From the NCBI GenBank assembly GCA_965216755.1, contig CBDCGL010000011.1, forward strand, positions 960,001-1,024,000: a stretch of DNA of 64,000 nt. The letters are read 5' to 3'. The notes beneath the pieces are model-generated. The model was not told the DNA's origin. It searched no databases and was given only the letters and a program-made list of their open reading frames with translations. Numbering within the stretch: position 1 is the stretch's first letter; every line of letters begins with the position of its first letter. A program made the position numbers and the translations under genes. Source of the stretch: Alphaproteobacteria bacterium (lineage in GTDB: Bacteria > Pseudomonadota > Alphaproteobacteria > UBA7887). Shown here one piece after another: positions 1-64,000 of the stretch.

Positions 1-706
1 GGATCACCTCCTTTCGCTGATTGGACACTCCATTGAATATGCACGGAATTTCTCGGCTTTTCCAGTCTTCGATATGGGGTGTTTCAATGGATTTCCTTGG
101 CAAAAAGCCGGTCGATCCCTGAACGATTGACAATCCCCGTCTCGTGATCCGGACCGTGTCGCGATACTCGGCGTGATATCGGGGCGCACCATCGTCGAAC
201 CGATGCCCCCAATCGACTGTAAACCCGATACAATCTCGGTCGTATTCCGTCGCCTTCTCTACTGAGACGATGTGAAAGATCGGCATCGCCGCAGCGATCT
301 GAACTGTGCTTGCCTCATACGATCCGACTATTGGCAAGGTCGTCATGTTGTGGACAATCAACCGCGATACGCGCCGCTCAACCAACATATTTCAGAACTG
401 ACGCCGGCATAGTGCAACTCCGGCCCGTACGTGGTCAAAACTCACAAAACCAACCTGGGTTGCTAAGCGAGCAGCGGATTAATTCTCATGTAACGACAAT
501 AATTGTGATGCGACCTTTGTGATGACTAGGCATGCGCCGGCGGCGGCAAAGCCGGTGTCTCGTACCTGCTAAAACGTCATCGCCACTCGGGCAAAGGGTG
601 CGCCATTCTTTGCAGGCGCCGACCATTTGTACAAACGTGGACTTCACATGATGCGGCGCCCCGGCGTAATCGCCGCGTTGGCCAATCACGGTACTTGCCG
701 TTGAAA

Positions 707-782
707 TGGTGGGCGATGACGGGATCGAACCGCCGACCCTCTCGGTGTAAACGAGATGCTCTCCCAGCTGAGCTAATCGCCC
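707..782 (-). tRNA. tRNA-Val(UAC)
   Basis: Reverse complement GGGCGATTAGCTCAGCTGGGAGAGC...TTTACAC...GGTTCGATCCCGTCATCGCCCACCA; 76 nt cloverleaf, TAC anticodon, encoded CCA. Confidence 0.97.
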
Positions 783-907
783 GTCAGCTTGGGACAGTAA
801 ATCACAAAGCTCGCAAGAGAAGGCAAGAAAAATGGAAAGTTTGTATCGGCCACCCTTACAGTTGGATGGCCGATACACAACAAGATCAGTTGCTCGATTG
901 CCCGTTC

Positions 908-1183
908 TTATATGTTGACAGCATCTTTGAGGCCTTTACCGGCCTTGAATTTCGGATGCTTGGATGCCGCAATTTGGATCTTTTCGCCCGTTCGGGGATT
1001 TCGTCCTTCTGTGGCCGCGCGCTTGGCGACGCTGAAGGTCCCAAATCCGACCAACCGGACTTCATCGCCGTCTTTAAGCGCGTCTGAAATCGCATCGAAC
1101 ACTGCGTCAACAGCCCGCGAGGCATCCGCCTTCGACAGTTCTGATGAATCAGCGACGATCGCGACGAGATCGTTTTTGTTCAC
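908..1183 (-). CDS. hupB: DNA-binding protein HU
   Basis: MNKNDLV...GFGTF...[24 protein letters not shown]; downstream of lon. Confidence 0.96.
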
Positions 1184-1404
1184 AGCCCCGACCCCCCTTA
1201 TTCGGAATTAACTGCGTGAAACCTGATGCCTGCCGCCGGGCACCAAACGCGCGACTCTATCCAAGCGGACCAGCGCCCGTCAATGCAAACCTAGCTAACA
1301 AACTTAGATCATAGGTTTATGCGGCAACCGAACCGCACTGACATCTTATGCAATGCATAAATTGGGCCCCCTATCGGTCGAAAATCGACGTGACGTAGCG
1401 CCCA

Positions 1405-3804
1405 TTAATGCGTCACCAGCGTGTCGGCATCGGTGCTCTTGTTATCCTGAGTGACTTGGTCGACTTCAACCCACTCGATCGGCACAAGCGGCGTGCACAA
1501 AGCGCGCTTGAGCACCTCCTCGACCGTCGAAACCGGTATGATGTCCAAGCCTTTTTTGACGTTGTCCGGAATTTCGGCCAAGTCCTTTTCATTGTCCTTG
1601 GGGATTAGCACAGTCTTCAATCCGCCATGCAAAGCGGCAAGCAATTTTTCTTTCAACCCACCGATCGGAAGAACCCGGCCGCGCAATGTGACCTCGCCGG
1701 TCATCGCGACCGTGCTGCGAACCGAAATCCCGGTCAAAATTGAGACAATCGACGTCATGATCGCCGTGCCCGCTGAAGGCCCATCCTTGGGCGTCGCGCC
1801 TTCGGGCACATGCACGTGAATGTCTTTCTTCTCGAACATCGGCGGTTCGATGCCGAATTCCACAGAACGCGATCGCACGTAGGACACGGCTGCCTGTACC
1901 GATTCTTGCATGACCTCGCCGAGCTGGCCGGTGATCGTTACTTTGCCTTTGCCAGGCATCATGACCGCTTCGATCATAAGCAGTTGTCCGCCGACTTCGG
2001 TCCACGCCAGGCCGGTTGTGACACCCGGCATGTCGTTGTGATCGACTTCGCCATGGCGGAATTTTCTAACGCCGGCAAATTTCTCCAGCGACGTACGCGT
2101 CACGCGAATACGCTCTGCGTTCGTCATCATGATTTCCTTGGTCGCCTTACGCGCTAGATTGGCAATCTCGCGTTCCAAGTTACGAACACCAGCCTCGCGC
2201 GTGTAATAGCGGATTAGATCCTGCAACGCCGAATCAGACAATGACCATTCAGTATCCTTCAAACCATGCGCCCGCATCTGCTTGGGGATCAAGTGCCGTT
2301 TGGCGATCTGGATCTTCTCGTCTTCGGTGTATCCCGACAGACGCAACACTTCCATCCGATCCAACAGCGCCGGGGGCATGCGCAAAGTATTGGCGGTGGT
2401 CACAAACATGACCTCGCTGAGATCATAGTCGACCTCAAGGTAATGATCGTTGAACGACGAATTCTGTTCGGGATCCAACACTTCCAGCAATGCCGACGCC
2501 GGGTCGCCGCGAAAATCGGCGCCCATCTTGTCAACTTCATCCAACAGGAACAACGGATTGGACGACTTTGCCTTTTTCATGCCCTGCAACACTTTGCCTG
2601 GCATCGAACCAATATATGTCCGCCGATGACCTCGGATCTCAGCTTCGTCGCGGACACCGCCCAAACTCATCCGTACGAAATTACGACCTGTTGCCCGCGC
2701 GATCGATTTCCCTAGCGACGTCTTGCCGACACCGGGGGGGCCGACGAGGCACAAGATGGGACCACGCATCTTGTTTGCCCGCAGTTGGACGGCAAGATAT
2801 TCAAGGATCCGCTCCTTCACCTTTTCCAGACCGTGATGATCGGCATCCAGGATCTTCTGCGCCCCGGCCAGATCTTTCTTGATGCGCGTACGCTTCTTCC
2901 ACGGTATTGACAGCATCCAATCGAGATAGTTGCGCACCACCGTGGCTTCAGCCGACATCGGGCTCATATTGCGCAGCTTCTTAACTTCAGCCAGAGCCTT
3001 CTCGCGGGCTTCTTTGGACAAGCGCGTCTTCTTGATGCGATCTTCCAATTCGGCCACTTCGTCGCGGCCGTCTTCTGACTCGCCAAGTTCCCGTTGGATC
3101 GCCTTCAACTGCTCATTGAGATAATATTCGCGTTGGGTTTTCTCCATTTGGCGTTTGACGCGCGAGCGAATCTTCTTTTCGACCTGCATCACGCCGATCT
3201 CGCCCTCGATCAAACCGTAAACGCGCTCCAGCCGTTCTGCGATGGACTCGGTTTCCAGCAGCTCTTGCTTGTCCGCAATCTTGATTGCCAAATGCGAAGC
3301 CACCGTATCAACAAGGCGACTGGCGTCTTCAATCTGATTGAGCGACACCAACACTTCGGGTGGCACTTTTTTATTTAGCTTCACATAGTTTTCGAATTGC
3401 GAAACGACCGACCGTGCCAGCGCCTCGACTTCCTGGCCATCGCCATCCCGTTCGTCGACGGAATCAACGACGGCTTCGAAAAATGCGTCATTCTCGGCGT
3501 AGTGGGCGATCCGCGCACGGCCACCGCCTTCAACCAAAACCTTGACGGTTCCATCGGGAAGCTTAAGCAGCTGCAACACGGTACCGATGGTGCCAACCAT
3601 ATAGATGTCATCGATACCCGGGTCATCTTGGCCAGCATTTTTTTGGGCGACCAGCAATATTTGCTTATCGCTCTTCATGACCTCTTCCAAGGCGCGCACA
3701 GATTTATCGCGGCCAACAAACAAAGGTACGATCATGTGTGGGAACACGACGATGTCGCGCAGTGGCAAGACGGGATAAGTGGTCGCTTGTGTCGATTCCA
3801 TCAT
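1405..3804 (-). CDS. lon: ATP-dependent Lon protease
   Basis: [13 protein letters not shown]-domain, Walker A GPPGVGKT, catalytic PKDGPSAG, 799 aa. Confidence 0.99.
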
Positions 3805-3929
3805 AGCACGTCACCCATTAATCGCAGCCGCTCGGAGCCTCTGCTAGACACACCAAGCCGGATACGATGGTTTTTCACTGTTTCCCCCACACCAACTGGT
3901 CTGTCACGCGGCGTGGCGGCGCGAGGTTT

Positions 3930-3958
3930 ATCTAACCGCGCCGGTACCCGCTTTCAAG
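3930..3958 (-). promoter_or_regulatory. Putative RpoH (heat-shock) promoter upstream of lon
   Basis: Minus strand CTTGAA-N17-TTAGAT resembles the alphaproteobacterial RpoH consensus CTTGAA...CCTATAT; lies in the clpX-lon intergenic region. Confidence 0.45.
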
Positions 3959-3985
3959 GGGCGGCGCCGAGCATGGCGCCCTTGG

Positions 3986-5254
3986 CTAAGAAGCGTTTTG
4001 ACCGACGTCTTCACGCCGATCGGCGTAAATGTGGAGAGGTTGCGCGCGGCCTTCGATGACCTCGCGATTAATTACGACCTCCTCGACGCTTTCCAAGGTC
4101 GGCAAGTCAAACATGGTGTCGAGCAATATGCCCTCCATGATCGATCGCAGTCCACGCGCACCTGTTTTGCGTTGGATCGCCTTCTGCGCGATAGCCACCA
4201 ATGCGTCGTCAGAGAACGTCAGTTGGGTTTCTTCCATGTCGAACAAACGCTGATACTGCTTGACCAAAGCGTTCTTTGGCGTGGTCAGAATCTCCACCAG
4301 CGCATTCTCATCAAGATCAACCAGCGTCGCAATTACTGGAAGACGTCCGACGAACTCGGGAATCAATCCGAACTTCAGTAAATCTTCCGGTTCCACCTGG
4401 CGCAGCAGTTCGCCCGTCCTGCGATCGTCAGGCGATTTGACATCAGCGCCAAAACCGATCGAGGTACCGCGGCCACGTTCCGAGATGATCTTTTCCAAAC
4501 CGGCAAACGCGCCGCCGCAAATAAACAAGATATTGGTCGTATCGACCTGAAGGAACTCCTGCTGCGGGTGTTTGCGCCCACCCTGCGGCGGAACGCTGGC
4601 GATCGTGCCTTCCATGATTTTCAGCAGGGCTTGCTGAACACCCTCGCCGGAAACATCGCGCGTAATCGACGGATTATCAGACTTGCGCGAGATCTTATCG
4701 ATCTCGTCGATATAGACAATGCCGCGCTGCGCGCGCTCAACATTGTAGTCCGCCGCCTGAAGCAGCTTTAGAATGATATTTTCGACGTCCTCGCCCACAT
4801 AGCCGGCCTCGGTCAAAGTCGTCGCATCGGCCATCGTAAACGGTACGTCTAAAATCCGCGCCAGAGTCTGCGCGAGCAGCGTCTTGCCGCAACCCGTCGG
4901 CCCAATCAACAGAATGTTCGATTTGGCAAGTTCAACATCGTTGCTCTTGGCGCCGTGGGTAAGCCGCTTGTAGTGATTGTGCACCGCAACCGAAAGGACG
5001 CGTTTGGCGTGGTCCTGGCCAATCACATAATCGTTCAAGATTGTGCAGATATCGCTGGGCGTTGGCACGCCGTCGCGATTCTTCGAAAGGTTGTTCTTAT
5101 GTTCCTCGCGAATGATGTCCATGCACAACTCGACGCATTCATCGCAGATGAACACGGTCGGGCCCGCGATTAGCTTACGCACCTCGTGCTGGCTCTTGCC
5201 ACAGAACGAGCAATAGAGCGTATTCTTCGAATCGCCGCCGCCGGATTTATTCAT
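3986..5254 (-). CDS. clpX: ATP-dependent Clp protease ATP-binding subunit ClpX
   Basis: CSFCGK...ICDECVELC zinc finger, [11 protein letters not shown] loop. Confidence 0.99.
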
Positions 5255-5393
5255 GCGGATTTATCTCCTGCAAAGCGGGCACCATCCCGACGCTAGCGGA
5301 CATCGGAACGCGGTCACAATAGCACAATATTTTGCCTCGCGCGCCGTTCGGCGAGTGCCTTGGACCAAAAGTACGCATATTTCTTGGTTAACG

Positions 5394-6035
5394 TCACGAC
5401 GTCCCGGGCGTCTCCGCTGTCGGAACCTCGCGGTGAGTCACAACCTGATCGATCAAACCAAAAGCCAGCGCATCCTCGGGAGTCATGAATCGGTCGCGTT
5501 CCATGGCCTCTTCGATCACTTCCATCGATTGCTTGGTGTGGCTGCCATAAATTTGATTGAGACGCTCACGCAACGACAAGATTTCCTTGGCATGAATCTC
5601 GATATCAGTGGCCTGGCCTTGGAACCCGCCAGAGGGCTGGTGCACCATGATCCGCGAATTTGGCAGAGCAAATCGATTGCCCTCTGCACCCGCGGCCAGG
5701 AGCAAAGACCCCATCGACGCTGCTTGGCCAATGCACAAGGTCGCGACGTCCGGCCTTATGTATTGCATGGTGTCGTAGATCGCCAATCCGGCGGAAACGA
5801 TGCCGCCCGGCGAATTTATGTAGAACGAGATATCCTTGGTCGGATTTTCGGATTCCAGGAACAAGAGCTGGGCTGTGATCACCGAAGAAACAGCATCGTT
5901 CACCGGCCCGGTCAGGAAAACGATCCGCTCCTTCAGAAGTCTTGAGTAGATGTCATAGGCTCTCTCACCCCGATTGGTCTGCTCAACGACCATGGGGACC
6001 AGCGCGTTCATGTAGACATCCATAGGATCCGTCAT
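5394..6035 (-). CDS. clpP: ATP-dependent Clp protease proteolytic subunit
   Basis: [40 protein letters not shown]. Confidence 0.99.
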
Positions 6036-6077
6036 GGATTTCTCATTCCCATTTCTTCGTGTGCATTGGACAAAACA

Positions 6078-7475
6078 CTATTTGTCAGAAGTTTCTTTCT
6101 TCTTTGCCGCACGTTTTTTGGTCTTTGGTTTCGCTTCTTCTTCAGTGTTTTTGCTTTCGTCCGGATCACGCATCAGCTCCTCCGCGCTCACCGTCTTGTC
6201 GGTCACCGTCGCCATTTCTGCGATGAAGTCGATCACCTTGTCTTCATATAGAGGGGCTTGCAGCTCGTTCATAGCCTCTGGGCTGTTGCGAAAATAATCG
6301 AACACCTTTTGTTCTTGTCCGGGGAAGCGCCGTGCCTGCTCCATCATGGCGCGATTGACCTCATCCTGCGGCACCGTGATGTTGTTCCGCTGGCCGATTT
6401 CCGACAGGATGAGCCCCAAGCGAACCCGCCGCTCAGCGATGCCGCGATACTCGGTTCGCGTCTCCTCTTCGGTCTCGTCGACGTCATCCCAGGTCTTGTT
6501 GGCCTGTTTCATGTCGTCTTCGATCTGCTTCCAAATCTGGTCGAACTCCCGATCCGCCATGCTTTCGGGGACTGCAAAATCGTGACTATCGGCTAGCTCG
6601 TCCAAAATCCCTCTCTTTAGCCGCATGCGCGCGGCTGCTGCGTAGTCGCGTTCGATTTGGCCGCGAACCGCGCTCTTCAGCGCTTGCAAATCGGAAAGGC
6701 CAAGACGCGCCGCCAGCTGGTCATCTACCGCGACCGGCTCGCGCTCTTTGACCGCCTTGACGTCAACATCAAATGTCGCCTCTTTGCCGCGTAACGTCTC
6801 GGACGGGTACGCCTCAGGAAACGTCACTGTGACGGTCACGTGCTCTCCGGCCTTTGCGCCGGTAAGCTGATCCTCGAAGCCCGGAATGAAGGTGCCACTG
6901 CCCAATTCGAGCTGATGATCCTCACTGGCACCGCCCTCGAAAGGCTCGCCGTCGACCTTGCCGACAAAATCAATTACCAGCAGATCGCCGGACTTGGATT
7001 TCCGTTTCGTCTTTGTATCGACGTAGTTTTTTTGCTGCTCAGCCAGCCGCTCCAAGGCCGTGTCGACATCGTCATCGCCCACCTCGGCCCGCACCCGCGT
7101 CAAGCTCATCTTGGCAATGTCGGCTGGCTCGAACTCGGGCAAGGTTTCCAGCGACATGGTAAAGGTCAGATCACTGCCTTCGTTAAAGGATTCGACATCG
7201 ATCTTCGGCGGCATGGCCGGCCGCAAGCCGCGATCTGTCATGGCTTGCTGCGACGAATCGTTGACTTTTTCTTGGAGCACTTCGTTCATGACGCTGCTGC
7301 CGAAGCGCTTGCGCACCAATGAAACCGGTACTTTGCCGGGCCGAAAACCCTTTATCGTGATGGTCTGGCTGAGCGTCTTCAGCTTTTCGTTCATCAAGGC
7401 ATCGATATCGGTTGCGGGCACGACCACCTTGAACTCGCGTTTTAGCCCGTCTGCGTTTGTTTCCGTGACCTGCAT
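6078..7475 (-). CDS. tig: Trigger factor
   Basis: MQVTET start, GFRPGKVP ribosome-binding motif, FKBP domain FIPGFEDQL; upstream of clpP. Confidence 0.98.
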   Translation of the reverse strand: MQVTETNADGLKREFKVVVPATDIDALMNEKLKTLSQTITIKGFRPGKVPVSLVRKRFGSSVMNEVLQEKVNDSSQQAMTDRGLRPAMPPKIDVESFNEGSDLTFTMSLETLPEFEPADIAKMSLTRVRAEVGDDDVDTALERLAEQQKNYVDTKTKRKSKSGDLLVIDFVGKVDGEPFEGGASEDHQLELGSGTFIPGFEDQLTGAKAGEHVTVTVTFPEAYPSETLRGKEATFDVDVKAVKEREPVAVDDQLAARLGLSDLQALKSAVRGQIERDYAAAARMRLKRGILDELADSHDFAVPESMADREFDQIWKQIEDDMKQANKTWDDVDETEEETRTEYRGIAERRVRLGLILSEIGQRNNITVPQDEVNRAMMEQARRFPGQEQKVFDYFRNSPEAMNELQAPLYEDKVIDFIAEMATVTDKTVSAEELMRDPDESKNTEEEAKPKTKKRAAKKKETSDK

Positions 7476-7575
7476 GGGATATCTCAAATGTTCGCTGCTG
7501 TTATATCAGGGTCGTTATTCCAGAGCTCGGTCACCGCCGCGATTGCCGGTGCGCACGAAGCTTCGAAAGAGCGAG

Positions 7576-7662
7576 TGGTGCGGGCGAAGGGACTTGAACC
7601 CCCACGACGTTTCCGTCACCAGATCCTAAATCTGGCGTGTCTACCAATTCCACCACACCCGC
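7576..7662 (-). tRNA. tRNA-Leu(UAG)
   Basis: Reverse complement GCGGGTGTGGTGGAATTGGTAGAC...TTTAGGA...long variable arm...GGTTCAAGTCCCTTCGCCCGCACCA, 87 nt. Confidence 0.97.
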
Positions 7663-7953
7663 GGCTGACATGTTGGACCGCGGCGGCCAGAAAAGCGCGC
7701 GGCGCACTCGCCGGACAGAAATAGCGCTTTGGCGCCTTAATACAAGAAAAACTTTGCGTCGCTCTATTGCGAGATAAGTCGAATTTACATCATTATATCA
7801 ATGACTTCTGAGAACATCTAGGCATCCAGGATGACGTCACCACGCCGTGACTATTTGTGACTCGGCTGTCCCTCCTCGCGCCAGCTTTAATGAACAACCT
7901 ATCGCCTGCGCGCCGCGAGCTGACGGGGCGATGCCACGAGGAACCGCAGGCCA

Positions 7954-8643
7954 ATGATTCGATCACGTCCGCACTCCGCTATCGCCGGCGCCGCGACTAT
8001 TGTTGTCTTGGCGATCGGCATTGGCCCCGATCTGACTTCGAAGGGTCGGGCCGACGATGAAGCACGGCATTTGACGGCTGCAGAATTCAAGGAAGCCCGG
8101 CAGACAACCAACTGCGTGGCCGTGGTGAGCGCCGATCCCACGGGGCCGATGCTGGACGCCGAGGCCGCGCGAGAGGCCTATGCGTGCATTTTGCCGGCCA
8201 TGACCGAGGCATTTACCGCCTCCGGCTTGGCGGCGGGCGTGAACTATCCGGATTGGGCACGCTTCACGAAACACCCCTATTTATCGGCGACTCACGCAGG
8301 CCGGTTTGTCAGCGTCTACGGTAATGAGACCGCACGACCTTATGGCCGCTTTGAGGCTATGGGCTCCATGCCAACCGGCGGCATCGTCGTCAAGGATAGC
8401 TTCACAGTCGCGGCGAGTGGGCGGGTGTCATTCGGTCCCCTGTTCGTCATGGAGAAGTTGGTTCCTGGCGCCAATCCCACCACCAATGATTGGCGCTACA
8501 CGATGGTCATGCCCGCCGGTTGGGTCTTTGGCCAAACAGCCGGAGTCGGCGGCGAGAATGTGCGCTTCTGTGCGGAGTGCCACGCGGCGGCCGCCCCTGG
8601 CCAGGACAATCTTTACTTCCCGCCAAAAGCCCACCGCCGCTAG
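7954..8643 (+). CDS. Cytochrome P460 / c'-beta family periplasmic protein
   Basis: Signal peptide; C-terminal single CxxCH (CAECH); IVVKDSF, LFVMEK and dWrY motifs typical of the P460 fold. Confidence 0.75.
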   Translation: MIRSRPHSAIAGAATIVVLAIGIGPDLTSKGRADDEARHLTAAEFKEARQTTNCVAVVSADPTGPMLDAEAAREAYACILPAMTEAFTASGLAAGVNYPDWARFTKHPYLSATHAGRFVSVYGNETARPYGRFEAMGSMPTGGIVVKDSFTVAASGRVSFGPLFVMEKLVPGANPTTNDWRYTMVMPAGWVFGQTAGVGGENVRFCAECHAAAAPGQDNLYFPPKAHRR

Positions 8644-8749
8644 ATCAATCTCCGTTCAAACGAAGTCGTGCGAACGCAGTTAAATCGATGAAATCAAGTC
8701 GGCAGAGCACAATTTGCGAACGCACGCGCGCCTGAAATGCCCGCGTGCA

Positions 8750-11221
8750 TTAAGCGCCAATTCGCCTGCCATCGGCGCGCGCCGCGTCGGCCAAGCACGC
8801 CCGCGCGGCGGCGTCCAAAATGGCGTCCGCATCGATACCGTAATGGCGATACACCGACGGGACATCGCCGGACTGACCGAACGCGCGTACGCCACAAGGC
8901 ACGACGTGGTGGCCACGCACGGCGCCGAGCCAGGATAGCGTTGCGGGATGTCCATCGATCACTGTGACAAGCGTCGCGTCCGGCGCTAGCCGGTCCAACA
9001 AGCGCGCCACGTGGCATGTCGCGGCAGGCTCTGGATCCGTGGCCGTGGCGGACCAACCCGCGGCTTGTGATGTCATCCAATCGGACTGCAATCGATCCGC
9101 GGACGGTACCGCGAGAAGGCCAGCACCCGGAATGTCCTCCTGTATTGCGGCGAATGCTGCCATCGCTTCGGTTGCAACGGCGCCACTATACACAATGGCC
9201 AAGCGCGATCCGGCCGTTGGCGCCACTTCCCAATAACCGCCTCGCACAATGTCGCTGGACAGCTGCGGAGACATTTCCCGCTGTGGCTGATCCACCGGCC
9301 GCGTCGATAGGCGCAAATATACCGCGCCACCGTCTTCTGCCTGCATATGGTGGAATCCCCATTCCATGATGACCGCCAGCTCGTCGATATAGCCGGGCTC
9401 GAAATAGGTCAGGCCAGGCTGTCCCATGCCGATCAGCGGCGTGGTCACGGATTGATGCGCGCCCCCTTCGGGCGCCAAAGTCACGCCTGATGGTGTGGCG
9501 ACGAGCATGAACCGGGCGTCCTGGTAACAGGCATAGTTTAGTGCGTCGAGGCCGCGACCGATGAACGGATCGTAAAGTGTGCCAATAGGAATCAGCCGCG
9601 TGCCGAACAAGCGATCGGACAGCCCAAATGCCGCAAGTGATAGGAACAAGTTGTTTTCGGCGATGCCCAGTTCCACATGCTGGCCACGCGGCCCCATTGC
9701 CCATTTCTGAGCCGAAACGACTTTCTCTTCACGGAAAGTATCGGCCTGCCGGCGCCGATCAAATATCTGACGTCGGTTGACCCAACCGCCCAGGTTGGTT
9801 GATACGGTCACGTCCGGCGATGCGGTCACAATACGTTCGGCAAGTTTGTTTTGGTCCCGCGCCAAGTTGCTGAGGATACGACCGAAGGCTTCTTGTGTGG
9901 CCCCACGTTCCGCCCGAGCAACGGTCAGGTGCCGCGGCACCTCGATCTGGTCGTCCTGATATCGGCGCGGATATTGGGCGACAAACGGCACCCGCGACAG
10001 GAATCCCTCCAGATCCGCTTTCGGCGACGCAAGCCCCGCAAACCGATCCCATTCGGCACCTTCGGGTACCTCCATTTCAGCCTGCAATTGGGCCACTTGG
10101 TCCGGTGTCATCAATCCAGCGTGGTTGTCTTTATGACCTGCGAGCGGCAGGCCGAAGCCCTTAATTGTGTATGCGATGAATGCGGTTGGATCATCCGTCT
10201 GGGCCGCCGTGTGATAGGCCTCAAGGACTGTTTCTAAATCGTGACCGGCAAGGTTGGTCATCAACGCGTGCAACGTGTCGTCGTCGTGGCTATCGAGCAG
10301 CGTCTTCAATCCCGCGGTCCCGCCAAGATCGCGCGTCAGATTCTCGCGCCACGCAGCGCCGCCTTTGAACGTCAGCGCAGAGTAGAGCTGATTCGGGCAC
10401 GCATCGATCCACTCGAGCAGCGCCTCACCAGCGGGGCCGTTTTGGGCAGCCCGCAAGAGCTTGCCGTATTTCAATGTGATGACGCGCCATTTCATCGACG
10501 AAAACAAGCCGTCGAGGCGGTTAAACATGCGGTCGGTGGTGACGGCATCCAGGCTTTGCCTGTTGTAGTCAATGATCCACCAGACATTCCGGATGTCGTG
10601 TTTCCAGCTTTCCAGCAGTGCCTCGAAGACGTTGCCCTCGTCCAATTCGGCGTCGCCCAGCACCGCCACCATGCGCCCCAAATCTGGGTTCTGCTCGCCC
10701 ACCCCGGGGAAATCGTGAAGCTTGATGTAGTCTTGAGCCAGCGCGGCAAAGACCGCCATGGCGCCGCCGAACCCCACCGATCCCGTCGAGAAGTCGACGT
10801 CATCTTGATCCTTGGTCCGCGATGGATAGGCTTGAGCACCGCCAAATCCGCGGAATGCCTTCAAGTTTTCCAAACTCTGACGGCCGAGCAGATATTGAAT
10901 GGCGTGAAAAACCGGGCTGGCGTGAGGTTTGACCGCAACCCGATCGTGGGCACGCAAAGCGTGCAAATAGAGCGCCGTCATCAATGTTGTACACGATGCT
11001 GATGAGGCTTGGTGGCCGCCGACCTTGACCCCGTCAACCGACGATCGGACATGATTGGCGTGATGGATTGTCCATGAGGACAGCCACAAGATTTTCCGTT
11101 CGAGTTGCCGCAAGATCGCCAAATCCGCCGGTGCTATCGGACGTGCCGGTGCGACGGCCTCTGTCGCTGGCGGACGAATGGCGGTCGTGATCGCGCTGTT
11201 CATCGCAAGGGTTCTCGCCAC
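8750..11221 (-). CDS. AceE/MdeB-like homodimeric 2-oxoacid dehydrogenase E1 (transketolase-fold, ThDP-dependent)
   Basis: GGHQASSAS, FSTGSVG, ThDP motif GDAELDEG...DYNRQSLD, ELGIAE, EGGAHQS; start could be 11203. Confidence 0.85.
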   Translation of the reverse strand: MARTLAMNSAITTAIRPPATEAVAPARPIAPADLAILRQLERKILWLSSWTIHHANHVRSSVDGVKVGGHQASSASCTTLMTALYLHALRAHDRVAVKPHASPVFHAIQYLLGRQSLENLKAFRGFGGAQAYPSRTKDQDDVDFSTGSVGFGGAMAVFAALAQDYIKLHDFPGVGEQNPDLGRMVAVLGDAELDEGNVFEALLESWKHDIRNVWWIIDYNRQSLDAVTTDRMFNRLDGLFSSMKWRVITLKYGKLLRAAQNGPAGEALLEWIDACPNQLYSALTFKGGAAWRENLTRDLGGTAGLKTLLDSHDDDTLHALMTNLAGHDLETVLEAYHTAAQTDDPTAFIAYTIKGFGLPLAGHKDNHAGLMTPDQVAQLQAEMEVPEGAEWDRFAGLASPKADLEGFLSRVPFVAQYPRRYQDDQIEVPRHLTVARAERGATQEAFGRILSNLARDQNKLAERIVTASPDVTVSTNLGGWVNRRQIFDRRRQADTFREEKVVSAQKWAMGPRGQHVELGIAENNLFLSLAAFGLSDRLFGTRLIPIGTLYDPFIGRGLDALNYACYQDARFMLVATPSGVTLAPEGGAHQSVTTPLIGMGQPGLTYFEPGYIDELAVIMEWGFHHMQAEDGGAVYLRLSTRPVDQPQREMSPQLSSDIVRGGYWEVAPTAGSRLAIVYSGAVATEAMAAFAAIQEDIPGAGLLAVPSADRLQSDWMTSQAAGWSATATDPEPAATCHVARLLDRLAPDATLVTVIDGHPATLSWLGAVRGHHVVPCGVRAFGQSGDVPSVYRHYGIDADAILDAAARACLADAARADGRRIGA

Positions 11222-11349
11222 AAGATCAGGGAAGGAAGACGCAATATTACCAGCTGTCGGGCAGCATTTTCTTGTTTATTTGTCGAGATCTCGGCCCTCT
11301 TGCGCCATATTATTGCGCAAATCATCCGATTTGTGGTGGAGCCTGCTGA

Positions 11350-11841
11350 ATGCATGAATTGGACGCTGTCGACATACGCATCCTTGCCACACTGCAAGCG
11401 AACGCGCGCTTGGCCAATGTCGATTTGGCGCGGGAAGTTGGGCTATCGCCGTCGCCCTGCCTGCGCCGAGTCCGAGCGCTCGAAGACGCCGGCATCATTC
11501 GGCGCTATGTCACGGTATTGGACCAGGCCGCGATTGGCCTGCCGGTGAGCGTCTTTGTCCATGTCACCTTGGAACGCCAAATCGAGAGCGCCTTGGAGTC
11601 GTTTGAAGACGCTGTTCAAAAGTGGCCTGAGGTCGTCGAGTGCTATTTGATGACCGGCGACGCCGACTATTTAATGCGCGTCGTCGTGCGGGACTTGGCC
11701 GCTTATGAGGAATTCCTAAAGGTCCATTTGACCCGAATTGCCGGTGTGCGCAGCATCAAGTCGAGCTTTGCGTTGAAACAAGTTGCGTACCGGACCGCAC
11801 TTCCCCTTGGGGCCAGCGACCCTATGGCGAACCCCGGCTAG
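11350..11841 (+). CDS. Lrp/AsnC family transcriptional regulator
   Basis: LDAVDIRIL...GLSPSPCLRRVRALE HTH, ECYLMTGDADY RAM domain; divergent from the E1 gene. Confidence 0.95.
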   Translation: MHELDAVDIRILATLQANARLANVDLAREVGLSPSPCLRRVRALEDAGIIRRYVTVLDQAAIGLPVSVFVHVTLERQIESALESFEDAVQKWPEVVECYLMTGDADYLMRVVVRDLAAYEEFLKVHLTRIAGVRSIKSSFALKQVAYRTALPLGASDPMANPG

Positions 11842-11995
11842 ATGACGTTCCGACGACATGATACCAGTTCGATTGCAGTTTGGGCATTTCCGTGACAGTT
11901 TACTAAATATACAGCATATAGAAATATTTTACCCGGGCATACAAAATATGGTGTACTTAGTAAATAGTAAACTGTCACCGGAATACCGAAATGTG

Positions 11996-12775
11996 CTAGT
12001 CTTTTTTGCCGAGCGCGTTGCGCCGCGCGGTGCGCCGTTGAACCGCTTCCTCGTCGCGGGCCATCAATACAACTTGATCCTGTTCCAGATATGCCGTCGC
12101 TGGCGGCGCGAAATAGCGATTCACGGATTCCTTGACCATTTGCTGGGCAATACGTGGCTTCTCAACAATCTCAGCGGCCATGCGGTGTGCCGCTCGGAGC
12201 GGGTCTTGGTCAATCTGCTCACACAGCCCCCAGGCCAACGCCGTTTCGGCATCGACGCGACGGGATAACGCACCAATCAGTTTGGCACGCGCGGGGCCAA
12301 CCAGATTCCCGATTCGCGCCAAGCTGTTCCAGGTGTAGTTGATACCAAGCTCAACCTCAGGCGCCCACAGCTGCGTGCCCGGTGCCAAAATTCGAAAGTC
12401 ACAACTGACCGCCAGCGACAGCCCGCCACCGATCGCCGCGCCACGAACCGCGGCAATAGTCATCGGCCGCAACCTCTCCCACGCGGCGCACATGTCCGCC
12501 CCACTACGCGCAATGCGCCGGGCCGCGGCCAACGGTTGGCCAAAACCAAAGGCACCCGATTCGGCAATATCCGCCCCGGCACAAAACACAGACCCGGCAC
12601 CTGTGACGATGACGCATGACAAGTCATCCTGCTCGTCGAGCCGCTCCGCAACAGCTTTCAACTCGCCGCGCAATTGACTCGACAACGCGTTGCGCTTCGC
12701 CGGCCGGTCCAGCGTCACGACCGCGACGGCACCATCTTGCGTCAGGGTCAAGTTCTCATATTCCATAAATATCAA
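11996..12775 (-). CDS. Enoyl-CoA hydratase/isomerase family protein
   Basis: LDRPAKRNAL, FCAGADI, GAAIGGGLSLAVSCDFR, PEVELG. Confidence 0.92.
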   Translation of the reverse strand: MIFMEYENLTLTQDGAVAVVTLDRPAKRNALSSQLRGELKAVAERLDEQDDLSCVIVTGAGSVFCAGADIAESGAFGFGQPLAAARRIARSGADMCAAWERLRPMTIAAVRGAAIGGGLSLAVSCDFRILAPGTQLWAPEVELGINYTWNSLARIGNLVGPARAKLIGALSRRVDAETALAWGLCEQIDQDPLRAAHRMAAEIVEKPRIAQQMVKESVNRYFAPPATAYLEQDQVVLMARDEEAVQRRTARRNALGKKD

Positions 12776-12793
12776 CCCCTTTAAGGACTTTTC

Positions 12794-14179
12794 TCATTTC
12801 TTCAATAAATTTCGAACTTGAGTGGCGCAAGGTATGCGTCCGCGCTGGACATAGGCCGCGTGGTTATTGCCGAATTCCGCAAGCTTGTAGAGATAATTGA
12901 CCATGAGACCCGCCGAAGCCCGCAAGCCACGCGGCGACACGTCTGCCAACCAATTCAGCCGTTCCAAACGTGCCCCGTTCGAAAGATGGAAATGCGCCAC
13001 CGGGTCCCTCGCCCGACCGTTCTTCTTTTCCCGCAACAAATAGTGTGCACCGAGACGCAAGAGCAAGCCACGAACATCTGGAGTGGGCGCAACGAGTGCA
13101 TCCGACTCCGTGGTCAGCAATGCGCGTACTTGTTCAGCCTCGTCCTCTGAGACCGGTATATTTTCGGCACGCAACTCCAACGACCGCCGCAGCCAAGTGA
13201 GAAAACCCGGTAGCGGTGATAAGGTCGCAAAAATTCGCAAATTCGGAAGCTCACGTTGAATCTCAGCAACAACGTTTTTTATCAATACATTTCCGAAACT
13301 TATTCCAGATAAACCCTTTTGTGCATTAGAAATAGAATAGAAAATCGCCGTGGTCGCCCTGCGCGGATCAAGCACGGGCGCCGTTTCATCCAGCAAACTT
13401 TGAATATTCTCTGACAACTCGTTCACGAGCGCGATTTCCACGAAGATCAGCGGTTCCTCAGGCATACAAGGATGAAAAAACGCAAAGCACCGTCGGTCGA
13501 GATCCAGACGGTTCTTCAAGTCACTCCACGAGCGGATTTCGTGCACCGCCTCATATATGGACAGCTTTTCCAAAAGGGCCGCCGGCGAAGACCAAGTGAT
13601 ACGGCGCAATTCAAGCAACCCGACGTCAAACCAAGACGCCAGCAACGACTTAAGGTCGTCCTCCAGCGGAGACAGCTCCGGCTCGTCCGGCAACCATCCA
13701 ATCAACTCCGCCCGTAGGTCTACCAAAAATTTGACACCTTGCGGCAATGAATTGAATTGTCGTAACAAAATGATCCGACGCGCCGTTAACGCTTCGCGCA
13801 ATGCGCGTTCGGCTTGCCGGCGCGAATCAGGGCCTTGCGCATGCTGTCGCGCGACAATCGCATCATCGATATCGGATTCCGAGACATCAAAATCGCGGGC
13901 CAGAATCAAGAGAAATCGACGGCGCCCAACTTCGTTGAGCCCAAGATACGCGCTTCCGAGTTCGGCAGCACGGGTGCGGGCACTCACTTCGTCGCCGCCC
14001 GAATCGATACACGCCCGCATTTCCGCGCGCATGCGCCCCACTTCCGGATCCGGCAGGGTCGGCGTCCAGCCCGCCGCGCCGGGCCGCCTGGACGCCCCGA
14101 GAAAATCTCGCCAAACATCGCCAAACCGGGCCAACGTGCGATCAAGGAAAGTCGCATTGGCACCTGAGGTCTCTGACAT
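12794..14179 (-). CDS. Malonyl-CoA decarboxylase
   Basis: YEAVHEI, DRRCFAFFHP, FYSISN, GISFGN, TLSP.PGF, DPVAHFHLSNGA, MVNYLY. Confidence 0.93.
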   Translation of the reverse strand: MSETSGANATFLDRTLARFGDVWRDFLGASRRPGAAGWTPTLPDPEVGRMRAEMRACIDSGGDEVSARTRAAELGSAYLGLNEVGRRRFLLILARDFDVSESDIDDAIVARQHAQGPDSRRQAERALREALTARRIILLRQFNSLPQGVKFLVDLRAELIGWLPDEPELSPLEDDLKSLLASWFDVGLLELRRITWSSPAALLEKLSIYEAVHEIRSWSDLKNRLDLDRRCFAFFHPCMPEEPLIFVEIALVNELSENIQSLLDETAPVLDPRRATTAIFYSISNAQKGLSGISFGNVLIKNVVAEIQRELPNLRIFATLSPLPGFLTWLRRSLELRAENIPVSEDEAEQVRALLTTESDALVAPTPDVRGLLLRLGAHYLLREKKNGRARDPVAHFHLSNGARLERLNWLADVSPRGLRASAGLMVNYLYKLAEFGNNHAAYVQRGRIPCATQVRNLLKK

Positions 14180-14197
14180 TATCCGCGACCCCTTGCG

Positions 14198-15718
14198 CTA
14201 ACCTTTACATGCGCTGGCGAACGCCGCGCCAATCGCATTGAGCAACCCTTCCGACGTCACGCCAACACCGGATAAGCGCCCAGCCTCACCATGAATCCAC
14301 ACGCTCATGCAGGCCGCCTCGAACGCCGGCACTTGCCGCGTCACCATGGCCAAGACAATTCCGGCGAGCACATCGCCGGAACCGGCGGTTGCCAGATTCG
14401 GCGGCGCATTCGTGTTGATGACCGACCGACCATCCGGCGCAGCGACGATGGTATCAGATCCCTTTAGAACTACAATACAACTGCTTATCTCTGCCGCCTT
14501 TCTACATAAATCAAGTTTTGATATCGAATCATTTGTTATTTCAGGAAAAATCCTAGCGAATTCGCCCGCATGTGGCGTCAACACCCAAGAAGCCCCTGGA
14601 CAACGCGCCCGCGCCTGCCACAGGACCTGCGGATCATCTTGAAAAATCGTCAGGGCGTCTGCGTCTAATACTAAGGATTTGCCGGTTTCAGCGGCGGCCA
14701 ATACGCGACTTTTTGTGGCGCGTTTGACACCGGTTCCAGGACCGATTAGAAACGAACTTATTTTTTTATTTTCAGTAATTTTCGTGAATTTTTTGTCTTC
14801 TTTATTCAAGTCGTCGTCAACCGGCCGCAGCATCTCGGACGTCATTTGGCTGGCATAGACATCGCGCGCCGATTCGGGGACTGCAATTGTGACCAGTCCG
14901 GCACCCGCGCGCAGAGCCGCTGCAGCGGCAAGACGCGCCGCCCCTGTGCTCGATGCGCCACCACCGACCACCACGGCGTGACCGTGCTCGTACTTGTGCA
15001 TTTCTGCCAATTGCTGTGGCATTTCAGCGCGCCAAATGTCGGGATTGTTGCACCATTGCGGGCCGGCAACAGTCCTGACAATAGCATCGTCGATACCGAT
15101 ATCGGCGATGTGCAGGACGCCGCAGTGGCCGCGACCGGGCAGCAGGTAATGGCCGGGCTTCGGCCGACAAAATGTCACGGTAAGCGCCGCCCGAGTCGCT
15201 TGCCCCATGATCTGACCGCTATCGCCGTGAACACCCGATGGCATATCGATGGCCACAGCCGGCAGTTCGCGGTCGTGGACAGCACGCAGCGTATCCGCAG
15301 CCACGCCTTCGATCGGCCGGGACAAGCCGGCCCCGAATAAGGCATCGACAACCAGAGATTGACCGGCCATGACGGTGGGCCCCAAGGGCACTACGGGTCC
15401 GTGCCATCGGTCCGCCATGGTGGCAGCGTCGCCACGCATTTCCTCTCGCGCGCCCAGCAGTGCGACGGTCACTGGCCATCGTGCCGCCGCCAGGCGCCGG
15501 GCAACCCCGAACCCGTCGCCACCGTTGTTTCCGGGCCCGCAAATGACCACGGTCGGCCGAGGCGTCCAGCGTCGCCGAATCGCCCGCGCAACGGCAGCGG
15601 CCGCCTGATCCATCAGGTATATCCCAGGCATACTTTCTTGCATACTTTGGATGTCGGCCCAATACATTTGCTTTATCGACAAGACCACATGCGCAAGCGC
15701 TCTATCTGCTTGCGACAT
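14198..15718 (-). CDS. nnr: Bifunctional NAD(P)H-hydrate epimerase/dehydratase (YjeF)
   Basis: CGPGNNGGDG, VDALFGAGL, DMPSG, LDADAL, TPHAGEF, LATAGSGDVLAG; start uncertain (15718-15760). Confidence 0.95.
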   Translation of the reverse strand: MSQADRALAHVVLSIKQMYWADIQSMQESMPGIYLMDQAAAAVARAIRRRWTPRPTVVICGPGNNGGDGFGVARRLAAARWPVTVALLGAREEMRGDAATMADRWHGPVVPLGPTVMAGQSLVVDALFGAGLSRPIEGVAADTLRAVHDRELPAVAIDMPSGVHGDSGQIMGQATRAALTVTFCRPKPGHYLLPGRGHCGVLHIADIGIDDAIVRTVAGPQWCNNPDIWRAEMPQQLAEMHKYEHGHAVVVGGGASSTGAARLAAAAALRAGAGLVTIAVPESARDVYASQMTSEMLRPVDDDLNKEDKKFTKITENKKISSFLIGPGTGVKRATKSRVLAAAETGKSLVLDADALTIFQDDPQVLWQARARCPGASWVLTPHAGEFARIFPEITNDSISKLDLCRKAAEISSCIVVLKGSDTIVAAPDGRSVINTNAPPNLATAGSGDVLAGIVLAMVTRQVPAFEAACMSVWIHGEAGRLSGVGVTSEGLLNAIGAAFASACKG

Positions 15719-15913
15719 CGACCGAGTGTCCTGCATGTTCATTTTACTGAATGTTACCAAACACTTAGTTCACGATCTACCGCAACGGGCGAAAAAGAAC
15801 TACCGACAAGGAAATGATCAACTACTTTTGATGTTGAGTCATTTCTGCTTGGCAATAAGCTCGAAATGAGGTAGTACTGTGCACTCGATTCAGCCTCCTC
15901 ATACCCCGTCCCA

Positions 15914-16351
15914 GTGGAACCAGTTATGACTGCCGATGACGCAAAGAGCAATGCCGCGCGGATGCCGTGGTCCGTGAAAGGAATTGAGCCCGAGATCCGA
16001 CAATTGGCCAAGATCGCGGCCCGTCGGCGCGGCATGACGATCGGTGGTTGGTTAACTGAGATTATCCGTGCCGCCGCCGTCGACTCGCCCGACGCCACGG
16101 GAAGCGCCGGCACGACCGTTGATGCCGAATCTGTCGAAGCGGTACAAACCGCCATGTCTGAACTGATGTCCCGGGTTGAGACGTTAGAGACGCGCATGGA
16201 CCAAACTCTGACACCGCTGGCGCGCGCCGTGGTGAAGATCGCCGAACGTCTGGACCAGCTTGAATACGGTACCGGCGAATTGGATACGCCTGACCGCGAA
16301 CAGCGTTTCGGATGGCTCTATCGAACTTTTGGCCAGGACGAGCGACCTTAG
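15914..16351 (+). CDS. Small protein with PodJ-like N-terminal motif and coiled coil
   Basis: PWSVKGI...AARRRGMTIGGWL matches the recalled PodJ N-terminus; only 145 aa. Confidence 0.7.
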   Translation: MEPVMTADDAKSNAARMPWSVKGIEPEIRQLAKIAARRRGMTIGGWLTEIIRAAAVDSPDATGSAGTTVDAESVEAVQTAMSELMSRVETLETRMDQTLTPLARAVVKIAERLDQLEYGTGELDTPDREQRFGWLYRTFGQDERP

Positions 16352-16496
16352 CGAAGCAACCGCTGGCACGCGTGCTGGATTCCAACTCGTTTCCCAAACG
16401 ACACGACCCCGTTGCACGTATGTGACGGCACGCATGTTGTTGCGGGTCTGCAACAGGCGTGTTTGCGGCCATTCGACCCATCCACTTTGACAGATC

Positions 16497-16514
16497 ATGT
16501 AATAAAAATGACAC
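16497..16514 (+). promoter_or_regulatory. Possible Pho box upstream of phosphate porin
   Basis: ATGTAAT-AAAA-ATGACAC versus consensus CTGTCAT-AAAA-CTGTCAC (14/18); ~200 bp upstream of the OprO/P-like gene. Confidence 0.4.
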
Positions 16515-16710
16515 CGTGTGTGCGCCATTAAGGGCACGCGGTTCCTATCCACGGTCCGCTCAAATTCGATGCGCGTGCGTGCATCGGATTGGTGCCGGAC
16601 GCGCACTTGACGCGCGCTCCCGGCAAGCGATGGACAGTCGGTTGCAGAGGTCGGAGTAACGATCACCACCCACGCGCCACACTGTCCTGACGTTCAATCT
16701 GGAAAATCAA

Positions 16711-18135
16711 GTGTGGGTCATAATGTCTTGTTTTAAAACACAACTATCCCTTGGAACGGCACTCTGTCTGGTCCTTGGTGCCGGTCAGGCTTGGGCGCAG
16801 GATGCCGCGCTCGAGTCGCGAATCCAAGATCTCGAAAAGGAACTCATTTTGTTGAAGCGGCAACTTGAAAGCCAGGTTCAACAAGCACAGGAAGAGGCTG
16901 CGGCAGCGCGCGCGCAAGCCGAGGAAGTCGCAGGGCCAAGGCTTAAGATGAAGGGACCACGGCCGACGCTTGAATCGGCAGACGGGCGTTATTCCATTGG
17001 CCTCCGCGGCCGGATTCATTTCGATGCCGTCGCGTTCGATGTCGACGGGGGGAGCCCGATAGGCGATCTCAACAGTGGCACCAACTTCCGCCGCGCCCGC
17101 CTGGGGGTTGGCGGCAAGATCGACGGTGATTTTCGCTATCGCATCGCTTACGACGCCGGCGGCAGCAGCATCAGCGGAACGTCGGCGGGCATTGACGTCG
17201 CGTATCTTCAATATCGCGGCTTCAAGCCACTTAAACTAACGATTGGTAAGCACAAGGTACCGAGCAACTTCGAAGAGCAAACCAGCTCCAACAATATCAA
17301 CTTTATGGAGCGCTCGCTGGCCACGAACTTGGCCACCGGCCCCGCCGCGGGCAAACGCCCGGCGGTTTCAGCCATTGCGAACACCGATTTCCTCTATGTC
17401 GGTGGCGCGATATCGTTCGATGATGAAGGTACCGCGACCTTGGACGAAGGGCCGGCGCTCAACGGTCGTATCGCCGTGTTTCCCATCAACAATGACGAGA
17501 TGACCGTTCACCTCGGCGTGAACGGCTGGTACACGCCCGACCCTGCCGGCCGGATCAGATTTCGGGATCGGCCGGAAATTCGTGTCGATGGGACGCGTTT
17601 CATCGATGCCTCAAGCACCAGCGGCACAGATGGCGCCGGCAACGTCTTGCGACCTGAGGACGCGTTCAATGTCGGCCTCGAAGCCGCCGGCGCGTTCGGC
17701 CCGTTTTGGGCCCAGGCCGAATACAACATGTTCGGTTTCCGGCCGACATCAAACGGCGTGACCCAACCGGCTGACGTTTCGTTCGACGCCTACTATGTCC
17801 AAGCCGGTTTCATCGTCACCGGCGAACGCAAGCGCTACAGCAAATCAAACGCGGCCTGGGGCGGTGTGAAACCAAAGGACAACTTCAACATGGACGCCGG
17901 TCATTTCGGTGCCCTTGAAGTCGCGGCGCGTTACAGCAAAGCCGATTTGGATGATGGCACGGTTCTTGGCGGTGAAGAGACCAATTTCACGATCGGCGTG
18001 AACTGGTACCTCAACCCCAACATTCGGATTCTCTTCAACTGGGTCATGGCCGACGTTGATCGTCGCGATTCAACGGGCGTTCAACTTGGCGACGATTTCA
18101 ACGCATTTGGCGTCCGTTTCCAGGTCAATTGGTAA
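16711..18135 (+). CDS. OprO/OprP family phosphate/anion-selective porin
   Basis: Signal peptide AWA, periplasmic coiled coil, FRRARLG, FMERS, RPEIRV, GVNWYLN, terminal FQVNW. Confidence 0.9.
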   Translation: MWVIMSCFKTQLSLGTALCLVLGAGQAWAQDAALESRIQDLEKELILLKRQLESQVQQAQEEAAAARAQAEEVAGPRLKMKGPRPTLESADGRYSIGLRGRIHFDAVAFDVDGGSPIGDLNSGTNFRRARLGVGGKIDGDFRYRIAYDAGGSSISGTSAGIDVAYLQYRGFKPLKLTIGKHKVPSNFEEQTSSNNINFMERSLATNLATGPAAGKRPAVSAIANTDFLYVGGAISFDDEGTATLDEGPALNGRIAVFPINNDEMTVHLGVNGWYTPDPAGRIRFRDRPEIRVDGTRFIDASSTSGTDGAGNVLRPEDAFNVGLEAAGAFGPFWAQAEYNMFGFRPTSNGVTQPADVSFDAYYVQAGFIVTGERKRYSKSNAAWGGVKPKDNFNMDAGHFGALEVAARYSKADLDDGTVLGGEETNFTIGVNWYLNPNIRILFNWVMADVDRRDSTGVQLGDDFNAFGVRFQVNW

Positions 18136-18193
18136 CAGGATCCGATCGTTTTTCGAAACCAGCGAGGTTTCGGACCAGACGGCCTCCCAGCCC

Positions 18194-18224
18194 GGCCCCG
18201 CCCATTCCGCGGGGCCAATTTCTT
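18194..18224 (+). terminator. Probable terminator after porin
   Basis: GGCCCCGC-CCATTCC-GCGGGGCC followed by AATTTCTT. Confidence 0.55.
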
Positions 18225-18472
18225 GGCCTGCGTGGACAATAGACATAGGAAGCCGTGTCTCCACACACTTTCGTGCTAAGAACCTAATGCTGCCAATTTT
18301 CTAGCTGACATTGCATTTGTCGCGCAATAACTATCATTCTAATCTAACTTCTGTTTCTTCGTCCTGGATCGTGCTGAATAACGATCGAACGCCATCTGCG
18401 GAACGCTTGATCGTGCGCAATTGCTTTTGCGCGCGATTAGAGTTGCGTTGTTGGCGCGCTGTGTCGGAGTCT

Positions 18473-18487
18473 TGGCACAGAAATTGC
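18473..18487 (+). promoter_or_regulatory. sigma54 (-24/-12) promoter
   Basis: TGGCACAGAAATTGC is an exact TGGCAC-N5-TTGC consensus match. Confidence 0.8.
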
Positions 18488-18498
18488 GGTGACTCACT

Positions 18499-18639
18499 TG
18501 GGCCAACGCAGGCGAACCGCAAACATGACGTCGGCCCACGCATTTGCTGTGGAGAAAAAAGAGCTCCCGAATTGGTGCAATGACCTTCTGGCAAGCCATA
18601 ATTCGCCCTGCAGCACCACCCGCTGCAGGGCATTTTTTT
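18499..18639 (+). ncRNA. Candidate sigma54-dependent small RNA (~140 nt)
   Basis: Bounded by a consensus sigma54 promoter and an intrinsic terminator; no credible ORF or RBS inside. Confidence 0.5.
18605..18639 (+). terminator. Rho-independent terminator
   Basis: GCCCTGCAGC-ACCACCC-GCTGCAGGGC perfect 10-bp stem followed by ATTTTTTT. Confidence 0.85.
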
Positions 18640-18743
18640 AACCAGCCACAATCTATGGCACAGACCCAAACAAAACATAACGCGCAAAAAACTGGTGGTT
18701 GTTTTCAGCCAATTGGATATGGTTGCGCATCTGAAATGAAATC

Positions 18744-20288
18744 ATGGTGGGTCCGGTTTTGTCGTCAAACCGAGCGATTGGAGCTCATGAGGCCTTCGAC
18801 GCCGCTCCATTGCCGGAAATTCCGCCGGTGAATGCGCGCTCGTCGCTCAGACGGCTTCAATGGATCTACGGGCTTGCCTTTGCGGCCCTGGTCCTGGTCG
18901 CCGGCATCGCCGGCGCGTTGGGCCTGGTGACGATGTCACGAACGGCGCAAGAGGCCCAGCGAATCGGCAAGCTGTTGGAGATCGTCGAGACGACGCGCGG
19001 CGACCTCAACCGCCAGATCAAAGAAGTTTCCGACTACCACTTCCTTCCCGACCCAGATGCCAAACAACAGTTTGAGGCCTATGGAGAAACCATCGAAGCG
19101 AACTTCGTTGCCCTCGCGGCGTTGGCATTGACCACCGACGAACGCGCCGCCGTTGATCGCCTAACCGAGGCCTATTTGGCGGCACGCTCACACACGCTAC
19201 GGCTGATGGACGCCGCGCCGGGATCGATTCCAGAAGCCGATCGCCTCAAAATGTTCGACACAGAGCTCGAATCGAGCCACATGGACGCGACTGAAGACGC
19301 GTTCAGCGCCGCTGAGGAATTGTTGGTCGTTGGCCGCCTCCAACTGGACGAACGCACCACGGCGATGGTCCGCATTGCGCTAATAGTCATCGTCGTGCCC
19401 GTGGCCCTCTCCGCGGCTCTCCTGCTAGTTGCGCGGTTGTATCTCCAAAGCGCCTTCGTTGCACCACTGCACGACGTTCTCGCAGCCATGGAAATGTATC
19501 GGGCGGGCAATCTCGAATTCCGTGTCCGTGAGCGCGGCGCGGCGGAAATGGTCGATCTTCAACATTCGATCAATCGCATGGCGGGTGACCTGGAACAAAG
19601 CCGCGAGGCGTTGGTGCGGACAGAGAAACAAGCTGCGCTCGGTGCCTTGGTCCCCGTGATCGCGCACAATATTCGCAACCCACTGGCTAGCATTCGCGCG
19701 ATCGCGCAGGTGTCTCAAGACGCATCATTGCCGACGGAAACGCGCGAAGCACTGACCAGCATCGTGGGCACCGTCGACCGGCTGAACCATTGGTTGACGG
19801 CCCTATTGTCTTACCTGAATCCGCTGGAGGTACGTCGCGCCCCGGCGAAACTCAGTGATTGCGTCGACCATGCCCTCGTTTTGATGGCACCAAAATTGGC
19901 GGAAAAAGACATAGCGGTGAAACAGCGCGACTGGCCATCAACGAAGCAAACCGAACTGGACGTCGAGTTGATGGAACAGGCCGTCTATGGCCTTTTGGCC
20001 AACGCCTTCGACGCATCTCCCGCTGAAGGGAGACTGACATTGCGCGCCGGCGCCGCGAACGGATCCAACTGGATCACCATAGAAGACCAGGGACCGGGTT
20101 TCCCATTCGCGCCTGACACCAATGGTGTGTTTCCTGGCCCAACCACAAAGACGCGCGGTAGTGGTCTCGGCATTCCCTTCGCCGCGAAAATCTGTGAGCT
20201 ACATGGCGGCGATCTGAAATTCGACAAAGCGCCGGGCGGCGGCGCCCGTGTCACCGTATCGGTTCCAACTCACACGGCGTCGGAATGA
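18744..20288 (+). CDS. Membrane sensor histidine kinase (periplasmic helical sensor, HAMP, HisKA, HATPase)
   Basis: Two TM segments, H-box AHNIRNPL, N-box LLANAFDA, G1 DQGPG, G2 GSGLG. Confidence 0.92.
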   Translation: MVGPVLSSNRAIGAHEAFDAAPLPEIPPVNARSSLRRLQWIYGLAFAALVLVAGIAGALGLVTMSRTAQEAQRIGKLLEIVETTRGDLNRQIKEVSDYHFLPDPDAKQQFEAYGETIEANFVALAALALTTDERAAVDRLTEAYLAARSHTLRLMDAAPGSIPEADRLKMFDTELESSHMDATEDAFSAAEELLVVGRLQLDERTTAMVRIALIVIVVPVALSAALLLVARLYLQSAFVAPLHDVLAAMEMYRAGNLEFRVRERGAAEMVDLQHSINRMAGDLEQSREALVRTEKQAALGALVPVIAHNIRNPLASIRAIAQVSQDASLPTETREALTSIVGTVDRLNHWLTALLSYLNPLEVRRAPAKLSDCVDHALVLMAPKLAEKDIAVKQRDWPSTKQTELDVELMEQAVYGLLANAFDASPAEGRLTLRAGAANGSNWITIEDQGPGFPFAPDTNGVFPGPTTKTRGSGLGIPFAAKICELHGGDLKFDKAPGGGARVTVSVPTHTASE

Positions 20289-20315
20289 TGCCACGCGTGT
20301 CGCTGGGAAATCCGG

Positions 20316-21776
20316 ATGGAGAGTAATGAAAATTTGGCGGCCTACGCCGCAACCGGTCGCGTTCTTATTGTCGATGACGAGACCTTGTTGGCCAGGGCCA
20401 TCGCCCGTCAACTTAAACGCGCAGGTTTGGCCTGCGAGATCGCGGACACGCTCGACGCGGCGCGCCAAGCTCTGACACCAAAGCATCCGGGCGGTGAAAA
20501 CGGGCATGACATTGTGCTGCTCGATTTGCGCCTGCCCGACGGCAGCGGTATGGACTTGCTCTCCGAGCGCGCGCCGGCAAATGGCGGTGACGACGCACTT
20601 GGGCCGGCGTTCGTCGTCTTAACCGCGTTTGGCGACGTCGACAGCGCGGTCGAAGCTATGAAGCTCGGCGCAACAGATTATTTGCGCAAACCCATCGACT
20701 TGAACGAACTGGTTTTGGTCGTCGACAAAGTGCTGCGCTCGGCTGAGTTGCAATCACGGCTGGACTACTCGCGCCAGCGCGACGCGCGCGCCAGCGAGGG
20801 CCATGAACTGCTGGGCGAGAGTTCCACTCTGTCCGAGGCGCGCGAGCGCGTTATCGCCTTTGGTCGGCTGCACGGCGACGGCCAGGCGCCGCCGCCGACC
20901 GTGCTAATCACCGGCGAGACGGGCACTGGGAAAGATGTCGCGGCGCGGCTGATCCACGCCAACGGCCCGAACCCCGACAGCCCGTTTGTTCAGGTCGACT
21001 GCGCGTCCCTGCCCCGCGATTTGATGGAGGCAGAATTGTTTGGCCATGTACGCGGCGCATTTACCAGCGCCCACGGCCACCGTGTCGGCCTCATAGAAGC
21101 GGCTGAAAACGGAACCTTGTTCCTGGATGAAATTGGTGAACTGCCGAACGAACTGCAGGCAAAACTTTTGAATGTGGTCGAACGGCGCTTGGTACGTCGT
21201 ATCGGATCGAGCCGTGAAGTTAGCGTCCATGCGCGCTTCGTCGCGGCCACAAATCGCAACCTCGCGGCGATGGTAAACGACAACAACTTTCGATCGGATT
21301 TGTACTATCGGCTCAACGTGCTCGCGCTTGAAATGCCGCCGTTGCGGATTTGTGGCAGCGATTCAATCATTCTCGCCGAGTATTTCGCCCGCCAGACGGC
21401 GCGGCGTTATGGGCGCCGTTCCGGACGGTTTACCGAGCAGGCCAAAACCGCGCTCCAACGCTACACGTGGCCTGGCAACGTGCGCGAGCTCAAGCACGTC
21501 ATTGAACGCGCCGCGTTGCTCACCGACAGCGATATGATCGATGAATCTGGCTTGGCTCTCAACCACCCCGTCATGGTTCACCGTGACAGCGGCAAATCGG
21601 ACGGGCGTTTCGGTGGTCGCACGCTAAGAGATGCAGAAAGATCGATGATCGTGGACGCACTTCGGCACTGCGGCGGCAACGTCTCAAAGGCGGCACGCCG
21701 GCTGGGCATCACCCGTATGGCGATGCGCTATCGCATGGAAAAACACGGACTGCGCGGGGGCGGCGATGCTGGCTGA
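20316..21776 (+). CDS. sigma54-dependent response regulator (NtrC family, REC-AAA+-Fis HTH)
   Basis: VLIVDDE, LLDLRLPD, GETGTGKD, ELFGH..GAFTSA, LFLDEIGE, WPGNVREL, C-terminal HTH. Confidence 0.95.
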   Translation: MESNENLAAYAATGRVLIVDDETLLARAIARQLKRAGLACEIADTLDAARQALTPKHPGGENGHDIVLLDLRLPDGSGMDLLSERAPANGGDDALGPAFVVLTAFGDVDSAVEAMKLGATDYLRKPIDLNELVLVVDKVLRSAELQSRLDYSRQRDARASEGHELLGESSTLSEARERVIAFGRLHGDGQAPPPTVLITGETGTGKDVAARLIHANGPNPDSPFVQVDCASLPRDLMEAELFGHVRGAFTSAHGHRVGLIEAAENGTLFLDEIGELPNELQAKLLNVVERRLVRRIGSSREVSVHARFVAATNRNLAAMVNDNNFRSDLYYRLNVLALEMPPLRICGSDSIILAEYFARQTARRYGRRSGRFTEQAKTALQRYTWPGNVRELKHVIERAALLTDSDMIDESGLALNHPVMVHRDSGKSDGRFGGRTLRDAERSMIVDALRHCGGNVSKAARRLGITRMAMRYRMEKHGLRGGGDAG

Positions 21777-22001
21777 GATGGTTGATTTCAGCCAGCAATG
21801 GCTACAGTCATCCGAGTAATGGCTTGACTGCATCCAATATTCATGAATAAACGTTGGGAATAATGAAATAAAAACACTACAGATAGTCATACGATCAAAT
21901 GCATTATCATAAGATATCCTATTATATTTCTTGACATCGCAAGTGTTTCCCCGCTTTAAACGAAATCTGGTGGGAAAGCTTGGATAAGGGAAGTAGAAAT
22001 C

Positions 22002-24509
22002 ATGGGGAGGACGGGGCAACGCTGCATGACAGCGATTGCAGCTTGCTTGTTGTGCAACACAGCGGCGAAGGCACAAGACGCGAATCCCACGCTTGTATTG
22101 CCAGACATCGAAGTCATCGGGGTCTCGCCTGTCCCAGGGACGGGCGTCAACGCAGATAAAGTGCCGTCGAACGTGCGTTCGATTGACGGCGAACAAATAA
22201 AGCGGAGCCGACAACAGAGTATCACCCAGGTGCTCGATGCCAATATTGGCAGCGCCGCGGCCGTCGACGTACAGAACAACCCCTATCAAAAAGATCTTAA
22301 CTATCGTGGCTTTACCGCCTCGCCCCTGTTGGGTGCACCGCAGGGCATTGCGGTCTACCAAAACGGCATTCGGATCAACGAGCCCTTCGGCGACACGGTC
22401 CAATGGGATGTCGTCCCCGAAAACGCGATCCGCAGCGTCGATCTCGTCAACTCCAATCCCGTCTTCGGCTTGAATGCCATCGGCGGCGCTTTAGCCATGC
22501 AACTCCAAAATGGGTTTGACTATCGGGGAGCAGAGGCTGCGGTGACCGGCGGCTATTTCGGGCGCTACACGGGCACGTTCCAGGCAGGCGGCGGCACAGA
22601 GGAAATCGGCGGCTACTTGGCGGGTGAGTGGCTCAACGATGACGGTTGGCGCAACGTGTCTGAATCCCGTGTCGGTCGGCTGTTTGCGGACGTTGGCTTC
22701 AGGCAAGAGCACTTCGCGGGCAATGTTAGCCTCACCTATGCTGACACTGACTTGACGGGCAACGGTTTGGCCCCGACCGAACTCCTCGACAAGAATCGAC
22801 GTGCACTATTCACCACCCCAGATATCACGGAAAACGAGCTGTTCTTCGTATCGGCGCAAGGTAACTATGATGCCTCTGACACGCTTTCAATCCAAGCCAA
22901 TACATATTTTCGGAACATCACGCGAACAACGCTGAACGGTGACGAAACCGAAGTCGAGGAATGTGAGGTCGATGCCGCAACGGACGCATTGCTCCTCGCC
23001 GACGCTGATTTCCTGGCAGGTGTCGCAAACTCAGGCAATGTTGTTGCAGCGGGAACAATCACCGATTTTCTTTGTGCCGAAGAAAGCGGCGATGACGAGG
23101 CCGAGATCTTACTCGACCAATTCGGCAACGCCATCGAGGCATTCGCCGACAATCTCAGCGCGTTGAATACCAGCACCACGCAGACCCGCGGCTATGGCAT
23201 CGGGTTGCAGGCGACATTGGATGATCAGATCGCGAACAGAGACAACCTGCTCGTTGTCGGCGGCAGTATTGACCTGGGCATTACCAAGTTCCATTCAGAA
23301 TCGGCGCTGGGGCTGCTCAATCTGGACCGTAGCGTGACGCCGCATACCCAGACCTTTGAGAGCACGGCCGTCTGGGAGTTTTCTGCGCCTGGCGGTGCTG
23401 TGGATGACTCAGATCTGGAACGCGGTGAAGTCGGTCCCGTTCGGGTGCGCGCACGCAATGACTATTATGGCCTCTATGTCAGCGACACCCTGACCGTACT
23501 ACCGAACCTGGATGTGACGCTAGCGGGCCGTCTTAATTATGCTCAGATCGACTTGCACGACGAGCTCGATTCCTATTTTCCACGCAATTCGACGCTCGAT
23601 GGCAGCCACAGTTTCAGTCGATTTAATCCAGCCGCGGGCGCCACATATCGCGTGCCGGGCCTCGGCCTAACGGCCTTCGGCGGCTATTCGGAAGCCAACC
23701 GTGCACCGACGCCGGCCGAACTGACGTGTGCCGACCCCGCGGCGCCCTGCCGGCTGCCAAATGCCTTCGTCGCCGACCCTCCCTTGGAACAAGTGGTCGG
23801 TCGCACGTTTGAGATTGGCTTGCGTGGTGATTTGCCGTCGGATTGGTTGCAGGGGATCACCAGCCTCAAGTGGAACGTCGGTGGTTTCCGCAGTGAGATT
23901 GAAGACGACATCATTTTCGTCAGCGCGGGTCCGACGTTGGGTTCCGGCTTCTTTACGAACGTCAGTGAAACGCGTCGGCAAGGTATCGAATTTGGCCTGT
24001 CTGGCCTGGCGGGCAAATTCCGATGGCAAGCCAATTATAGTTTCATCGAGTCGACGTTTCAGTCGACATTCAATGTCGCCTCGCCCAACCATCCCCAAGC
24101 GGTAGCAGGCGAAATCCAGGTCCGACCAGGCGACAACATCCCTGGCATTCCGCAGCACAATTTCCGCTTCGGTCTCGACTACGAGGTCTTGCCCGGTCTT
24201 TATGTGGGTGGCAACGTGGTCGCGACGTCTGGCGTATTTCTGCGCGGCGACGAGGCCAATCTTCTCGACAAGACCGACCCGTACGCGGTTCTCAATCTCC
24301 GCGCGGGGTACATGCTCAACGATCACCTCGAAGTCTTCGGTTGGATCGACAACGTCTTTAACACCGAATACGAGACCTTCGGCGTGTTGGGCGAAACCGG
24401 CAACGAAGTGCCGATCTACGAGCTGCCCAACGGCATTACAGATCCCCGCTTCTTGTCGCCCGGTCAGCCGTTCGGCGCATTCGTCGGCTTTCGCATTTTC
24501 CTCAATTGA
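22002..24509 (+). CDS. TonB-dependent receptor (YRGFTASPLLG / CADPxxPC subfamily, LutH-like)
   Basis: Signal peptide, TonB box-like DIEVIG, plug YRGF...NGIRINEPFGDTVQWD, FGLNAIGGA, NVFNTEY and C-terminal beta strand. Confidence 0.92.
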   Translation: MGRTGQRCMTAIAACLLCNTAAKAQDANPTLVLPDIEVIGVSPVPGTGVNADKVPSNVRSIDGEQIKRSRQQSITQVLDANIGSAAAVDVQNNPYQKDLNYRGFTASPLLGAPQGIAVYQNGIRINEPFGDTVQWDVVPENAIRSVDLVNSNPVFGLNAIGGALAMQLQNGFDYRGAEAAVTGGYFGRYTGTFQAGGGTEEIGGYLAGEWLNDDGWRNVSESRVGRLFADVGFRQEHFAGNVSLTYADTDLTGNGLAPTELLDKNRRALFTTPDITENELFFVSAQGNYDASDTLSIQANTYFRNITRTTLNGDETEVEECEVDAATDALLLADADFLAGVANSGNVVAAGTITDFLCAEESGDDEAEILLDQFGNAIEAFADNLSALNTSTTQTRGYGIGLQATLDDQIANRDNLLVVGGSIDLGITKFHSESALGLLNLDRSVTPHTQTFESTAVWEFSAPGGAVDDSDLERGEVGPVRVRARNDYYGLYVSDTLTVLPNLDVTLAGRLNYAQIDLHDELDSYFPRNSTLDGSHSFSRFNPAAGATYRVPGLGLTAFGGYSEANRAPTPAELTCADPAAPCRLPNAFVADPPLEQVVGRTFEIGLRGDLPSDWLQGITSLKWNVGGFRSEIEDDIIFVSAGPTLGSGFFTNVSETRRQGIEFGLSGLAGKFRWQANYSFIESTFQSTFNVASPNHPQAVAGEIQVRPGDNIPGIPQHNFRFGLDYEVLPGLYVGGNVVATSGVFLRGDEANLLDKTDPYAVLNLRAGYMLNDHLEVFGWIDNVFNTEYETFGVLGETGNEVPIYELPNGITDPRFLSPGQPFGAFVGFRIFLN

Positions 24510-24752
24510 GATGGCTGCGAGACCCACTCAGAGAGTGAGGCGGCCCTGGGCGTGGCGCCCTAAACAGCGGGGCAGACAGACTGGGAAGATAGGCGTCATT
24601 GGTGTATGGTATGCGACAAATAACGGTGTCACGGACTGCATAACAAAGCCGCAGCCGGCCCTTGGGTCGGGTGCGGTTGATTTTGCGTGAACTGGATCGC
24701 AGTGGCTGGGGGCGGCCGCGGGCAATAAGGAAAAGCAAGAAAGAACGAGGCC

Positions 24753-25415
24753 ATGGACACGTCATCGCTCCTCGTCCAAGGCTACGGCCTGATCGAAAAA
24801 GGCGGCCCTGTCATGGCCGTCTTGTTAGCCCTATCGGTGGTCGCTTTGGCGATCATTTTGGTCAAGCTGTTGCAGTTTTGGCGATGCCAGTTGAATCGCA
24901 CAGGTTTCGTTGAAAGAGCCCTCAAAGCCTTGCACCATGGTGACGAGCGCGCAGCCCTGGGCGAATTGGTCACGTCTCCGCACCCGACCGCGCGGGTGAT
25001 GGAAGCGGCGATCATGACAGCCGGCGATCGTCGGCTGAGTGCGGAAGATCGCGATGCCGAAATCAGCCGAGTCGGCACGGCGCATATCCGCAATCTCGAA
25101 TCCTATTTGCGGGGGCTTGAGGTCATCGCCAATCTAAGCCCCCTGCTGGGACTTCTTGGCACGGTCATGGGGATGATCGGTGCCTTCGCCCAGTTGGAGG
25201 CCGCGGGCACCAAGGTCGACCCGGCTTTGCTTGCCGGCGGCATATGGGAAGCCTTGTTGACCACCGCTTTCGGGCTGACCGTCGCGATCCCGACATTGGG
25301 CGTCTACCATGTTCTGGAAGGACGGGTGGATACCGTGCGCGCCAACATGAAGGACGCCACCACACGCATTGTCAGCGTCTACCGGGGTGGCCACCGCCCT
25401 GCCGCGGCGGCGTAG
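24753..25415 (+). CDS. exbB: ExbB/TolQ/MotA proton channel
   Basis: GGPVM, SPLLGLLGTVMGMI, GIWEALLTTAFGL.VAIP. Confidence 0.9.
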   Translation: MDTSSLLVQGYGLIEKGGPVMAVLLALSVVALAIILVKLLQFWRCQLNRTGFVERALKALHHGDERAALGELVTSPHPTARVMEAAIMTAGDRRLSAEDRDAEISRVGTAHIRNLESYLRGLEVIANLSPLLGLLGTVMGMIGAFAQLEAAGTKVDPALLAGGIWEALLTTAFGLTVAIPTLGVYHVLEGRVDTVRANMKDATTRIVSVYRGGHRPAAAA

Positions 25416-25442
25416 GGCGGTCGCGCGGTCGTGGGGTAAGCG

Positions 25443-25844
25443 ATGGATTTTGGCGATCGTGAACGGCCACATCCGAGCCTGAATATCGCACCACTGATCG
25501 ATATTGTTTTTCTGATGCTGGTGTTCTTCATGCTGGCCAGCACATTTATCGAGCCGCAAGCAATCGACTTGGTGCTGCCGGGCGACGGCGTGCCCGGTAA
25601 TGTCAGTGAAGAGCCACTTTTGGTCGACGTTGCGACCGATGGGCAAATCGCCTTGAATGGCCTCAGTCTTAGCCTTGATCAGCTGGGACCAGAACTGTCT
25701 GGCAGGCTCGGCGGCGATGTCGGCCGGGCGATAACGGTCCGCGCCGATGCCGACGTTGCTGTCCAGCTTCTCGTCACGGTTATGGATCGAATCCGTAGCA
25801 CGGGCACGCGAAATGTTCGGCTCGCCACGCCCGACGCCCAGTGA
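25443..25844 (+). CDS. exbD: ExbD/TolR protein (canonical Asp)
   Basis: LNIAPLIDIVFLMLVFFML, VRADAD. Confidence 0.9.
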   Translation: MDFGDRERPHPSLNIAPLIDIVFLMLVFFMLASTFIEPQAIDLVLPGDGVPGNVSEEPLLVDVATDGQIALNGLSLSLDQLGPELSGRLGGDVGRAITVRADADVAVQLLVTVMDRIRSTGTRNVRLATPDAQ

Positions 25845-25867
25845 TGACCCGGCGGAGCACATGATCC

Positions 25868-26287
25868 ATGGCGGCGCGCGGCATCGAAATTGAGGGGCGA
25901 CAGTCACCGCGGGGCGCGATCAACCTGGTGCCATTGATCAATATCGTCTTTCTGTTGCTCATATTCTTCATGCTGACGAGCACACTCACAACGCCCGACG
26001 CCTACGACGTGGCGCTGCCGGAGTCCGAGAGCGGCGCCACCCACGAATCCGAACCGCTGGTCCTGTTGATCGCCGCCGATGGTGCCATCGCCATCAACAA
26101 CGAGCCGGTCGCGCTGGGCGACCTGGTCGCCCGATTTCAGGCGGCTCTCGCCGATGGCGCGTCGCCGTCGGTCATGGTGAAAGCCGACGCCACTGCGACC
26201 ACTGCCGCTGTCATCACTGCGATGAAGCGCGCCAAGCTGGCGGGGATCGAACGCGTCGCCTTGGCAACAGAAGGCCCGACACGATGA
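25868..26287 (+). CDS. exbD: Second ExbD/TolR protein (Asp-to-Asn variant)
   Basis: INLVPLINIVFLLLIFFML, VKADAT. Confidence 0.88.
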   Translation: MAARGIEIEGRQSPRGAINLVPLINIVFLLLIFFMLTSTLTTPDAYDVALPESESGATHESEPLVLLIAADGAIAINNEPVALGDLVARFQAALADGASPSVMVKADATATTAAVITAMKRAKLAGIERVALATEGPTR

Positions 26288-28059
26288 TCCGCGTGACGCT
26301 GTTCGACATATGCGTCGCAGTCATTCTTTCAGTTCTCGCCCATGCTGGGCTTATCTCAGCGACGTTTTTCGACGTCGAAGCCGCGCCCGAAGAGGAGGCC
26401 GTTGAGGCGGTTTATCTGGAATTGGCGTCGTTGGGCGACCTGGAAGGAGACATAGAACCCGACGCCGCGATCAGCGCGGACCCGTTGCCGGATCGCCCTC
26501 AGCCGCGAACGCGCCAAGAACTGGCAGCACTTGAGGTCCCGGATACGGCGACACCACCAACGCCGCAGGAATTGCCTGAATCACAACCTGCTCAGGACCC
26601 GCCCCCCCTCGAAGTGCCGCCTGAAGTCGCACCGGACTTGGCGGCGTTGGCACCGCCAACGGCTGCCCCGCCAGAGCTCAGACCGCTCGACCTTCCGGTA
26701 CCAACGGCGAACATTGCGCCGACGACGATCGCCGATCAACCCCTGCCACCCGACCAGCGTGCACCCCAAGTTCCGAGTGAATTTGTGCCACAACAATTGG
26801 CTGTCGCGGAGCAACCACCGATCACCGACGCCCAAGCCACACGAATGTTTCAAAAGGAAACGGCGGTTCGTCCGGTGGTTGACCTGGCCGAACAGGCCGT
26901 GCCCACCACCGAGACACCGCTTGCCAAACCCGTGGTCATGGTCGAGCCACCGCCCGACGCGATGATTCTGCAAAAACCGACGGACATCGACCCACAAAGC
27001 TTGCTTGAATTGACCGTTCCCGACGAACCGCAGCTTGATCCTGACAAGCCACTGATCCCGGAAATCCGAGCACCCACGGTCGACGATTCCATGGCGCGTC
27101 AGGACCGCTCAACGCCCCCGCAGATCTCTCCGCCGCCGCCGCCGGACTCGCCGGTGCGCCCAGATTTGGTGGCACCGCGACGCGCGCAAGAAATCGAAGT
27201 TCAGACCCGACCAGACGCGGCAACACCGCTCACCGCAAGCGCGGAACCGGCGCGCGCACGCCCGCCACTGCCGATCCCTGAAGATCTGGAACAACCGGTA
27301 GATTTGGCCCGTCTGCAAATACCAGAACTGGATTCCACGCCGGCGCCAACCCGACCGACCGTGCCACCGCCCGAACCAGCGCCATCGCCGGCGCGCGCCG
27401 CCGAGATTGTGCCGCAAGCACGGCCAGAGCGTGCGGAAACAGTGGTCTCCGCTCCGCTGCCGTCTGCGCTACCCGATCTTTCGCGCGTTGAAGTCGCGGC
27501 CGTCGAACGACCCCCACAACCGAATGCACCAGCGAGCCCGCCGACGCCGGTTGCGCGGCGCCCTCAGCCAGCCCCGGTTGCAACGCCGCCTGCCCCGGCT
27601 CCCGAACGCGTGGCGGTACCCCGAGCCCCAGCGGTTCAGGCGCCGCCGCCGAGGCGCGAAAATCCCACAACGGATAGGCAAGTGGCGGCAGCGTCGCCGC
27701 CCGCGGCCTTGCCGCCGGAAGCAATGCCCGCGACGAAGCAAAGACGCGGCGCGGATAGCGGTTCGCTCACCCAGTACACGACCGCCCTTCACACCATGAT
27801 CAATGTTGTGGCGCAGCAGAATTATCCGCGTCAAGCTATACGCCGTCGCGAGGAAGGGGCCGTGCGTGTGCGTCTGACTGTGGGGGCCAGCGGCGACCTT
27901 CTCAAAGTGGATGTGATTGACGATGGCGGCGCGCCGCGGCGCCTGGTGAGTGCCGCGCTCGCCGCAGTTGAGCGGGCCGCGCCTTATCCGGCATTTGTCA
28001 ATGGCATGATCCCGGAACCCACCGTATTTGAAGTCAAGATCGCGTACAAACTGCGCTAG
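26284..28059 (+). CDS. tonB: TonB energy transducer with very long Pro-rich linker
   Basis: N-terminal TM with SxxxH (SVLAH), several hundred aa of Pro/Ala/Glu-rich linker, C-terminal YPRQAIRRREEGAVRV TonB_C domain. Confidence 0.88.
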   Translation: MIRVTLFDICVAVILSVLAHAGLISATFFDVEAAPEEEAVEAVYLELASLGDLEGDIEPDAAISADPLPDRPQPRTRQELAALEVPDTATPPTPQELPESQPAQDPPPLEVPPEVAPDLAALAPPTAAPPELRPLDLPVPTANIAPTTIADQPLPPDQRAPQVPSEFVPQQLAVAEQPPITDAQATRMFQKETAVRPVVDLAEQAVPTTETPLAKPVVMVEPPPDAMILQKPTDIDPQSLLELTVPDEPQLDPDKPLIPEIRAPTVDDSMARQDRSTPPQISPPPPPDSPVRPDLVAPRRAQEIEVQTRPDAATPLTASAEPARARPPLPIPEDLEQPVDLARLQIPELDSTPAPTRPTVPPPEPAPSPARAAEIVPQARPERAETVVSAPLPSALPDLSRVEVAAVERPPQPNAPASPPTPVARRPQPAPVATPPAPAPERVAVPRAPAVQAPPPRRENPTTDRQVAAASPPAALPPEAMPATKQRRGADSGSLTQYTTALHTMINVVAQQNYPRQAIRRREEGAVRVRLTVGASGDLLKVDVIDDGGAPRRLVSAALAAVERAAPYPAFVNGMIPEPTVFEVKIAYKLR

Positions 28060-28172
28060 TCCGCTTGAACCGGCTCGCCTTCGTCTCTACTTGCACAATG
28101 TGGGATATTGCGTGGCGCTGGGTTGGCTGTAGGCGTCAGCGCTTGCAATTTAGCCATCGTCCTTGGATGCGT

Positions 28173-28598
28173 ATGAACTGCAGACTCAATAGTTTCATGG
28201 CAGCGTGGGTGTTCGCCCTGATATGCGGCACGGCAATTGCCGGAGACGAGGCTGACGAGCCCGCTTGGGCACGTTCGAAGTGGATGGCCCACGACACAGC
28301 CAAGCAAGTCCAAATGGCCTACCGGTATGCCCAGGCGAGGGACTTCGACAAGGCGCTGGAACACCTCCTTATTGCGGCGCAGCGCGGTTATCCCCAGGCG
28401 CAGGCACAAGTTGGCTTCTATTTCGAACAGGGCCGTGGCGGTGTCGCCATCGATCGTATTGAAGCGGTAAAATGGTACCTTTTATCGCGCGAGCCGAGCG
28501 CTCTTGGATTCGCCGAACGGTTGGCCGAATCCATGTCACCTGAGCAATATGCCGAGGCCGAGCAACGGGTCGCCGACTGGCGACCAGTTTCTGAATAG
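28173..28598 (+). CDS. Periplasmic Sel1-repeat protein
   Basis: Signal peptide; AAQRGYPQAQAQVGFYFEQGRG...EAVKWY; C-terminal MSPEQYAEAEQRVADWRP. Confidence 0.8.
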   Translation: MNCRLNSFMAAWVFALICGTAIAGDEADEPAWARSKWMAHDTAKQVQMAYRYAQARDFDKALEHLLIAAQRGYPQAQAQVGFYFEQGRGGVAIDRIEAVKWYLLSREPSALGFAERLAESMSPEQYAEAEQRVADWRPVSE

Positions 28599-28670
28599 TC
28601 CTATCGGAGCATCGACCAACACACCAGCGGTCGCCGTATGGCGATGCAAGACGCCGAGCGCCAACGTCCG

Positions 28671-29450
28671 TCAGTTACAAGCGCCTGTCTCGTTCTTGAG
28701 TACGGCCAAGCGCTCCTGGGCCTGCTCGCGAACGATCTCAGCAAATGCATCAGGCGCCGGCGATTCAATCGCCCGCGCCAGCGATTGGCAAGCTTCGGCG
28801 GCATACTCGTCCACGTCCAAGGTGATCAAGCCGATCGCATATTCAAGGTGTGCCACCCCAGCGTCCGGTATCAATGACAGCGCCTTCTGGTAATGGGCAA
28901 TGGCGTCATCGGCGCCTGCGCCATACAAAATGCCCGCCATGAATCCCGCTGACGCAACGATTTCCGCATGCCATGCGCCCAGGCTGATATGGGCGCCGGC
29001 CAGATCGGGATCGAGAGCCAGCGCGCTATCCAGGGCCTCTCTGATTTTGGTCGCAAACCCCTCGTTTAGCGCCTCAAGCACGCCGATGGTTTGCGCGTAG
29101 CGGCCCATTGTATGCGCATGCTGGAGGTGCGCATTGGCGTTGTTGCCGTCCAACGCAATCGCCTTTTCGGCGTTTTCCCAACCACGCTTGAACAATTCTT
29201 GTTTGTCGTCATCGGACGCCCTGTAGTACCCGTGGATGCCCAAGGATTCAGCGGCCAGCGCATACCCTTGCGACGTTGCCAATTGTTCGCCGGCGTCCGC
29301 CGCCGCCAGAAAATTGCCCATCTGCATCTCGGCGAAAGCATCTTCGAATGACTGCGCTGCCGCCTGCAGTGAAACGCAGCATGCCAGAACAGGAATGAAG
29401 AACAAAAGCGCATGTCGCGCCGCGCGCCTCATCGGATCAAATATCGCCAT
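28671..29450 (-). CDS. Secreted TPR-like protein (paralogue of 31547..32335)
   Basis: Signal peptide, ALALDP TPR-like repeats, LGAWHAE motif. Confidence 0.75.
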   Translation of the reverse strand: MAIFDPMRRAARHALLFFIPVLACCVSLQAAAQSFEDAFAEMQMGNFLAAADAGEQLATSQGYALAAESLGIHGYYRASDDDKQELFKRGWENAEKAIALDGNNANAHLQHAHTMGRYAQTIGVLEALNEGFATKIREALDSALALDPDLAGAHISLGAWHAEIVASAGFMAGILYGAGADDAIAHYQKALSLIPDAGVAHLEYAIGLITLDVDEYAAEACQSLARAIESPAPDAFAEIVREQAQERLAVLKNETGACN

Positions 29451-29453
29451 AAT

Positions 29454-29843
29454 CTATGCCTCTGTTACGACCGCCTCCGCTTCTATTTCGACTTTCAGTG
29501 TCGGCAGTACAAGAGCGCTCACTTCAACCAAAGTCGATGCGGGACGGTGCGAACCAAAGTAGCGTTCGCGGATTGGATTAATTCGGCTCCGATCCGAAAT
29601 GTCGGTCAGGTACACGGTCACCTTCACGATGTGCCGTGGCGCGCCGCCTGCGGCGCGCAAGGTGGCATCAAGGTTCTCCATGGCACATTCGAACTGCGCG
29701 ACCGTGTCGTCGGCCACGTCGCCATCTTTGGTCAATCCGACACAACCGGAAACCCAAATTCGGTCGCCAGCACGTACGGCGTGACAATAATGGCTGACTG
29801 GTTCGTGTTGGCCCGGAACAATATACCGCTCGATCTTGGTCAT
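29454..29843 (-). CDS. RidA/YjgF/UK114 family protein
   Basis: SHYCHAV.AG...VSGC, VKVTVYLTD, RPASTLVEVSALV, VEIEAEA; GGAGG RBS before ATG 29843. Confidence 0.9.
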   Translation of the reverse strand: MTKIERYIVPGQHEPVSHYCHAVRAGDRIWVSGCVGLTKDGDVADDTVAQFECAMENLDATLRAAGGAPRHIVKVTVYLTDISDRSRINPIRERYFGSHRPASTLVEVSALVLPTLKVEIEAEAVVTEA

Positions 29844-29954
29844 GGACGCCTCCACCGTTGATTTCGCTGCGCCCGCTATCACAGCTGCGCGAGGAAGTCG
29901 ACCTCTGGCGTTTCTCAAGATACCGTTGGCACTTCGAGGCGGCCGGATAGGCCA

Positions 29955-31550
29955 ATGGGGAAGCGGGGTCGGATTGTGGGGGAGCGCCAACCTGGACGCT
30001 GTCTGGTATACGCGGCCTGGTTTGCGATAACGGCCGCGGCACTACTCGGGTGTGCGCCGGGTCGAGCCCCTCAACACGGTGGTGCATCGTTCCTCGCGGC
30101 GCACGGCGATCTTGTCCATTGTCACAGCGTTCTTTCCGACATCGACGACATTGTTGATGATGCCGGCGTGCGCGACGTTGAAGCACATCGTGTTCACGGC
30201 TTCCCGTTCCTGCGCAGCAATCGTTTCCTGGCATCATTCGCTGGCGAGGACTTGAACTACGCCCAGTGGCAGCAATGGCTGAGCCGCATGCGCGGCTTGG
30301 ATCGTGATGGTCGGTACCATGAGCTGCGTAACATGTCCGCGGCGGACCGCCGCCGGGTTGCAATGATTGTGCAACAACCCGGAAAACGAGCGCTCGTTGA
30401 CGACCCGGAACATCTGAGCGAGCTGGTCGAGCTTTGTGCTCAAAGCTTGCACCGCGCGGTCAATTTTGAGGCACGCGGCGCAATGAACCTGGCCGACGCT
30501 GTTCAAGTCCCGGATTCATACCAGGATTGGGCGCGAATTCTCGGCCTCTATCCGTTGACCGCGTTCTTCATTGCGGCAGGATATGAACGGTGGAAACGTG
30601 ATAATATTCAAGGTTTTGGAGACGTTTCTTCAATTATCACGAGCCGGCGCGCGGTTAGCTATTGGCCGAAGGAGCATCGCGGCACAAGCGACGAAGAGAT
30701 TGCCATGTTGCTGCGGGCGGCCATGGACACGCCGCTCGGCACCGCCGAATTGGATGCGGATTTGGCGCGCACCCTCGCCGTCGCTTACGCGCCGGTCTGG
30801 ATCGTCGACACGTCATCCGAAGCCGATCGCATCGGCTCTGCCCAATGGCGGGGGCATGATATCGCCGTCGACACCACCAACCCAGTTGTCTATTACCGCA
30901 TCTCGCACACTCGCCTAAGAGACAAAGTGTTATTTCAAATCAATTATTTATCTTGGTTTCCTGAACGCCCAACAACAGCGCCCTTCGATTTGCTGGCAGG
31001 CGCTCTTGATGGTGTTATCTGGCGTGTCACACTTGAGCCGGACGGTAACATCCTGCTCTACGACACAATTCACGCGTGTGGATGCTACCATTTGTTCTTT
31101 CCACGCGAATCACTGATGGCGCGAGGACGCGCCCACGAGTCTGACATCACGGAAGTTGCAGAATCTCCGGCGGCCGCGCCCGAATTGGCTGCTGGCGAGC
31201 GTCTCGCACTATATCTGGCCGCGTCATCCCACTATTTCAGGGGTGTCGCCAAGTTGTCCAATACGGCACGCGCGGCCGGTGATACCACCTATGATCTGGT
31301 GCCAGCCGAATATCTCAGGTCGCTGCCCACACAGCACGACCACTACAGATCGCTTTTTGGGGCCGATGGCATGGTCCACGGCAGCGAGCGCCTAGAGCGA
31401 TTCTTGTTGTGGCCGATGGGGATCTCAAGTGCCGGTGCGATGCGTCAGTGGGGACATCACGCGACCGCATTTGTCGGCCGCCGACACTTCGACGATCCCC
31501 GCTTGATCGAGCACGCATTTATCGTAACGGACGGTGAATCGCCGCGATGA
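29955..31550 (+). CDS. Uncharacterised large lipoprotein with YDTIHACGCYH motif
   Basis: Lipobox LLGC; long clean ORF; ATGA overlap with the next gene; start may be slightly downstream. Confidence 0.75.
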   Translation: MGKRGRIVGERQPGRCLVYAAWFAITAAALLGCAPGRAPQHGGASFLAAHGDLVHCHSVLSDIDDIVDDAGVRDVEAHRVHGFPFLRSNRFLASFAGEDLNYAQWQQWLSRMRGLDRDGRYHELRNMSAADRRRVAMIVQQPGKRALVDDPEHLSELVELCAQSLHRAVNFEARGAMNLADAVQVPDSYQDWARILGLYPLTAFFIAAGYERWKRDNIQGFGDVSSIITSRRAVSYWPKEHRGTSDEEIAMLLRAAMDTPLGTAELDADLARTLAVAYAPVWIVDTSSEADRIGSAQWRGHDIAVDTTNPVVYYRISHTRLRDKVLFQINYLSWFPERPTTAPFDLLAGALDGVIWRVTLEPDGNILLYDTIHACGCYHLFFPRESLMARGRAHESDITEVAESPAAAPELAAGERLALYLAASSHYFRGVAKLSNTARAAGDTTYDLVPAEYLRSLPTQHDHYRSLFGADGMVHGSERLERFLLWPMGISSAGAMRQWGHHATAFVGRRHFDDPRLIEHAFIVTDGESPR

Positions 31551-32335
31551 TCCGACCTGGTACGCATCTCCTGCTCGTGTTGGGCACGCTGTTGGTCGGC
31601 ATCGTTCTGGTCGCCCCCGCGCTCGCCACGGACGCGCGCTACCAAACCGCCTTGCGTCTTTTCCATGCCGGCGCATTTGATACCGCGCGTGCGGTGGCGA
31701 CGGGCCTCGGCACTGCCGATGGATTTGCGCTCGCGGCCAGAGCGGCCAGTGCGGAGGGAGCGTATCTCGCTCCTGAGGGCTCACGCAGGGCGCATTTCGA
31801 AGACGCCGAGCACCTGTGCCAGGCCGCCCTGGCGTTGAAACCCAATCACATTGAAGCACGAATGCAGTTGGTGGTCGCGATTGGCCATCGGTCGCGGACG
31901 ATGACGCCGCTGCGCGCGTATTTCTCGGGGTTGGCAACCAAAGCGCGCACGATCATCGATAGTCTGGCCACGACGGAAGACGACAATCCGTTTTTTCATG
32001 CAATCGTGGGGGCGTGGCATGCTGAGGCCGTGCATCGTGGCGGCGCAACCGCTGCGGCTCAACTGCTCGGAGCCGACCTTGGCCAAGCGATCCGATCGTT
32101 TGAGCGTGCACTTTCAATTGATCCAGATAACATATTGATCCTTATAGAATATGCGAAAGTTCTTCTGCGTCACCCTTCGGTGTCTTCGCGCACGCGCGCG
32201 ATGGCGATTCTCGCGCGCGCACAAAGCCTACCCGCGACGTCCTACCTAGAACGCGCCGCCCAGTCACGAGCCAAGTTGATCGGCGACGGCACCGCCAGCG
32301 TCTGCCCACCCAAATGTCAAAGCCCACCAAGCTGA
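31547..32335 (+). CDS. Secreted TPR-like protein (paralogue of 28671..29450)
   Basis: Signal peptide ALA, VGAWHAE motif, ALSIDPD repeat. Confidence 0.72.
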   Translation: MIRPGTHLLLVLGTLLVGIVLVAPALATDARYQTALRLFHAGAFDTARAVATGLGTADGFALAARAASAEGAYLAPEGSRRAHFEDAEHLCQAALALKPNHIEARMQLVVAIGHRSRTMTPLRAYFSGLATKARTIIDSLATTEDDNPFFHAIVGAWHAEAVHRGGATAAAQLLGADLGQAIRSFERALSIDPDNILILIEYAKVLLRHPSVSSRTRAMAILARAQSLPATSYLERAAQSRAKLIGDGTASVCPPKCQSPPS

Positions 32336-32448
32336 TGAAACCCATATCAAGTCCAGCAGCCTATCGAGACCAGCGGATACAGAATGAATTATCGCTATCG
32401 TCTATTGGGCTTTCCTGCGCGCTATTCAAGCATAAATAGACAACAGTA

Positions 32449-33681
32449 TTGGCGTCATTGCGCACGCACGGCAATTCGCTGTATGAGTTCGTTAGGGGCT
32501 GGTCGCATTTGTCTAGTATTGAGACGAATTTGCTGAACGACGATCGCGATTTCGAGCAGCTGCTTTCACTTGCCGCCGAACGATCTCAAGAAAGCCGCGA
32601 GGCTGTCTTTCGGACGATCGCCGACCTGCTGTTAGAACCTGACGGCCTGGGCTCAGATCGATCGCGGAGCCTCGCTTCTGAAATATTGCGCCGACTCTTA
32701 AGCGAAATTGAAAGCAAGCTTCGCTGGGAATTGGCGACGCGCCTGGCGGATCGCGACGATGTGCCACGGGAGTTGGTCAATTCCCTGGCCATGGACGAGG
32801 TTGAAATTGCCCGTCCGGTCCTTCTCCGAAGCCCGCTTCTTACCGATTTCGATTTGATCGAGATTATCCACAATAAGGCACAGGCTCATCAACTGGCGAT
32901 CGCCCGCCGCGAGTCTTTATCCAAGGACGTCAGCCAGGCGCTTCTGGATTCGGACGATGCTGATGTAATTCGCACGCTCATCGGCAATGCTGGAGCCAAA
33001 CTCACCACCGAAATGCTCGAATTCCTGGTCGAGGAATCAAAATGGCAACATGCCTATCAAGAGCCGCTGGTTCATCGCGAAGACTTGCCCGACGCATTGG
33101 CACGAAAGCTCTATTGGTGGGTTGCTGCGCCAGTACGCGAGTACATTTGTGAACATTTTTCGGTCGATCCCGAACTGATTGATGATGTGATCGAAAGCGC
33201 TGTCGACCAAGAGCTTCAAGCCTTAGTTCAAAAGAAGAAATACCCAAATAAAACACAATCTTTGGTGCAAAAACTTTATGATCAAAACGAGCTTTCAATC
33301 AATTTCTTGGTAAGCGCGCTCTATCACGGCGAGACCGAGCTTTTTGAGGAAGGCTTGGTTATGTTGACCGGCCTGCGGGCACGACTGGTGCGCCGGCTCA
33401 TACACGATGCGGCCGGCGAAGGCCTGGCAATAGCCTGCCGAGCACTCAACGTGGATACAGAGACATACGGTACAATTTATGCCCTGACACGCCACGACGG
33501 CTACCGTTCACAAACGACCAAGCCGGAAGTAGAACAGAAACTGCGCACCGAATATGAAGCAATACGCCCGCAAACTGCACGTCGCATTCTACGGCAATGG
33601 CAACGCGATCGCGACTATCTCATGGCGCTTCGCGCTATCTGCGGCCAGGACGAGACGGGCAGAGGGACAGATCGCAGATAA
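32449..33681 (+). CDS. DUF2336 domain protein
   Basis: EIARPVLLRSPLLTD.DLIEII, HQLAIARR..LS..VS..L, LIGNAGA; start uncertain. Confidence 0.85.
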   Translation: MASLRTHGNSLYEFVRGWSHLSSIETNLLNDDRDFEQLLSLAAERSQESREAVFRTIADLLLEPDGLGSDRSRSLASEILRRLLSEIESKLRWELATRLADRDDVPRELVNSLAMDEVEIARPVLLRSPLLTDFDLIEIIHNKAQAHQLAIARRESLSKDVSQALLDSDDADVIRTLIGNAGAKLTTEMLEFLVEESKWQHAYQEPLVHREDLPDALARKLYWWVAAPVREYICEHFSVDPELIDDVIESAVDQELQALVQKKKYPNKTQSLVQKLYDQNELSINFLVSALYHGETELFEEGLVMLTGLRARLVRRLIHDAAGEGLAIACRALNVDTETYGTIYALTRHDGYRSQTTKPEVEQKLRTEYEAIRPQTARRILRQWQRDRDYLMALRAICGQDETGRGTDRR

Positions 33682-34805
33682 TATCGTTATTTAATATACG
33701 TTTATATCAAGTTATCTTGACATAAACATTAATATTATCAATTAACGGATTGTTTAAAAGTGATTTAGTGGAGTTTATCTGTATTTCATATATAAATCAA
33801 AGTACATTATACTATATACCATAATTGTTTATTCTAATATTTTGATGTATTTTATGAATTGTTGGTTTAGTTCTGGCTGGTCGGGCATTCGCTGTTCCTG
33901 TCGAACAATCGTGATCAGAATGCACCAACAGGTGAGATGCCCTCCCAAGTGCCGAAATGCTCGTCGCTTCGCTCCTTGTCCGCTGACCACCAAATTGATC
34001 TTGAGCACCGGCTCAGAGCCGATGCGTGTTAGCGGCTGCGCGTCGACAATCAGTGATGATCCACGCTGGGTGCAGTCAACCAATCCGCCTTGGTAGCGGA
34101 CGGCGCATTGCGTCAACCCGGAAAGCCCATGGGGGCCAGTTACCGCGATTTGTCGCCTGACCTGCGTGAGGACTGCGCACAATCCGAGGCGTAATCGCAA
34201 ACACCCTAACAAACCGCATAGGGTCGCCGGCGCAACGCGCCGCCGTCAGAATTCCTGGCTCCAAGACCTGTGGCCCTTTGCCTCTCAGCACCCTTTTAGC
34301 TCACCCGGACTCAGGCAGAAAACCGCCCCTCGTAGAAAGGGTAAGCGATGGCGGAACCGGCGCTGTTCATCTTATCGCGGCCGTCCGATCCGTGCGCTAT
34401 CGCGTTGCCACAGCGCCGGGGACGGAAGTCCGTGGGCAACGTATGTTGTTTTTCTCTCAGCAGACTCTAAGGGGAACTTTCATTACTTATCAATTTACTA
34501 ACAAAGAAATGACTACCAAGAACTACGACATCGTACCTTCGTTTCGATCGCGGTTTATGTCAACTACTATGGCAGATGACGCCCCTACTTAGGTAAGTTC
34601 CGCGCGGTCGAAAACCGTGAAATTGACCCTGCTCATCTTTGAATGTCGGGCAGCGCCCCAGCCGCATTCCACCCGCTCGATTGGATGGGGGGGGGGGAAT
34701 GGTTACCAAGTCGGAATGCTATCGTTTGCGCATTGCCGACCTGCGATCCGATCCGCCGCCCGACGCCGACACGTCGTCGCCTCTGCGAACAAAAATTAAG
34801 GAATC

Positions 34806-34883
34806 TGGGGCGAGTGAGCGGATTTGAACCGCCGACATCCAGATCCACAATCTGGCGCTCTAACCAACTGAGCTACACCCGCC
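34806..34883 (-). tRNA. tRNA-His(GUG), with encoded G-1 and C73
   Basis: Reverse complement G-GCGGGTGTAGCTCAGTTGGTTAGAGC...TTGTGGA...GGTTCAAATCCGCTCACTCGC-C-CCA. Confidence 0.97.
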
Positions 34884-34963
34884 GTTCGAGCCTGTTTAGA
34901 ACCTATCCCATACCAACGTCAAGCGTACACCCAACAGGATGACAAATCCCCATACGGCGCATT

Positions 34964-35011
34964 TGCCCACAAAATAGGCAAGTTGGGCGAATTCCGCATA
35001 TAAGTTGTGCG
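34964..35011 (+). promoter_or_regulatory. Two tandem NtrC-binding sites upstream of glnB
   Basis: TGCCC-N7-AGGCA (34964-34980) and CGCAT-N7-GTGCG (34995-35011), 31 bp apart; consensus TGCAC-N7-GTGCA. Confidence 0.75.
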
Positions 35012-35066
35012 GTGCCCGTGGGCTTCTGACTTGATTGCCGCGCGTGGCGTCGGCTATATGGCCTGA

Positions 35067-35480
<414 letters not shown>

Positions 35481-35581
35481 TCTTCTCAGATTCGCCGATT
35501 CGAGTGGGGCGCGGGTCCGAACGGCCTGGCGCTTGTGTCTGCCCTCCCGAATCCAGATGAGGATGCGAAAAAGGAATCAAT

Positions 35582-36997
35582 GTGATGGGTGATGATATTA
35601 AGAATGTACTCGAGATGATCAAAGAGCATGAGGTCGCATATGTCGACTTTCGCTTTACGGATCCTCGCGGCAAGTGGCAGCACACGGCGCAAACCGCGCG
35701 AACCATCGACGCGGACTCTCTGGAAGAAGGCATATTTTTTGACGGCTCATCCATCGCCGGTTGGAAGGACATTCACGAATCCGACATGGTCCTAAAGCCG
35801 GATCCGGCGAGCGCGGTCATGGACCCCTTCGCCGCCCAGCCGAGCTTGATTCTGTTCTGTGATGTTCTGGAGCCGGCGACGGGCCTTGGCTACGAGCGCG
35901 ATCCACGATCGACCGCACGCCGCGCCGAGACTTATTTAGCGTCCACGGGAATCGGCGATACGGCGTATTTCGGTCCAGAACTGGAATTCTTCGTGTTCGA
36001 CGATGTTCGTTGGCAAGTCGAAATGAACAATACGTTCTTTTCCATAGACTCCGAAGAGGGACCCTACAATACCGGATCTCAACTCGACGGGGGCAACCCA
36101 GGTCACAGGCCTGCCATCAAGGGCGGCTACTTTCCGGTTCCGCCTGTTGACTCGATGTCTGATCTGCGGGCTGAAATGGTCAGCACGATGCTCGAAATGG
36201 GCCTCAAAATGGACAAGCACCACCACGAGGTCGCGCCCAGCCAAAACGAACTCGGCGTGGAATTCGACACGCTGCTTCGGATCGCGGACCAAGTTCAAAT
36301 CTACAAATATGTGGTCCATCAAGTCGCCCATTCCTACGGCAAGACCGCCACGTTCATGCCGAAGCCGGTCATGGGTGACAATGGTTCCGGGATGCACACG
36401 CATCAATCAATTTTTAAAGAGGGAAAACCGACGTTTGCAGGTAATAATTACGCTGATTTATCAGAAACGGCCCTGCACTATATCGGCGGTATCATCAAGC
36501 ATGCCAAGGCCATCAACGCCTTCTCGAATCCAACCACCAACAGTTACAAGCGCTTGATTCCCGGATTTGAAGCTCCGGTTCTGCTGGCATATTCGGCCCG
36601 CAACCGCTCGGCATCCTGCCGAATTCCGTTTGCGACCAGCCCGAAAGGCAAAAGGGTCGAAGTACGCTTCCCGGACCCGGCCGCAAATCCTTACTTGACC
36701 TTCTCGGCGATGTTGATGGCGGGCCTAGATGGTATTCAAAACCGGATCGACCCAGGCGATGCCATGGATAAGAATCTTTACGACCTACCGCCCGAAGAGC
36801 TGAAAGACGTACCCACGGTATGCGCAAGCCTGCGCGACGCGGTCTCGGCGCTAGACAAGGATCGGGCATTCCTCACCAAGGGCGACGTCTTCAGCGATGA
36901 CCAAATCGACGGCTACATGAACTTGAAGTGGGAGGAAATCTACGGCTTCGAGCACACGCCACATCCAATCGAGTTCGATTTGTACTACTCGGTGTAG
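35582..36997 (+). CDS. glnA: Glutamine synthetase type I
   Basis: [23 protein letters not shown], adenylylation site NLYDLP. Confidence 0.99.
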
Positions 36998-37014
36998 TGC
37001 CACCGGGGTATCAG

Positions 37015-37038
37015 GGACCGGACGTTGTCGTCCGGTCC
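37015..37038 (+). terminator. Hairpin after glnA
   Basis: GGACCGGACG-TTGT-CGTCCGGTCC perfect 10-bp stem, no U tract. Confidence 0.5.
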
Positions 37039-37339
37039 GCCGGGTGCGCTGGGTAATCCGGGCAGCCATCGTGACTCGGTCGGCAATCTCGACCATTTTG
37101 AGCTAAATCGGGATATGCAGTGCCCTGTTGGCCAGGTATGGCATTTTCTGTTGCTCCCGAGGCATAGACGACGCGGCCGACCGTCACATATTCATCAGTG
37201 CGCCCGAGACATGGCAGGTCGTTGAGTGGATACACCGTCGGAACCGGACCTGTGGTTCCGCGCAGAAGAGCCGGTTCTTGTGCCGCTTAGCGATTTCGTC
37301 GTCACGGTCACTTTGCCCGACCAACATTGAATCCGGAAC

Positions 37340-37840
37340 ATGCGACGCCACCACCTGATCGACGAGGCGAAAGCAGATTTGGATTTGGCCTACGAAGAGG
37401 TCAAACGCGCCGAACTGCGGGCGATGGAGATCGAGTCATCCTATTGCAAGCGCATCGAGGCGTTGCTCCGCCAAGGTGAGGCAAACGGCGCCGAATCCGA
37501 ATTGGTGCGCGAGAAGGAACAAAAACAAATCGTGCTCGGCATCGACGCCCTACACGAAATGCAAACGCGTGCGCTGGAACGCTTCGCGGCACTCAGTACG
37601 GCATTTGCCATTGCGACAAGCGTCTCGGATCCAACTTTGGCTCTGAACCTTTTCAACCAAGCCTTGTTTCGGTCAGAAGAACCGCCGGAGCAGATCGATC
37701 TCCAAGAAACGATTCGTCAGTTTCACAGGGGTTTGCGCGCGTATACCTACGAAGATCAAAGCTTTGAGAATGACAAAGTCGTGCGCGCGAGCTGGGGATC
37801 CATCGAGTCGGCTCTGCGACGATTGAGTCGATCAATCTAA
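37340..37840 (+). CDS. Hypothetical helical protein
   Basis: 166-aa ORF with coding-like composition and coiled-coil character; no motif recognised. Confidence 0.65.
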   Translation: MRRHHLIDEAKADLDLAYEEVKRAELRAMEIESSYCKRIEALLRQGEANGAESELVREKEQKQIVLGIDALHEMQTRALERFAALSTAFAIATSVSDPTLALNLFNQALFRSEEPPEQIDLQETIRQFHRGLRAYTYEDQSFENDKVVRASWGSIESALRRLSRSI

Positions 37841-38016
37841 AGGGCGCGGCGGCCGCCATCCCGCGCCGGGCATTGTGCAATGGCACGGCACTTTTTTGAC
37901 GCCGCAAGACAAATCGCGTGTCAATGGGAGCGCTGGCTGACGCCAGCAAAGCTATTAGGCACAGAAATTTTGAGGGATAATTTCGACTCCATCGGGACCT
38001 CGACCACCAGATTCCT

Positions 38017-38403
38017 TTACCGCTCGACCGGCCGCGGTCGACCGGCCCCGTCCAGAGCGACATAAGTGAACAAGCCTTCCGTCACTTTGACATTTTCGGC
38101 GCCAACGCCCCTTTCCGCGATAGTCTCTACTTGAACCGAAATCGACGTTGTCCCTATCTTTGTTACATGCGCATAGCAACTGACAATGTCGCCGATCTTG
38201 ATCGGCTGGTGGAAAGTCATCGCTTCAAGCGCGACGGTCGCGACGCGACCGCTGGCCTGCTTGGCTGCGACCAAACCGCCAGCAATGTCCATCTGTGATA
38301 AGACCCATCCACCGAAGATGTCGCCAGCAGGATTGGCGTCCGCCGGCATTGCTAAGGTCCGCACAGCCGGCCGCAAATCATGCGAGTCGGTCTTAGTGTT
38401 CAT
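38017..38403 (-). CDS. Acyl-CoA thioesterase (YciA/hotdog family)
   Basis: AMPADANPAGDIFGGWVLSQMDIAG, VTEGLFTYVA; GGAG RBS. Confidence 0.93.
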   Translation of the reverse strand: MNTKTDSHDLRPAVRTLAMPADANPAGDIFGGWVLSQMDIAGGLVAAKQASGRVATVALEAMTFHQPIKIGDIVSCYAHVTKIGTTSISVQVETIAERGVGAENVKVTEGLFTYVALDGAGRPRPVER

Positions 38404-38513
38404 TTCGCGTCTCCTTTAGCATCAAAACGAATTGCCATAATATGTTGAGATTGTAAACACTTAGCCCCGCTTTCGGGGTTGCTCGTTGGAACTTGTGCCC
38501 TATAATCGCCGCC

Positions 38514-40475
38514 ATGCCAGACCTCTTTCATACCCCAGTTAAATCGGACTATACGGCCAAGGACATCGAGGTACTTGAGGGGCTAGAGCCAGTCCGTCGA
38601 CGCCCAGGCATGTATATCGGCGGGACTGATGAAACCGCCCTGCACCATCTTGTGGCTGAGCTGCTCGACAACGCGATGGATGAAGCCGTTGCCGGCCACG
38701 CCACGTTTATCGAGCTGGAATTAGCGGGCGACGGCTCCGTGACCGTGCGCGACAATGGCCGCGGCATCCCAATCGACAAGCACCCGAAGTTCAAGAAGAA
38801 ATCGGCTTTGGAAGTAATCCTGACCACGCTCCATTCCGGCGGCAAATTCTCCGGCAAGGCCTATGAAACCTCGGGGGGGCTCCATGGTGTCGGTCTGTCG
38901 GTGGTCAATGCCCTTTCGGATCACTTGATCGTGGAAGTCGCGCGTGACCGCAAGTTGTGGCGGCAAAGCTTCGAGCGTGGTGTTCCAAAAGGCCCGCTGA
39001 GATCAGTTGGCAGCGTCCACAACCGTCGTGGCACGTCCATTCAGTGCCACCCCGACGCCAAGATCTTCGGCAAGGGCCGCCTGCGACCCGCGACCTTGTA
39101 TCGCATGGCCCGGTCAAAGGCCTATCTGTTTCGTGGCGTTGAAATTCGTTGGCAGTGCGACGCAGAGGCGCTGAAGAGTGGCGATGAGACACCTGAAAAG
39201 GCGACCCTACACTTTCCGGGCGGCCTTTCGGATTTTCTGCTGAACAGCATCGAAGGCGCCGAAACGGTAACGCCGGCGCCGTTTGCTGGCTCGGCCAACC
39301 TGAACGGCCAAACCGGGCGTGTTGAATGGGCCATGGCATGGCCGGAGGACGACGATCGCGCATTTCTCAATTCTTACTGCAACACGGTTCCAACGCCGAA
39401 TGGCGGAACGCATGAGAACGGCCTGCGGACCGCGCTGCTGCGTGGACTTAGAGCCTACGCCGAACTGGCCAAGAACAAGCGCGCGGGGCAAATCACCGCC
39501 GAGGATGTTCTGGGCGGCGCCAGCGGACTGTTATCGGTGTTTATTCGGGATCCACAGTTTCAAGGACAGACCAAAGATCGTTTGTCCACGCCGGAAGCGG
39601 CCAAATTGGTTGAATCAACGATAAAGGATCATTTCGAGCACTGGCTGACCCAGGATCCCGCGGCCGCGGATGCCCTTCTCGCGCGAACGCTGGACCGTGC
39701 AGATGAACGGTTGCGGCGGCGTCAGGATAAAGAGGTCGCGCGGAAAACCGCCACCCGCAAGCTGCGGCTGCCAGGCAAGTTGGCGGATTGTACGCGAGCC
39801 GGCGCGAACGGCACCGAGATATTCTTGGTCGAGGGAGATTCCGCGGGCGGCTCGGCCAAACAGGCACGCGACCGGCAGACGCAAGCCGTGTTGGCGCTTC
39901 GTGGCAAGATCTTGAACGTAGCCTCCGCCACCGCCGACAAGTTGCGTGGCAACAAGGAACTCACGGAGCTTGCCATGGCACTGGGATGCGGCACGCGCGA
40001 CCGTTACCGCAATGAGGACTTGCGCTACGAGCGGGTCATCATCATGACGGACGCCGATGTCGACGGTGCCCATATTGCGTCACTGCTGATGACCTACTTT
40101 CATCGTGAAATGCCCAAGTTGATCCGCAACGGTCATTTGTATTTGGCGCAACCTCCACTGTACCGACTCACACAAGGTGCCAAGAGCCTTTACGCACGCG
40201 ACGACAGTCATCGAGAGTCGTTACTCAGAGAGGCGTTCAAGGGGCGTGGCAAGGTCGAAATCAGCCGGTTCAAAGGCCTCGGTGAAATGCCCCCGGCCCA
40301 GCTCAAGACAACGACCATGGCGCCAGGCTCGCGCACATTATTGCGGGTCGAGGTCTCCGATGACGATCTTCACGCCGCCGACGATCGGGTCGACGCGCTG
40401 ATGGGTCGGCATCCCGAAAAACGCTTGGCATTCATCCAGGAACATGCGGCAACTGTGGAAAATCTAGACGTATGA
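38514..40475 (+). CDS. parE: DNA topoisomerase IV subunit B
   Basis: IEVLEGLEPVRRRPGMYIG, EGDSAGGSAKQ, DADVDGAHI, RFKGLGEM; ~650 aa without the GyrB insert. Confidence 0.96.
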   Translation: MPDLFHTPVKSDYTAKDIEVLEGLEPVRRRPGMYIGGTDETALHHLVAELLDNAMDEAVAGHATFIELELAGDGSVTVRDNGRGIPIDKHPKFKKKSALEVILTTLHSGGKFSGKAYETSGGLHGVGLSVVNALSDHLIVEVARDRKLWRQSFERGVPKGPLRSVGSVHNRRGTSIQCHPDAKIFGKGRLRPATLYRMARSKAYLFRGVEIRWQCDAEALKSGDETPEKATLHFPGGLSDFLLNSIEGAETVTPAPFAGSANLNGQTGRVEWAMAWPEDDDRAFLNSYCNTVPTPNGGTHENGLRTALLRGLRAYAELAKNKRAGQITAEDVLGGASGLLSVFIRDPQFQGQTKDRLSTPEAAKLVESTIKDHFEHWLTQDPAAADALLARTLDRADERLRRRQDKEVARKTATRKLRLPGKLADCTRAGANGTEIFLVEGDSAGGSAKQARDRQTQAVLALRGKILNVASATADKLRGNKELTELAMALGCGTRDRYRNEDLRYERVIIMTDADVDGAHIASLLMTYFHREMPKLIRNGHLYLAQPPLYRLTQGAKSLYARDDSHRESLLREAFKGRGKVEISRFKGLGEMPPAQLKTTTMAPGSRTLLRVEVSDDDLHAADDRVDALMGRHPEKRLAFIQEHAATVENLDV

Positions 40476-41047
40476 CCAAATGCCAGATGCGCTGCCCATT
40501 GATGTTCGCCGTGCTGGCATTGTGGCTGGCGGGCTGTGCCCCGCCAAACCTCACCAGCCATGGCATCACAGGCGCGAATATTTTCCGCCCGAACCCTGCC
40601 GCGTTGGTCTATGGCGGCAATACCGGCAGTCGCAACATCGGCACGGCCGTGGTTGGCAACCCCTTCAGTTTTGATCAGGTATCATTCGCCAAGACTGTCG
40701 CCTCGGCGATGGACAGTGCCGTCGAAGGCCGCGACGCGAGATTTGTTGTGACGGCTAACGAATCCGTCCGCCCGGGCGTATTTGCGACCGTCGCCTTCGA
40801 TCCCGCGATCAACGCGACGGCGGCTGACCTTTGCCGGGAACGCTTGGCATTGTCGACCTATCCATCGATCGAGACTGTGCGCGTGATGATGGCGTTATGT
40901 GTCGCGTCGGAACCTGTGTCCGTGGTGCGTGCCCGCTTGACTCGCGGCGACGGTCCAGGTGATCTCAGTTTCGTACGTCTCATTCGCAAAATGACACGCG
41001 CCATGTTGGGCCAAGGGGGTGGACCGCAAAACCCGGTGTTGCGGTAA
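40472..41047 (+). CDS. Hypothetical lipoprotein (paralogue of 41141..41692)
   Basis: Lipobox LAGC; overlaps the parE stop (ATGA). Confidence 0.72.
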   Translation: MTKCQMRCPLMFAVLALWLAGCAPPNLTSHGITGANIFRPNPAALVYGGNTGSRNIGTAVVGNPFSFDQVSFAKTVASAMDSAVEGRDARFVVTANESVRPGVFATVAFDPAINATAADLCRERLALSTYPSIETVRVMMALCVASEPVSVVRARLTRGDGPGDLSFVRLIRKMTRAMLGQGGGPQNPVLR

Positions 41048-41140
41048 CGGCGCCGTGACACACGACGCCCCTTGCCATTGAACGCTATGATCCCGACATA
41101 CACGCGAGAATTCGCCACATAACGTTGCGAGGCCCATGTC

Positions 41141-41692
41141 ATGCGTTCCCTAATTGCTATTTGCACCCTGGCCGCTGTCGGTACATCATTGATCGCGTGC
41201 GCCAATCAGCCGACGGTCCCCTACGGCCGTACCTATCACGATCGATGGCCCGACTTCTTTGCCGCCTCGGCCGTCTCAAACGAAATCCGCACCCGCATAT
41301 GGGGCCAGCCTTTCGCGGCCTCCGAGGAAGAAACCGAAAGAGTGGTGCTCGGTGCCATGCGGCGGGGATTTAACAATGACGGATTCAGATTCTCGACCGC
41401 ACCCGCGGCCCAAGCCCGCTATCGGCCCTATGTCACCGTCTTGTTCAATGGTCCACTATACGGGAGAGGCTTTGTTTGTAGCGAACTGCCCACAGCACAA
41501 CCGGCGCCCGCCCCGGGGCGCGTGCGCGTGGTCGCCGCCATGTGTCGGGGCAACACGCCGCTGACGTCAGCCGTCGGCGAACTGGCTTCGGTTGAAAGTG
41601 CCGATGATCCTCGTTTCGTCAAGTTGATGAACGAGGTCGCCAGAAAAGTCTTTGAAAGACCGCACCAATTTGACGCAGATTTCAGTTCGTAA
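41141..41692 (+). CDS. Hypothetical lipoprotein (paralogue of 40472..41047)
   Basis: Lipobox LIAC; GAGG RBS; shares GxPF, VRVxxAxC and DxxFVxL with the upstream gene. Confidence 0.75.
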   Translation: MRSLIAICTLAAVGTSLIACANQPTVPYGRTYHDRWPDFFAASAVSNEIRTRIWGQPFAASEEETERVVLGAMRRGFNNDGFRFSTAPAAQARYRPYVTVLFNGPLYGRGFVCSELPTAQPAPAPGRVRVVAAMCRGNTPLTSAVGELASVESADDPRFVKLMNEVARKVFERPHQFDADFSS

Positions 41693-41966
41693 TTGCATAG
41701 CGTCTCGGCGGGCGGCCGGCTGAATTACGCGGCCTCGACAACGTTATACTTTGGCCACCCCATGTCGAAACCAGGTGGCATCGACGGCGGCGTGCAAACC
41801 GGCAAAGCCCGCCTCGCGAACGTTTTTGCGAGACCTAAATTCAGCGGCTTCCGGCGCGCGCCGCAAACGCGGTTCAACATGGGTTTCGAAGCACATGTGG
41901 CGGCGTAGCGTCAGGTCCAAGGAACAGCTAACATCGCGTGCGTGTGAATAGCGATGGAGCGGCCCT

Positions 41967-42980
41967 TTGCATCTCAGCGTGCTTGATCAATCGCCGGTGC
42001 GAACCGGTGGTACCCCGGCCCAAGCGATCGAAGAAACAATCACGCTCGCGCAGGCCGCAGAAAGTTTGGGATATACCCGCTATTGGCTCGCGGAACATCA
42101 CGCGACCGACGGTTTCGCGGGCAGCGCGCCAGAGATCATGGTGGCGCGCGTCGCTGCCGCCACCAATTCGATCCGCGTTGGTTCGGGTGGGGTGATGCTC
42201 AGCCATTACAGCCCCTTCAAGGTCGCCGAAATGTTCCGTCTTTTGGAAGTCATGCATCCGGGACGTATCGATTTGGGCATTGGTCGTGCACCTGGAAGCG
42301 ATCAATTGACGGCCGCCGCGCTCGCCTATGGTTCGCAAATCGGCATTGAATATTTCCCGACCAAAGTTGCCGACCTGCGTGCGTTCTTGGCCGGTGCCCC
42401 GCCGGCGACGCAGGCCTTCCAACGTCTGCGCGCTACGCCGGCCGCTGAAACACCGCCAGAAATGTGGATTCTCGGGTCCAGCGATCAAAGTGCGCTCTTG
42501 GCCGCGCACTTTGGCCTGCCATTCTCCTACGCCCATTTCATCAATCCATCGGACAGCGAGACAGCCATCGCGCTCTATCGGGAACGCTACAAACCTTCAG
42601 AAGCGTGGCCGGAGCCAGTCGTCAATATTGGCGTGTTCGTGATCTGCGCCGATTCCGACGCCGACGCGGACCACCTGGCAAAGAGCCGAGATCTATGGCG
42701 GTTGCGCCTAGACCGCGGCGCGTTGGACCCGATTCCATCGGTTGAAGAATCCGAAGCCTATCCATATACCCATGCCGAGTTGGCACGCGTCGCTGCTAAC
42801 CGGACCCGCAACATACTCGGCAGTCCCGACACGGTCCGCGAGGCATTGACCACGCTGGCCTCGCGTAACGGGATCGATGAAATTATCGTACTGACGATTA
42901 CGTATGATTTTGAATCGCGCCTCAAATCCTATGCCCTTCTGGCTGAGGCGTTCGCTCTCAAATCCGACATGGTGGCGTGA
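41967..42980 (+). CDS. LLM-class (luciferase-like) flavin-dependent monooxygenase, YhbW-like
   Basis: LSVLDQSP, YWLAEHH, GSGGVML, GRIDLGIGRAPG; TTG start with GGAG RBS. Confidence 0.92.
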   Translation: MHLSVLDQSPVRTGGTPAQAIEETITLAQAAESLGYTRYWLAEHHATDGFAGSAPEIMVARVAAATNSIRVGSGGVMLSHYSPFKVAEMFRLLEVMHPGRIDLGIGRAPGSDQLTAAALAYGSQIGIEYFPTKVADLRAFLAGAPPATQAFQRLRATPAAETPPEMWILGSSDQSALLAAHFGLPFSYAHFINPSDSETAIALYRERYKPSEAWPEPVVNIGVFVICADSDADADHLAKSRDLWRLRLDRGALDPIPSVEESEAYPYTHAELARVAANRTRNILGSPDTVREALTTLASRNGIDEIIVLTITYDFESRLKSYALLAEAFALKSDMVA

Positions 42981-43182
42981 CTCAAAGTACCAGTCTCATT
43001 TTACCGGGCACAACGATACTCCTATGCAACATCTGCGCGAAACTACCTCGTGCTTCTCGTTCTTGGCTCGATATCGGCGCGCGAGGTGCCCGTTTGGATT
43101 TGACAGAATTACGGTATTCCCGTATCTATAAATCTTTCGGCTTAGTACTAATCAGCAAGACATTTATGTCCATCGGCGCACA

Positions 43183-43890
43183 ATGAAAAGACCACTTCTG
43201 CTCGGAATGCTTGCGGCCGTTCTTTGCCTTACGGCCGCTTGCGCAGCGCGGTCGACAGTCAATCCCGACGCACCACCGCGCTTTGTGGCTGGTGAAAGTC
43301 GCATTCTGCTCATGCCGATCTCGGTCGAACTGTTTGAGTTTACCGCCTCGGGTTTGGAAGATCCACGCGCGGATTGGAGCGAGACCGCCCGCGCCCATGT
43401 GGAGACCGCGCTGCAGGCGGAAAATGAGAGCCGGGGCCTATCGCTGGTGTCATTTGAACTTGACGGTTTGGAACTAACTGAACGCCATGAGGTTGACCAA
43501 ATTATCAAGTTGCACCAGGCCGTCGGCGCCGCACGACTCGAAGGAAGTTTCTACGGGCAGTTGCCGACGAAATCGGGCCCCTTCGATTGGTCCTTGGGGC
43601 CCGGGGTCGCGCGCCTATCGCCAAATCGCGCGGAAGACTATGCGCTTTTCCTTTACCTTCGGGACAGCTATTCGTCGCCCGGGCGCGTGGTTCTCAATAT
43701 CGTGACGGGAATTCTGGGCCTCGGCGTTCGTGGCGGACGGCAGGTCGGTTACGCAACCCTGATTGATTTGGAAACCGGCGATCTGTCGTGGTTTGCCGCA
43801 CTGGTCCGCGGTGAAGGTGACCTTCGCGGCGAGGAAAAAGCACGAGAGGCGATCGGAATCTTGCTGAAAGACTTACCCGATTCAGGATGA
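43183..43890 (+). CDS. Hypothetical lipoprotein
   Basis: Signal peptide with lipobox-like Cys; ATGA overlap with the M48 gene. Confidence 0.75.
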   Translation: MKRPLLLGMLAAVLCLTAACAARSTVNPDAPPRFVAGESRILLMPISVELFEFTASGLEDPRADWSETARAHVETALQAENESRGLSLVSFELDGLELTERHEVDQIIKLHQAVGAARLEGSFYGQLPTKSGPFDWSLGPGVARLSPNRAEDYALFLYLRDSYSSPGRVVLNIVTGILGLGVRGGRQVGYATLIDLETGDLSWFAALVRGEGDLRGEEKAREAIGILLKDLPDSG

Positions 43891-45053
43891 TCACACGGCG
43901 GCACCTTTTGCACGCAATGTGCGGCTGCTCGGCCGCTGGCCTTGTGACCGGCTGCGCTGGCGGAGATTTGGAACCAGTTGCGCCTGGTTATCGCCCTGCT
44001 TTGGACAGCGAAGAAGGCGGTCTGTGGAGGTTGATGGATGAAGCCGAAGAAGAAATCAAGTACTCAAGATTCCGCATCTACGACCAACCGATCAATGCTT
44101 ACCTGAGCGATATTGCGTGTCGCCTAGGCGGCACATTATGCCCGGACGTTCGGATCTATTTGACGCGCGTGCCCTATTTCAATGCTTCGATGGCACCAAA
44201 TGGAATGATGCAAATCTGGTCGGGCCTGTTGCTGCGCGTCACCAATGAGGCGCAGCTGGCAGCGGTGATTGGCCACGAAATCGGGCACTACAGTGAACGT
44301 CATACTGTAGAGCGCTGGCGCGCTGCCAAGAACTCGCTGACGGTCGCCAACATATTGGGCCTTGGTCTCGCGGTCGTCGGTGGCGGCGCCCTGGCGCAAC
44401 TGCCCGGTATCGCGGCGATCGCTGGGATTTTGGCGTATTCACGCGAGCAAGAACGCGAAGCGGATTCCATCGGATTGGAACTCATGACCAAGGCGGGCTA
44501 CGCGCCGATTGCCGCCGCGGATGTTTGGGCAAATCTGATTGCCGAGAGCAAAGCGGACCCGGAACATGAAGAGCGTGATGTTTTTTTCGCCACACATCCG
44601 CAACCAGCGGAAAGAGAAAAAACGCTGCGACGCGAGGCGTCCGAAATCGCGCCGACCGACGCGACCCTTGGCGAGACGGATTACCTGAATCAAGCCCTCG
44701 CGTTACGCGATCGCCTATTGGACGATGAGATCAGCTTACGTCAGCCGGAACGGTCGCTGGTCGTGATCGCGCGGCTGCGTGAGCAAGGTCCGGACGACGG
44801 TGTTTTGGCGTTTTACCACGGTGAGGTTTACCGACTGCGACGCGATCAAGGCGACATCGATCGCGCGCTCGGCCACTATCAGGACGCGTCGCACATGGAC
44901 AACGCGCCGCCGCAAACTTGGCGCGCACTGGGGCTGATTTATAGAGATCGCGGCCGAAAGAGCGATGCGGGCGACGCCTTCCGAACCTATTTGCAGCACG
45001 ATCCTAACGCACCAGACGCGGAACTGATCGAAAGCTATGTTCGCGAACTATGA
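43887..45053 (+). CDS. M48 family zinc metallopeptidase with C-terminal TPR, probable Tat lipoprotein
   Basis: ITRRHLL twin-Arg, VTGC lipobox, EAQLAAVIGHEIGH, YSREQEREAD, ATHP. Confidence 0.9.
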   Translation: MITRRHLLHAMCGCSAAGLVTGCAGGDLEPVAPGYRPALDSEEGGLWRLMDEAEEEIKYSRFRIYDQPINAYLSDIACRLGGTLCPDVRIYLTRVPYFNASMAPNGMMQIWSGLLLRVTNEAQLAAVIGHEIGHYSERHTVERWRAAKNSLTVANILGLGLAVVGGGALAQLPGIAAIAGILAYSREQEREADSIGLELMTKAGYAPIAAADVWANLIAESKADPEHEERDVFFATHPQPAEREKTLRREASEIAPTDATLGETDYLNQALALRDRLLDDEISLRQPERSLVVIARLREQGPDDGVLAFYHGEVYRLRRDQGDIDRALGHYQDASHMDNAPPQTWRALGLIYRDRGRKSDAGDAFRTYLQHDPNAPDAELIESYVREL

Positions 45054-45232
45054 GCCATGGACCATTCGGCTTCCGCGCGCGCGGCATGATCTGTGATAAA
45101 TTGGCCCAAATAACAGGGACGATGCACACACGGATGACCGTCTCCCCGCCATGAGATCGGCACTCGCACCGCCTGGACATCGCGACTGGAAACCGATGCA
45201 ATTTGTGTCAAAAGACGCGCTGGAGCATAGTG

Positions 45233-45829
45233 ATGCATCGATCTAAGGTTTTACTTCTAGTTATTTTGGTTAGCGTAATCACATCTTGCGCGGTCTATCA
45301 AAAAATCGAACCGGGACAGAGCGTGGCGGTCGGCAGATTGCAGGTTACGCCAGACATCGCCTGGAGCGGGCTCAACAGCTACTATTTTAAGATCAACGGT
45401 CCAAGCGCGACATGGACGCGCGATGGTACGCCCATAAATCTGCTCTTTATCTTTGATGGCATAGAAAATGGGGCGCCTCTTTTTGAGCTTGAGCGTCGTG
45501 ACGATATGCGATTTCCGATCTTTGTATCCGGTATGTCCGAAGCCGACGTAGACGAATTGGTTGCCGATTCAATCAAGCAGTTTTGGCAAGCAAGCACGAT
45601 CGAGACAGTGCGCGCGGCGCCCGCGACCTTTGCAGATCAACGCGGGTTCGTTTTCCAATACCGGCTGACAGCAAAATCGGAACTCGACCTGCGAAGCTAC
45701 GCCGCAGGTGCAATTGTCAGAGACAAACTCTATTTGATCATGTTCACGGCACCCCGCCTACATTATTACGACAAAGACATCGATAGCGTAAAAACGATGA
45801 TAGAAAGCGCGCGATTCACATCGTCATAG
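45233..45829 (+). CDS. Hypothetical lipoprotein
   Basis: Lipobox ITSC; GGAG RBS; WTRDG and APRLHYY motifs. Confidence 0.72.
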   Translation: MHRSKVLLLVILVSVITSCAVYQKIEPGQSVAVGRLQVTPDIAWSGLNSYYFKINGPSATWTRDGTPINLLFIFDGIENGAPLFELERRDDMRFPIFVSGMSEADVDELVADSIKQFWQASTIETVRAAPATFADQRGFVFQYRLTAKSELDLRSYAAGAIVRDKLYLIMFTAPRLHYYDKDIDSVKTMIESARFTSS

Positions 45830-46047
45830 GAGATTTGAGATGCCTCCGGTTGATGCGCGCGGCACGCGAACACCGACGTCCAATCGCGAGCTTATCGAAC
45901 CGATCGCCCATGTGGAATGCCGGCGCGGATCGGAATTGATTGCAAGCGGCTGACAGCTGGCGTGGGCGCCCTCGACCCCATTGGGAGACATGTGCGAGAT
46001 ATCCGCGCGTGGAGCGCTTTCAAAGACGTAGCAGGGTGCTGAATAAG

Positions 46048-46373
46048 TCACCGTTTTTGCGCTTTTAGATTGGCTTCATCTCCGCAACCAAAGCAGATTT
46101 CGATCTGGCGCGTTCCGTCTTCGTCGAGTTCTGGCGATCCGTCACCTGAAACTTCGTCCATTTCATCGATCCCCCGCCATGTAAAGAAAATGTTGCGACG
46201 GGAATACCCACAGTCGAGATCGCCGTTGACGCAGCCAAAAGCGGATCGCCATGGCCATTGTCTTCAAACCTTATGTAGGCGGGTTCCACAAGGTCGAGGT
46301 AACGGCGATCCCACAGATCCGCTTCGGTGATACGCCATTTGCCGATTAGGGGGCGGGTCAAGTTGTTGGTCAT
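46048..46373 (-). pseudogene. Frameshifted IS passenger gene (LIGKWRITEADLWD family)
   Basis: MTNNL...NGHG, then the shifted frame continues SAFGCVNGDLDCGY...FTWRGIDEMDEVSGDG...GDEANLKAQKR*. Confidence 0.7.
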
Positions 46374-47156
46374 GTCGCCGACTCCGCTAATAGTCTGCTC
46401 AACCGGATCAAGTTGTACGCAGCAACGGCAAGGGTAAAGGAAGCGGCGACGCGACATACACCGCGGAAACGGGTTTTGGCTTGGCCGGTGACGGTCTTGA
46501 CCCAGCCAAATATTTCTTCGACCCGCTTGCGATGACGTTGCGACTGCTCGTAACTGCGAGGTTCGGGGATCGGACGACCGTTCCAACCAAATTCCTTCGT
46601 TCGCGCCACGGAAATTACGCTCACTATTGCGGCCGGTCCCCGCATCATCACTATCTGGGTCATCATTTTTTTGCGACGGAAGCTTTTCATAGACGCCCAA
46701 GCTTCAACCAGCGTGCCATCAACCGAAAAGTGATCTTAGCTCAGAAGGGACTGCACCTGTTCTTGTACAACGATCCCTGTCAGAAGCTTCGCTGACACTT
46801 GCCTTGCCAATAACCGGTCGCGGTTCTTAGAGAAACTGCCGGCATCCCAAACGGTTTCGTCAATACGCAAACCAACAAACCAGCGAAACGGAAGGTTGAA
46901 ATCGATCTGCTCCATCAGTTGTCGTTCAGAGCGCACAGAATAAAGCGGCTGCAACAGAAGCGTTCGAACCAGCTGTTCCGGCGGGATCGACGGCCGGCCC
47001 ATAGGCGAATAACTCGCTCAAAAGTCTGCCGACAACGAAGCCGATATATCGTTCACAATCCCGCGGATCAGACGCAACGGATGATCCCCCGGTATCCGCG
47101 CCTCGAGGTCCACGTAGCTGAAAAGACTACCGCTCGACTGATCCCGACCGCGCATC
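46370..47156 (-). pseudogene. IS5-family transposase pseudogene (frameshifts, internal deletion)
   Basis: GRPSIPPEQL..LLLQ.LYSVRSERQLMEQ..FN..FRWFVGL...SFSKNRDRLL and RKRVEEIFGWVKT...AAYNLIRL in different frames; much shorter than a full transposase. Confidence 0.88.
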
Positions 47157-47224
47157 GATGTTCTCCCTTCTAAATCAGGGAATCACGAACTGTGCTCACT
47201 TCCGAGACTCTTGTCAGCTCCCTG

Positions 47225-47563
47225 TTAAAGCGTTTTGCGCCCGACCCGCTCAAGATTGATTCGTCGTTTGTCCGCGATATCGAAACGGATCCAGGCGCCC
47301 AAGCGATCGTCATCGCAATGATCCGCATGGCCGAGGGATTGCACTACGACATTGTTGCCGAGGGCATCGAAACCGTGGGCCAGCTAGAGTTCTTGATCAA
47401 AAATGGCTGTCGCGGCGTCCAAGGGCATTTGATGTCGCCCGCGATCGCACCCGAGATGTTCGGTGAGTGGTTCAGGGGTAACCAGGCCAACGCGACGAAA
47501 GCTGTTTTCGGCGTCCATGACGAACCCCAAGCGGACGCGAATCGCATTGCCTCCTCAAACTGA
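47225..47563 (+). pseudogene. C-terminal fragment of an EAL (c-di-GMP phosphodiesterase) domain
   Basis: LKIDSSFVRDI...VAEGIET...GC..VQGHLMSP; N-terminal part is replaced by the IS end. Confidence 0.82.
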
Positions 47564-47649
47564 TCCGCCCACAACTAAATCGTATGCGATCAAGTAGCGT
47601 GGCACATCCATTTCGAATAACACTATCGATGCGTGGCCGACGTAAGAAG

Positions 47650-48378
47650 TCAGGACACTCGGGAATCCGACACATCGCGCTTGAGCCAGTTTTTCAAGGC
47701 AGCGACCGTTGCAGTCGGCCGTTCCATGGTGGCCATATGGCCGCAATGACCGAGCACAACCAAATCGGCGCCAGGGATGCGTTCTGCTAGTTCAAGGTGA
47801 AGGCCCAACGGTGTCAGCTGATCCTGACGTCCGCACAGCACGAGCGTTGGGCAGTTGATCGCCGACAGATCGCCGCGCCCGTCCGGACGGTTCATGATGG
47901 CGGTTTGATGACGCAAGAACGCGTCTTTGCCGACACGCTCTGCCATTTCCGTGATTTCAGCAACGAGCGGCGCGTCGCTCAATCGACTCTCATGGACCAG
48001 CAGCGGTAGCAATCGCGGCGTCACACCACGAAATTTGCCCCGCTCGGCAAGCGCGATCAGATCGCGCCGTCGCCCCCGCTGTACCTCCGAATCCGGACGC
48101 GCTGAGGTGTCCAAGAGTGCCAAATGCGTCACTTTTTCCGGCGCAAGGCGCATCACCTCTTGGGCCACATAGCCGCCCATCGATAGGCCCGCCAATGCAA
48201 ACCGATCCGACCCATTTTCCAGGGCGACCTCGGCCATGGCCGTGATCGAATCGCAGTTGCGAAAATCGGGCACGTAAATGTCGTAATCAGCTGAAAACGT
48301 TCTTATTAGGTGCGACCATAGTGCGTCATCGCACAACAGACCCGGACACAAAATGAGCTTCATTGGATGCCGTGCCAT
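47650..48378 (-). CDS. Alpha/beta hydrolase
   Basis: PGLLCD, GLSMGG nucleophile elbow, GRQD, CGH. Confidence 0.9.
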   Translation of the reverse strand: MARHPMKLILCPGLLCDDALWSHLIRTFSADYDIYVPDFRNCDSITAMAEVALENGSDRFALAGLSMGGYVAQEVMRLAPEKVTHLALLDTSARPDSEVQRGRRRDLIALAERGKFRGVTPRLLPLLVHESRLSDAPLVAEITEMAERVGKDAFLRHQTAIMNRPDGRGDLSAINCPTLVLCGRQDQLTPLGLHLELAERIPGADLVVLGHCGHMATMERPTATVAALKNWLKRDVSDSRVS

Positions 48379-48412
48379 GCGCCCTCGCCACTCCCAACCG
48401 CGGCCCTTTTAC

Positions 48413-48441
48413 AAAAAATAAGGCCCCAATGAGTTGAGGCC
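48413..48441 (-). terminator. Terminator of bioB-pxpA-biotinyl carrier unit
   Basis: Minus strand GGCCTCAA-CTCA-TTGGGGCC-TTATTTTTT. Confidence 0.65.
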
Positions 48442-48503
48442 GTTTCAGGTTCACATGGCAAACAATAATGTGCCACGGAACCAGTGTCGGACGCAAGCAA
48501 TTT

Positions 48504-48722
48504 CTAACCGACCTCTAACGCCAGCGTGCCCGCCTCCACACCCTCTTGTCCCTCCTCGATGTGGACGGCGGTGACGGTGCCGTCAATGTCCGCTTCGTGG
48601 GGCACTTCTGTCTTCATAACCTCGAGAATAAACAAGGTATCGCCGGCTTTGACGACGTCGCCTGGCTTAACCATGACTTTCCAGACATTGCCGGGCATCT
48701 CGGTGACGATCTTGTGGGCCAT
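48504..48722 (-). CDS. Stand-alone biotinyl/lipoyl carrier protein
   Basis: MPGNVWKV.V.PGD.V..GD.L.ILEVMKTE; 72 aa; AGGAG RBS. Confidence 0.88.
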   Translation of the reverse strand: MAHKIVTEMPGNVWKVMVKPGDVVKAGDTLFILEVMKTEVPHEADIDGTVTAVHIEEGQEGVEAGTLALEVG

Positions 48723-48770
48723 GCGGTGTAGCTCCTGCGCATCAATAAGGCAGACACGCGCCCTTCGATG

Positions 48771-49496
48771 CTAATTGAGATGAGATTTTACGGTTTCATA
48801 AACCGCTTTAGCGACATCCACGGCGCCCGGCGTGTCGGAATGCACACATAGGCTTTCCGCGCGCACCGAAACGTCATTGCCGTCAACCGTTTTCACCACG
48901 CCTTGCTCTATGGCCCGCAGGGTCCGCGACGCGGCTTCCTGCGGGTCCCAAGCGTGGTGGACGCGGGTTATGATCAATCCACCATCGCCGTCATAGTCCA
49001 GATCTACATAGAATTCAGCGGCAAACGGAACGTTGCGCTGACCATAAACTTCCTCCTGAACGGTGCCCGCCATGCCTAGCAAAGGCAAGCCGAACAACTC
49101 GGCCGCGTCGCAAATCGCGTGCGCCATGTCAGCGTCGCGCATAGCCATGCCATAAAGCGCGCCGTGCGGCTTTATGTGGTTGAGTGCCATGCCCTCAGCG
49201 TCCAGAAACCCCTTCAGGGCCCCGACTTGATAGATGACGATCGCAGCGAGTTCATCGCGTTCCATTTTCATGGCGCGGCGCCCAAACCCCTGCAGATCTG
49301 GCAATGACGGGTGCGCGCCGACTTTTACACCGTGTTGCTTGGCCAAGCGCACGGTCCGCTGCATGACAACCGGGTCGGATGCGTGAAACCCACACGCAAC
49401 GTTCGCAACCGTGACATAGGGCATGATGCCTTCGTCATCTCCCATTTCGTAGAGCCCAAACGCTTCGCCCATATCGCAATTGATATCGATGCCCAT
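48771..49496 (-). CDS. pxpA: LamB/YcsF family 5-oxoprolinase subunit A-like protein
   Basis: DINCDMGE, NVACGFHA, GAHPS.PD..GFGRR, HIKPHGALY, CVHSDTP. Confidence 0.9.
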   Translation of the reverse strand: MGIDINCDMGEAFGLYEMGDDEGIMPYVTVANVACGFHASDPVVMQRTVRLAKQHGVKVGAHPSLPDLQGFGRRAMKMERDELAAIVIYQVGALKGFLDAEGMALNHIKPHGALYGMAMRDADMAHAICDAAELFGLPLLGMAGTVQEEVYGQRNVPFAAEFYVDLDYDGDGGLIITRVHHAWDPQEAASRTLRAIEQGVVKTVDGNDVSVRAESLCVHSDTPGAVDVAKAVYETVKSHLN

Positions 49497-49509
49497 CGTA
49501 CTTGCCTCG

Positions 49510-50532
49510 TCAGTTTGCCGCCTTACCATCCCGGTCGCGGCTCATCGGTTCAATGCCCAGACGCGTGAACAGAACGCGGTCCCGATCCGCTTCCGGATTC
49601 GGCGTCGTCAACAGTTTATCGCCGTAGAATATTGAGTTGGCGCCGGCCAAAAAACACAAGGCTTGGGTCGCATCGTCCATATGTTCACGCCCAGCCGACA
49701 ACCGCACCATAGAGCGCGGCATCAGGATCCGTGCGACGGCGATCATGCGAACAAATTCAATCGGATCAAATTGTTCCGTCCCAAACAGCGGCGTTCCTTC
49801 GACTTGGACCAACATGTTGATCGGCACGCTTTCAGGATGTGCCGGCAATGTGGCCAAAGCGCGTAGTAGGCCAACCCGATCCGCCCGGCCCTCGCCCATC
49901 CCGACAATGCCGCCACAACACACCTTGATGCCCGCATCGCGCACATGCGCCAATGTGTCCAACCGATCTTGATAGGTGCGGGTCGAAATAATGCGCCCGT
50001 AATCTTCCGGTGCCGTATCCAGATTGTGATTGTAATAGTCGAGCCCCGCGTCGGCGAGCCGCGCCGCATGTTCATGGGTCAACATGCCAAGCGTCATGCA
50101 GGTCTCCAGCCCCAACGCGCGAACGCCCCGCACCATCTCACAAATGGCGTCCAAATCGCGATCCTTCGGATTTCGCCAGGCCGCACCCATGCAAAACCGG
50201 CTCGCCCCCGCATCCTTCGCCTGACGCGCGGCGGTCAATACGTCCCCGACCAACATCATCTTTTCAGGCGCAATACCCGTATCGTAGTGGGCGCTTTGCG
50301 GGCAATAGGCGCAATCCTCGGGGCAACCGCCGGTCTTGATGCTCAATAGTGTGGAAATCTGGACCGCATTGGGATCGAAATATCGGCGATGGACCGATTG
50401 CGCACGAAACAGCAGATCATTGAACGACAGCGCGAATAAGGCCTCGACTTCCTCGCGCATCCAATCCGTGCGCGGCGGCGCGGCACTTGGAAAATCGGCC
50501 GGCTCTGAATTGGCATTTCGAACGACCTGCAT
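49510..50532 (-). CDS. bioB: Biotin synthase
   Basis: [16 protein letters not shown] radical SAM motif, [26 protein letters not shown]. Confidence 0.98.
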
Positions 50533-50872
50533 GGCTTTTCCAACCCCCGCAAAAAGTTTCGCCGGAGTTTTGCAGGATGCAACCGCGTATGCAAGGGAAC
50601 GCCAACCCAGCGGGCTGTCCGAAAAACGCGCGGACCTGACCTATATCGTTGGAAAATATTCAAAACCTCAATTTGCGTATCGCCTGCCAGCCTTGACTCG
50701 TCCCTTGCCTTTACGCAACACTCGCGACGCGATCGCACAGTAAAAAGAATATGTATGTCAGAATGGACGGACAGTTGGCGATCTTGCGGCCGGAGTATGG
50801 GTTTTGTGGGGAGCCTACACACGCAGACTGTCCGTATCAGCATAGACAAGACAAGAGAGGAAGGTCAGGCGG

Positions 50873-51931
50873 ATGCAACATCACCTGAAGATTGGCGCTG
50901 CGGTGGCGTCGACGACGGCACTACTCAGCATTGGGTCGGCGCAGGCAGCGGATCAGTGGTGGCCGTTCCCCATCTACGACATGTCGTCGGGCGAACGTGT
51001 TGAAACCACTTATGAGCCTTTGGAAAAGGCCGAACAACCTTGGAATTTGTGCGTATTGTTCCCGCACATGAAGGATAGTTTTTGGGTCGCCGTGGCCTAT
51101 GGCATCGTCGAAGAGGCCAAGCGCATGGGGGTCAAGATGACCCTGCTGCAAGCCGGCGGTTATGAGAACCTGCCCAAGCAAATTTCGCAGTTCGACGATT
51201 GTGTTGCCTCAGGTGCGGACGCCATCATCACGGGTGCGATTTCGGAAGCCGGCATGGCCAAGAAGTTTCAAGAGGGCCTGGATAAAGGGATTCCGCAGAT
51301 CAGCACGGTTAATCCTGTGCAAGATGCACCGCTGACTGCCAAGGTTTTTGTCGAATTCGACACGATGGGTGAGCAAACCGGCGATTACTTGGTAGACTAT
51401 CTGGGCGACTCGGGCGGCGAGGCTGTCGCATTCCCTGGCCCCCAGGCTTCGGGCTGGGCGGAAAGCTTCGCAGAGGGATTCAAACGGGCCCTTGACGGCA
51501 CGAATGTCTCACTAATGGAAGAGAAGTTCGGTGACACGGGTGTTTCCGTGCAATTGCGCCTGGTTGAAGATGCACTTCAGACCTATCCCGGCATGAATGT
51601 GATTTGGGGCACGGCGCCAACGGCCGAGGCCGCCATCGGCGCGGTTGCCGAAGCGGGCCTAGCGGATGACATGATCATCATGTCGTCATATGAAAACCAA
51701 GCCATGCTTGACGCCATGACCAACGAAGAAATCCTCGGATTCGCGACCCAGTGGCCGGTGATCGAAGGCCGTATCGCAATCGACATGGCCGTGCGTGCGT
51801 TGGAAGGCAAGGATCTGAAGACCTTTGTCTACATGGTGCCCAAGATGATCAGCAATGCGAACGCCGCGGAGACGGATATGTCAGCCGTGTTGGCACCGGC
51901 CGATTGGCAGCCGGTCTATTCGGTCGACTGA
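50873..51931 (+). CDS. TorT-like periplasmic binding protein of a sugar-type ABC transporter
   Basis: Signal peptide; WNLCVLFPHMKDSFWVAVAYG, AGGY..L..QI.Q...C typical of the TorT family. Confidence 0.85.
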   Translation: MQHHLKIGAAVASTTALLSIGSAQAADQWWPFPIYDMSSGERVETTYEPLEKAEQPWNLCVLFPHMKDSFWVAVAYGIVEEAKRMGVKMTLLQAGGYENLPKQISQFDDCVASGADAIITGAISEAGMAKKFQEGLDKGIPQISTVNPVQDAPLTAKVFVEFDTMGEQTGDYLVDYLGDSGGEAVAFPGPQASGWAESFAEGFKRALDGTNVSLMEEKFGDTGVSVQLRLVEDALQTYPGMNVIWGTAPTAEAAIGAVAEAGLADDMIIMSSYENQAMLDAMTNEEILGFATQWPVIEGRIAIDMAVRALEGKDLKTFVYMVPKMISNANAAETDMSAVLAPADWQPVYSVD

Positions 51932-51956
51932 TCGCTAACGCTTAAGGAGACCCAAG

Positions 51957-53546
51957 GTGTCGGTCGCGGACCGAACCGAAATGCTTGATCAGGAGCCGAT
52001 CGCCACAGAGGCGGTCGGCTCGTCTAACGTGGAATTGGCGCGCCTGACCGGCATTACAAAACGGTTCCCCGGCGTACTGGCACTTGACCGGGTCGATTTT
52101 GACCTCCGACAGGGCGAGGTCCACGTCTTGTTCGGCGAAAATGGTGCCGGTAAATCCACTCTGACGAACATTATTGCCGGAACTTATCCGCCGGACGAAG
52201 GTGAATTCACATATCGCGGCGAAAGCATTCGGTATTTAACGCCGCACCGAGCGCGACGGCTCGGCATAAGCCCAGTTTTCCAGGAGTTTAGCCTAGTTCC
52301 CGAGCTGACGATCGAGGAAAACCTGTTTCTAGGCCATGAGACCAGCGCCCTGGGCGTGCTCCGAAAGCGGCCAATGCGGGCCAAGGCCACCGCGCTTTTG
52401 GACGAGCTAGGATTTACACTAAATCCACGTGCGCGGATTGGCGATTTGTCGCGCGCGCACCAGCAAATGGTTGAAATCGCCAAGGCGCTCCTTCATCAAG
52501 TGCGACTCCTCATCCTTGATGAGCCCACCGCGTCGCTGACCGAATCGGAAACGACGAAGCTATTTGCATTGATCGCGCGCTTGAAGGCGTCGGGTGTTGG
52601 GATCATTTACGTTTCGCACCGCATGAACGAGATCAAGCAATTGGGAGACCGCGTCACCGTTCTGCGCGACGGTCGTCTAATTGAAACGGTAGCAGCAGAC
52701 TCGGTCAGCGAAGCCCAATTGGTCGAGCTGATGACAGGACGGAAAATCGATGTGTTTTTTCCGCACATCGCGCACAACCCAGGGGATACCGTCCTCGCAG
52801 TCGAAAACCTGACCTTGAACCACAGCGCGGTACAGGACGTTTCCTTCAGCGTACGGGCGGGCGAAGTGACAGGATTTGCCGGCCTGGTCGGTTGCGGAAA
52901 ATCGGAACTGGCGCGCGCCGTCTTTGGGCTTCAGAGCATCGCCAGTGGCAAAATTATGCTCAATGGACGCCGGGTTGAACGCTTGTCGCCGCATGCGATC
53001 TTGCGTGAAGACGTTTGTTATTTTCCCTCAGATCGGGTTGCCGAAGGCTTGGCGCTGATTCGACCGGTTCGGGAAAACGCCTCAATGGCCGCGCTTGACC
53101 TACCGCAATTTGCCCAGCGCAATATTTTGAAACGGCGCGCGGAAAAATCGTTGATTCAAGGGATCGTGGACCGGCTAAAGTTACGGCCGCCGTCGATCGA
53201 ACGAACCGTTGGCAATCTTTCCGGCGGCAATCGGCAAAAAGTCATGTTGGCGCGCGGATTGACCCGCGGGACGCGAATTTTTCTATTCGACGAACCAACC
53301 GTCGGTATTGACGTCGGCGCGAAGATCGAAGTCTACGAGTTGATGAAGAAGCTTGCTGAAGACGGCGCCGCCATCATGCTGATTTCATCCGAATTGCCCG
53401 AGGTCCTACATTTGTCGAACCGGTTATATGTCGTGCATCGGGGGCACATGGTGGCTGAGCTCACCGGAGACGACATCAACGAGCAAAAGGTCCTGTCGTG
53501 CTTCTTTGAGCAAGACGGCGAGACACAAAACGACGCGGCCGCGTAG
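51957..53546 (+). CDS. Sugar ABC transporter ATP-binding protein (RbsA/CUT2 type, two NBDs)
   Basis: GENGAGKST, LDEPT, LSGGNRQKV, GIDVGAK. Confidence 0.95.
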   Translation: MSVADRTEMLDQEPIATEAVGSSNVELARLTGITKRFPGVLALDRVDFDLRQGEVHVLFGENGAGKSTLTNIIAGTYPPDEGEFTYRGESIRYLTPHRARRLGISPVFQEFSLVPELTIEENLFLGHETSALGVLRKRPMRAKATALLDELGFTLNPRARIGDLSRAHQQMVEIAKALLHQVRLLILDEPTASLTESETTKLFALIARLKASGVGIIYVSHRMNEIKQLGDRVTVLRDGRLIETVAADSVSEAQLVELMTGRKIDVFFPHIAHNPGDTVLAVENLTLNHSAVQDVSFSVRAGEVTGFAGLVGCGKSELARAVFGLQSIASGKIMLNGRRVERLSPHAILREDVCYFPSDRVAEGLALIRPVRENASMAALDLPQFAQRNILKRRAEKSLIQGIVDRLKLRPPSIERTVGNLSGGNRQKVMLARGLTRGTRIFLFDEPTVGIDVGAKIEVYELMKKLAEDGAAIMLISSELPEVLHLSNRLYVVHRGHMVAELTGDDINEQKVLSCFFEQDGETQNDAAA

Positions 53547-53593
53547 ACCGCGCGGATTTTGCCAGCACCGGCCGCATGGAGGGGGGCGGCTTT

Positions 53594-54619
53594 ATGAGCG
53601 AGCTTACCGCAAGCGGCGATTTCGGTCCGGATACAGAGTCGCGATCCTGGATTCGCCGCGCCATCGGCCGCGTCGGTTTCTTGCCAATCATCGTCATCCT
53701 GTTGATTGTTGTCATCAGCATTGCTGAACCGCGCTTCTTAAACCGCTTGAATCTGTTCAATGTGCTGCGGAATACGTCGTTCCTGATGATCGTCGCGTCC
53801 GGGCAGATGCTGGTGCTGATTGTCGGTGGCTTTGATCTTTCGGTCGGCGCTGTCGTGGCGCTGACTTCGACCGTGACGGCGTCTGTGATGGCGTCAATGA
53901 TGCAGACGACGCCGGAAGCTGTCGGATTGATTATTTTTGTCGGCGTCGTGGCCGGTCTTGGTGCCGGATTCTGCATTGGTCTTATCAATGGATTGTGCGT
54001 CGCGTTTCTCAAGGTGTCACCATTCATGGTGACCCTTGGCACGCTTTCGGTCGCGAGCGGCGTCGCGCTTTACCACACGACCGGCATTCCCGTTTACGGC
54101 ATGCCAAAGGAGTTCACCAAGGAATTCGGCCGCCTGTTCATCCTTGGTCTGCCGGCACAAGTCTATATCGCGCTGGCGCTCATTGTATTGATCTGGGCGA
54201 TGCAAAATTGGACCAAACTGGGCCGTTATATTTACGCCATCGGCGGCAATATCCAAGCGACCCGCGTATCGGGTGTGCCGACCAGTTTCTATTTGATCTT
54301 GGCGTATGTCATGTGCGGGACATTGGCAGCAGTGACCGGGGTACTGCTGACCGCAAAGCTCGGCTCCGGCCAAGCAACGATGGGGACCGATTTCATGCTG
54401 TCTTCGATCGCCGCTGCGGTGATCGGCGGCGTGTCGTTGCGTGGCGGTGTCGGCCGGGTTGAAATGGTTGCCCTCTCCGCTTTGTTTTTGACGATCATTA
54501 CCAACGGCATGAATCTGGTGCGCATTGACAGCAAAATTCAAACGGTTGTCTTGGGCGTCGTGCTGATCGTCGCGGTTGCGTTCGAACAATATGGAGAGCG
54601 GAGGCGACGCGGTGGTTGA
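53594..54619 (+). CDS. Sugar ABC transporter permease (RbsC type)
   Basis: GGFDLSVG, PFMVTLG, YAIGGN, IAAAVIGGVSL.GG. Confidence 0.93.
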   Translation: MSELTASGDFGPDTESRSWIRRAIGRVGFLPIIVILLIVVISIAEPRFLNRLNLFNVLRNTSFLMIVASGQMLVLIVGGFDLSVGAVVALTSTVTASVMASMMQTTPEAVGLIIFVGVVAGLGAGFCIGLINGLCVAFLKVSPFMVTLGTLSVASGVALYHTTGIPVYGMPKEFTKEFGRLFILGLPAQVYIALALIVLIWAMQNWTKLGRYIYAIGGNIQATRVSGVPTSFYLILAYVMCGTLAAVTGVLLTAKLGSGQATMGTDFMLSSIAAAVIGGVSLRGGVGRVEMVALSALFLTIITNGMNLVRIDSKIQTVVLGVVLIVAVAFEQYGERRRRGG

Positions 54620-55619
54620 CACAACGACGGACACCGGCGCCAACGCGCTGTCGCGGGCGATTAACTGGATTCTCGGATACGGCGTTCTTCCAATCCTGCT
54701 GGTTGTTCTATTTGTCGGCTTCGGATTGGTCGAACCGAACGTCTTGTCGATGGCAAACCTGGAGAATATCCTTATCCAGGCCAGCTATTTGACCGTGTTC
54801 GCGACCGCGCAAATGATGGTGCTGTTGACGCGTGGCTTCGATTTGGCGCTGGGCGTGACCGTGTCTTTGGTGAGCGTGGTCAGCGGGCTGGCCATGGTCG
54901 GCTGGCTTGCCGATGAAACCGGTTCGATTGGGTTCGCGATCTTTGTCGGCTGCATCTGCGGCGTGATTGCCGGCGCCCTTGTCGGATTGGTCAACGGCAC
55001 CTGCGTGGCGTGGTTGCGTGTCAATCCCTTCGTGGTGACGTTGGGAACCTGGAATATCGTGTTGGGCATTGCCTCGACCATCAGTGGCGGTTTTCCGGTC
55101 TTTGACATTCCCGCGGAATTTAACATTTGGTTCTACCGGGCATTTTGGTTTGGTCTGCCGTCTCCGGTGGTGATGACGATCGTTATCATGATCGTCACCT
55201 ATTTCGTTTTGAACCACACGGTGTTGGGGCGCAGTTTTTATATCATGGGCGGCAATCCGCGTGCCGCGCACATTGCCGGATTGCCGAGCCGAATTTATCT
55301 CACACTCGCCTATGTGCTCTGTTCAGTCTACGCGGCGGTCGGCGCGTTGATGCTCACCGCGCGGACCGGCTCCGGCGAACCCAACTTGGGCGGCAACCTA
55401 ACCCTTGAGTCCATTGCCGCAGCCGTGATTGGCGGGGTATCGCTGCGTGGCGGCGAAGGTACCGTTTTTTCGCCAATTGTCGGCGCCTTGTTCATCACCG
55501 TTTTGTCGAATGGCATGAACCTGCTGCGCGTCGACGGATACATTCAGCAGATCATCTTGGGTGCGGTTATTGTCGCCGCGATATTTGTCGATCGGCTGCG
55601 ACGGCAACGGTCCGATTGA
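54612..55619 (+). CDS. Second sugar ABC transporter permease
   Basis: RGFDLALG, NPFVVTLG, GGNPRAA, IAAAVIGGVSL.GG. Confidence 0.93.
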   Translation: MVDTTTDTGANALSRAINWILGYGVLPILLVVLFVGFGLVEPNVLSMANLENILIQASYLTVFATAQMMVLLTRGFDLALGVTVSLVSVVSGLAMVGWLADETGSIGFAIFVGCICGVIAGALVGLVNGTCVAWLRVNPFVVTLGTWNIVLGIASTISGGFPVFDIPAEFNIWFYRAFWFGLPSPVVMTIVIMIVTYFVLNHTVLGRSFYIMGGNPRAAHIAGLPSRIYLTLAYVLCSVYAAVGALMLTARTGSGEPNLGGNLTLESIAAAVIGGVSLRGGEGTVFSPIVGALFITVLSNGMNLLRVDGYIQQIILGAVIVAAIFVDRLRRQRSD

Positions 55620-55630
55620 TCGGTGCGAAT

Positions 55631-56386
55631 ATGAAACTGAAGGGTAAAACGGCCATCGTCACCGGCGGCAGTCAAGGAATCGGAGCCGCGATCGCCAAAC
55701 GCTATGGCCAAGAGGGCGCCCATGTGGCGATCGTCAATCATAGCCATGCGGATCGCGCCAAAGCTGTGGCAGAGTCGATCCGCGCCGACGGCGGCACGGC
55801 TGACGCGTTTGCGGCCGATATGACCAAACTTGATCAGATCGAAGCGATGGTCAGCGCGGTTACGGAACGTTGGGGCAGCGCCGATATTCTGGTCAACAAT
55901 GCGGGCTTGTTTCTGCCGACACCGCTGGACGATACGGACGAGGCGACGTGGGACCGGATGATGGACCTAAATCTCAAAGGACCGTTTTTTGCCGCAAAGG
56001 CGGTCGCCCCCGGAATGCGCGCCAAGGGCCGCGGCAAAATTATCAACGTTTCATCGATTGCCGGAACCGGCGGGTTTCCGAATTCAACCGCCTATTGCGT
56101 CACCAAAGGCGGGATCAACATGATGACCAAGGCCCTGTGCCTGGAACTTGCGGCGGACGGCATCAACGTCAACGCGCTGGCGCCAGGAAATGTTGCCACG
56201 GCAATGAATGAAAGCTTGCGTGCTGACGACGCCTATACGGAATCGATGCGACAGCGCACACCCTCCGGCGCGGCTTTTTTGGACACCGCCGACATGGTGG
56301 GATGCGCGGTGTTCCTGGCTTCGGACGATTCGAATCAGGTCCATGGACAAATCATCGGCGTCGACGGTGGATGGACCGCTTGGTGA
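55631..56386 (+). CDS. SDR family oxidoreductase
   Basis: TGGSQGIG, NNAG, YCVTK (YxxxK), VDGGW. Confidence 0.95.
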   Translation: MKLKGKTAIVTGGSQGIGAAIAKRYGQEGAHVAIVNHSHADRAKAVAESIRADGGTADAFAADMTKLDQIEAMVSAVTERWGSADILVNNAGLFLPTPLDDTDEATWDRMMDLNLKGPFFAAKAVAPGMRAKGRGKIINVSSIAGTGGFPNSTAYCVTKGGINMMTKALCLELAADGINVNALAPGNVATAMNESLRADDAYTESMRQRTPSGAAFLDTADMVGCAVFLASDDSNQVHGQIIGVDGGWTAW

Positions 56387-56405
56387 GTCACGCGTGAGAC
56401 GCGCC

Positions 56406-56870
56406 ATGTCGGAAGGCGACCTCACTGAATCCGTCCCACCACCACCGTTAGTTTATCTCGGTGCCATCCTGCTCGGACTAGGTATTGATCGCCTTTGGCC
56501 AGCGGCCTTTCTTCCGCCGGCAGTCCAATACGCCATAGGAACGACGGCCATTGTTCTAAGTATCGTTTTAGCCGCTATCATTCTCCACGCGTTCGTGCGG
56601 CACAAGACAAACCCTATTCATCATCGGCCAACGACCACGATCATCGATACCGGGCCGTTTCGCTATAGCCGCAACCCGATCTATGTGGGAATGACTCTGT
56701 TGCAAATTGGGATCGGGATTTTGGTCGACAGCGCGTGGATTTTGTTGATGGTAGTTCCGGCGGTCTGGATTATTCATCGTTTCGTGGTTTTGAAAGAAGA
56801 AGCTTTTCTTGAGCAACAATTTGGTGAGACATATTTAACCTACAAACAACGTGTCAATAGATGGCTATAG
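56406..56870 (+). CDS. Isoprenylcysteine carboxyl methyltransferase/PEMT-like membrane protein
   Basis: PPPLVY, GPFRYSRNPIYVG, EEAFL..QFG..Y..YK.RV.RW. Confidence 0.88.
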   Translation: MSEGDLTESVPPPPLVYLGAILLGLGIDRLWPAAFLPPAVQYAIGTTAIVLSIVLAAIILHAFVRHKTNPIHHRPTTTIIDTGPFRYSRNPIYVGMTLLQIGIGILVDSAWILLMVVPAVWIIHRFVVLKEEAFLEQQFGETYLTYKQRVNRWL

Positions 56871-56889
56871 ATTTTCAATACACATAGCG

Positions 56890-57338
56890 TTAAATATCGA
56901 GAAACGGATTGAGCCAACGGGCAAATCGACCGGTTAGCGACACCGCGCCATCGGTGACAGCCAAACAGATGCAGTCTTCGCCCGGATCGGCGATCGGCCG
57001 ATGCGCGACCGACGCGTCAGCCACGGCAATGTCACCACGCACAAAGTGACCATGCTCGTCACGAAAACCACCCGCGATGACCAGCGTCAATTCCATTCCA
57101 GCGTGCGTATGAACCGGCATCGCCGCGCCATCGCCCGTGCAAAGTTGCTTTCGTCAAGGCTTTGGGGAGGCAGCGCCTCCAGCATGACACCGCCAAGCTC
57201 TTCGAATTGTGCCTCGTCGCGGCGACAGCGCGGGCAAAGCGCAAGGTGAGTCGCGAGAATAACACTAATCGGAGGTTCGTAGGTCGCGACCGCATAACCG
57301 ACCAATAGATCGTCACTCGGATGGTGTTCAGGCGTCAT
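56890..57338 (-). pseudogene. chrR: ChrR anti-sigma factor pseudogene
   Basis: HHPSDDLL..YA...THLALCPRC zinc anti-sigma domain joined out of frame to cupin HTHAGMELTLV..G.F.D; middle deleted. Confidence 0.85.
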
Positions 57339-57339
57339 T

Positions 57340-57510
57340 GCACCGTCTCCAGCGCGACACGCAGTTTGGATAGAGCAAGCGCAAGCGCGATGTGACCGTG
57401 CCAAGGGGAAGCGATACCTCCGCAGGGATCGCGCTGTGCGATTTGTGGCCGAAATAGGCCAATGGCGGAAGTTCCTTTTGCGCGTCTGACAGGTTCGCCG
57501 CGGCGGCGCG
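57340..57510 (-). pseudogene. rpoE: ECF sigma factor (RpoE) region-4 remnant
   Basis: LSDAQKE...LAYFGHKSHS.I..EVSLPLGTVTSRLRL directly upstream of chrR; region 2 absent. Confidence 0.78.
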
Positions 57511-57567
57511 CCGGGGCTGGCTGCCACCATGAATGCGGGCACGAGATGGACCGAGTGCGGACATTCT

Positions 57568-57980
57568 ATGAAAATTGCGGTTACCGGGGGTGGCATCTCC
57601 GGCCTCGGCGCCACGTGGCGGTTGCTTATTGGATGAACCGGCTGCAGTCACTACAGACAGCCGAGAATGTTTTCGTCACATTAAATCGGTTTCAAGAGCC
57701 AAAGGCCCGTCTGACTCACGTGACCTTCACCTATCACCATCCGCAATTCAATCGCCGCGCCCTTGCGGCGCAAGCGCAACTGCCGCTCATCCAAGGCGGC
57801 AACCGCGTATGGTTTTGTGGCAGCTACTGTGGCTACGGTTTCCACGAGGACGGCTTGCACTGCGGCCTTGCGGTTGCGGCGGCGCTGGGTCAGAACGCGC
57901 CCTGGGCCGTAGAGATCAATCAAATGAGCCGCGCATGGCAGATCGCGACCCCCACGATTCCGGCGCTTGCAGCTGAATAG
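57568..57980 (+). pseudogene. FAD-dependent oxidoreductase (RSP_1091/UfaD-like) with large internal deletion
   Basis: MKIAVTGGGISGLGATWRL joined out of frame to C-terminal YWMNRLQ...FVTLN...YHHP.F...WFCGSYCGYGFHEDG. Confidence 0.85.
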
Positions 57981-57989
57981 CGACCAATA

Positions 57990-58801
57990 ATAGAGAAACG
58001 CGCCCAGCCCCTATCATGCCCTTATTTCGGCCGCGTTATGCACCGACAGCTGCTGCCGTTCCGACACCGGCTTTCATTTCGCGTCTTTTCGATCTTTGTC
58101 GATTTGGACGAATTGCCCGGGTTGGCGCGCCGACTCCTGTTCTTTTCGCACAATCACTGGAACCTGTTCAGCTTCCGCGATGACGACCATGGCCCCTGCG
58201 ACGGCACATCTCCGCAGCCTTGGATCGAAAATCAGCTCGCCCGTGCCGGAATCAATTCGGAAGGCGGCGCCATTTGCCTACTCTGTTTCCCCCGCATGCT
58301 CGGCTACCTGTTCAATCCGTTGACGATTTGGTTTTGCTATCACCGAAGTGGCGCTTTGGTGGCCATCTTATATGAAGTGCACAACACCTTCGGCGAGCGC
58401 CATGGTTACCTGATCCCCGTCGAGGTTAACCGGCCACACGACGACCGGATCGTCCAATCTTGCGATAAGGATTTCTACGTGTCGCCATTCAGCAAATGGA
58501 GGCAACCTACCGCTTCCGTCTCGCCGAACCGGATGCACGTTTGAGCGTGTAGATCCGTCAACGGACTCGGGAAGGTCAGCTGCTTGTCGCCATGCAAATA
58601 GGACGTCGTCGGACACTCAACGACCGCACTCTCTTATGGGCGCTTTTCGCATATCCATTGATGACGCTGAAAGTGACACTTGGGATTTATCGGCATGCCG
58701 CTAAACTCTGGCGGAAGGGTGCAAAATTCGTGTCGCGCCCACCCAAATCCGATGACGCCGTGACCATCGCGTCATCGCCTCTGGCCCGTGCCGCCGATTA
58801 A
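57990..58801 (+). pseudogene. DUF1365 (RSP_1090/UfaO-like) pseudogene
   Basis: Y.GRVMH.R, FNPLTIWFCY, EVHNTFGERH.Y, K.FYVSPF; frameshift near 58495 and in-frame TAG at 58549. Confidence 0.85.
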
Positions 58802-58834
58802 GGTGCGGATGCCAAACTCGCAAGTGAGAATGCC

Positions 58835-60046
58835 ATGCACGCCGAACTCCAAGTCCAAGAACCTCGTAAACGCGCCGGGCTCGCCGAGACGCTTTTCCTC
58901 GCACTGGCAGCACGGGTCAAATATGGCCGGTTGGCGATCACACTGCCCAACGGCGATCAGCTCGAATTCGCGGGGTGTGCCCCTGGACCGCAGGCGTCCT
59001 TGCGGTTCCGACATCCGCGTGCATTTCGGCGGTTGTTGTTGGGTGGCACCCTCGCTTTCGCCGAAGCTTTTATGGACGGCGATTGCGATAGCCCAGACCT
59101 CGCGGCCCTCGTTGAACTCGTGATCAAGAATGAAAAGGCGCTGATGGTCGCCCTGGATGGCCATCGCTGGACCCGCATTCTTCAACGTTTCGGACATCTG
59201 TTGCGCCCGAACTCGCGGCGCGGCGCACGCCGCAACATTGCGCGACACTACGACCTCGGGAACAAGTTTTACGCGCTATGGCTTGATCCTTCGATGACCT
59301 ACTCGTCGGCGGTCTATGAAACACCCCAAGACTCGCTTCACGCCGCGCAAGAGAACAAGTATCGGCGTGTCGCGGAGCTTGCCGGCATTGGTCCCGACGA
59401 TCACGTCCTTGAGATCGGCTGCGGATGGGGCGGTTTTTGTGGCTGGGCTGTGCGCGAAATCGGCTGCCGGCTGACGGCCCTGACGATTTCTCCGGCGCAG
59501 CACGCCCATGCCGCTCGGCGGTTGCAGGATGAAGGAATTGCCGAGAAAGTCGACCTGCGACTGCAGGACTACCGTGACGTGCGCGGCCGTTTTGATCGGA
59601 TTGTGTCGATCGAAATGTTGGAGGCCGTGGGCGAGAAGTATTGGCCCCGTTTTTTCGGCACCCTGCGCGATCGCCTGGCGCCGGCTGGTCGTGCCGTCCT
59701 TCAAGTTATTGTCATCGGCGACGAGTATTTCGACGCCTATCGGAAAGATGTCGACTTCATTCAACGCTACATCTTTCCCGGTGGCCTTTTGCCGTCGCCC
59801 GGCCGACTGGGCGCCGAAGCGCGCCGCGCGGGATTGGACTGGCTCGATCGGCGCAGTTTTGGCCACGACTATGCGCGCACATTGGCCGCCTGGGGGCGCA
59901 CGTTTGAAGGCGCGCGGCAACAGGTCTTTGACTTGGGGTTTGACGAACGTTTCGTCCGCATGTGGCGCTACTACTTGGCTTATTGCGAAGCGGGCTTTAA
60001 GACCGGGCGTATCGACGTGCTGCACGCGGCATTCGCACGAAGTTAG
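58835..60046 (+). CDS. cfa: Cyclopropane/methyl-branched fatty acid synthase (CfaS/UfaM-like SAM methyltransferase)
   Basis: NIARHYDLGN, MTYSSA, VLEIGCGWG, SIEMLEAVG, YIFPGG, YYLAYCEAGF; uninterrupted ORF. Confidence 0.92.
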   Translation: MHAELQVQEPRKRAGLAETLFLALAARVKYGRLAITLPNGDQLEFAGCAPGPQASLRFRHPRAFRRLLLGGTLAFAEAFMDGDCDSPDLAALVELVIKNEKALMVALDGHRWTRILQRFGHLLRPNSRRGARRNIARHYDLGNKFYALWLDPSMTYSSAVYETPQDSLHAAQENKYRRVAELAGIGPDDHVLEIGCGWGGFCGWAVREIGCRLTALTISPAQHAHAARRLQDEGIAEKVDLRLQDYRDVRGRFDRIVSIEMLEAVGEKYWPRFFGTLRDRLAPAGRAVLQVIVIGDEYFDAYRKDVDFIQRYIFPGGLLPSPGRLGAEARRAGLDWLDRRSFGHDYARTLAAWGRTFEGARQQVFDLGFDERFVRMWRYYLAYCEAGFKTGRIDVLHAAFARS

Positions 60047-60069
60047 GCGAACGCGTGTGGTCGAGCCTT

Positions 60070-60252
60070 GAACCGTCACGCGGGCTCGGCCGTGGGGTGC
60101 TCGTGGCCTACGCCCTGCCCGGTCTGCCGCTGGCCGCGGCGCATTTGCCGCTCTATGTGACCCTGCAGCGTTCCAAGCCGTCGATGTCGGACCGGGTTTC
60201 ATTCCGGTCGGTGTGGTCCTGCTCGCGGCCCGCCTGTGGGACGTCGTCTCGA
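60070..60252 (+). pseudogene. GPH-type MFS transporter N-terminal remnant
   Basis: LVAYALPGLPLAAAHLPLYV.L, then the shifted frame VGVVLLAARLWDVVS; rest missing. Confidence 0.65.
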
Positions 60253-60441
60253 AACACCTTGAAGCCGATACGTTCTGACCCTGATTGTACGGCGATCGCG
60301 CGCGCCAAAACGCCAAGATAGACCATGGCCACCGAACCCAACGGTGCTATCGGCGCACGATGGCGGCCTGCGTGCCCGCAAATCATCATTAGTTTGTTAC
60401 CCACGTCGCCCCGTATCGAATCGTCTTTCTCGTGTCGCTTC

Positions 60442-60475
60442 GAAAAAAAAGAAACCCAGCACTGGGCCGGGCTCC
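60442..60475 (-). terminator. Terminator after livK-like gene
   Basis: Minus strand GAGCCCGGC-CCAGT-GCTGGGTTTC followed by a T8 tract. Confidence 0.7.
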
Positions 60476-60507
60476 TCTTCAGCATTCAAGAAAAAGGAAC
60501 GGGTCGG

Positions 60508-61641
60508 CTACATGTCCTCAACGTAGTCATAGCCGCCGTTGCTCCATTCATAAAACACGTAGCCAGGTGCCGTGACGTCGCCTTTTTCATCGAAACCAAT
60601 AGTCCCGAGCACGGTTTCAAACGAGCCGGCACGCAATGCTTCTGCAAGTGCCTCGACATCGGTACTTCCGGCGTCCTCGGCAGCTTGCGCAAAGGCTTGG
60701 ATCGCCGCATAGGTGTACAGCGTATAACCTTCCGGTGTGAAGCCTTGCGCCAAAAAACGCTCCACGACATCAGCCGCGGCCGGATCTTTCGCCGGGTCCG
60801 GGCTAAACGAGAACAGCGTCCCCTCACCGGCGGCGCCCGTAATCGACCAAAACTCCTCGGTCACCAGAGCATCGCCCGAGACCAGCGTGGCTTCCAGTCC
60901 TTGTTCACGGGCCTGACGGACGATTAGACCGGCTTCGGTGTGGTAACCACCAACATAGATGACATCGACTTGCTCGGCCTTCAGCTTGCTAACCAGTGCT
61001 GAGTAATCTTTCTCGCCGGCCGTATATGCTTCATAGATGGCTTCTTCAATCCCCAATTTGGCCAGCGATTTACGTGTCTCGTCAGCCAAGCCTTTGCCAT
61101 ACGCCGTTTTGTCATGGAGGATGGCGATACGTGCGCCAGAGTACCGGTCAGCCAGGAAAGCCCCAGCGATAGCGCCTTGTTGATCGTCGCGGCCGCATGT
61201 GCGGAAGACGTTGTCCAAGCCCTGTTCGGTCAGCGTTGGATTGGTCGAGGCTGGTGAGATCTGCAAAATGCCTTCTTCGTAATAAACCTCTGATGCTGGG
61301 ATGGAGGTGCTCGAACAGAAATGGCCAGCCATAAAGACAATGCCTTTGTTCGCCATCTGATTGGCCACCGCCACGGCTTGCTTGGCCTCACAGGCATCGT
61401 CACCCACTTCGAGCACGAGATCGGCGCCCAAAACGCCGCCGGCCGCGTTGATGTCTTGCACCGCCATTTCGGCGCCGCGGAGCATCTGCTCGCCAAAGAT
61501 CGCGTATTGACCTGTAATCGGGCCCGCGACGCCAATCTGAAGATCGTCGGCCATAGCCACGCCGCCAGCGCCGGCCATCAAGACAGAAGCCGCCGCCGCA
61601 AGGCCCGTTCGGCGGATATACCTGCATATCTTTTCGGTCAT
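60508..61641 (-). CDS. livK: Branched-chain amino acid ABC transporter substrate-binding protein
   Basis: IGVAGPITGQYA, DDAC..KQAVAVAN, GHFCSS, FRTCGRDDQQG, HDKTAYGKGLA. Confidence 0.93.
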   Translation of the reverse strand: MTEKICRYIRRTGLAAAASVLMAGAGGVAMADDLQIGVAGPITGQYAIFGEQMLRGAEMAVQDINAAGGVLGADLVLEVGDDACEAKQAVAVANQMANKGIVFMAGHFCSSTSIPASEVYYEEGILQISPASTNPTLTEQGLDNVFRTCGRDDQQGAIAGAFLADRYSGARIAILHDKTAYGKGLADETRKSLAKLGIEEAIYEAYTAGEKDYSALVSKLKAEQVDVIYVGGYHTEAGLIVRQAREQGLEATLVSGDALVTEEFWSITGAAGEGTLFSFSPDPAKDPAAADVVERFLAQGFTPEGYTLYTYAAIQAFAQAAEDAGSTDVEALAEALRAGSFETVLGTIGFDEKGDVTAPGYVFYEWSNGGYDYVEDM

Positions 61642-61763
61642 ATGATTAAAAGCTCCTCATTTCCCCAAGCGCGCTCCCCTCGATCATCCCGTCTGGCAGC
61701 GACCACAAGCATTCATATTGTAAGAGGCACGAAATCCACCAAGCGGTACTCCACTACCAAATC

Positions 61764-62105
61764 CTAGCCTCGTGCTCGAAAGCGCCAAAGGCCATGCCGC
61801 TCATATAACCAGGGATATTGGCGGACTGTCTCGGTGACATGCGCGATACGGTATGAAATCAGCGCCATCGTCATGATCACGGCGACGTCAAAAACATAGC
61901 CGATCGGCGACAGCAACGGACCATCGAACAACGCATATACGAGAAATCGGTCGGCCACACCCAAGCCGAGGGAAGCAAAAACAACTTGCCACACCGGTCG
62001 CCAGCGCTGCGCCAACGCATGGCCGGTCAAGACTCCGGCGCCGCCGATTATCACGACGGTCAGACACACGAATACGGCAACCGATGTGCCGGACAGTGCG
62101 TGCAT
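61764..62105 (-). CDS. Small membrane protein of alphaproteobacterial liv operons (DUF6867-like)
   Basis: TG.ALA..WRP, RFL.YALF...LLS, QYPWLYER; lies between livF and livK. Confidence 0.8.
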   Translation of the reverse strand: MHALSGTSVAVFVCLTVVIIGGAGVLTGHALAQRWRPVWQVVFASLGLGVADRFLVYALFDGPLLSPIGYVFDVAVIMTMALISYRIAHVTETVRQYPWLYERHGLWRFRARG

Positions 62106-62273
62106 TGCGGTGCACTCGCGTTGGTGAAGTCCCTTTGCACTGGGAAGGATAGCGCGGATCCCTTTGCGCGGCTAGCAGATCCTTGCTTCATGAAATGCGG
62201 AGATTGACCATTAACATATTGTTTTTTATGGAATTGAACCCGCGTGTGCGCGTTCAGTTTGACGGCAGTCGAA

Positions 62274-62987
62274 CTATCTTCCGCCTTCCAAGTAAGCGGC
62301 CCGAACTTCACTATTGGACAGCAACTCCTCGCCCGTACCGCTCAACACGATACGACCATTGGCCATCACATAGCCACGATGAGCGAGCCGCAACGCGTGA
62401 TAGGCGTTCTGCTCCACCAAGAGGATGGTGACGCCTTGATCACGATTGATTGTGGCGATGACATCAAAGATCTGTTTGACGATCATCGGCGCCAACCCCA
62501 ACGACGGCTCGTCGAGCAACAGCAAACGAGGCCGGCTCATCAGCGCACGCGCGATCGCGAGCATTTGCTGTTCCCCGCCCGACATCGTCCCTCCGCGCTG
62601 AGCCTGCCTTTCGCGCAGGACGGGAAACAATGTGAATACCCGCTCTATGTCGTCGTCAAGATAGGCCGAGTCAGCTGTCACCGCGCCCATTTGAAGATTT
62701 TCGAGCACGGACATGCGCGGAAAAACGCGCCGCCCCTCTGGAGCTTGAGCGATGCCGCGCCGAATGATGCGAAATGTCGCCTCGTCTGTGATGTCTTGGC
62801 TGTCGAACATGATGCGGCCCTGCGCCGCCTTCGGATTGCCGCAAATCGACATCAACAGTGTCGACTTTCCCGCACCATTGGCGCCGATCAATGTCACAAT
62901 CTCGCCATCGCCAACTTCCAGCTCGACACCGCGCAAAGCCTGGATGGCACCATAGAAAACCTCCAAATCTTGTACATGCAGCATCAT
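62274..62987 (-). CDS. livF: Branched-chain amino acid ABC ATPase
   Basis: GANGAGKST, PEGRRVF, MSGGEQQMLA, LDEPSLGLAP, AYLEG. Confidence 0.95.
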   Translation of the reverse strand: MMLHVQDLEVFYGAIQALRGVELEVGDGEIVTLIGANGAGKSTLLMSICGNPKAAQGRIMFDSQDITDEATFRIIRRGIAQAPEGRRVFPRMSVLENLQMGAVTADSAYLDDDIERVFTLFPVLRERQAQRGGTMSGGEQQMLAIARALMSRPRLLLLDEPSLGLAPMIVKQIFDVIATINRDQGVTILLVEQNAYHALRLAHRGYVMANGRIVLSGTGEELLSNSEVRAAYLEGGR

Positions 62988-63835
62988 CGCGGCCGCTCGT
63001 GGCTCACATCGCCAGACACCACCTGAGGTAGCTCTGCGTCTTCTTCTTCGCCAAGATAGGCGCGGATTACGGCCGGATCCTGCCTCACTTCGTCGGTCGT
63101 TCCAGAAGCGATCAGACGACCATAGTCGAGCACCACCACATGGTCCGAGATTTCCATGACAACGTTCATATCGTGCTCGATCAGCAATAGACCGATCTTG
63201 TGTTCGTCACGAATTTCCCGCAGCAAGGCGTTGAGTTCGGCCGACTCTTTTGGATTGAGGCCAGCGGCGGGCTCATCCAGACACAAAAGGACTGGTTCCG
63301 TACACATGGCGCGCGCGATTTCCAACCGCCTTTGGTCGCCATACGGCAATGCGCCGGCTGGATCATCAGCGCGGTCGGTCAAGTCGATGCGGTCCAGCCA
63401 ATAGCATGCCTTGTCAATCGCCGTGGCCTCGGCATGTCGGTAACGCGAAAGGCGCAGCAAACCGGCTATCGAAAAAGCCGAAGCCGACATCAAGGCATTG
63501 TGCTGGGCAACAATCAAGTTCTCCAGAACCGACATGGCTTCGAACAAGCGAATGTTCTGAAATGTTCGCGCGACCCCGATACGGGCGATACGAAAGCCAT
63601 CCATCTGTTCCAAAAAATGTGGCTGACGATCGCGCCCAACCAGGGTCAGTCGGCCAATCGTCGGGCTGTAGAAACCGGTCAGACAATTGAATACGGTCGT
63701 CTTCCCGGCGCCGTTAGGTCCGATGATTGCAGTGATTTTTTGGTCGGCGGCAACAAACGACAAATCGTCAATTGCAAGCAGGCCACCGAAGCGCATGGTC
63801 AAATGCTCGACGTTGAGAAGCGCGCCGTCGCTCAT
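62984..63835 (-). CDS. livG: Branched-chain amino acid ABC ATPase
   Basis: MRFGGL, GPNGAGKTT, ARTFQNIRLF, LPYGDQRRLEIARA, LDEPAAGLN. Confidence 0.95.
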   Translation of the reverse strand: MSDGALLNVEHLTMRFGGLLAIDDLSFVAADQKITAIIGPNGAGKTTVFNCLTGFYSPTIGRLTLVGRDRQPHFLEQMDGFRIARIGVARTFQNIRLFEAMSVLENLIVAQHNALMSASAFSIAGLLRLSRYRHAEATAIDKACYWLDRIDLTDRADDPAGALPYGDQRRLEIARAMCTEPVLLCLDEPAAGLNPKESAELNALLREIRDEHKIGLLLIEHDMNVVMEISDHVVVLDYGRLIASGTTDEVRQDPAVIRAYLGEEEDAELPQVVSGDVSHERPR

Positions 63836-64000
63836 GGTGGACCGGACCGCGCCGCTGTCTTCAAGCGAATAGTTGGCTCACGATGGGCGAGCAGGCCGCT
63901 CGGTCGCCAGATCATGATCAGCACCATGGCACTGCCGAATACGAGAACGCGATATTCCGAGAATTCACGCAGGACCTCGGGCAGCAGGATGATGGCCGCC
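63832..64000 (-). CDS. livM: Branched-chain amino acid ABC permease, C-terminal part (runs off window)
   Basis: LPEVLREFSEYRVLVFG..MVLIMIWRPSGL; stop overlaps the livG ATG. Confidence 0.88.
   Translation of the reverse strand, partial: AAIILLPEVLREFSEYRVLVFGSAMVLIMIWRPSGLLAHREPTIRLKTAARSGPP

Follow-up and report, generated by a model that had tools for sequence, protein, structure and literature searches.

A TonB-dependent receptor cluster with an adjoining two-component system as a candidate lanthanide uptake module in an alphaproteobacterium

The TonB-dependent receptor LutH has been reported to be needed for La uptake, with a promoter that is repressed by La (PMC7391723), and LutH-like receptors have been reported as widespread (PMC12482762). 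An extra Asp in PQQ dehydrogenases has been described as the signature of lanthanide use (PMC11845868). In Methylobacillus flagellatus KT the La-induced receptor Mfla_1253 is reported to be followed by a sigma-54-dependent regulator, Mfla_1254 (Hemmann et al. 2023, PMC9988556). An earlier note on the DNA analysed here was aware of no description of such an arrangement; a sigma-54 regulator directly downstream of a lanthanide receptor, as reported for M. flagellatus, is a precedent.

Layout of the locus

Open reading frames were called and compared with Pfam and NCBIfam models. The window is the whole 64-kb stretch of DNA that was analysed. The co-directional porin, sigma-54 unit, histidine kinase, NtrC-type response regulator, receptor, exbB, two exbD, tonB and sel1 proposed previously are real; all named genes were present in that order, all on the + strand. 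The features are as follows.

16711-18135, +, OprO/OprP-family porin (Pfam Porin_O_P, E 8e-53; PDB OprO/OprP, E ~1e-25)
18194-18216, +, terminator-like hairpin 3' of the porin gene (8 G-C pairs, then a T-rich tail)
18410-18437, no strand, imperfect 28-bp palindrome ATCGTGCGCAA-N6-TTGCGCGCGAT, ~40-60 bp upstream of the -24 element
18473-18487, +, sigma-54-type -24/-12 promoter match TGGCACAGAAATTGC, 0 mismatches to TGGCAC-N5-TTGC
18499-18640, +, candidate ~140-nt small transcript between promoter match and terminator, with an inferred start
18525-18641, 38-codon ORF (ORF call), for which the candidate small transcript may be an mRNA rather than an sRNA
18605-18631, +, intrinsic terminator stem (10 pairs, 8 G-C), then a T7 run
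18696-18711, no strand, regulator box 1 TGGTTGTTTTCAGCCA, 32 nt 5' of the kinase ATG, matching TGGYT-N6-ARCCA
18744-20288, +, sensor histidine kinase (Pfam; TM, periplasmic four-helix bundle as modelled, TM, HAMP, HisKA, HATPase)
20316-21776, +, NtrC-family response regulator (Pfam Response_reg, Sigma54_activat and HTH_8; receiver, AAA+, HTH_8)
21779-21794, no strand, regulator box 2 TGGTTGATTTCAGCCA, directly after the regulator stop and 137 bp upstream of the receptor -35
21931-21960, +, predicted sigma-70-like promoter TTGACA-N18-TTTAAA, preceding the receptor gene
22002-24509, +, LutH-like TonB-dependent receptor P0001 (plug and barrel)
24753-25415, +, exbB (Pfam MotA_ExbB)
25443-25844, +, exbD, first copy (Pfam ExbD)
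25868-26287, +, exbD, second copy (Pfam ExbD)
26284-28059, +, TonB, 591 aa (Pfam TonB_C), with a Pro/Ala-rich linker of ~450 aa
28065-28598, +, Sel1-repeat-like protein (Pfam Sel1 28.9 bits, under the cut-off of 30.7)

Synteny around the receptor was conserved. Among 17 related loci, exbB lay directly 3' of the receptor in nine, with both exbD copies also conserved, and an OprO/OprP-family porin lay 5' of it in five. Kinase and regulator adjoined the receptor in 8/17, so the pair is a conserved neighbour. A Sel1-like homologue was found ~2.5 kb downstream of the receptor in three loci (L074, L076 and L084). No PQQ dehydrogenase was found in the annotated parts of the window (21 of 46 flanking ORFs scanned).

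The kinase-regulator pair and the intergenic elements

The kinase core came nearest to ZraS, the regulator to models of AtoC/ZraR. The kinase model (pLDDT 81.5) gave NarQ/KinB/Tar-like proteins as best fold matches (Foldseek E 0.003 or higher), and the sensor is modelled as a generic four-helix bundle. Its periplasmic motifs RGDLYRQxKExFDYHF and DTELE were kept in 7/7 orthologues. The regulator keeps ELFGH and carries GAFTSA instead of GAFTGA (ELFGHVRGAFTSA); the GAFTGA loop was deleted in all seven alignable orthologues.

TGGYT-N6-ARCCA had 16 matches genome-wide, two of which, near-identical, sit exactly before the kinase gene and before the receptor gene. The box was present upstream of the kinase gene in 4/6 related loci, and one or two copies occupied the regulator-receptor spacer in all eight regulator-bearing related loci. 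Before the receptor, relatives conserve TTGAC-N17/18 followed by TTTAAA or TTACAC, and no sigma-54 promoter was found there, in the window or in related loci. Of the sigma-54 two-component control proposed in the earlier note, the conserved kinase-regulator pair is supported, but the part of sigma-54 is not: what is conserved is a palindrome, placed at promoters of sigma-70-like type, and GAFTGA is missing from the orthologous regulators.

The promoter match TGGCACAGAAATTGC was the only one with 0 mismatches to TGGCAC-N5-TTGC in the window. Perfect matches numbered 24 genome-wide, mostly inside crude ORF calls, so the match alone is suggestive and no proof. The promoter-terminator unit could represent an additional output of the GAFTSA-bearing regulator, specific to this lineage, and this is the weakest step of the proposal. 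The chances appear evenly divided between such an output and a fortuitous match that happens to adjoin an ordinary terminator or leftover sequence, with no functional sRNA. The match falls in a 609-bp spacer beside an enhancer-binding-protein gene, a strong terminator follows 118 nt on (though the porin already has its own), the regulator of this genome retains ELFGH..GAFTSA, and rpoN is present. The fold of the candidate transcript was -50.3 kcal/mol (z -2.56). A fortuitous match is favoured by the number of perfect matches in the genome, by the loss of GAFTGA from orthologous regulators and by the related loci: no sigma-54 match with up to 1 mismatch was found at the equivalent place in any of the 17. 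It is favoured also by the transcript, which matched nothing in Rfam and for which neither 22 family genomes nor two metagenome scans yielded a homologue. A crude duplex scan gave no enrichment for pairing with local mRNAs (porin and receptor ranked 3922 and 4035 of 4313), and no second copy of the transcript was found in the genome. The 28-bp palindrome at 18410-18437 yielded no regulon in a genome-wide scan and would be an enhancer site by conjecture.

The receptor and its probable substrate

P0001 is a member of a single, clearly separated subfamily of TonB-dependent receptors and, by proxy, most likely a relative of LutH: membership was assigned through receptors named by their neighbour genes (33-36% identity). 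Full-length similarity (423-488 bits) was found to receptors beside lanmodulin, PQQ-dehydrogenase or pqq genes. Downstream of a Methylobacterium nodulans plasmid receptor (482 bits, 36% identity, residues 3-832) come a response regulator, a 134-aa lanmodulin-like protein with four D-P-D-x-D-G-T EF-hand loops, and the mxa cluster. A Burkholderia multivorans receptor (423 bits) is divergent from a methanol/ethanol-family PQQ dehydrogenase, with a sigma-54 regulator and pqqABCDE downstream. In a tree of 88 rows the receptor family formed one clade (support 100), within which the 18-row clade of P0001 joined a 7-row clade containing the lanmodulin-adjacent receptor (support 99). The LutH-likeness proposed previously was thus upheld by proxy. 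Five E. coli receptors, including PqqU, fell outside the clade, and no clustering with siderophore, B12 or sugar receptors was seen.

BLASTP against E. coli receptors gave 58 bits for PqqU (residues 473-790), 32 bits for BtuB and no significant match to FepA, FhuA or FecA; a PDB sequence search gave no match at E 0.001 or better. Both receptor motifs quoted in the earlier note were found in the P0001 translation, the first as YRGFTASPLLGAPQG. Methanotrophs and methylotrophs supplied many of the homologues in species genomes. With 522 of 539 candidate stretches there confirmed as related, the subfamily is very large, and its substrate may be non-uniform.

One TonB-dependent receptor barrel and one TonB_C match were found in the genome, which is 99.8% complete; the TonB at the locus is the only one found, not an additional one dedicated to the receptor as had been suggested. 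The search for lanthanide-type dehydrogenases was positive: the genome holds 12 PQQ alcohol dehydrogenases, eight over the TIGR03075 cut-off, and ten of the 12 carry the lanthanide-type D-x-D signature (D-[YW]-D). With pqqC and two pqqE-like genes over cut-off, the genome can be predicted to make PQQ. Peripla_BP_2 was not found in the genome, versus 13/14 control genomes with it, and FecCD gave a marginal match only (27.6 bits), so the usual inner-membrane siderophore/haem/B12 route was not seen. No lanmodulin homologue and no lut-type ABC parts (lutA/E/F-type) were found. The receptor was present in 18/22 family genomes and PQQ dehydrogenases in 22/22, an association confounded by kinship; a P0001 relative was the sole TonB-dependent receptor found in 8/23. 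Receptor homologues went undetected in four PQQ-dehydrogenase-bearing genomes of the family and in four such genomes outside it.

We consider it probable that the locus encodes a self-contained module by which lanthanides, as free ions or chelator-bound, are taken up across the outer membrane. The LutH-family receptor would be energised by the cell's only TonB-ExbB-ExbD2 complex and would bring lanthanide into the periplasm, to the ten lanthanide-type PQQ alcohol dehydrogenases that would need it. The adjacent kinase would sense a periplasmic signal, presumably lanthanide sufficiency or shortage, via its four-helix-bundle domain and phosphorylate the NtrC-family regulator. The regulator would bind the palindrome TGGTTGWTTTCAGCCA before its own operon and the receptor operon and so set receptor expression; we infer both this binding and the direction of regulation.

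Several observations count against the lanthanide reading. A PQQ dehydrogenase lay inside the fetched flanks of 10/80 named-genome loci, leaving 70/80 without one, and the genome is without lanmodulin and lut-type ABC parts. Membership is proxy-based in a large subfamily, and some genomes have PQQ dehydrogenases without a detected homologue of this receptor. PqqU is the best curated model for P0001, though far under its cut-off, and YncE-like propellers lie near 20/160 family loci (10/80 named-genome and 10/80 metagenome). Kinases that adjoin other family members have a MoxY-type domain, which the sensor here does not resemble; MoxY-domain kinases with LuxR-type regulators adjoined family receptors in 22/80 genome and 20/80 metagenome loci.

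Import of some other metal, free or chelated (iron, copper or zinc, for instance), with the two-component system sensing that metal and the PQQ-dehydrogenase link a family-wide tendency only, is unlikely. Curated siderophore/haem models scored 63-70 bits on P0001, against cut-offs of 223-317, and FecR, FecCD and Peripla_BP_2 had no match at E 1e-8 or better among 145 neighbour ORFs of 30 family loci. Together with the genome-wide lack of Peripla_BP_2, the marginal FecCD and the absence of significant similarity to FepA, FhuA and FecA, these results speak against it, although the homologues are named generically at source ('Fe transport' or 'iron complex receptor'), kinase and regulator are nearest ZraS and AtoC/ZraR, 70/80 loci have no PQQ dehydrogenase nearby, and a cell's single TonB system might be expected to serve iron.

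Import of PQQ or a PQQ-related quinone, as by E. coli PqqU, feeding the many quinoproteins, is very improbable. PqqU is both the best curated model (NCBIfam) and the best E. coli match, yncE adjoins pqqU in E. coli as the propellers do some family loci, and the Burkholderia homologue adjoins pqqABCDE. The similarity is remote, however (79 bits versus a cut-off of 1200, and the partial BLASTP match), E. coli PqqU lies outside the clade, the genome appears able to make PQQ, and one family member adjoins a lanmodulin-like gene.

In marine alphaproteobacterial loci a porin of the OprO/OprP family is conserved beside the receptor. Such a porin lay upstream of the receptor, within 6 kb, in 4/80 named-genome loci, and upstream of it in 2/80 metagenome loci. 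Also very improbable is a phosphate-controlled phosphorus-acquisition pair of porin and receptor (for polyphosphate, phytate or metal-phosphate complexes, for example), which that conservation, the KinB-like fold match among others and a PitA-type phosphate transporter and DUF47 gene ~2 kb upstream in the M. nodulans locus would favour: the porin has its own terminator and no regulator box near its promoter, gammaproteobacterial family loci are without it, and no Pho-box-like tandem (at least 11/14 to CTGTCAT-N4-CTGTCAT) preceded the porin genes, whether in the window or in nine related regions, so that the tie to phosphate status suggested earlier found no support.

Comparison with known systems

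LutH of the Methylorubrum extorquens AM1/PA1 lut cluster, with which the LutH-like receptors of methanotrophs are to be grouped, falls in the same subfamily as P0001 by proxy, through 36% full-length identity to the lanmodulin-adjacent Methylobacterium receptor, and the genome here likewise depends on D-x-D PQQ dehydrogenases. Unlike the LutH system, no lanmodulin and no lutA/E/F-type ABC transporter was found here, the receptor stands in one co-directional cluster with exbB-exbD-exbD-tonB and a kinase-regulator pair, and no second TonB-dependent receptor was found in the cell. M. flagellatus is also described as without lanmodulin and ABC system (PMC9988556).

With Mfla_1253/Mfla_1254, as reported, the locus shares, by description, a lanthanide receptor gene that directly adjoins and runs in the same direction as a regulator gene of the enhancer-binding-protein family. 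Unlike Mfla_1254 as described, the regulator here lies upstream, contains a receiver domain and has a membrane kinase as its partner; it carries GAFTSA, the loop is deleted in its relatives, and no sigma-54 promoter was found before the receptor gene.

A two-component system beside a LutH-like receptor is also encoded in loci with an MxaY-type kinase and a LuxR-type regulator; the MoxY-domain kinases are presumed MxaY orthologues from the Pfam domain name. The classes differ (HisKA_3 and GerE in the MxaY-type systems, HisKA and NtrC-type here), as do the sensors (LapD_MoxY_N versus the modelled four-helix bundle).

Rhodobacter capsulatus NtrC is a member of the enhancer-binding-protein family that activates sigma-70 promoters. 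Although the regulator here keeps GAFTSA and the regulated genes are different, its orthologues resemble R. capsulatus NtrC, by analogy only, in being without the GAFTGA loop and in having tandem palindromes before TTGAC-N17/18 -10-type promoters.

Gene cluster and placement of the receptor

ORF calls, Pfam and NCBIfam recovered the co-directional cluster named in the earlier note, with all genes on the + strand.

Features of the receptor cluster (window coordinates, strand, feature, basis)
16711-18135, +, OprO/OprP-family porin, Pfam Porin_O_P
18696 and 21779, 16-bp candidate operator TGGTTGWTTTCAGCCA, position and conservation
18744-20288, +, HAMP-HisKA-HATPase kinase, Pfam
20316-21776, +, receiver-AAA+-HTH_8 regulator, Pfam
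22002-24509, +, Plug and barrel TonB-dependent receptor P0001, Pfam
Downstream of the receptor, +, exbB, two exbD, TonB (591 aa, long Pro/Ala linker)
End of the cluster, +, Sel1-like protein, weak match

The porin scored 180 bits in Porin_O_P (Pfam cut-off 20.9) and matched OprO/OprP structures at E about 1e-25. The link to phosphate status suggested earlier was not borne out, a consensus-based scan having found no Pho-box-like tandem. An Nnr (NAD(P)H-hydrate repair) gene is located at 14198-16197 (-), and adjoins the porin-receptor pair also in four loci fetched from distant marine alphaproteobacterial MAGs (L062, L074, L075, L124). The next gene 3′ of the cluster runs in the other direction and codes for a TPR-repeat protein (28671-29450, -); it is a conserved neighbour also in loci L030, L031, L034, L037 and L147.

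P0001, the LutH-like receptor, contains Plug (E 3e-10) and TonB_dep_Rec_b-barrel (E 6e-41) domains (Pfam), the architecture of a TonB-dependent receptor with a plug and a 22-strand barrel. Both motifs from which a resemblance to LutH had been proposed were found in its translation. Of 8000 scored candidates, 3213 matched P0001 at E 0.001 or better; the closest relatives were 60% identical, with names mostly absent or generic. Of 539 candidate stretches in species genomes, 522 proved to be relatives, and Methylococcaceae, Methylomonas, Thiodiazotropha and Woeseiaceae contributed many of these. A first scan of metagenomes gave no closer relatives; a second gave 575 relatives, none above 48% identity. 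A PDB sequence search with P0001 matched no chain, and curated receptor models matched weakly, the best being PqqU (79 bits vs a cut-off of 1200).

LutH-family membership was assessed by proxy, because the LutH, LanA and Mfla_1253 sequences lay outside the comparison. A homologue on Methylobacterium nodulans pMNOD02 (36% identity, 99% coverage, 482 bits) is followed 3′ by a response regulator, a 134-aa lanmodulin-like protein and an mxa methanol-dehydrogenase cluster, in that order. The 134-aa protein carries four D-P-D-x-D-G-T loops, and such proline-containing EF hands are what we take to be the mark of lanmodulin. This plasmid-borne set of LutH-like receptor, response regulator and lanmodulin-like protein beside mxa (L137, 248913-252672) also has a PitA-type phosphate transporter gene and a DUF47 gene about 2 kb upstream. 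Lanmodulin is contained together with lutH in the lut cluster, according to PMC7391723. The Burkholderia multivorans homologue (33% identity) points away from a gene for a PQQ dehydrogenase of the methanol/ethanol family, the two being divergent, and downstream of the homologue come a sigma-54 regulator gene and pqqABCDE. BLASTP of P0001 gave 423-488 bits against annotated plasmid-borne homologues, those of M. nodulans and B. multivorans among them, and 58 bits or less against E. coli PqqU, BtuB, FepA, FhuA and FecA.

A tree of 88 rows was calculated with FastTree, excluding the duplicates L057 and L058 and loci without a single match longer than 650 residues. The 83 family members all fell into one clade (local support 100), and the five E. 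coli receptors, with long branches, lay outside it. The window's receptor belongs to a clade of 18 rows, marine-type sequences from Alphaproteobacteria, which joined a 7-row clade with local support of 99. This second clade includes the receptor adjacent to lanmodulin and one from Xanthobacteraceae that has a kinase, a regulator and a PQQ dehydrogenase at its flanks. The resemblance to LutH holds only by proxy, with 482 bits to the lanmodulin-adjacent receptor and clade supports of 99-100. These proxies, named from their neighbours, and the genomic context make it rather likely that P0001 is a LutH-type lanthanide receptor. Should its substrate be something other than a lanthanide, the locus would be an ordinary regulated TonB-dependent receptor operon.

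Lanthanide-type enzymes and the Ton system in the genome

The source genome is 5.0 Mb in size and 99.8% complete. P0001 was the only TonB-dependent receptor found in it (tblastn; PF00593) and the TonB of the cluster its only TonB_C match; MotA/ExbB-family matches numbered five, and rpoN was present. Twelve PQQ alcohol-dehydrogenase genes were found, eight of them above the TIGR03075 cut-off. The extra Asp, given as the lanthanide signature of PQQ alcohol dehydrogenases in PMC11845868, was positioned by aligning ADH1 with PedH (WDFD) and a calcium quinohaemoprotein (WDYT), and D-[YW]-D occupies this position in 10 of the 12 aligned enzymes. In the remaining two (ADH11, ADH12) G-Y-D replaces the catalytic Asp motif. 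The search for lanthanide-type dehydrogenases and pqq genes proposed in the earlier note therefore returned ten D-x-D enzymes in the same genome, linking it to lanthanide enzymes, together with pqqC and pqqE. Lanmodulin gave no match in the genome by tblastn, and lut ABC genes were not found there. A Peripla_BP_2 search of the whole genome found nothing (13 of 14 control genomes have such a protein), and the FecCD match was marginal. A sole receptor with a cargo that needs no passage through the inner membrane fits a metal used in the periplasm.

Among same-family genomes the receptor was present in 18 of 22 and PQQ dehydrogenases in all 22; the LutH-like gene was the only PF00593 match in 8 of 23 family genomes, the source genome included. 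Outside the family but within the class, 5 of 18 genomes had a PQQ dehydrogenase. One of these 18, itself among the five, had a strong receptor homologue, and none of the 13 dehydrogenase-less genomes did; the genomes are kin, so these counts do not amount to a statistical test.

Kinase, regulator and candidate operator

The kinase-regulator pair, whose conservation beside the receptor had been put forward as a check, was seen in 8 of 17 fetched loci (regulator directly upstream of the receptor, and the kinase too where the contig allows) and was absent from nine. In the same set exbB-exbD-exbD is directly downstream of the receptor in nine loci, and an OprO/P-type porin is upstream in five. 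Marine alphaproteobacterial MAGs have the order Nnr, divergent porin, receptor, exbB, exbD, exbD, some with a Sel1-like gene, and these loci are without the two-component system.

The kinase sensor was predicted to fold as a bundle of four helices in the periplasm (mean pLDDT 81.5). It contains the invariant charged motifs RGDLYRQxKExFDYHF and DTELE, and Foldseek returned weak generic four-helix-bundle matches (NarQ, KinB, Tar and similar) at E 0.003 or higher. The regulator has a receiver, an AAA+ domain with Walker A/B and HTH_8 (Pfam), with GETGTGKD and LFLDEIGEL in its sequence. It carries ELFGHVRGAFTSA, in which a single change turns GAFTGA into GAFTSA. The GAFTGA loop is deleted in all seven regulator orthologues covering the region (L029, L030, L033, L035, L036, L037, L045).

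A palindrome, TGGYT-N6-ARCCA, is common to the intergenic DNA of related loci. One or two copies are present in the regulator-receptor spacer in all eight loci with the regulator, and one upstream of the kinase gene in four of six; the pattern occurs 16 times in the source genome. The window has two near-identical copies, TGGTTG[T/A]TTTCAGCCA: one is 32 nt upstream of the kinase ATG, and the other directly follows the regulator stop codon. In relatives the palindrome is followed 3′ by an A/T-rich stretch and then a sigma-70-type TTGAC-N17/18 promoter. Position and co-conservation suggest that the adjacent regulator binds the palindrome. Palindromes precede the receptor also in L034 (genome G006) and L032 (genome G005), loci with neither kinase nor regulator adjacent; the regulator for these boxes may be encoded elsewhere in the two genomes. 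L034 carries, in addition, a second, divergent exbB-exbD-exbD set.

No sigma-54 promoter with two mismatches or fewer was found before the receptor in the regulator-receptor spacer (21777-22001), and none was seen in relatives; at the place equivalent to 18473-18487, 17 related loci had no match with one mismatch or fewer. With the loop deleted in the orthologues and no sigma-54 promoter at the receptor, the conserved circuit is therefore placed at sigma-70-like promoters. As far as can be seen from these sequences, the sigma-54 element is specific to the source genome.

The window's single perfect match to TGGCAC-N5-TTGC (18473-18487) precedes a terminator and not the receptor. This strong terminator (18605-18631, then T7) is 118 nt beyond the promoter match. 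Both elements are upstream of the kinase gene and downstream of the terminator that belongs to the porin (18194-18216), and the sequence enclosed by the two is folded somewhat more stably than its shuffled versions (z -2.56). A 38-codon ORF (18525-18641, +; MTSAHAF...CRAFF) with three Cys and a poor ribosome-binding site extends across the candidate small transcript, and its end falls within the terminator T run. Rfam 15 gave no match in 18100-18750; in 16000-29000, at E 1 or better, it gave two hits, both within coding genes and below gathering scores. Blastn against the source genome and 22 family genomes returned only chance-level matches to the unit. Target prediction over 4313 crude 5′ regions yielded unrealistic whole-length duplexes with no local signal and was uninformative. 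Among sequencing runs, four DNA runs from one study contain the stretch, and RNA runs of the organism were absent from the listing. For the palindrome at 18410-18437, upstream of the sigma-54 promoter, no regulon was recognisable genome-wide. The odds that this small unit is real are about even, and nothing ties it to the receptor. Control of uptake through a sigma-54 small RNA, raised earlier as a possibility, is not supported; the conserved boxes lie at sigma-70-like promoters, and no sigma-54 promoter precedes the receptor.

Receptor-family neighbours and known systems

Neighbours were counted by tblastn with representative queries and for the queried families. Pfam scanning covered 145 of the 399 ORFs listed, and the other 254 were covered by the tblastn queries only.

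Genes within 6 kb of the receptor (named-genome loci; metagenome loci)
HisKA_3 kinase, 22/80; 20/80
LuxR-type regulator, 21/80; 19/80
YncE-like propeller, 10/80; 10/80
PQQ dehydrogenase, 6/80; 4/80

Within the full flanks (10 kb) a PQQ dehydrogenase was found in 10 of the 80 named-genome loci. The frequency of HisKA_3 kinases and LuxR-type regulators makes a dedicated two-component system a common companion of the receptor family, for which the class seen in the window is an unusual one. Three of the Pfam-scanned kinases have a LapD_MoxY_N periplasmic domain, and the HisKA_3 (LapD_MoxY_N) kinase with the LuxR-type regulator is a candidate for a widespread lanthanide-sensing pair. Loci with this kinase and regulator include L071, L072, L083 and about 40 more among L057-L225, from Gammaproteobacteria and others. 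YncE-like beta-propeller loci include L065, L078, L085, L090 and L092; in E. coli (L144) yncE is divergent from the adjoining PQQ importer gene pqqU.

To our knowledge, bacterial lanthanide sensing and uptake regulation are only partly known. The described regulators are MxaY, MxbDM/MxcQE, PedS2/R2 and the Methylobacillus flagellatus sigma-54 regulators, all from a few model methylotrophs and pseudomonads. In this family of marine-type Alphaproteobacteria the genome studied here is a stripped-down case, in which a single TonB system and a single receptor accompany many lanthanide-type dehydrogenases, with neither lanmodulin nor a lut ABC transporter found, and clean phenotypes are therefore expected from knockout of the receptor or the kinase. 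The adjacent two-component system and the 16-bp candidate operator form a directly testable circuit, and orthologues with and without the GAFTGA loop offer a natural series of an enhancer-binding protein moving from sigma-54 to sigma-70 promoters. A joint reading of all these parts is speculative and improbable as a whole. The kinase would be an unrecognised periplasmic lanthanide sensor, with its four-helix bundle and both charged motifs, that together with the NtrC-family regulator governs the cell's only TonB-dependent import. The regulator would be midway in losing sigma-54 dependence, GAFTSA still firing one sigma-54 promoter for a small RNA or 38-aa peptide that couples the import of lanthanides to the anion porin next to it; sister genera would have lost the loop, and there the same palindromes would act at sigma-70 promoters.

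Uptake of La into the periplasm requires LutH, and La represses the promoter of LutH fourfold (PMC7391723). Among the lanthanome components of methanotrophs, LutH-like receptors are the most widespread (PMC12482762). No description of a kinase and NtrC-type regulator pair beside a LutH-like receptor was found in the open-access literature. In M. flagellatus a receptor induced by La, Mfla_1253, has the sigma-54-dependent regulator Mfla_1254 encoded directly after it, and the organism is described as being without lanmodulin and the ABC system (PMC9988556). As read from its genes, the window joins a putative LutH-type receptor to the only Ton complex found in the cell and to a two-component system of the NtrC family that has a candidate operator.
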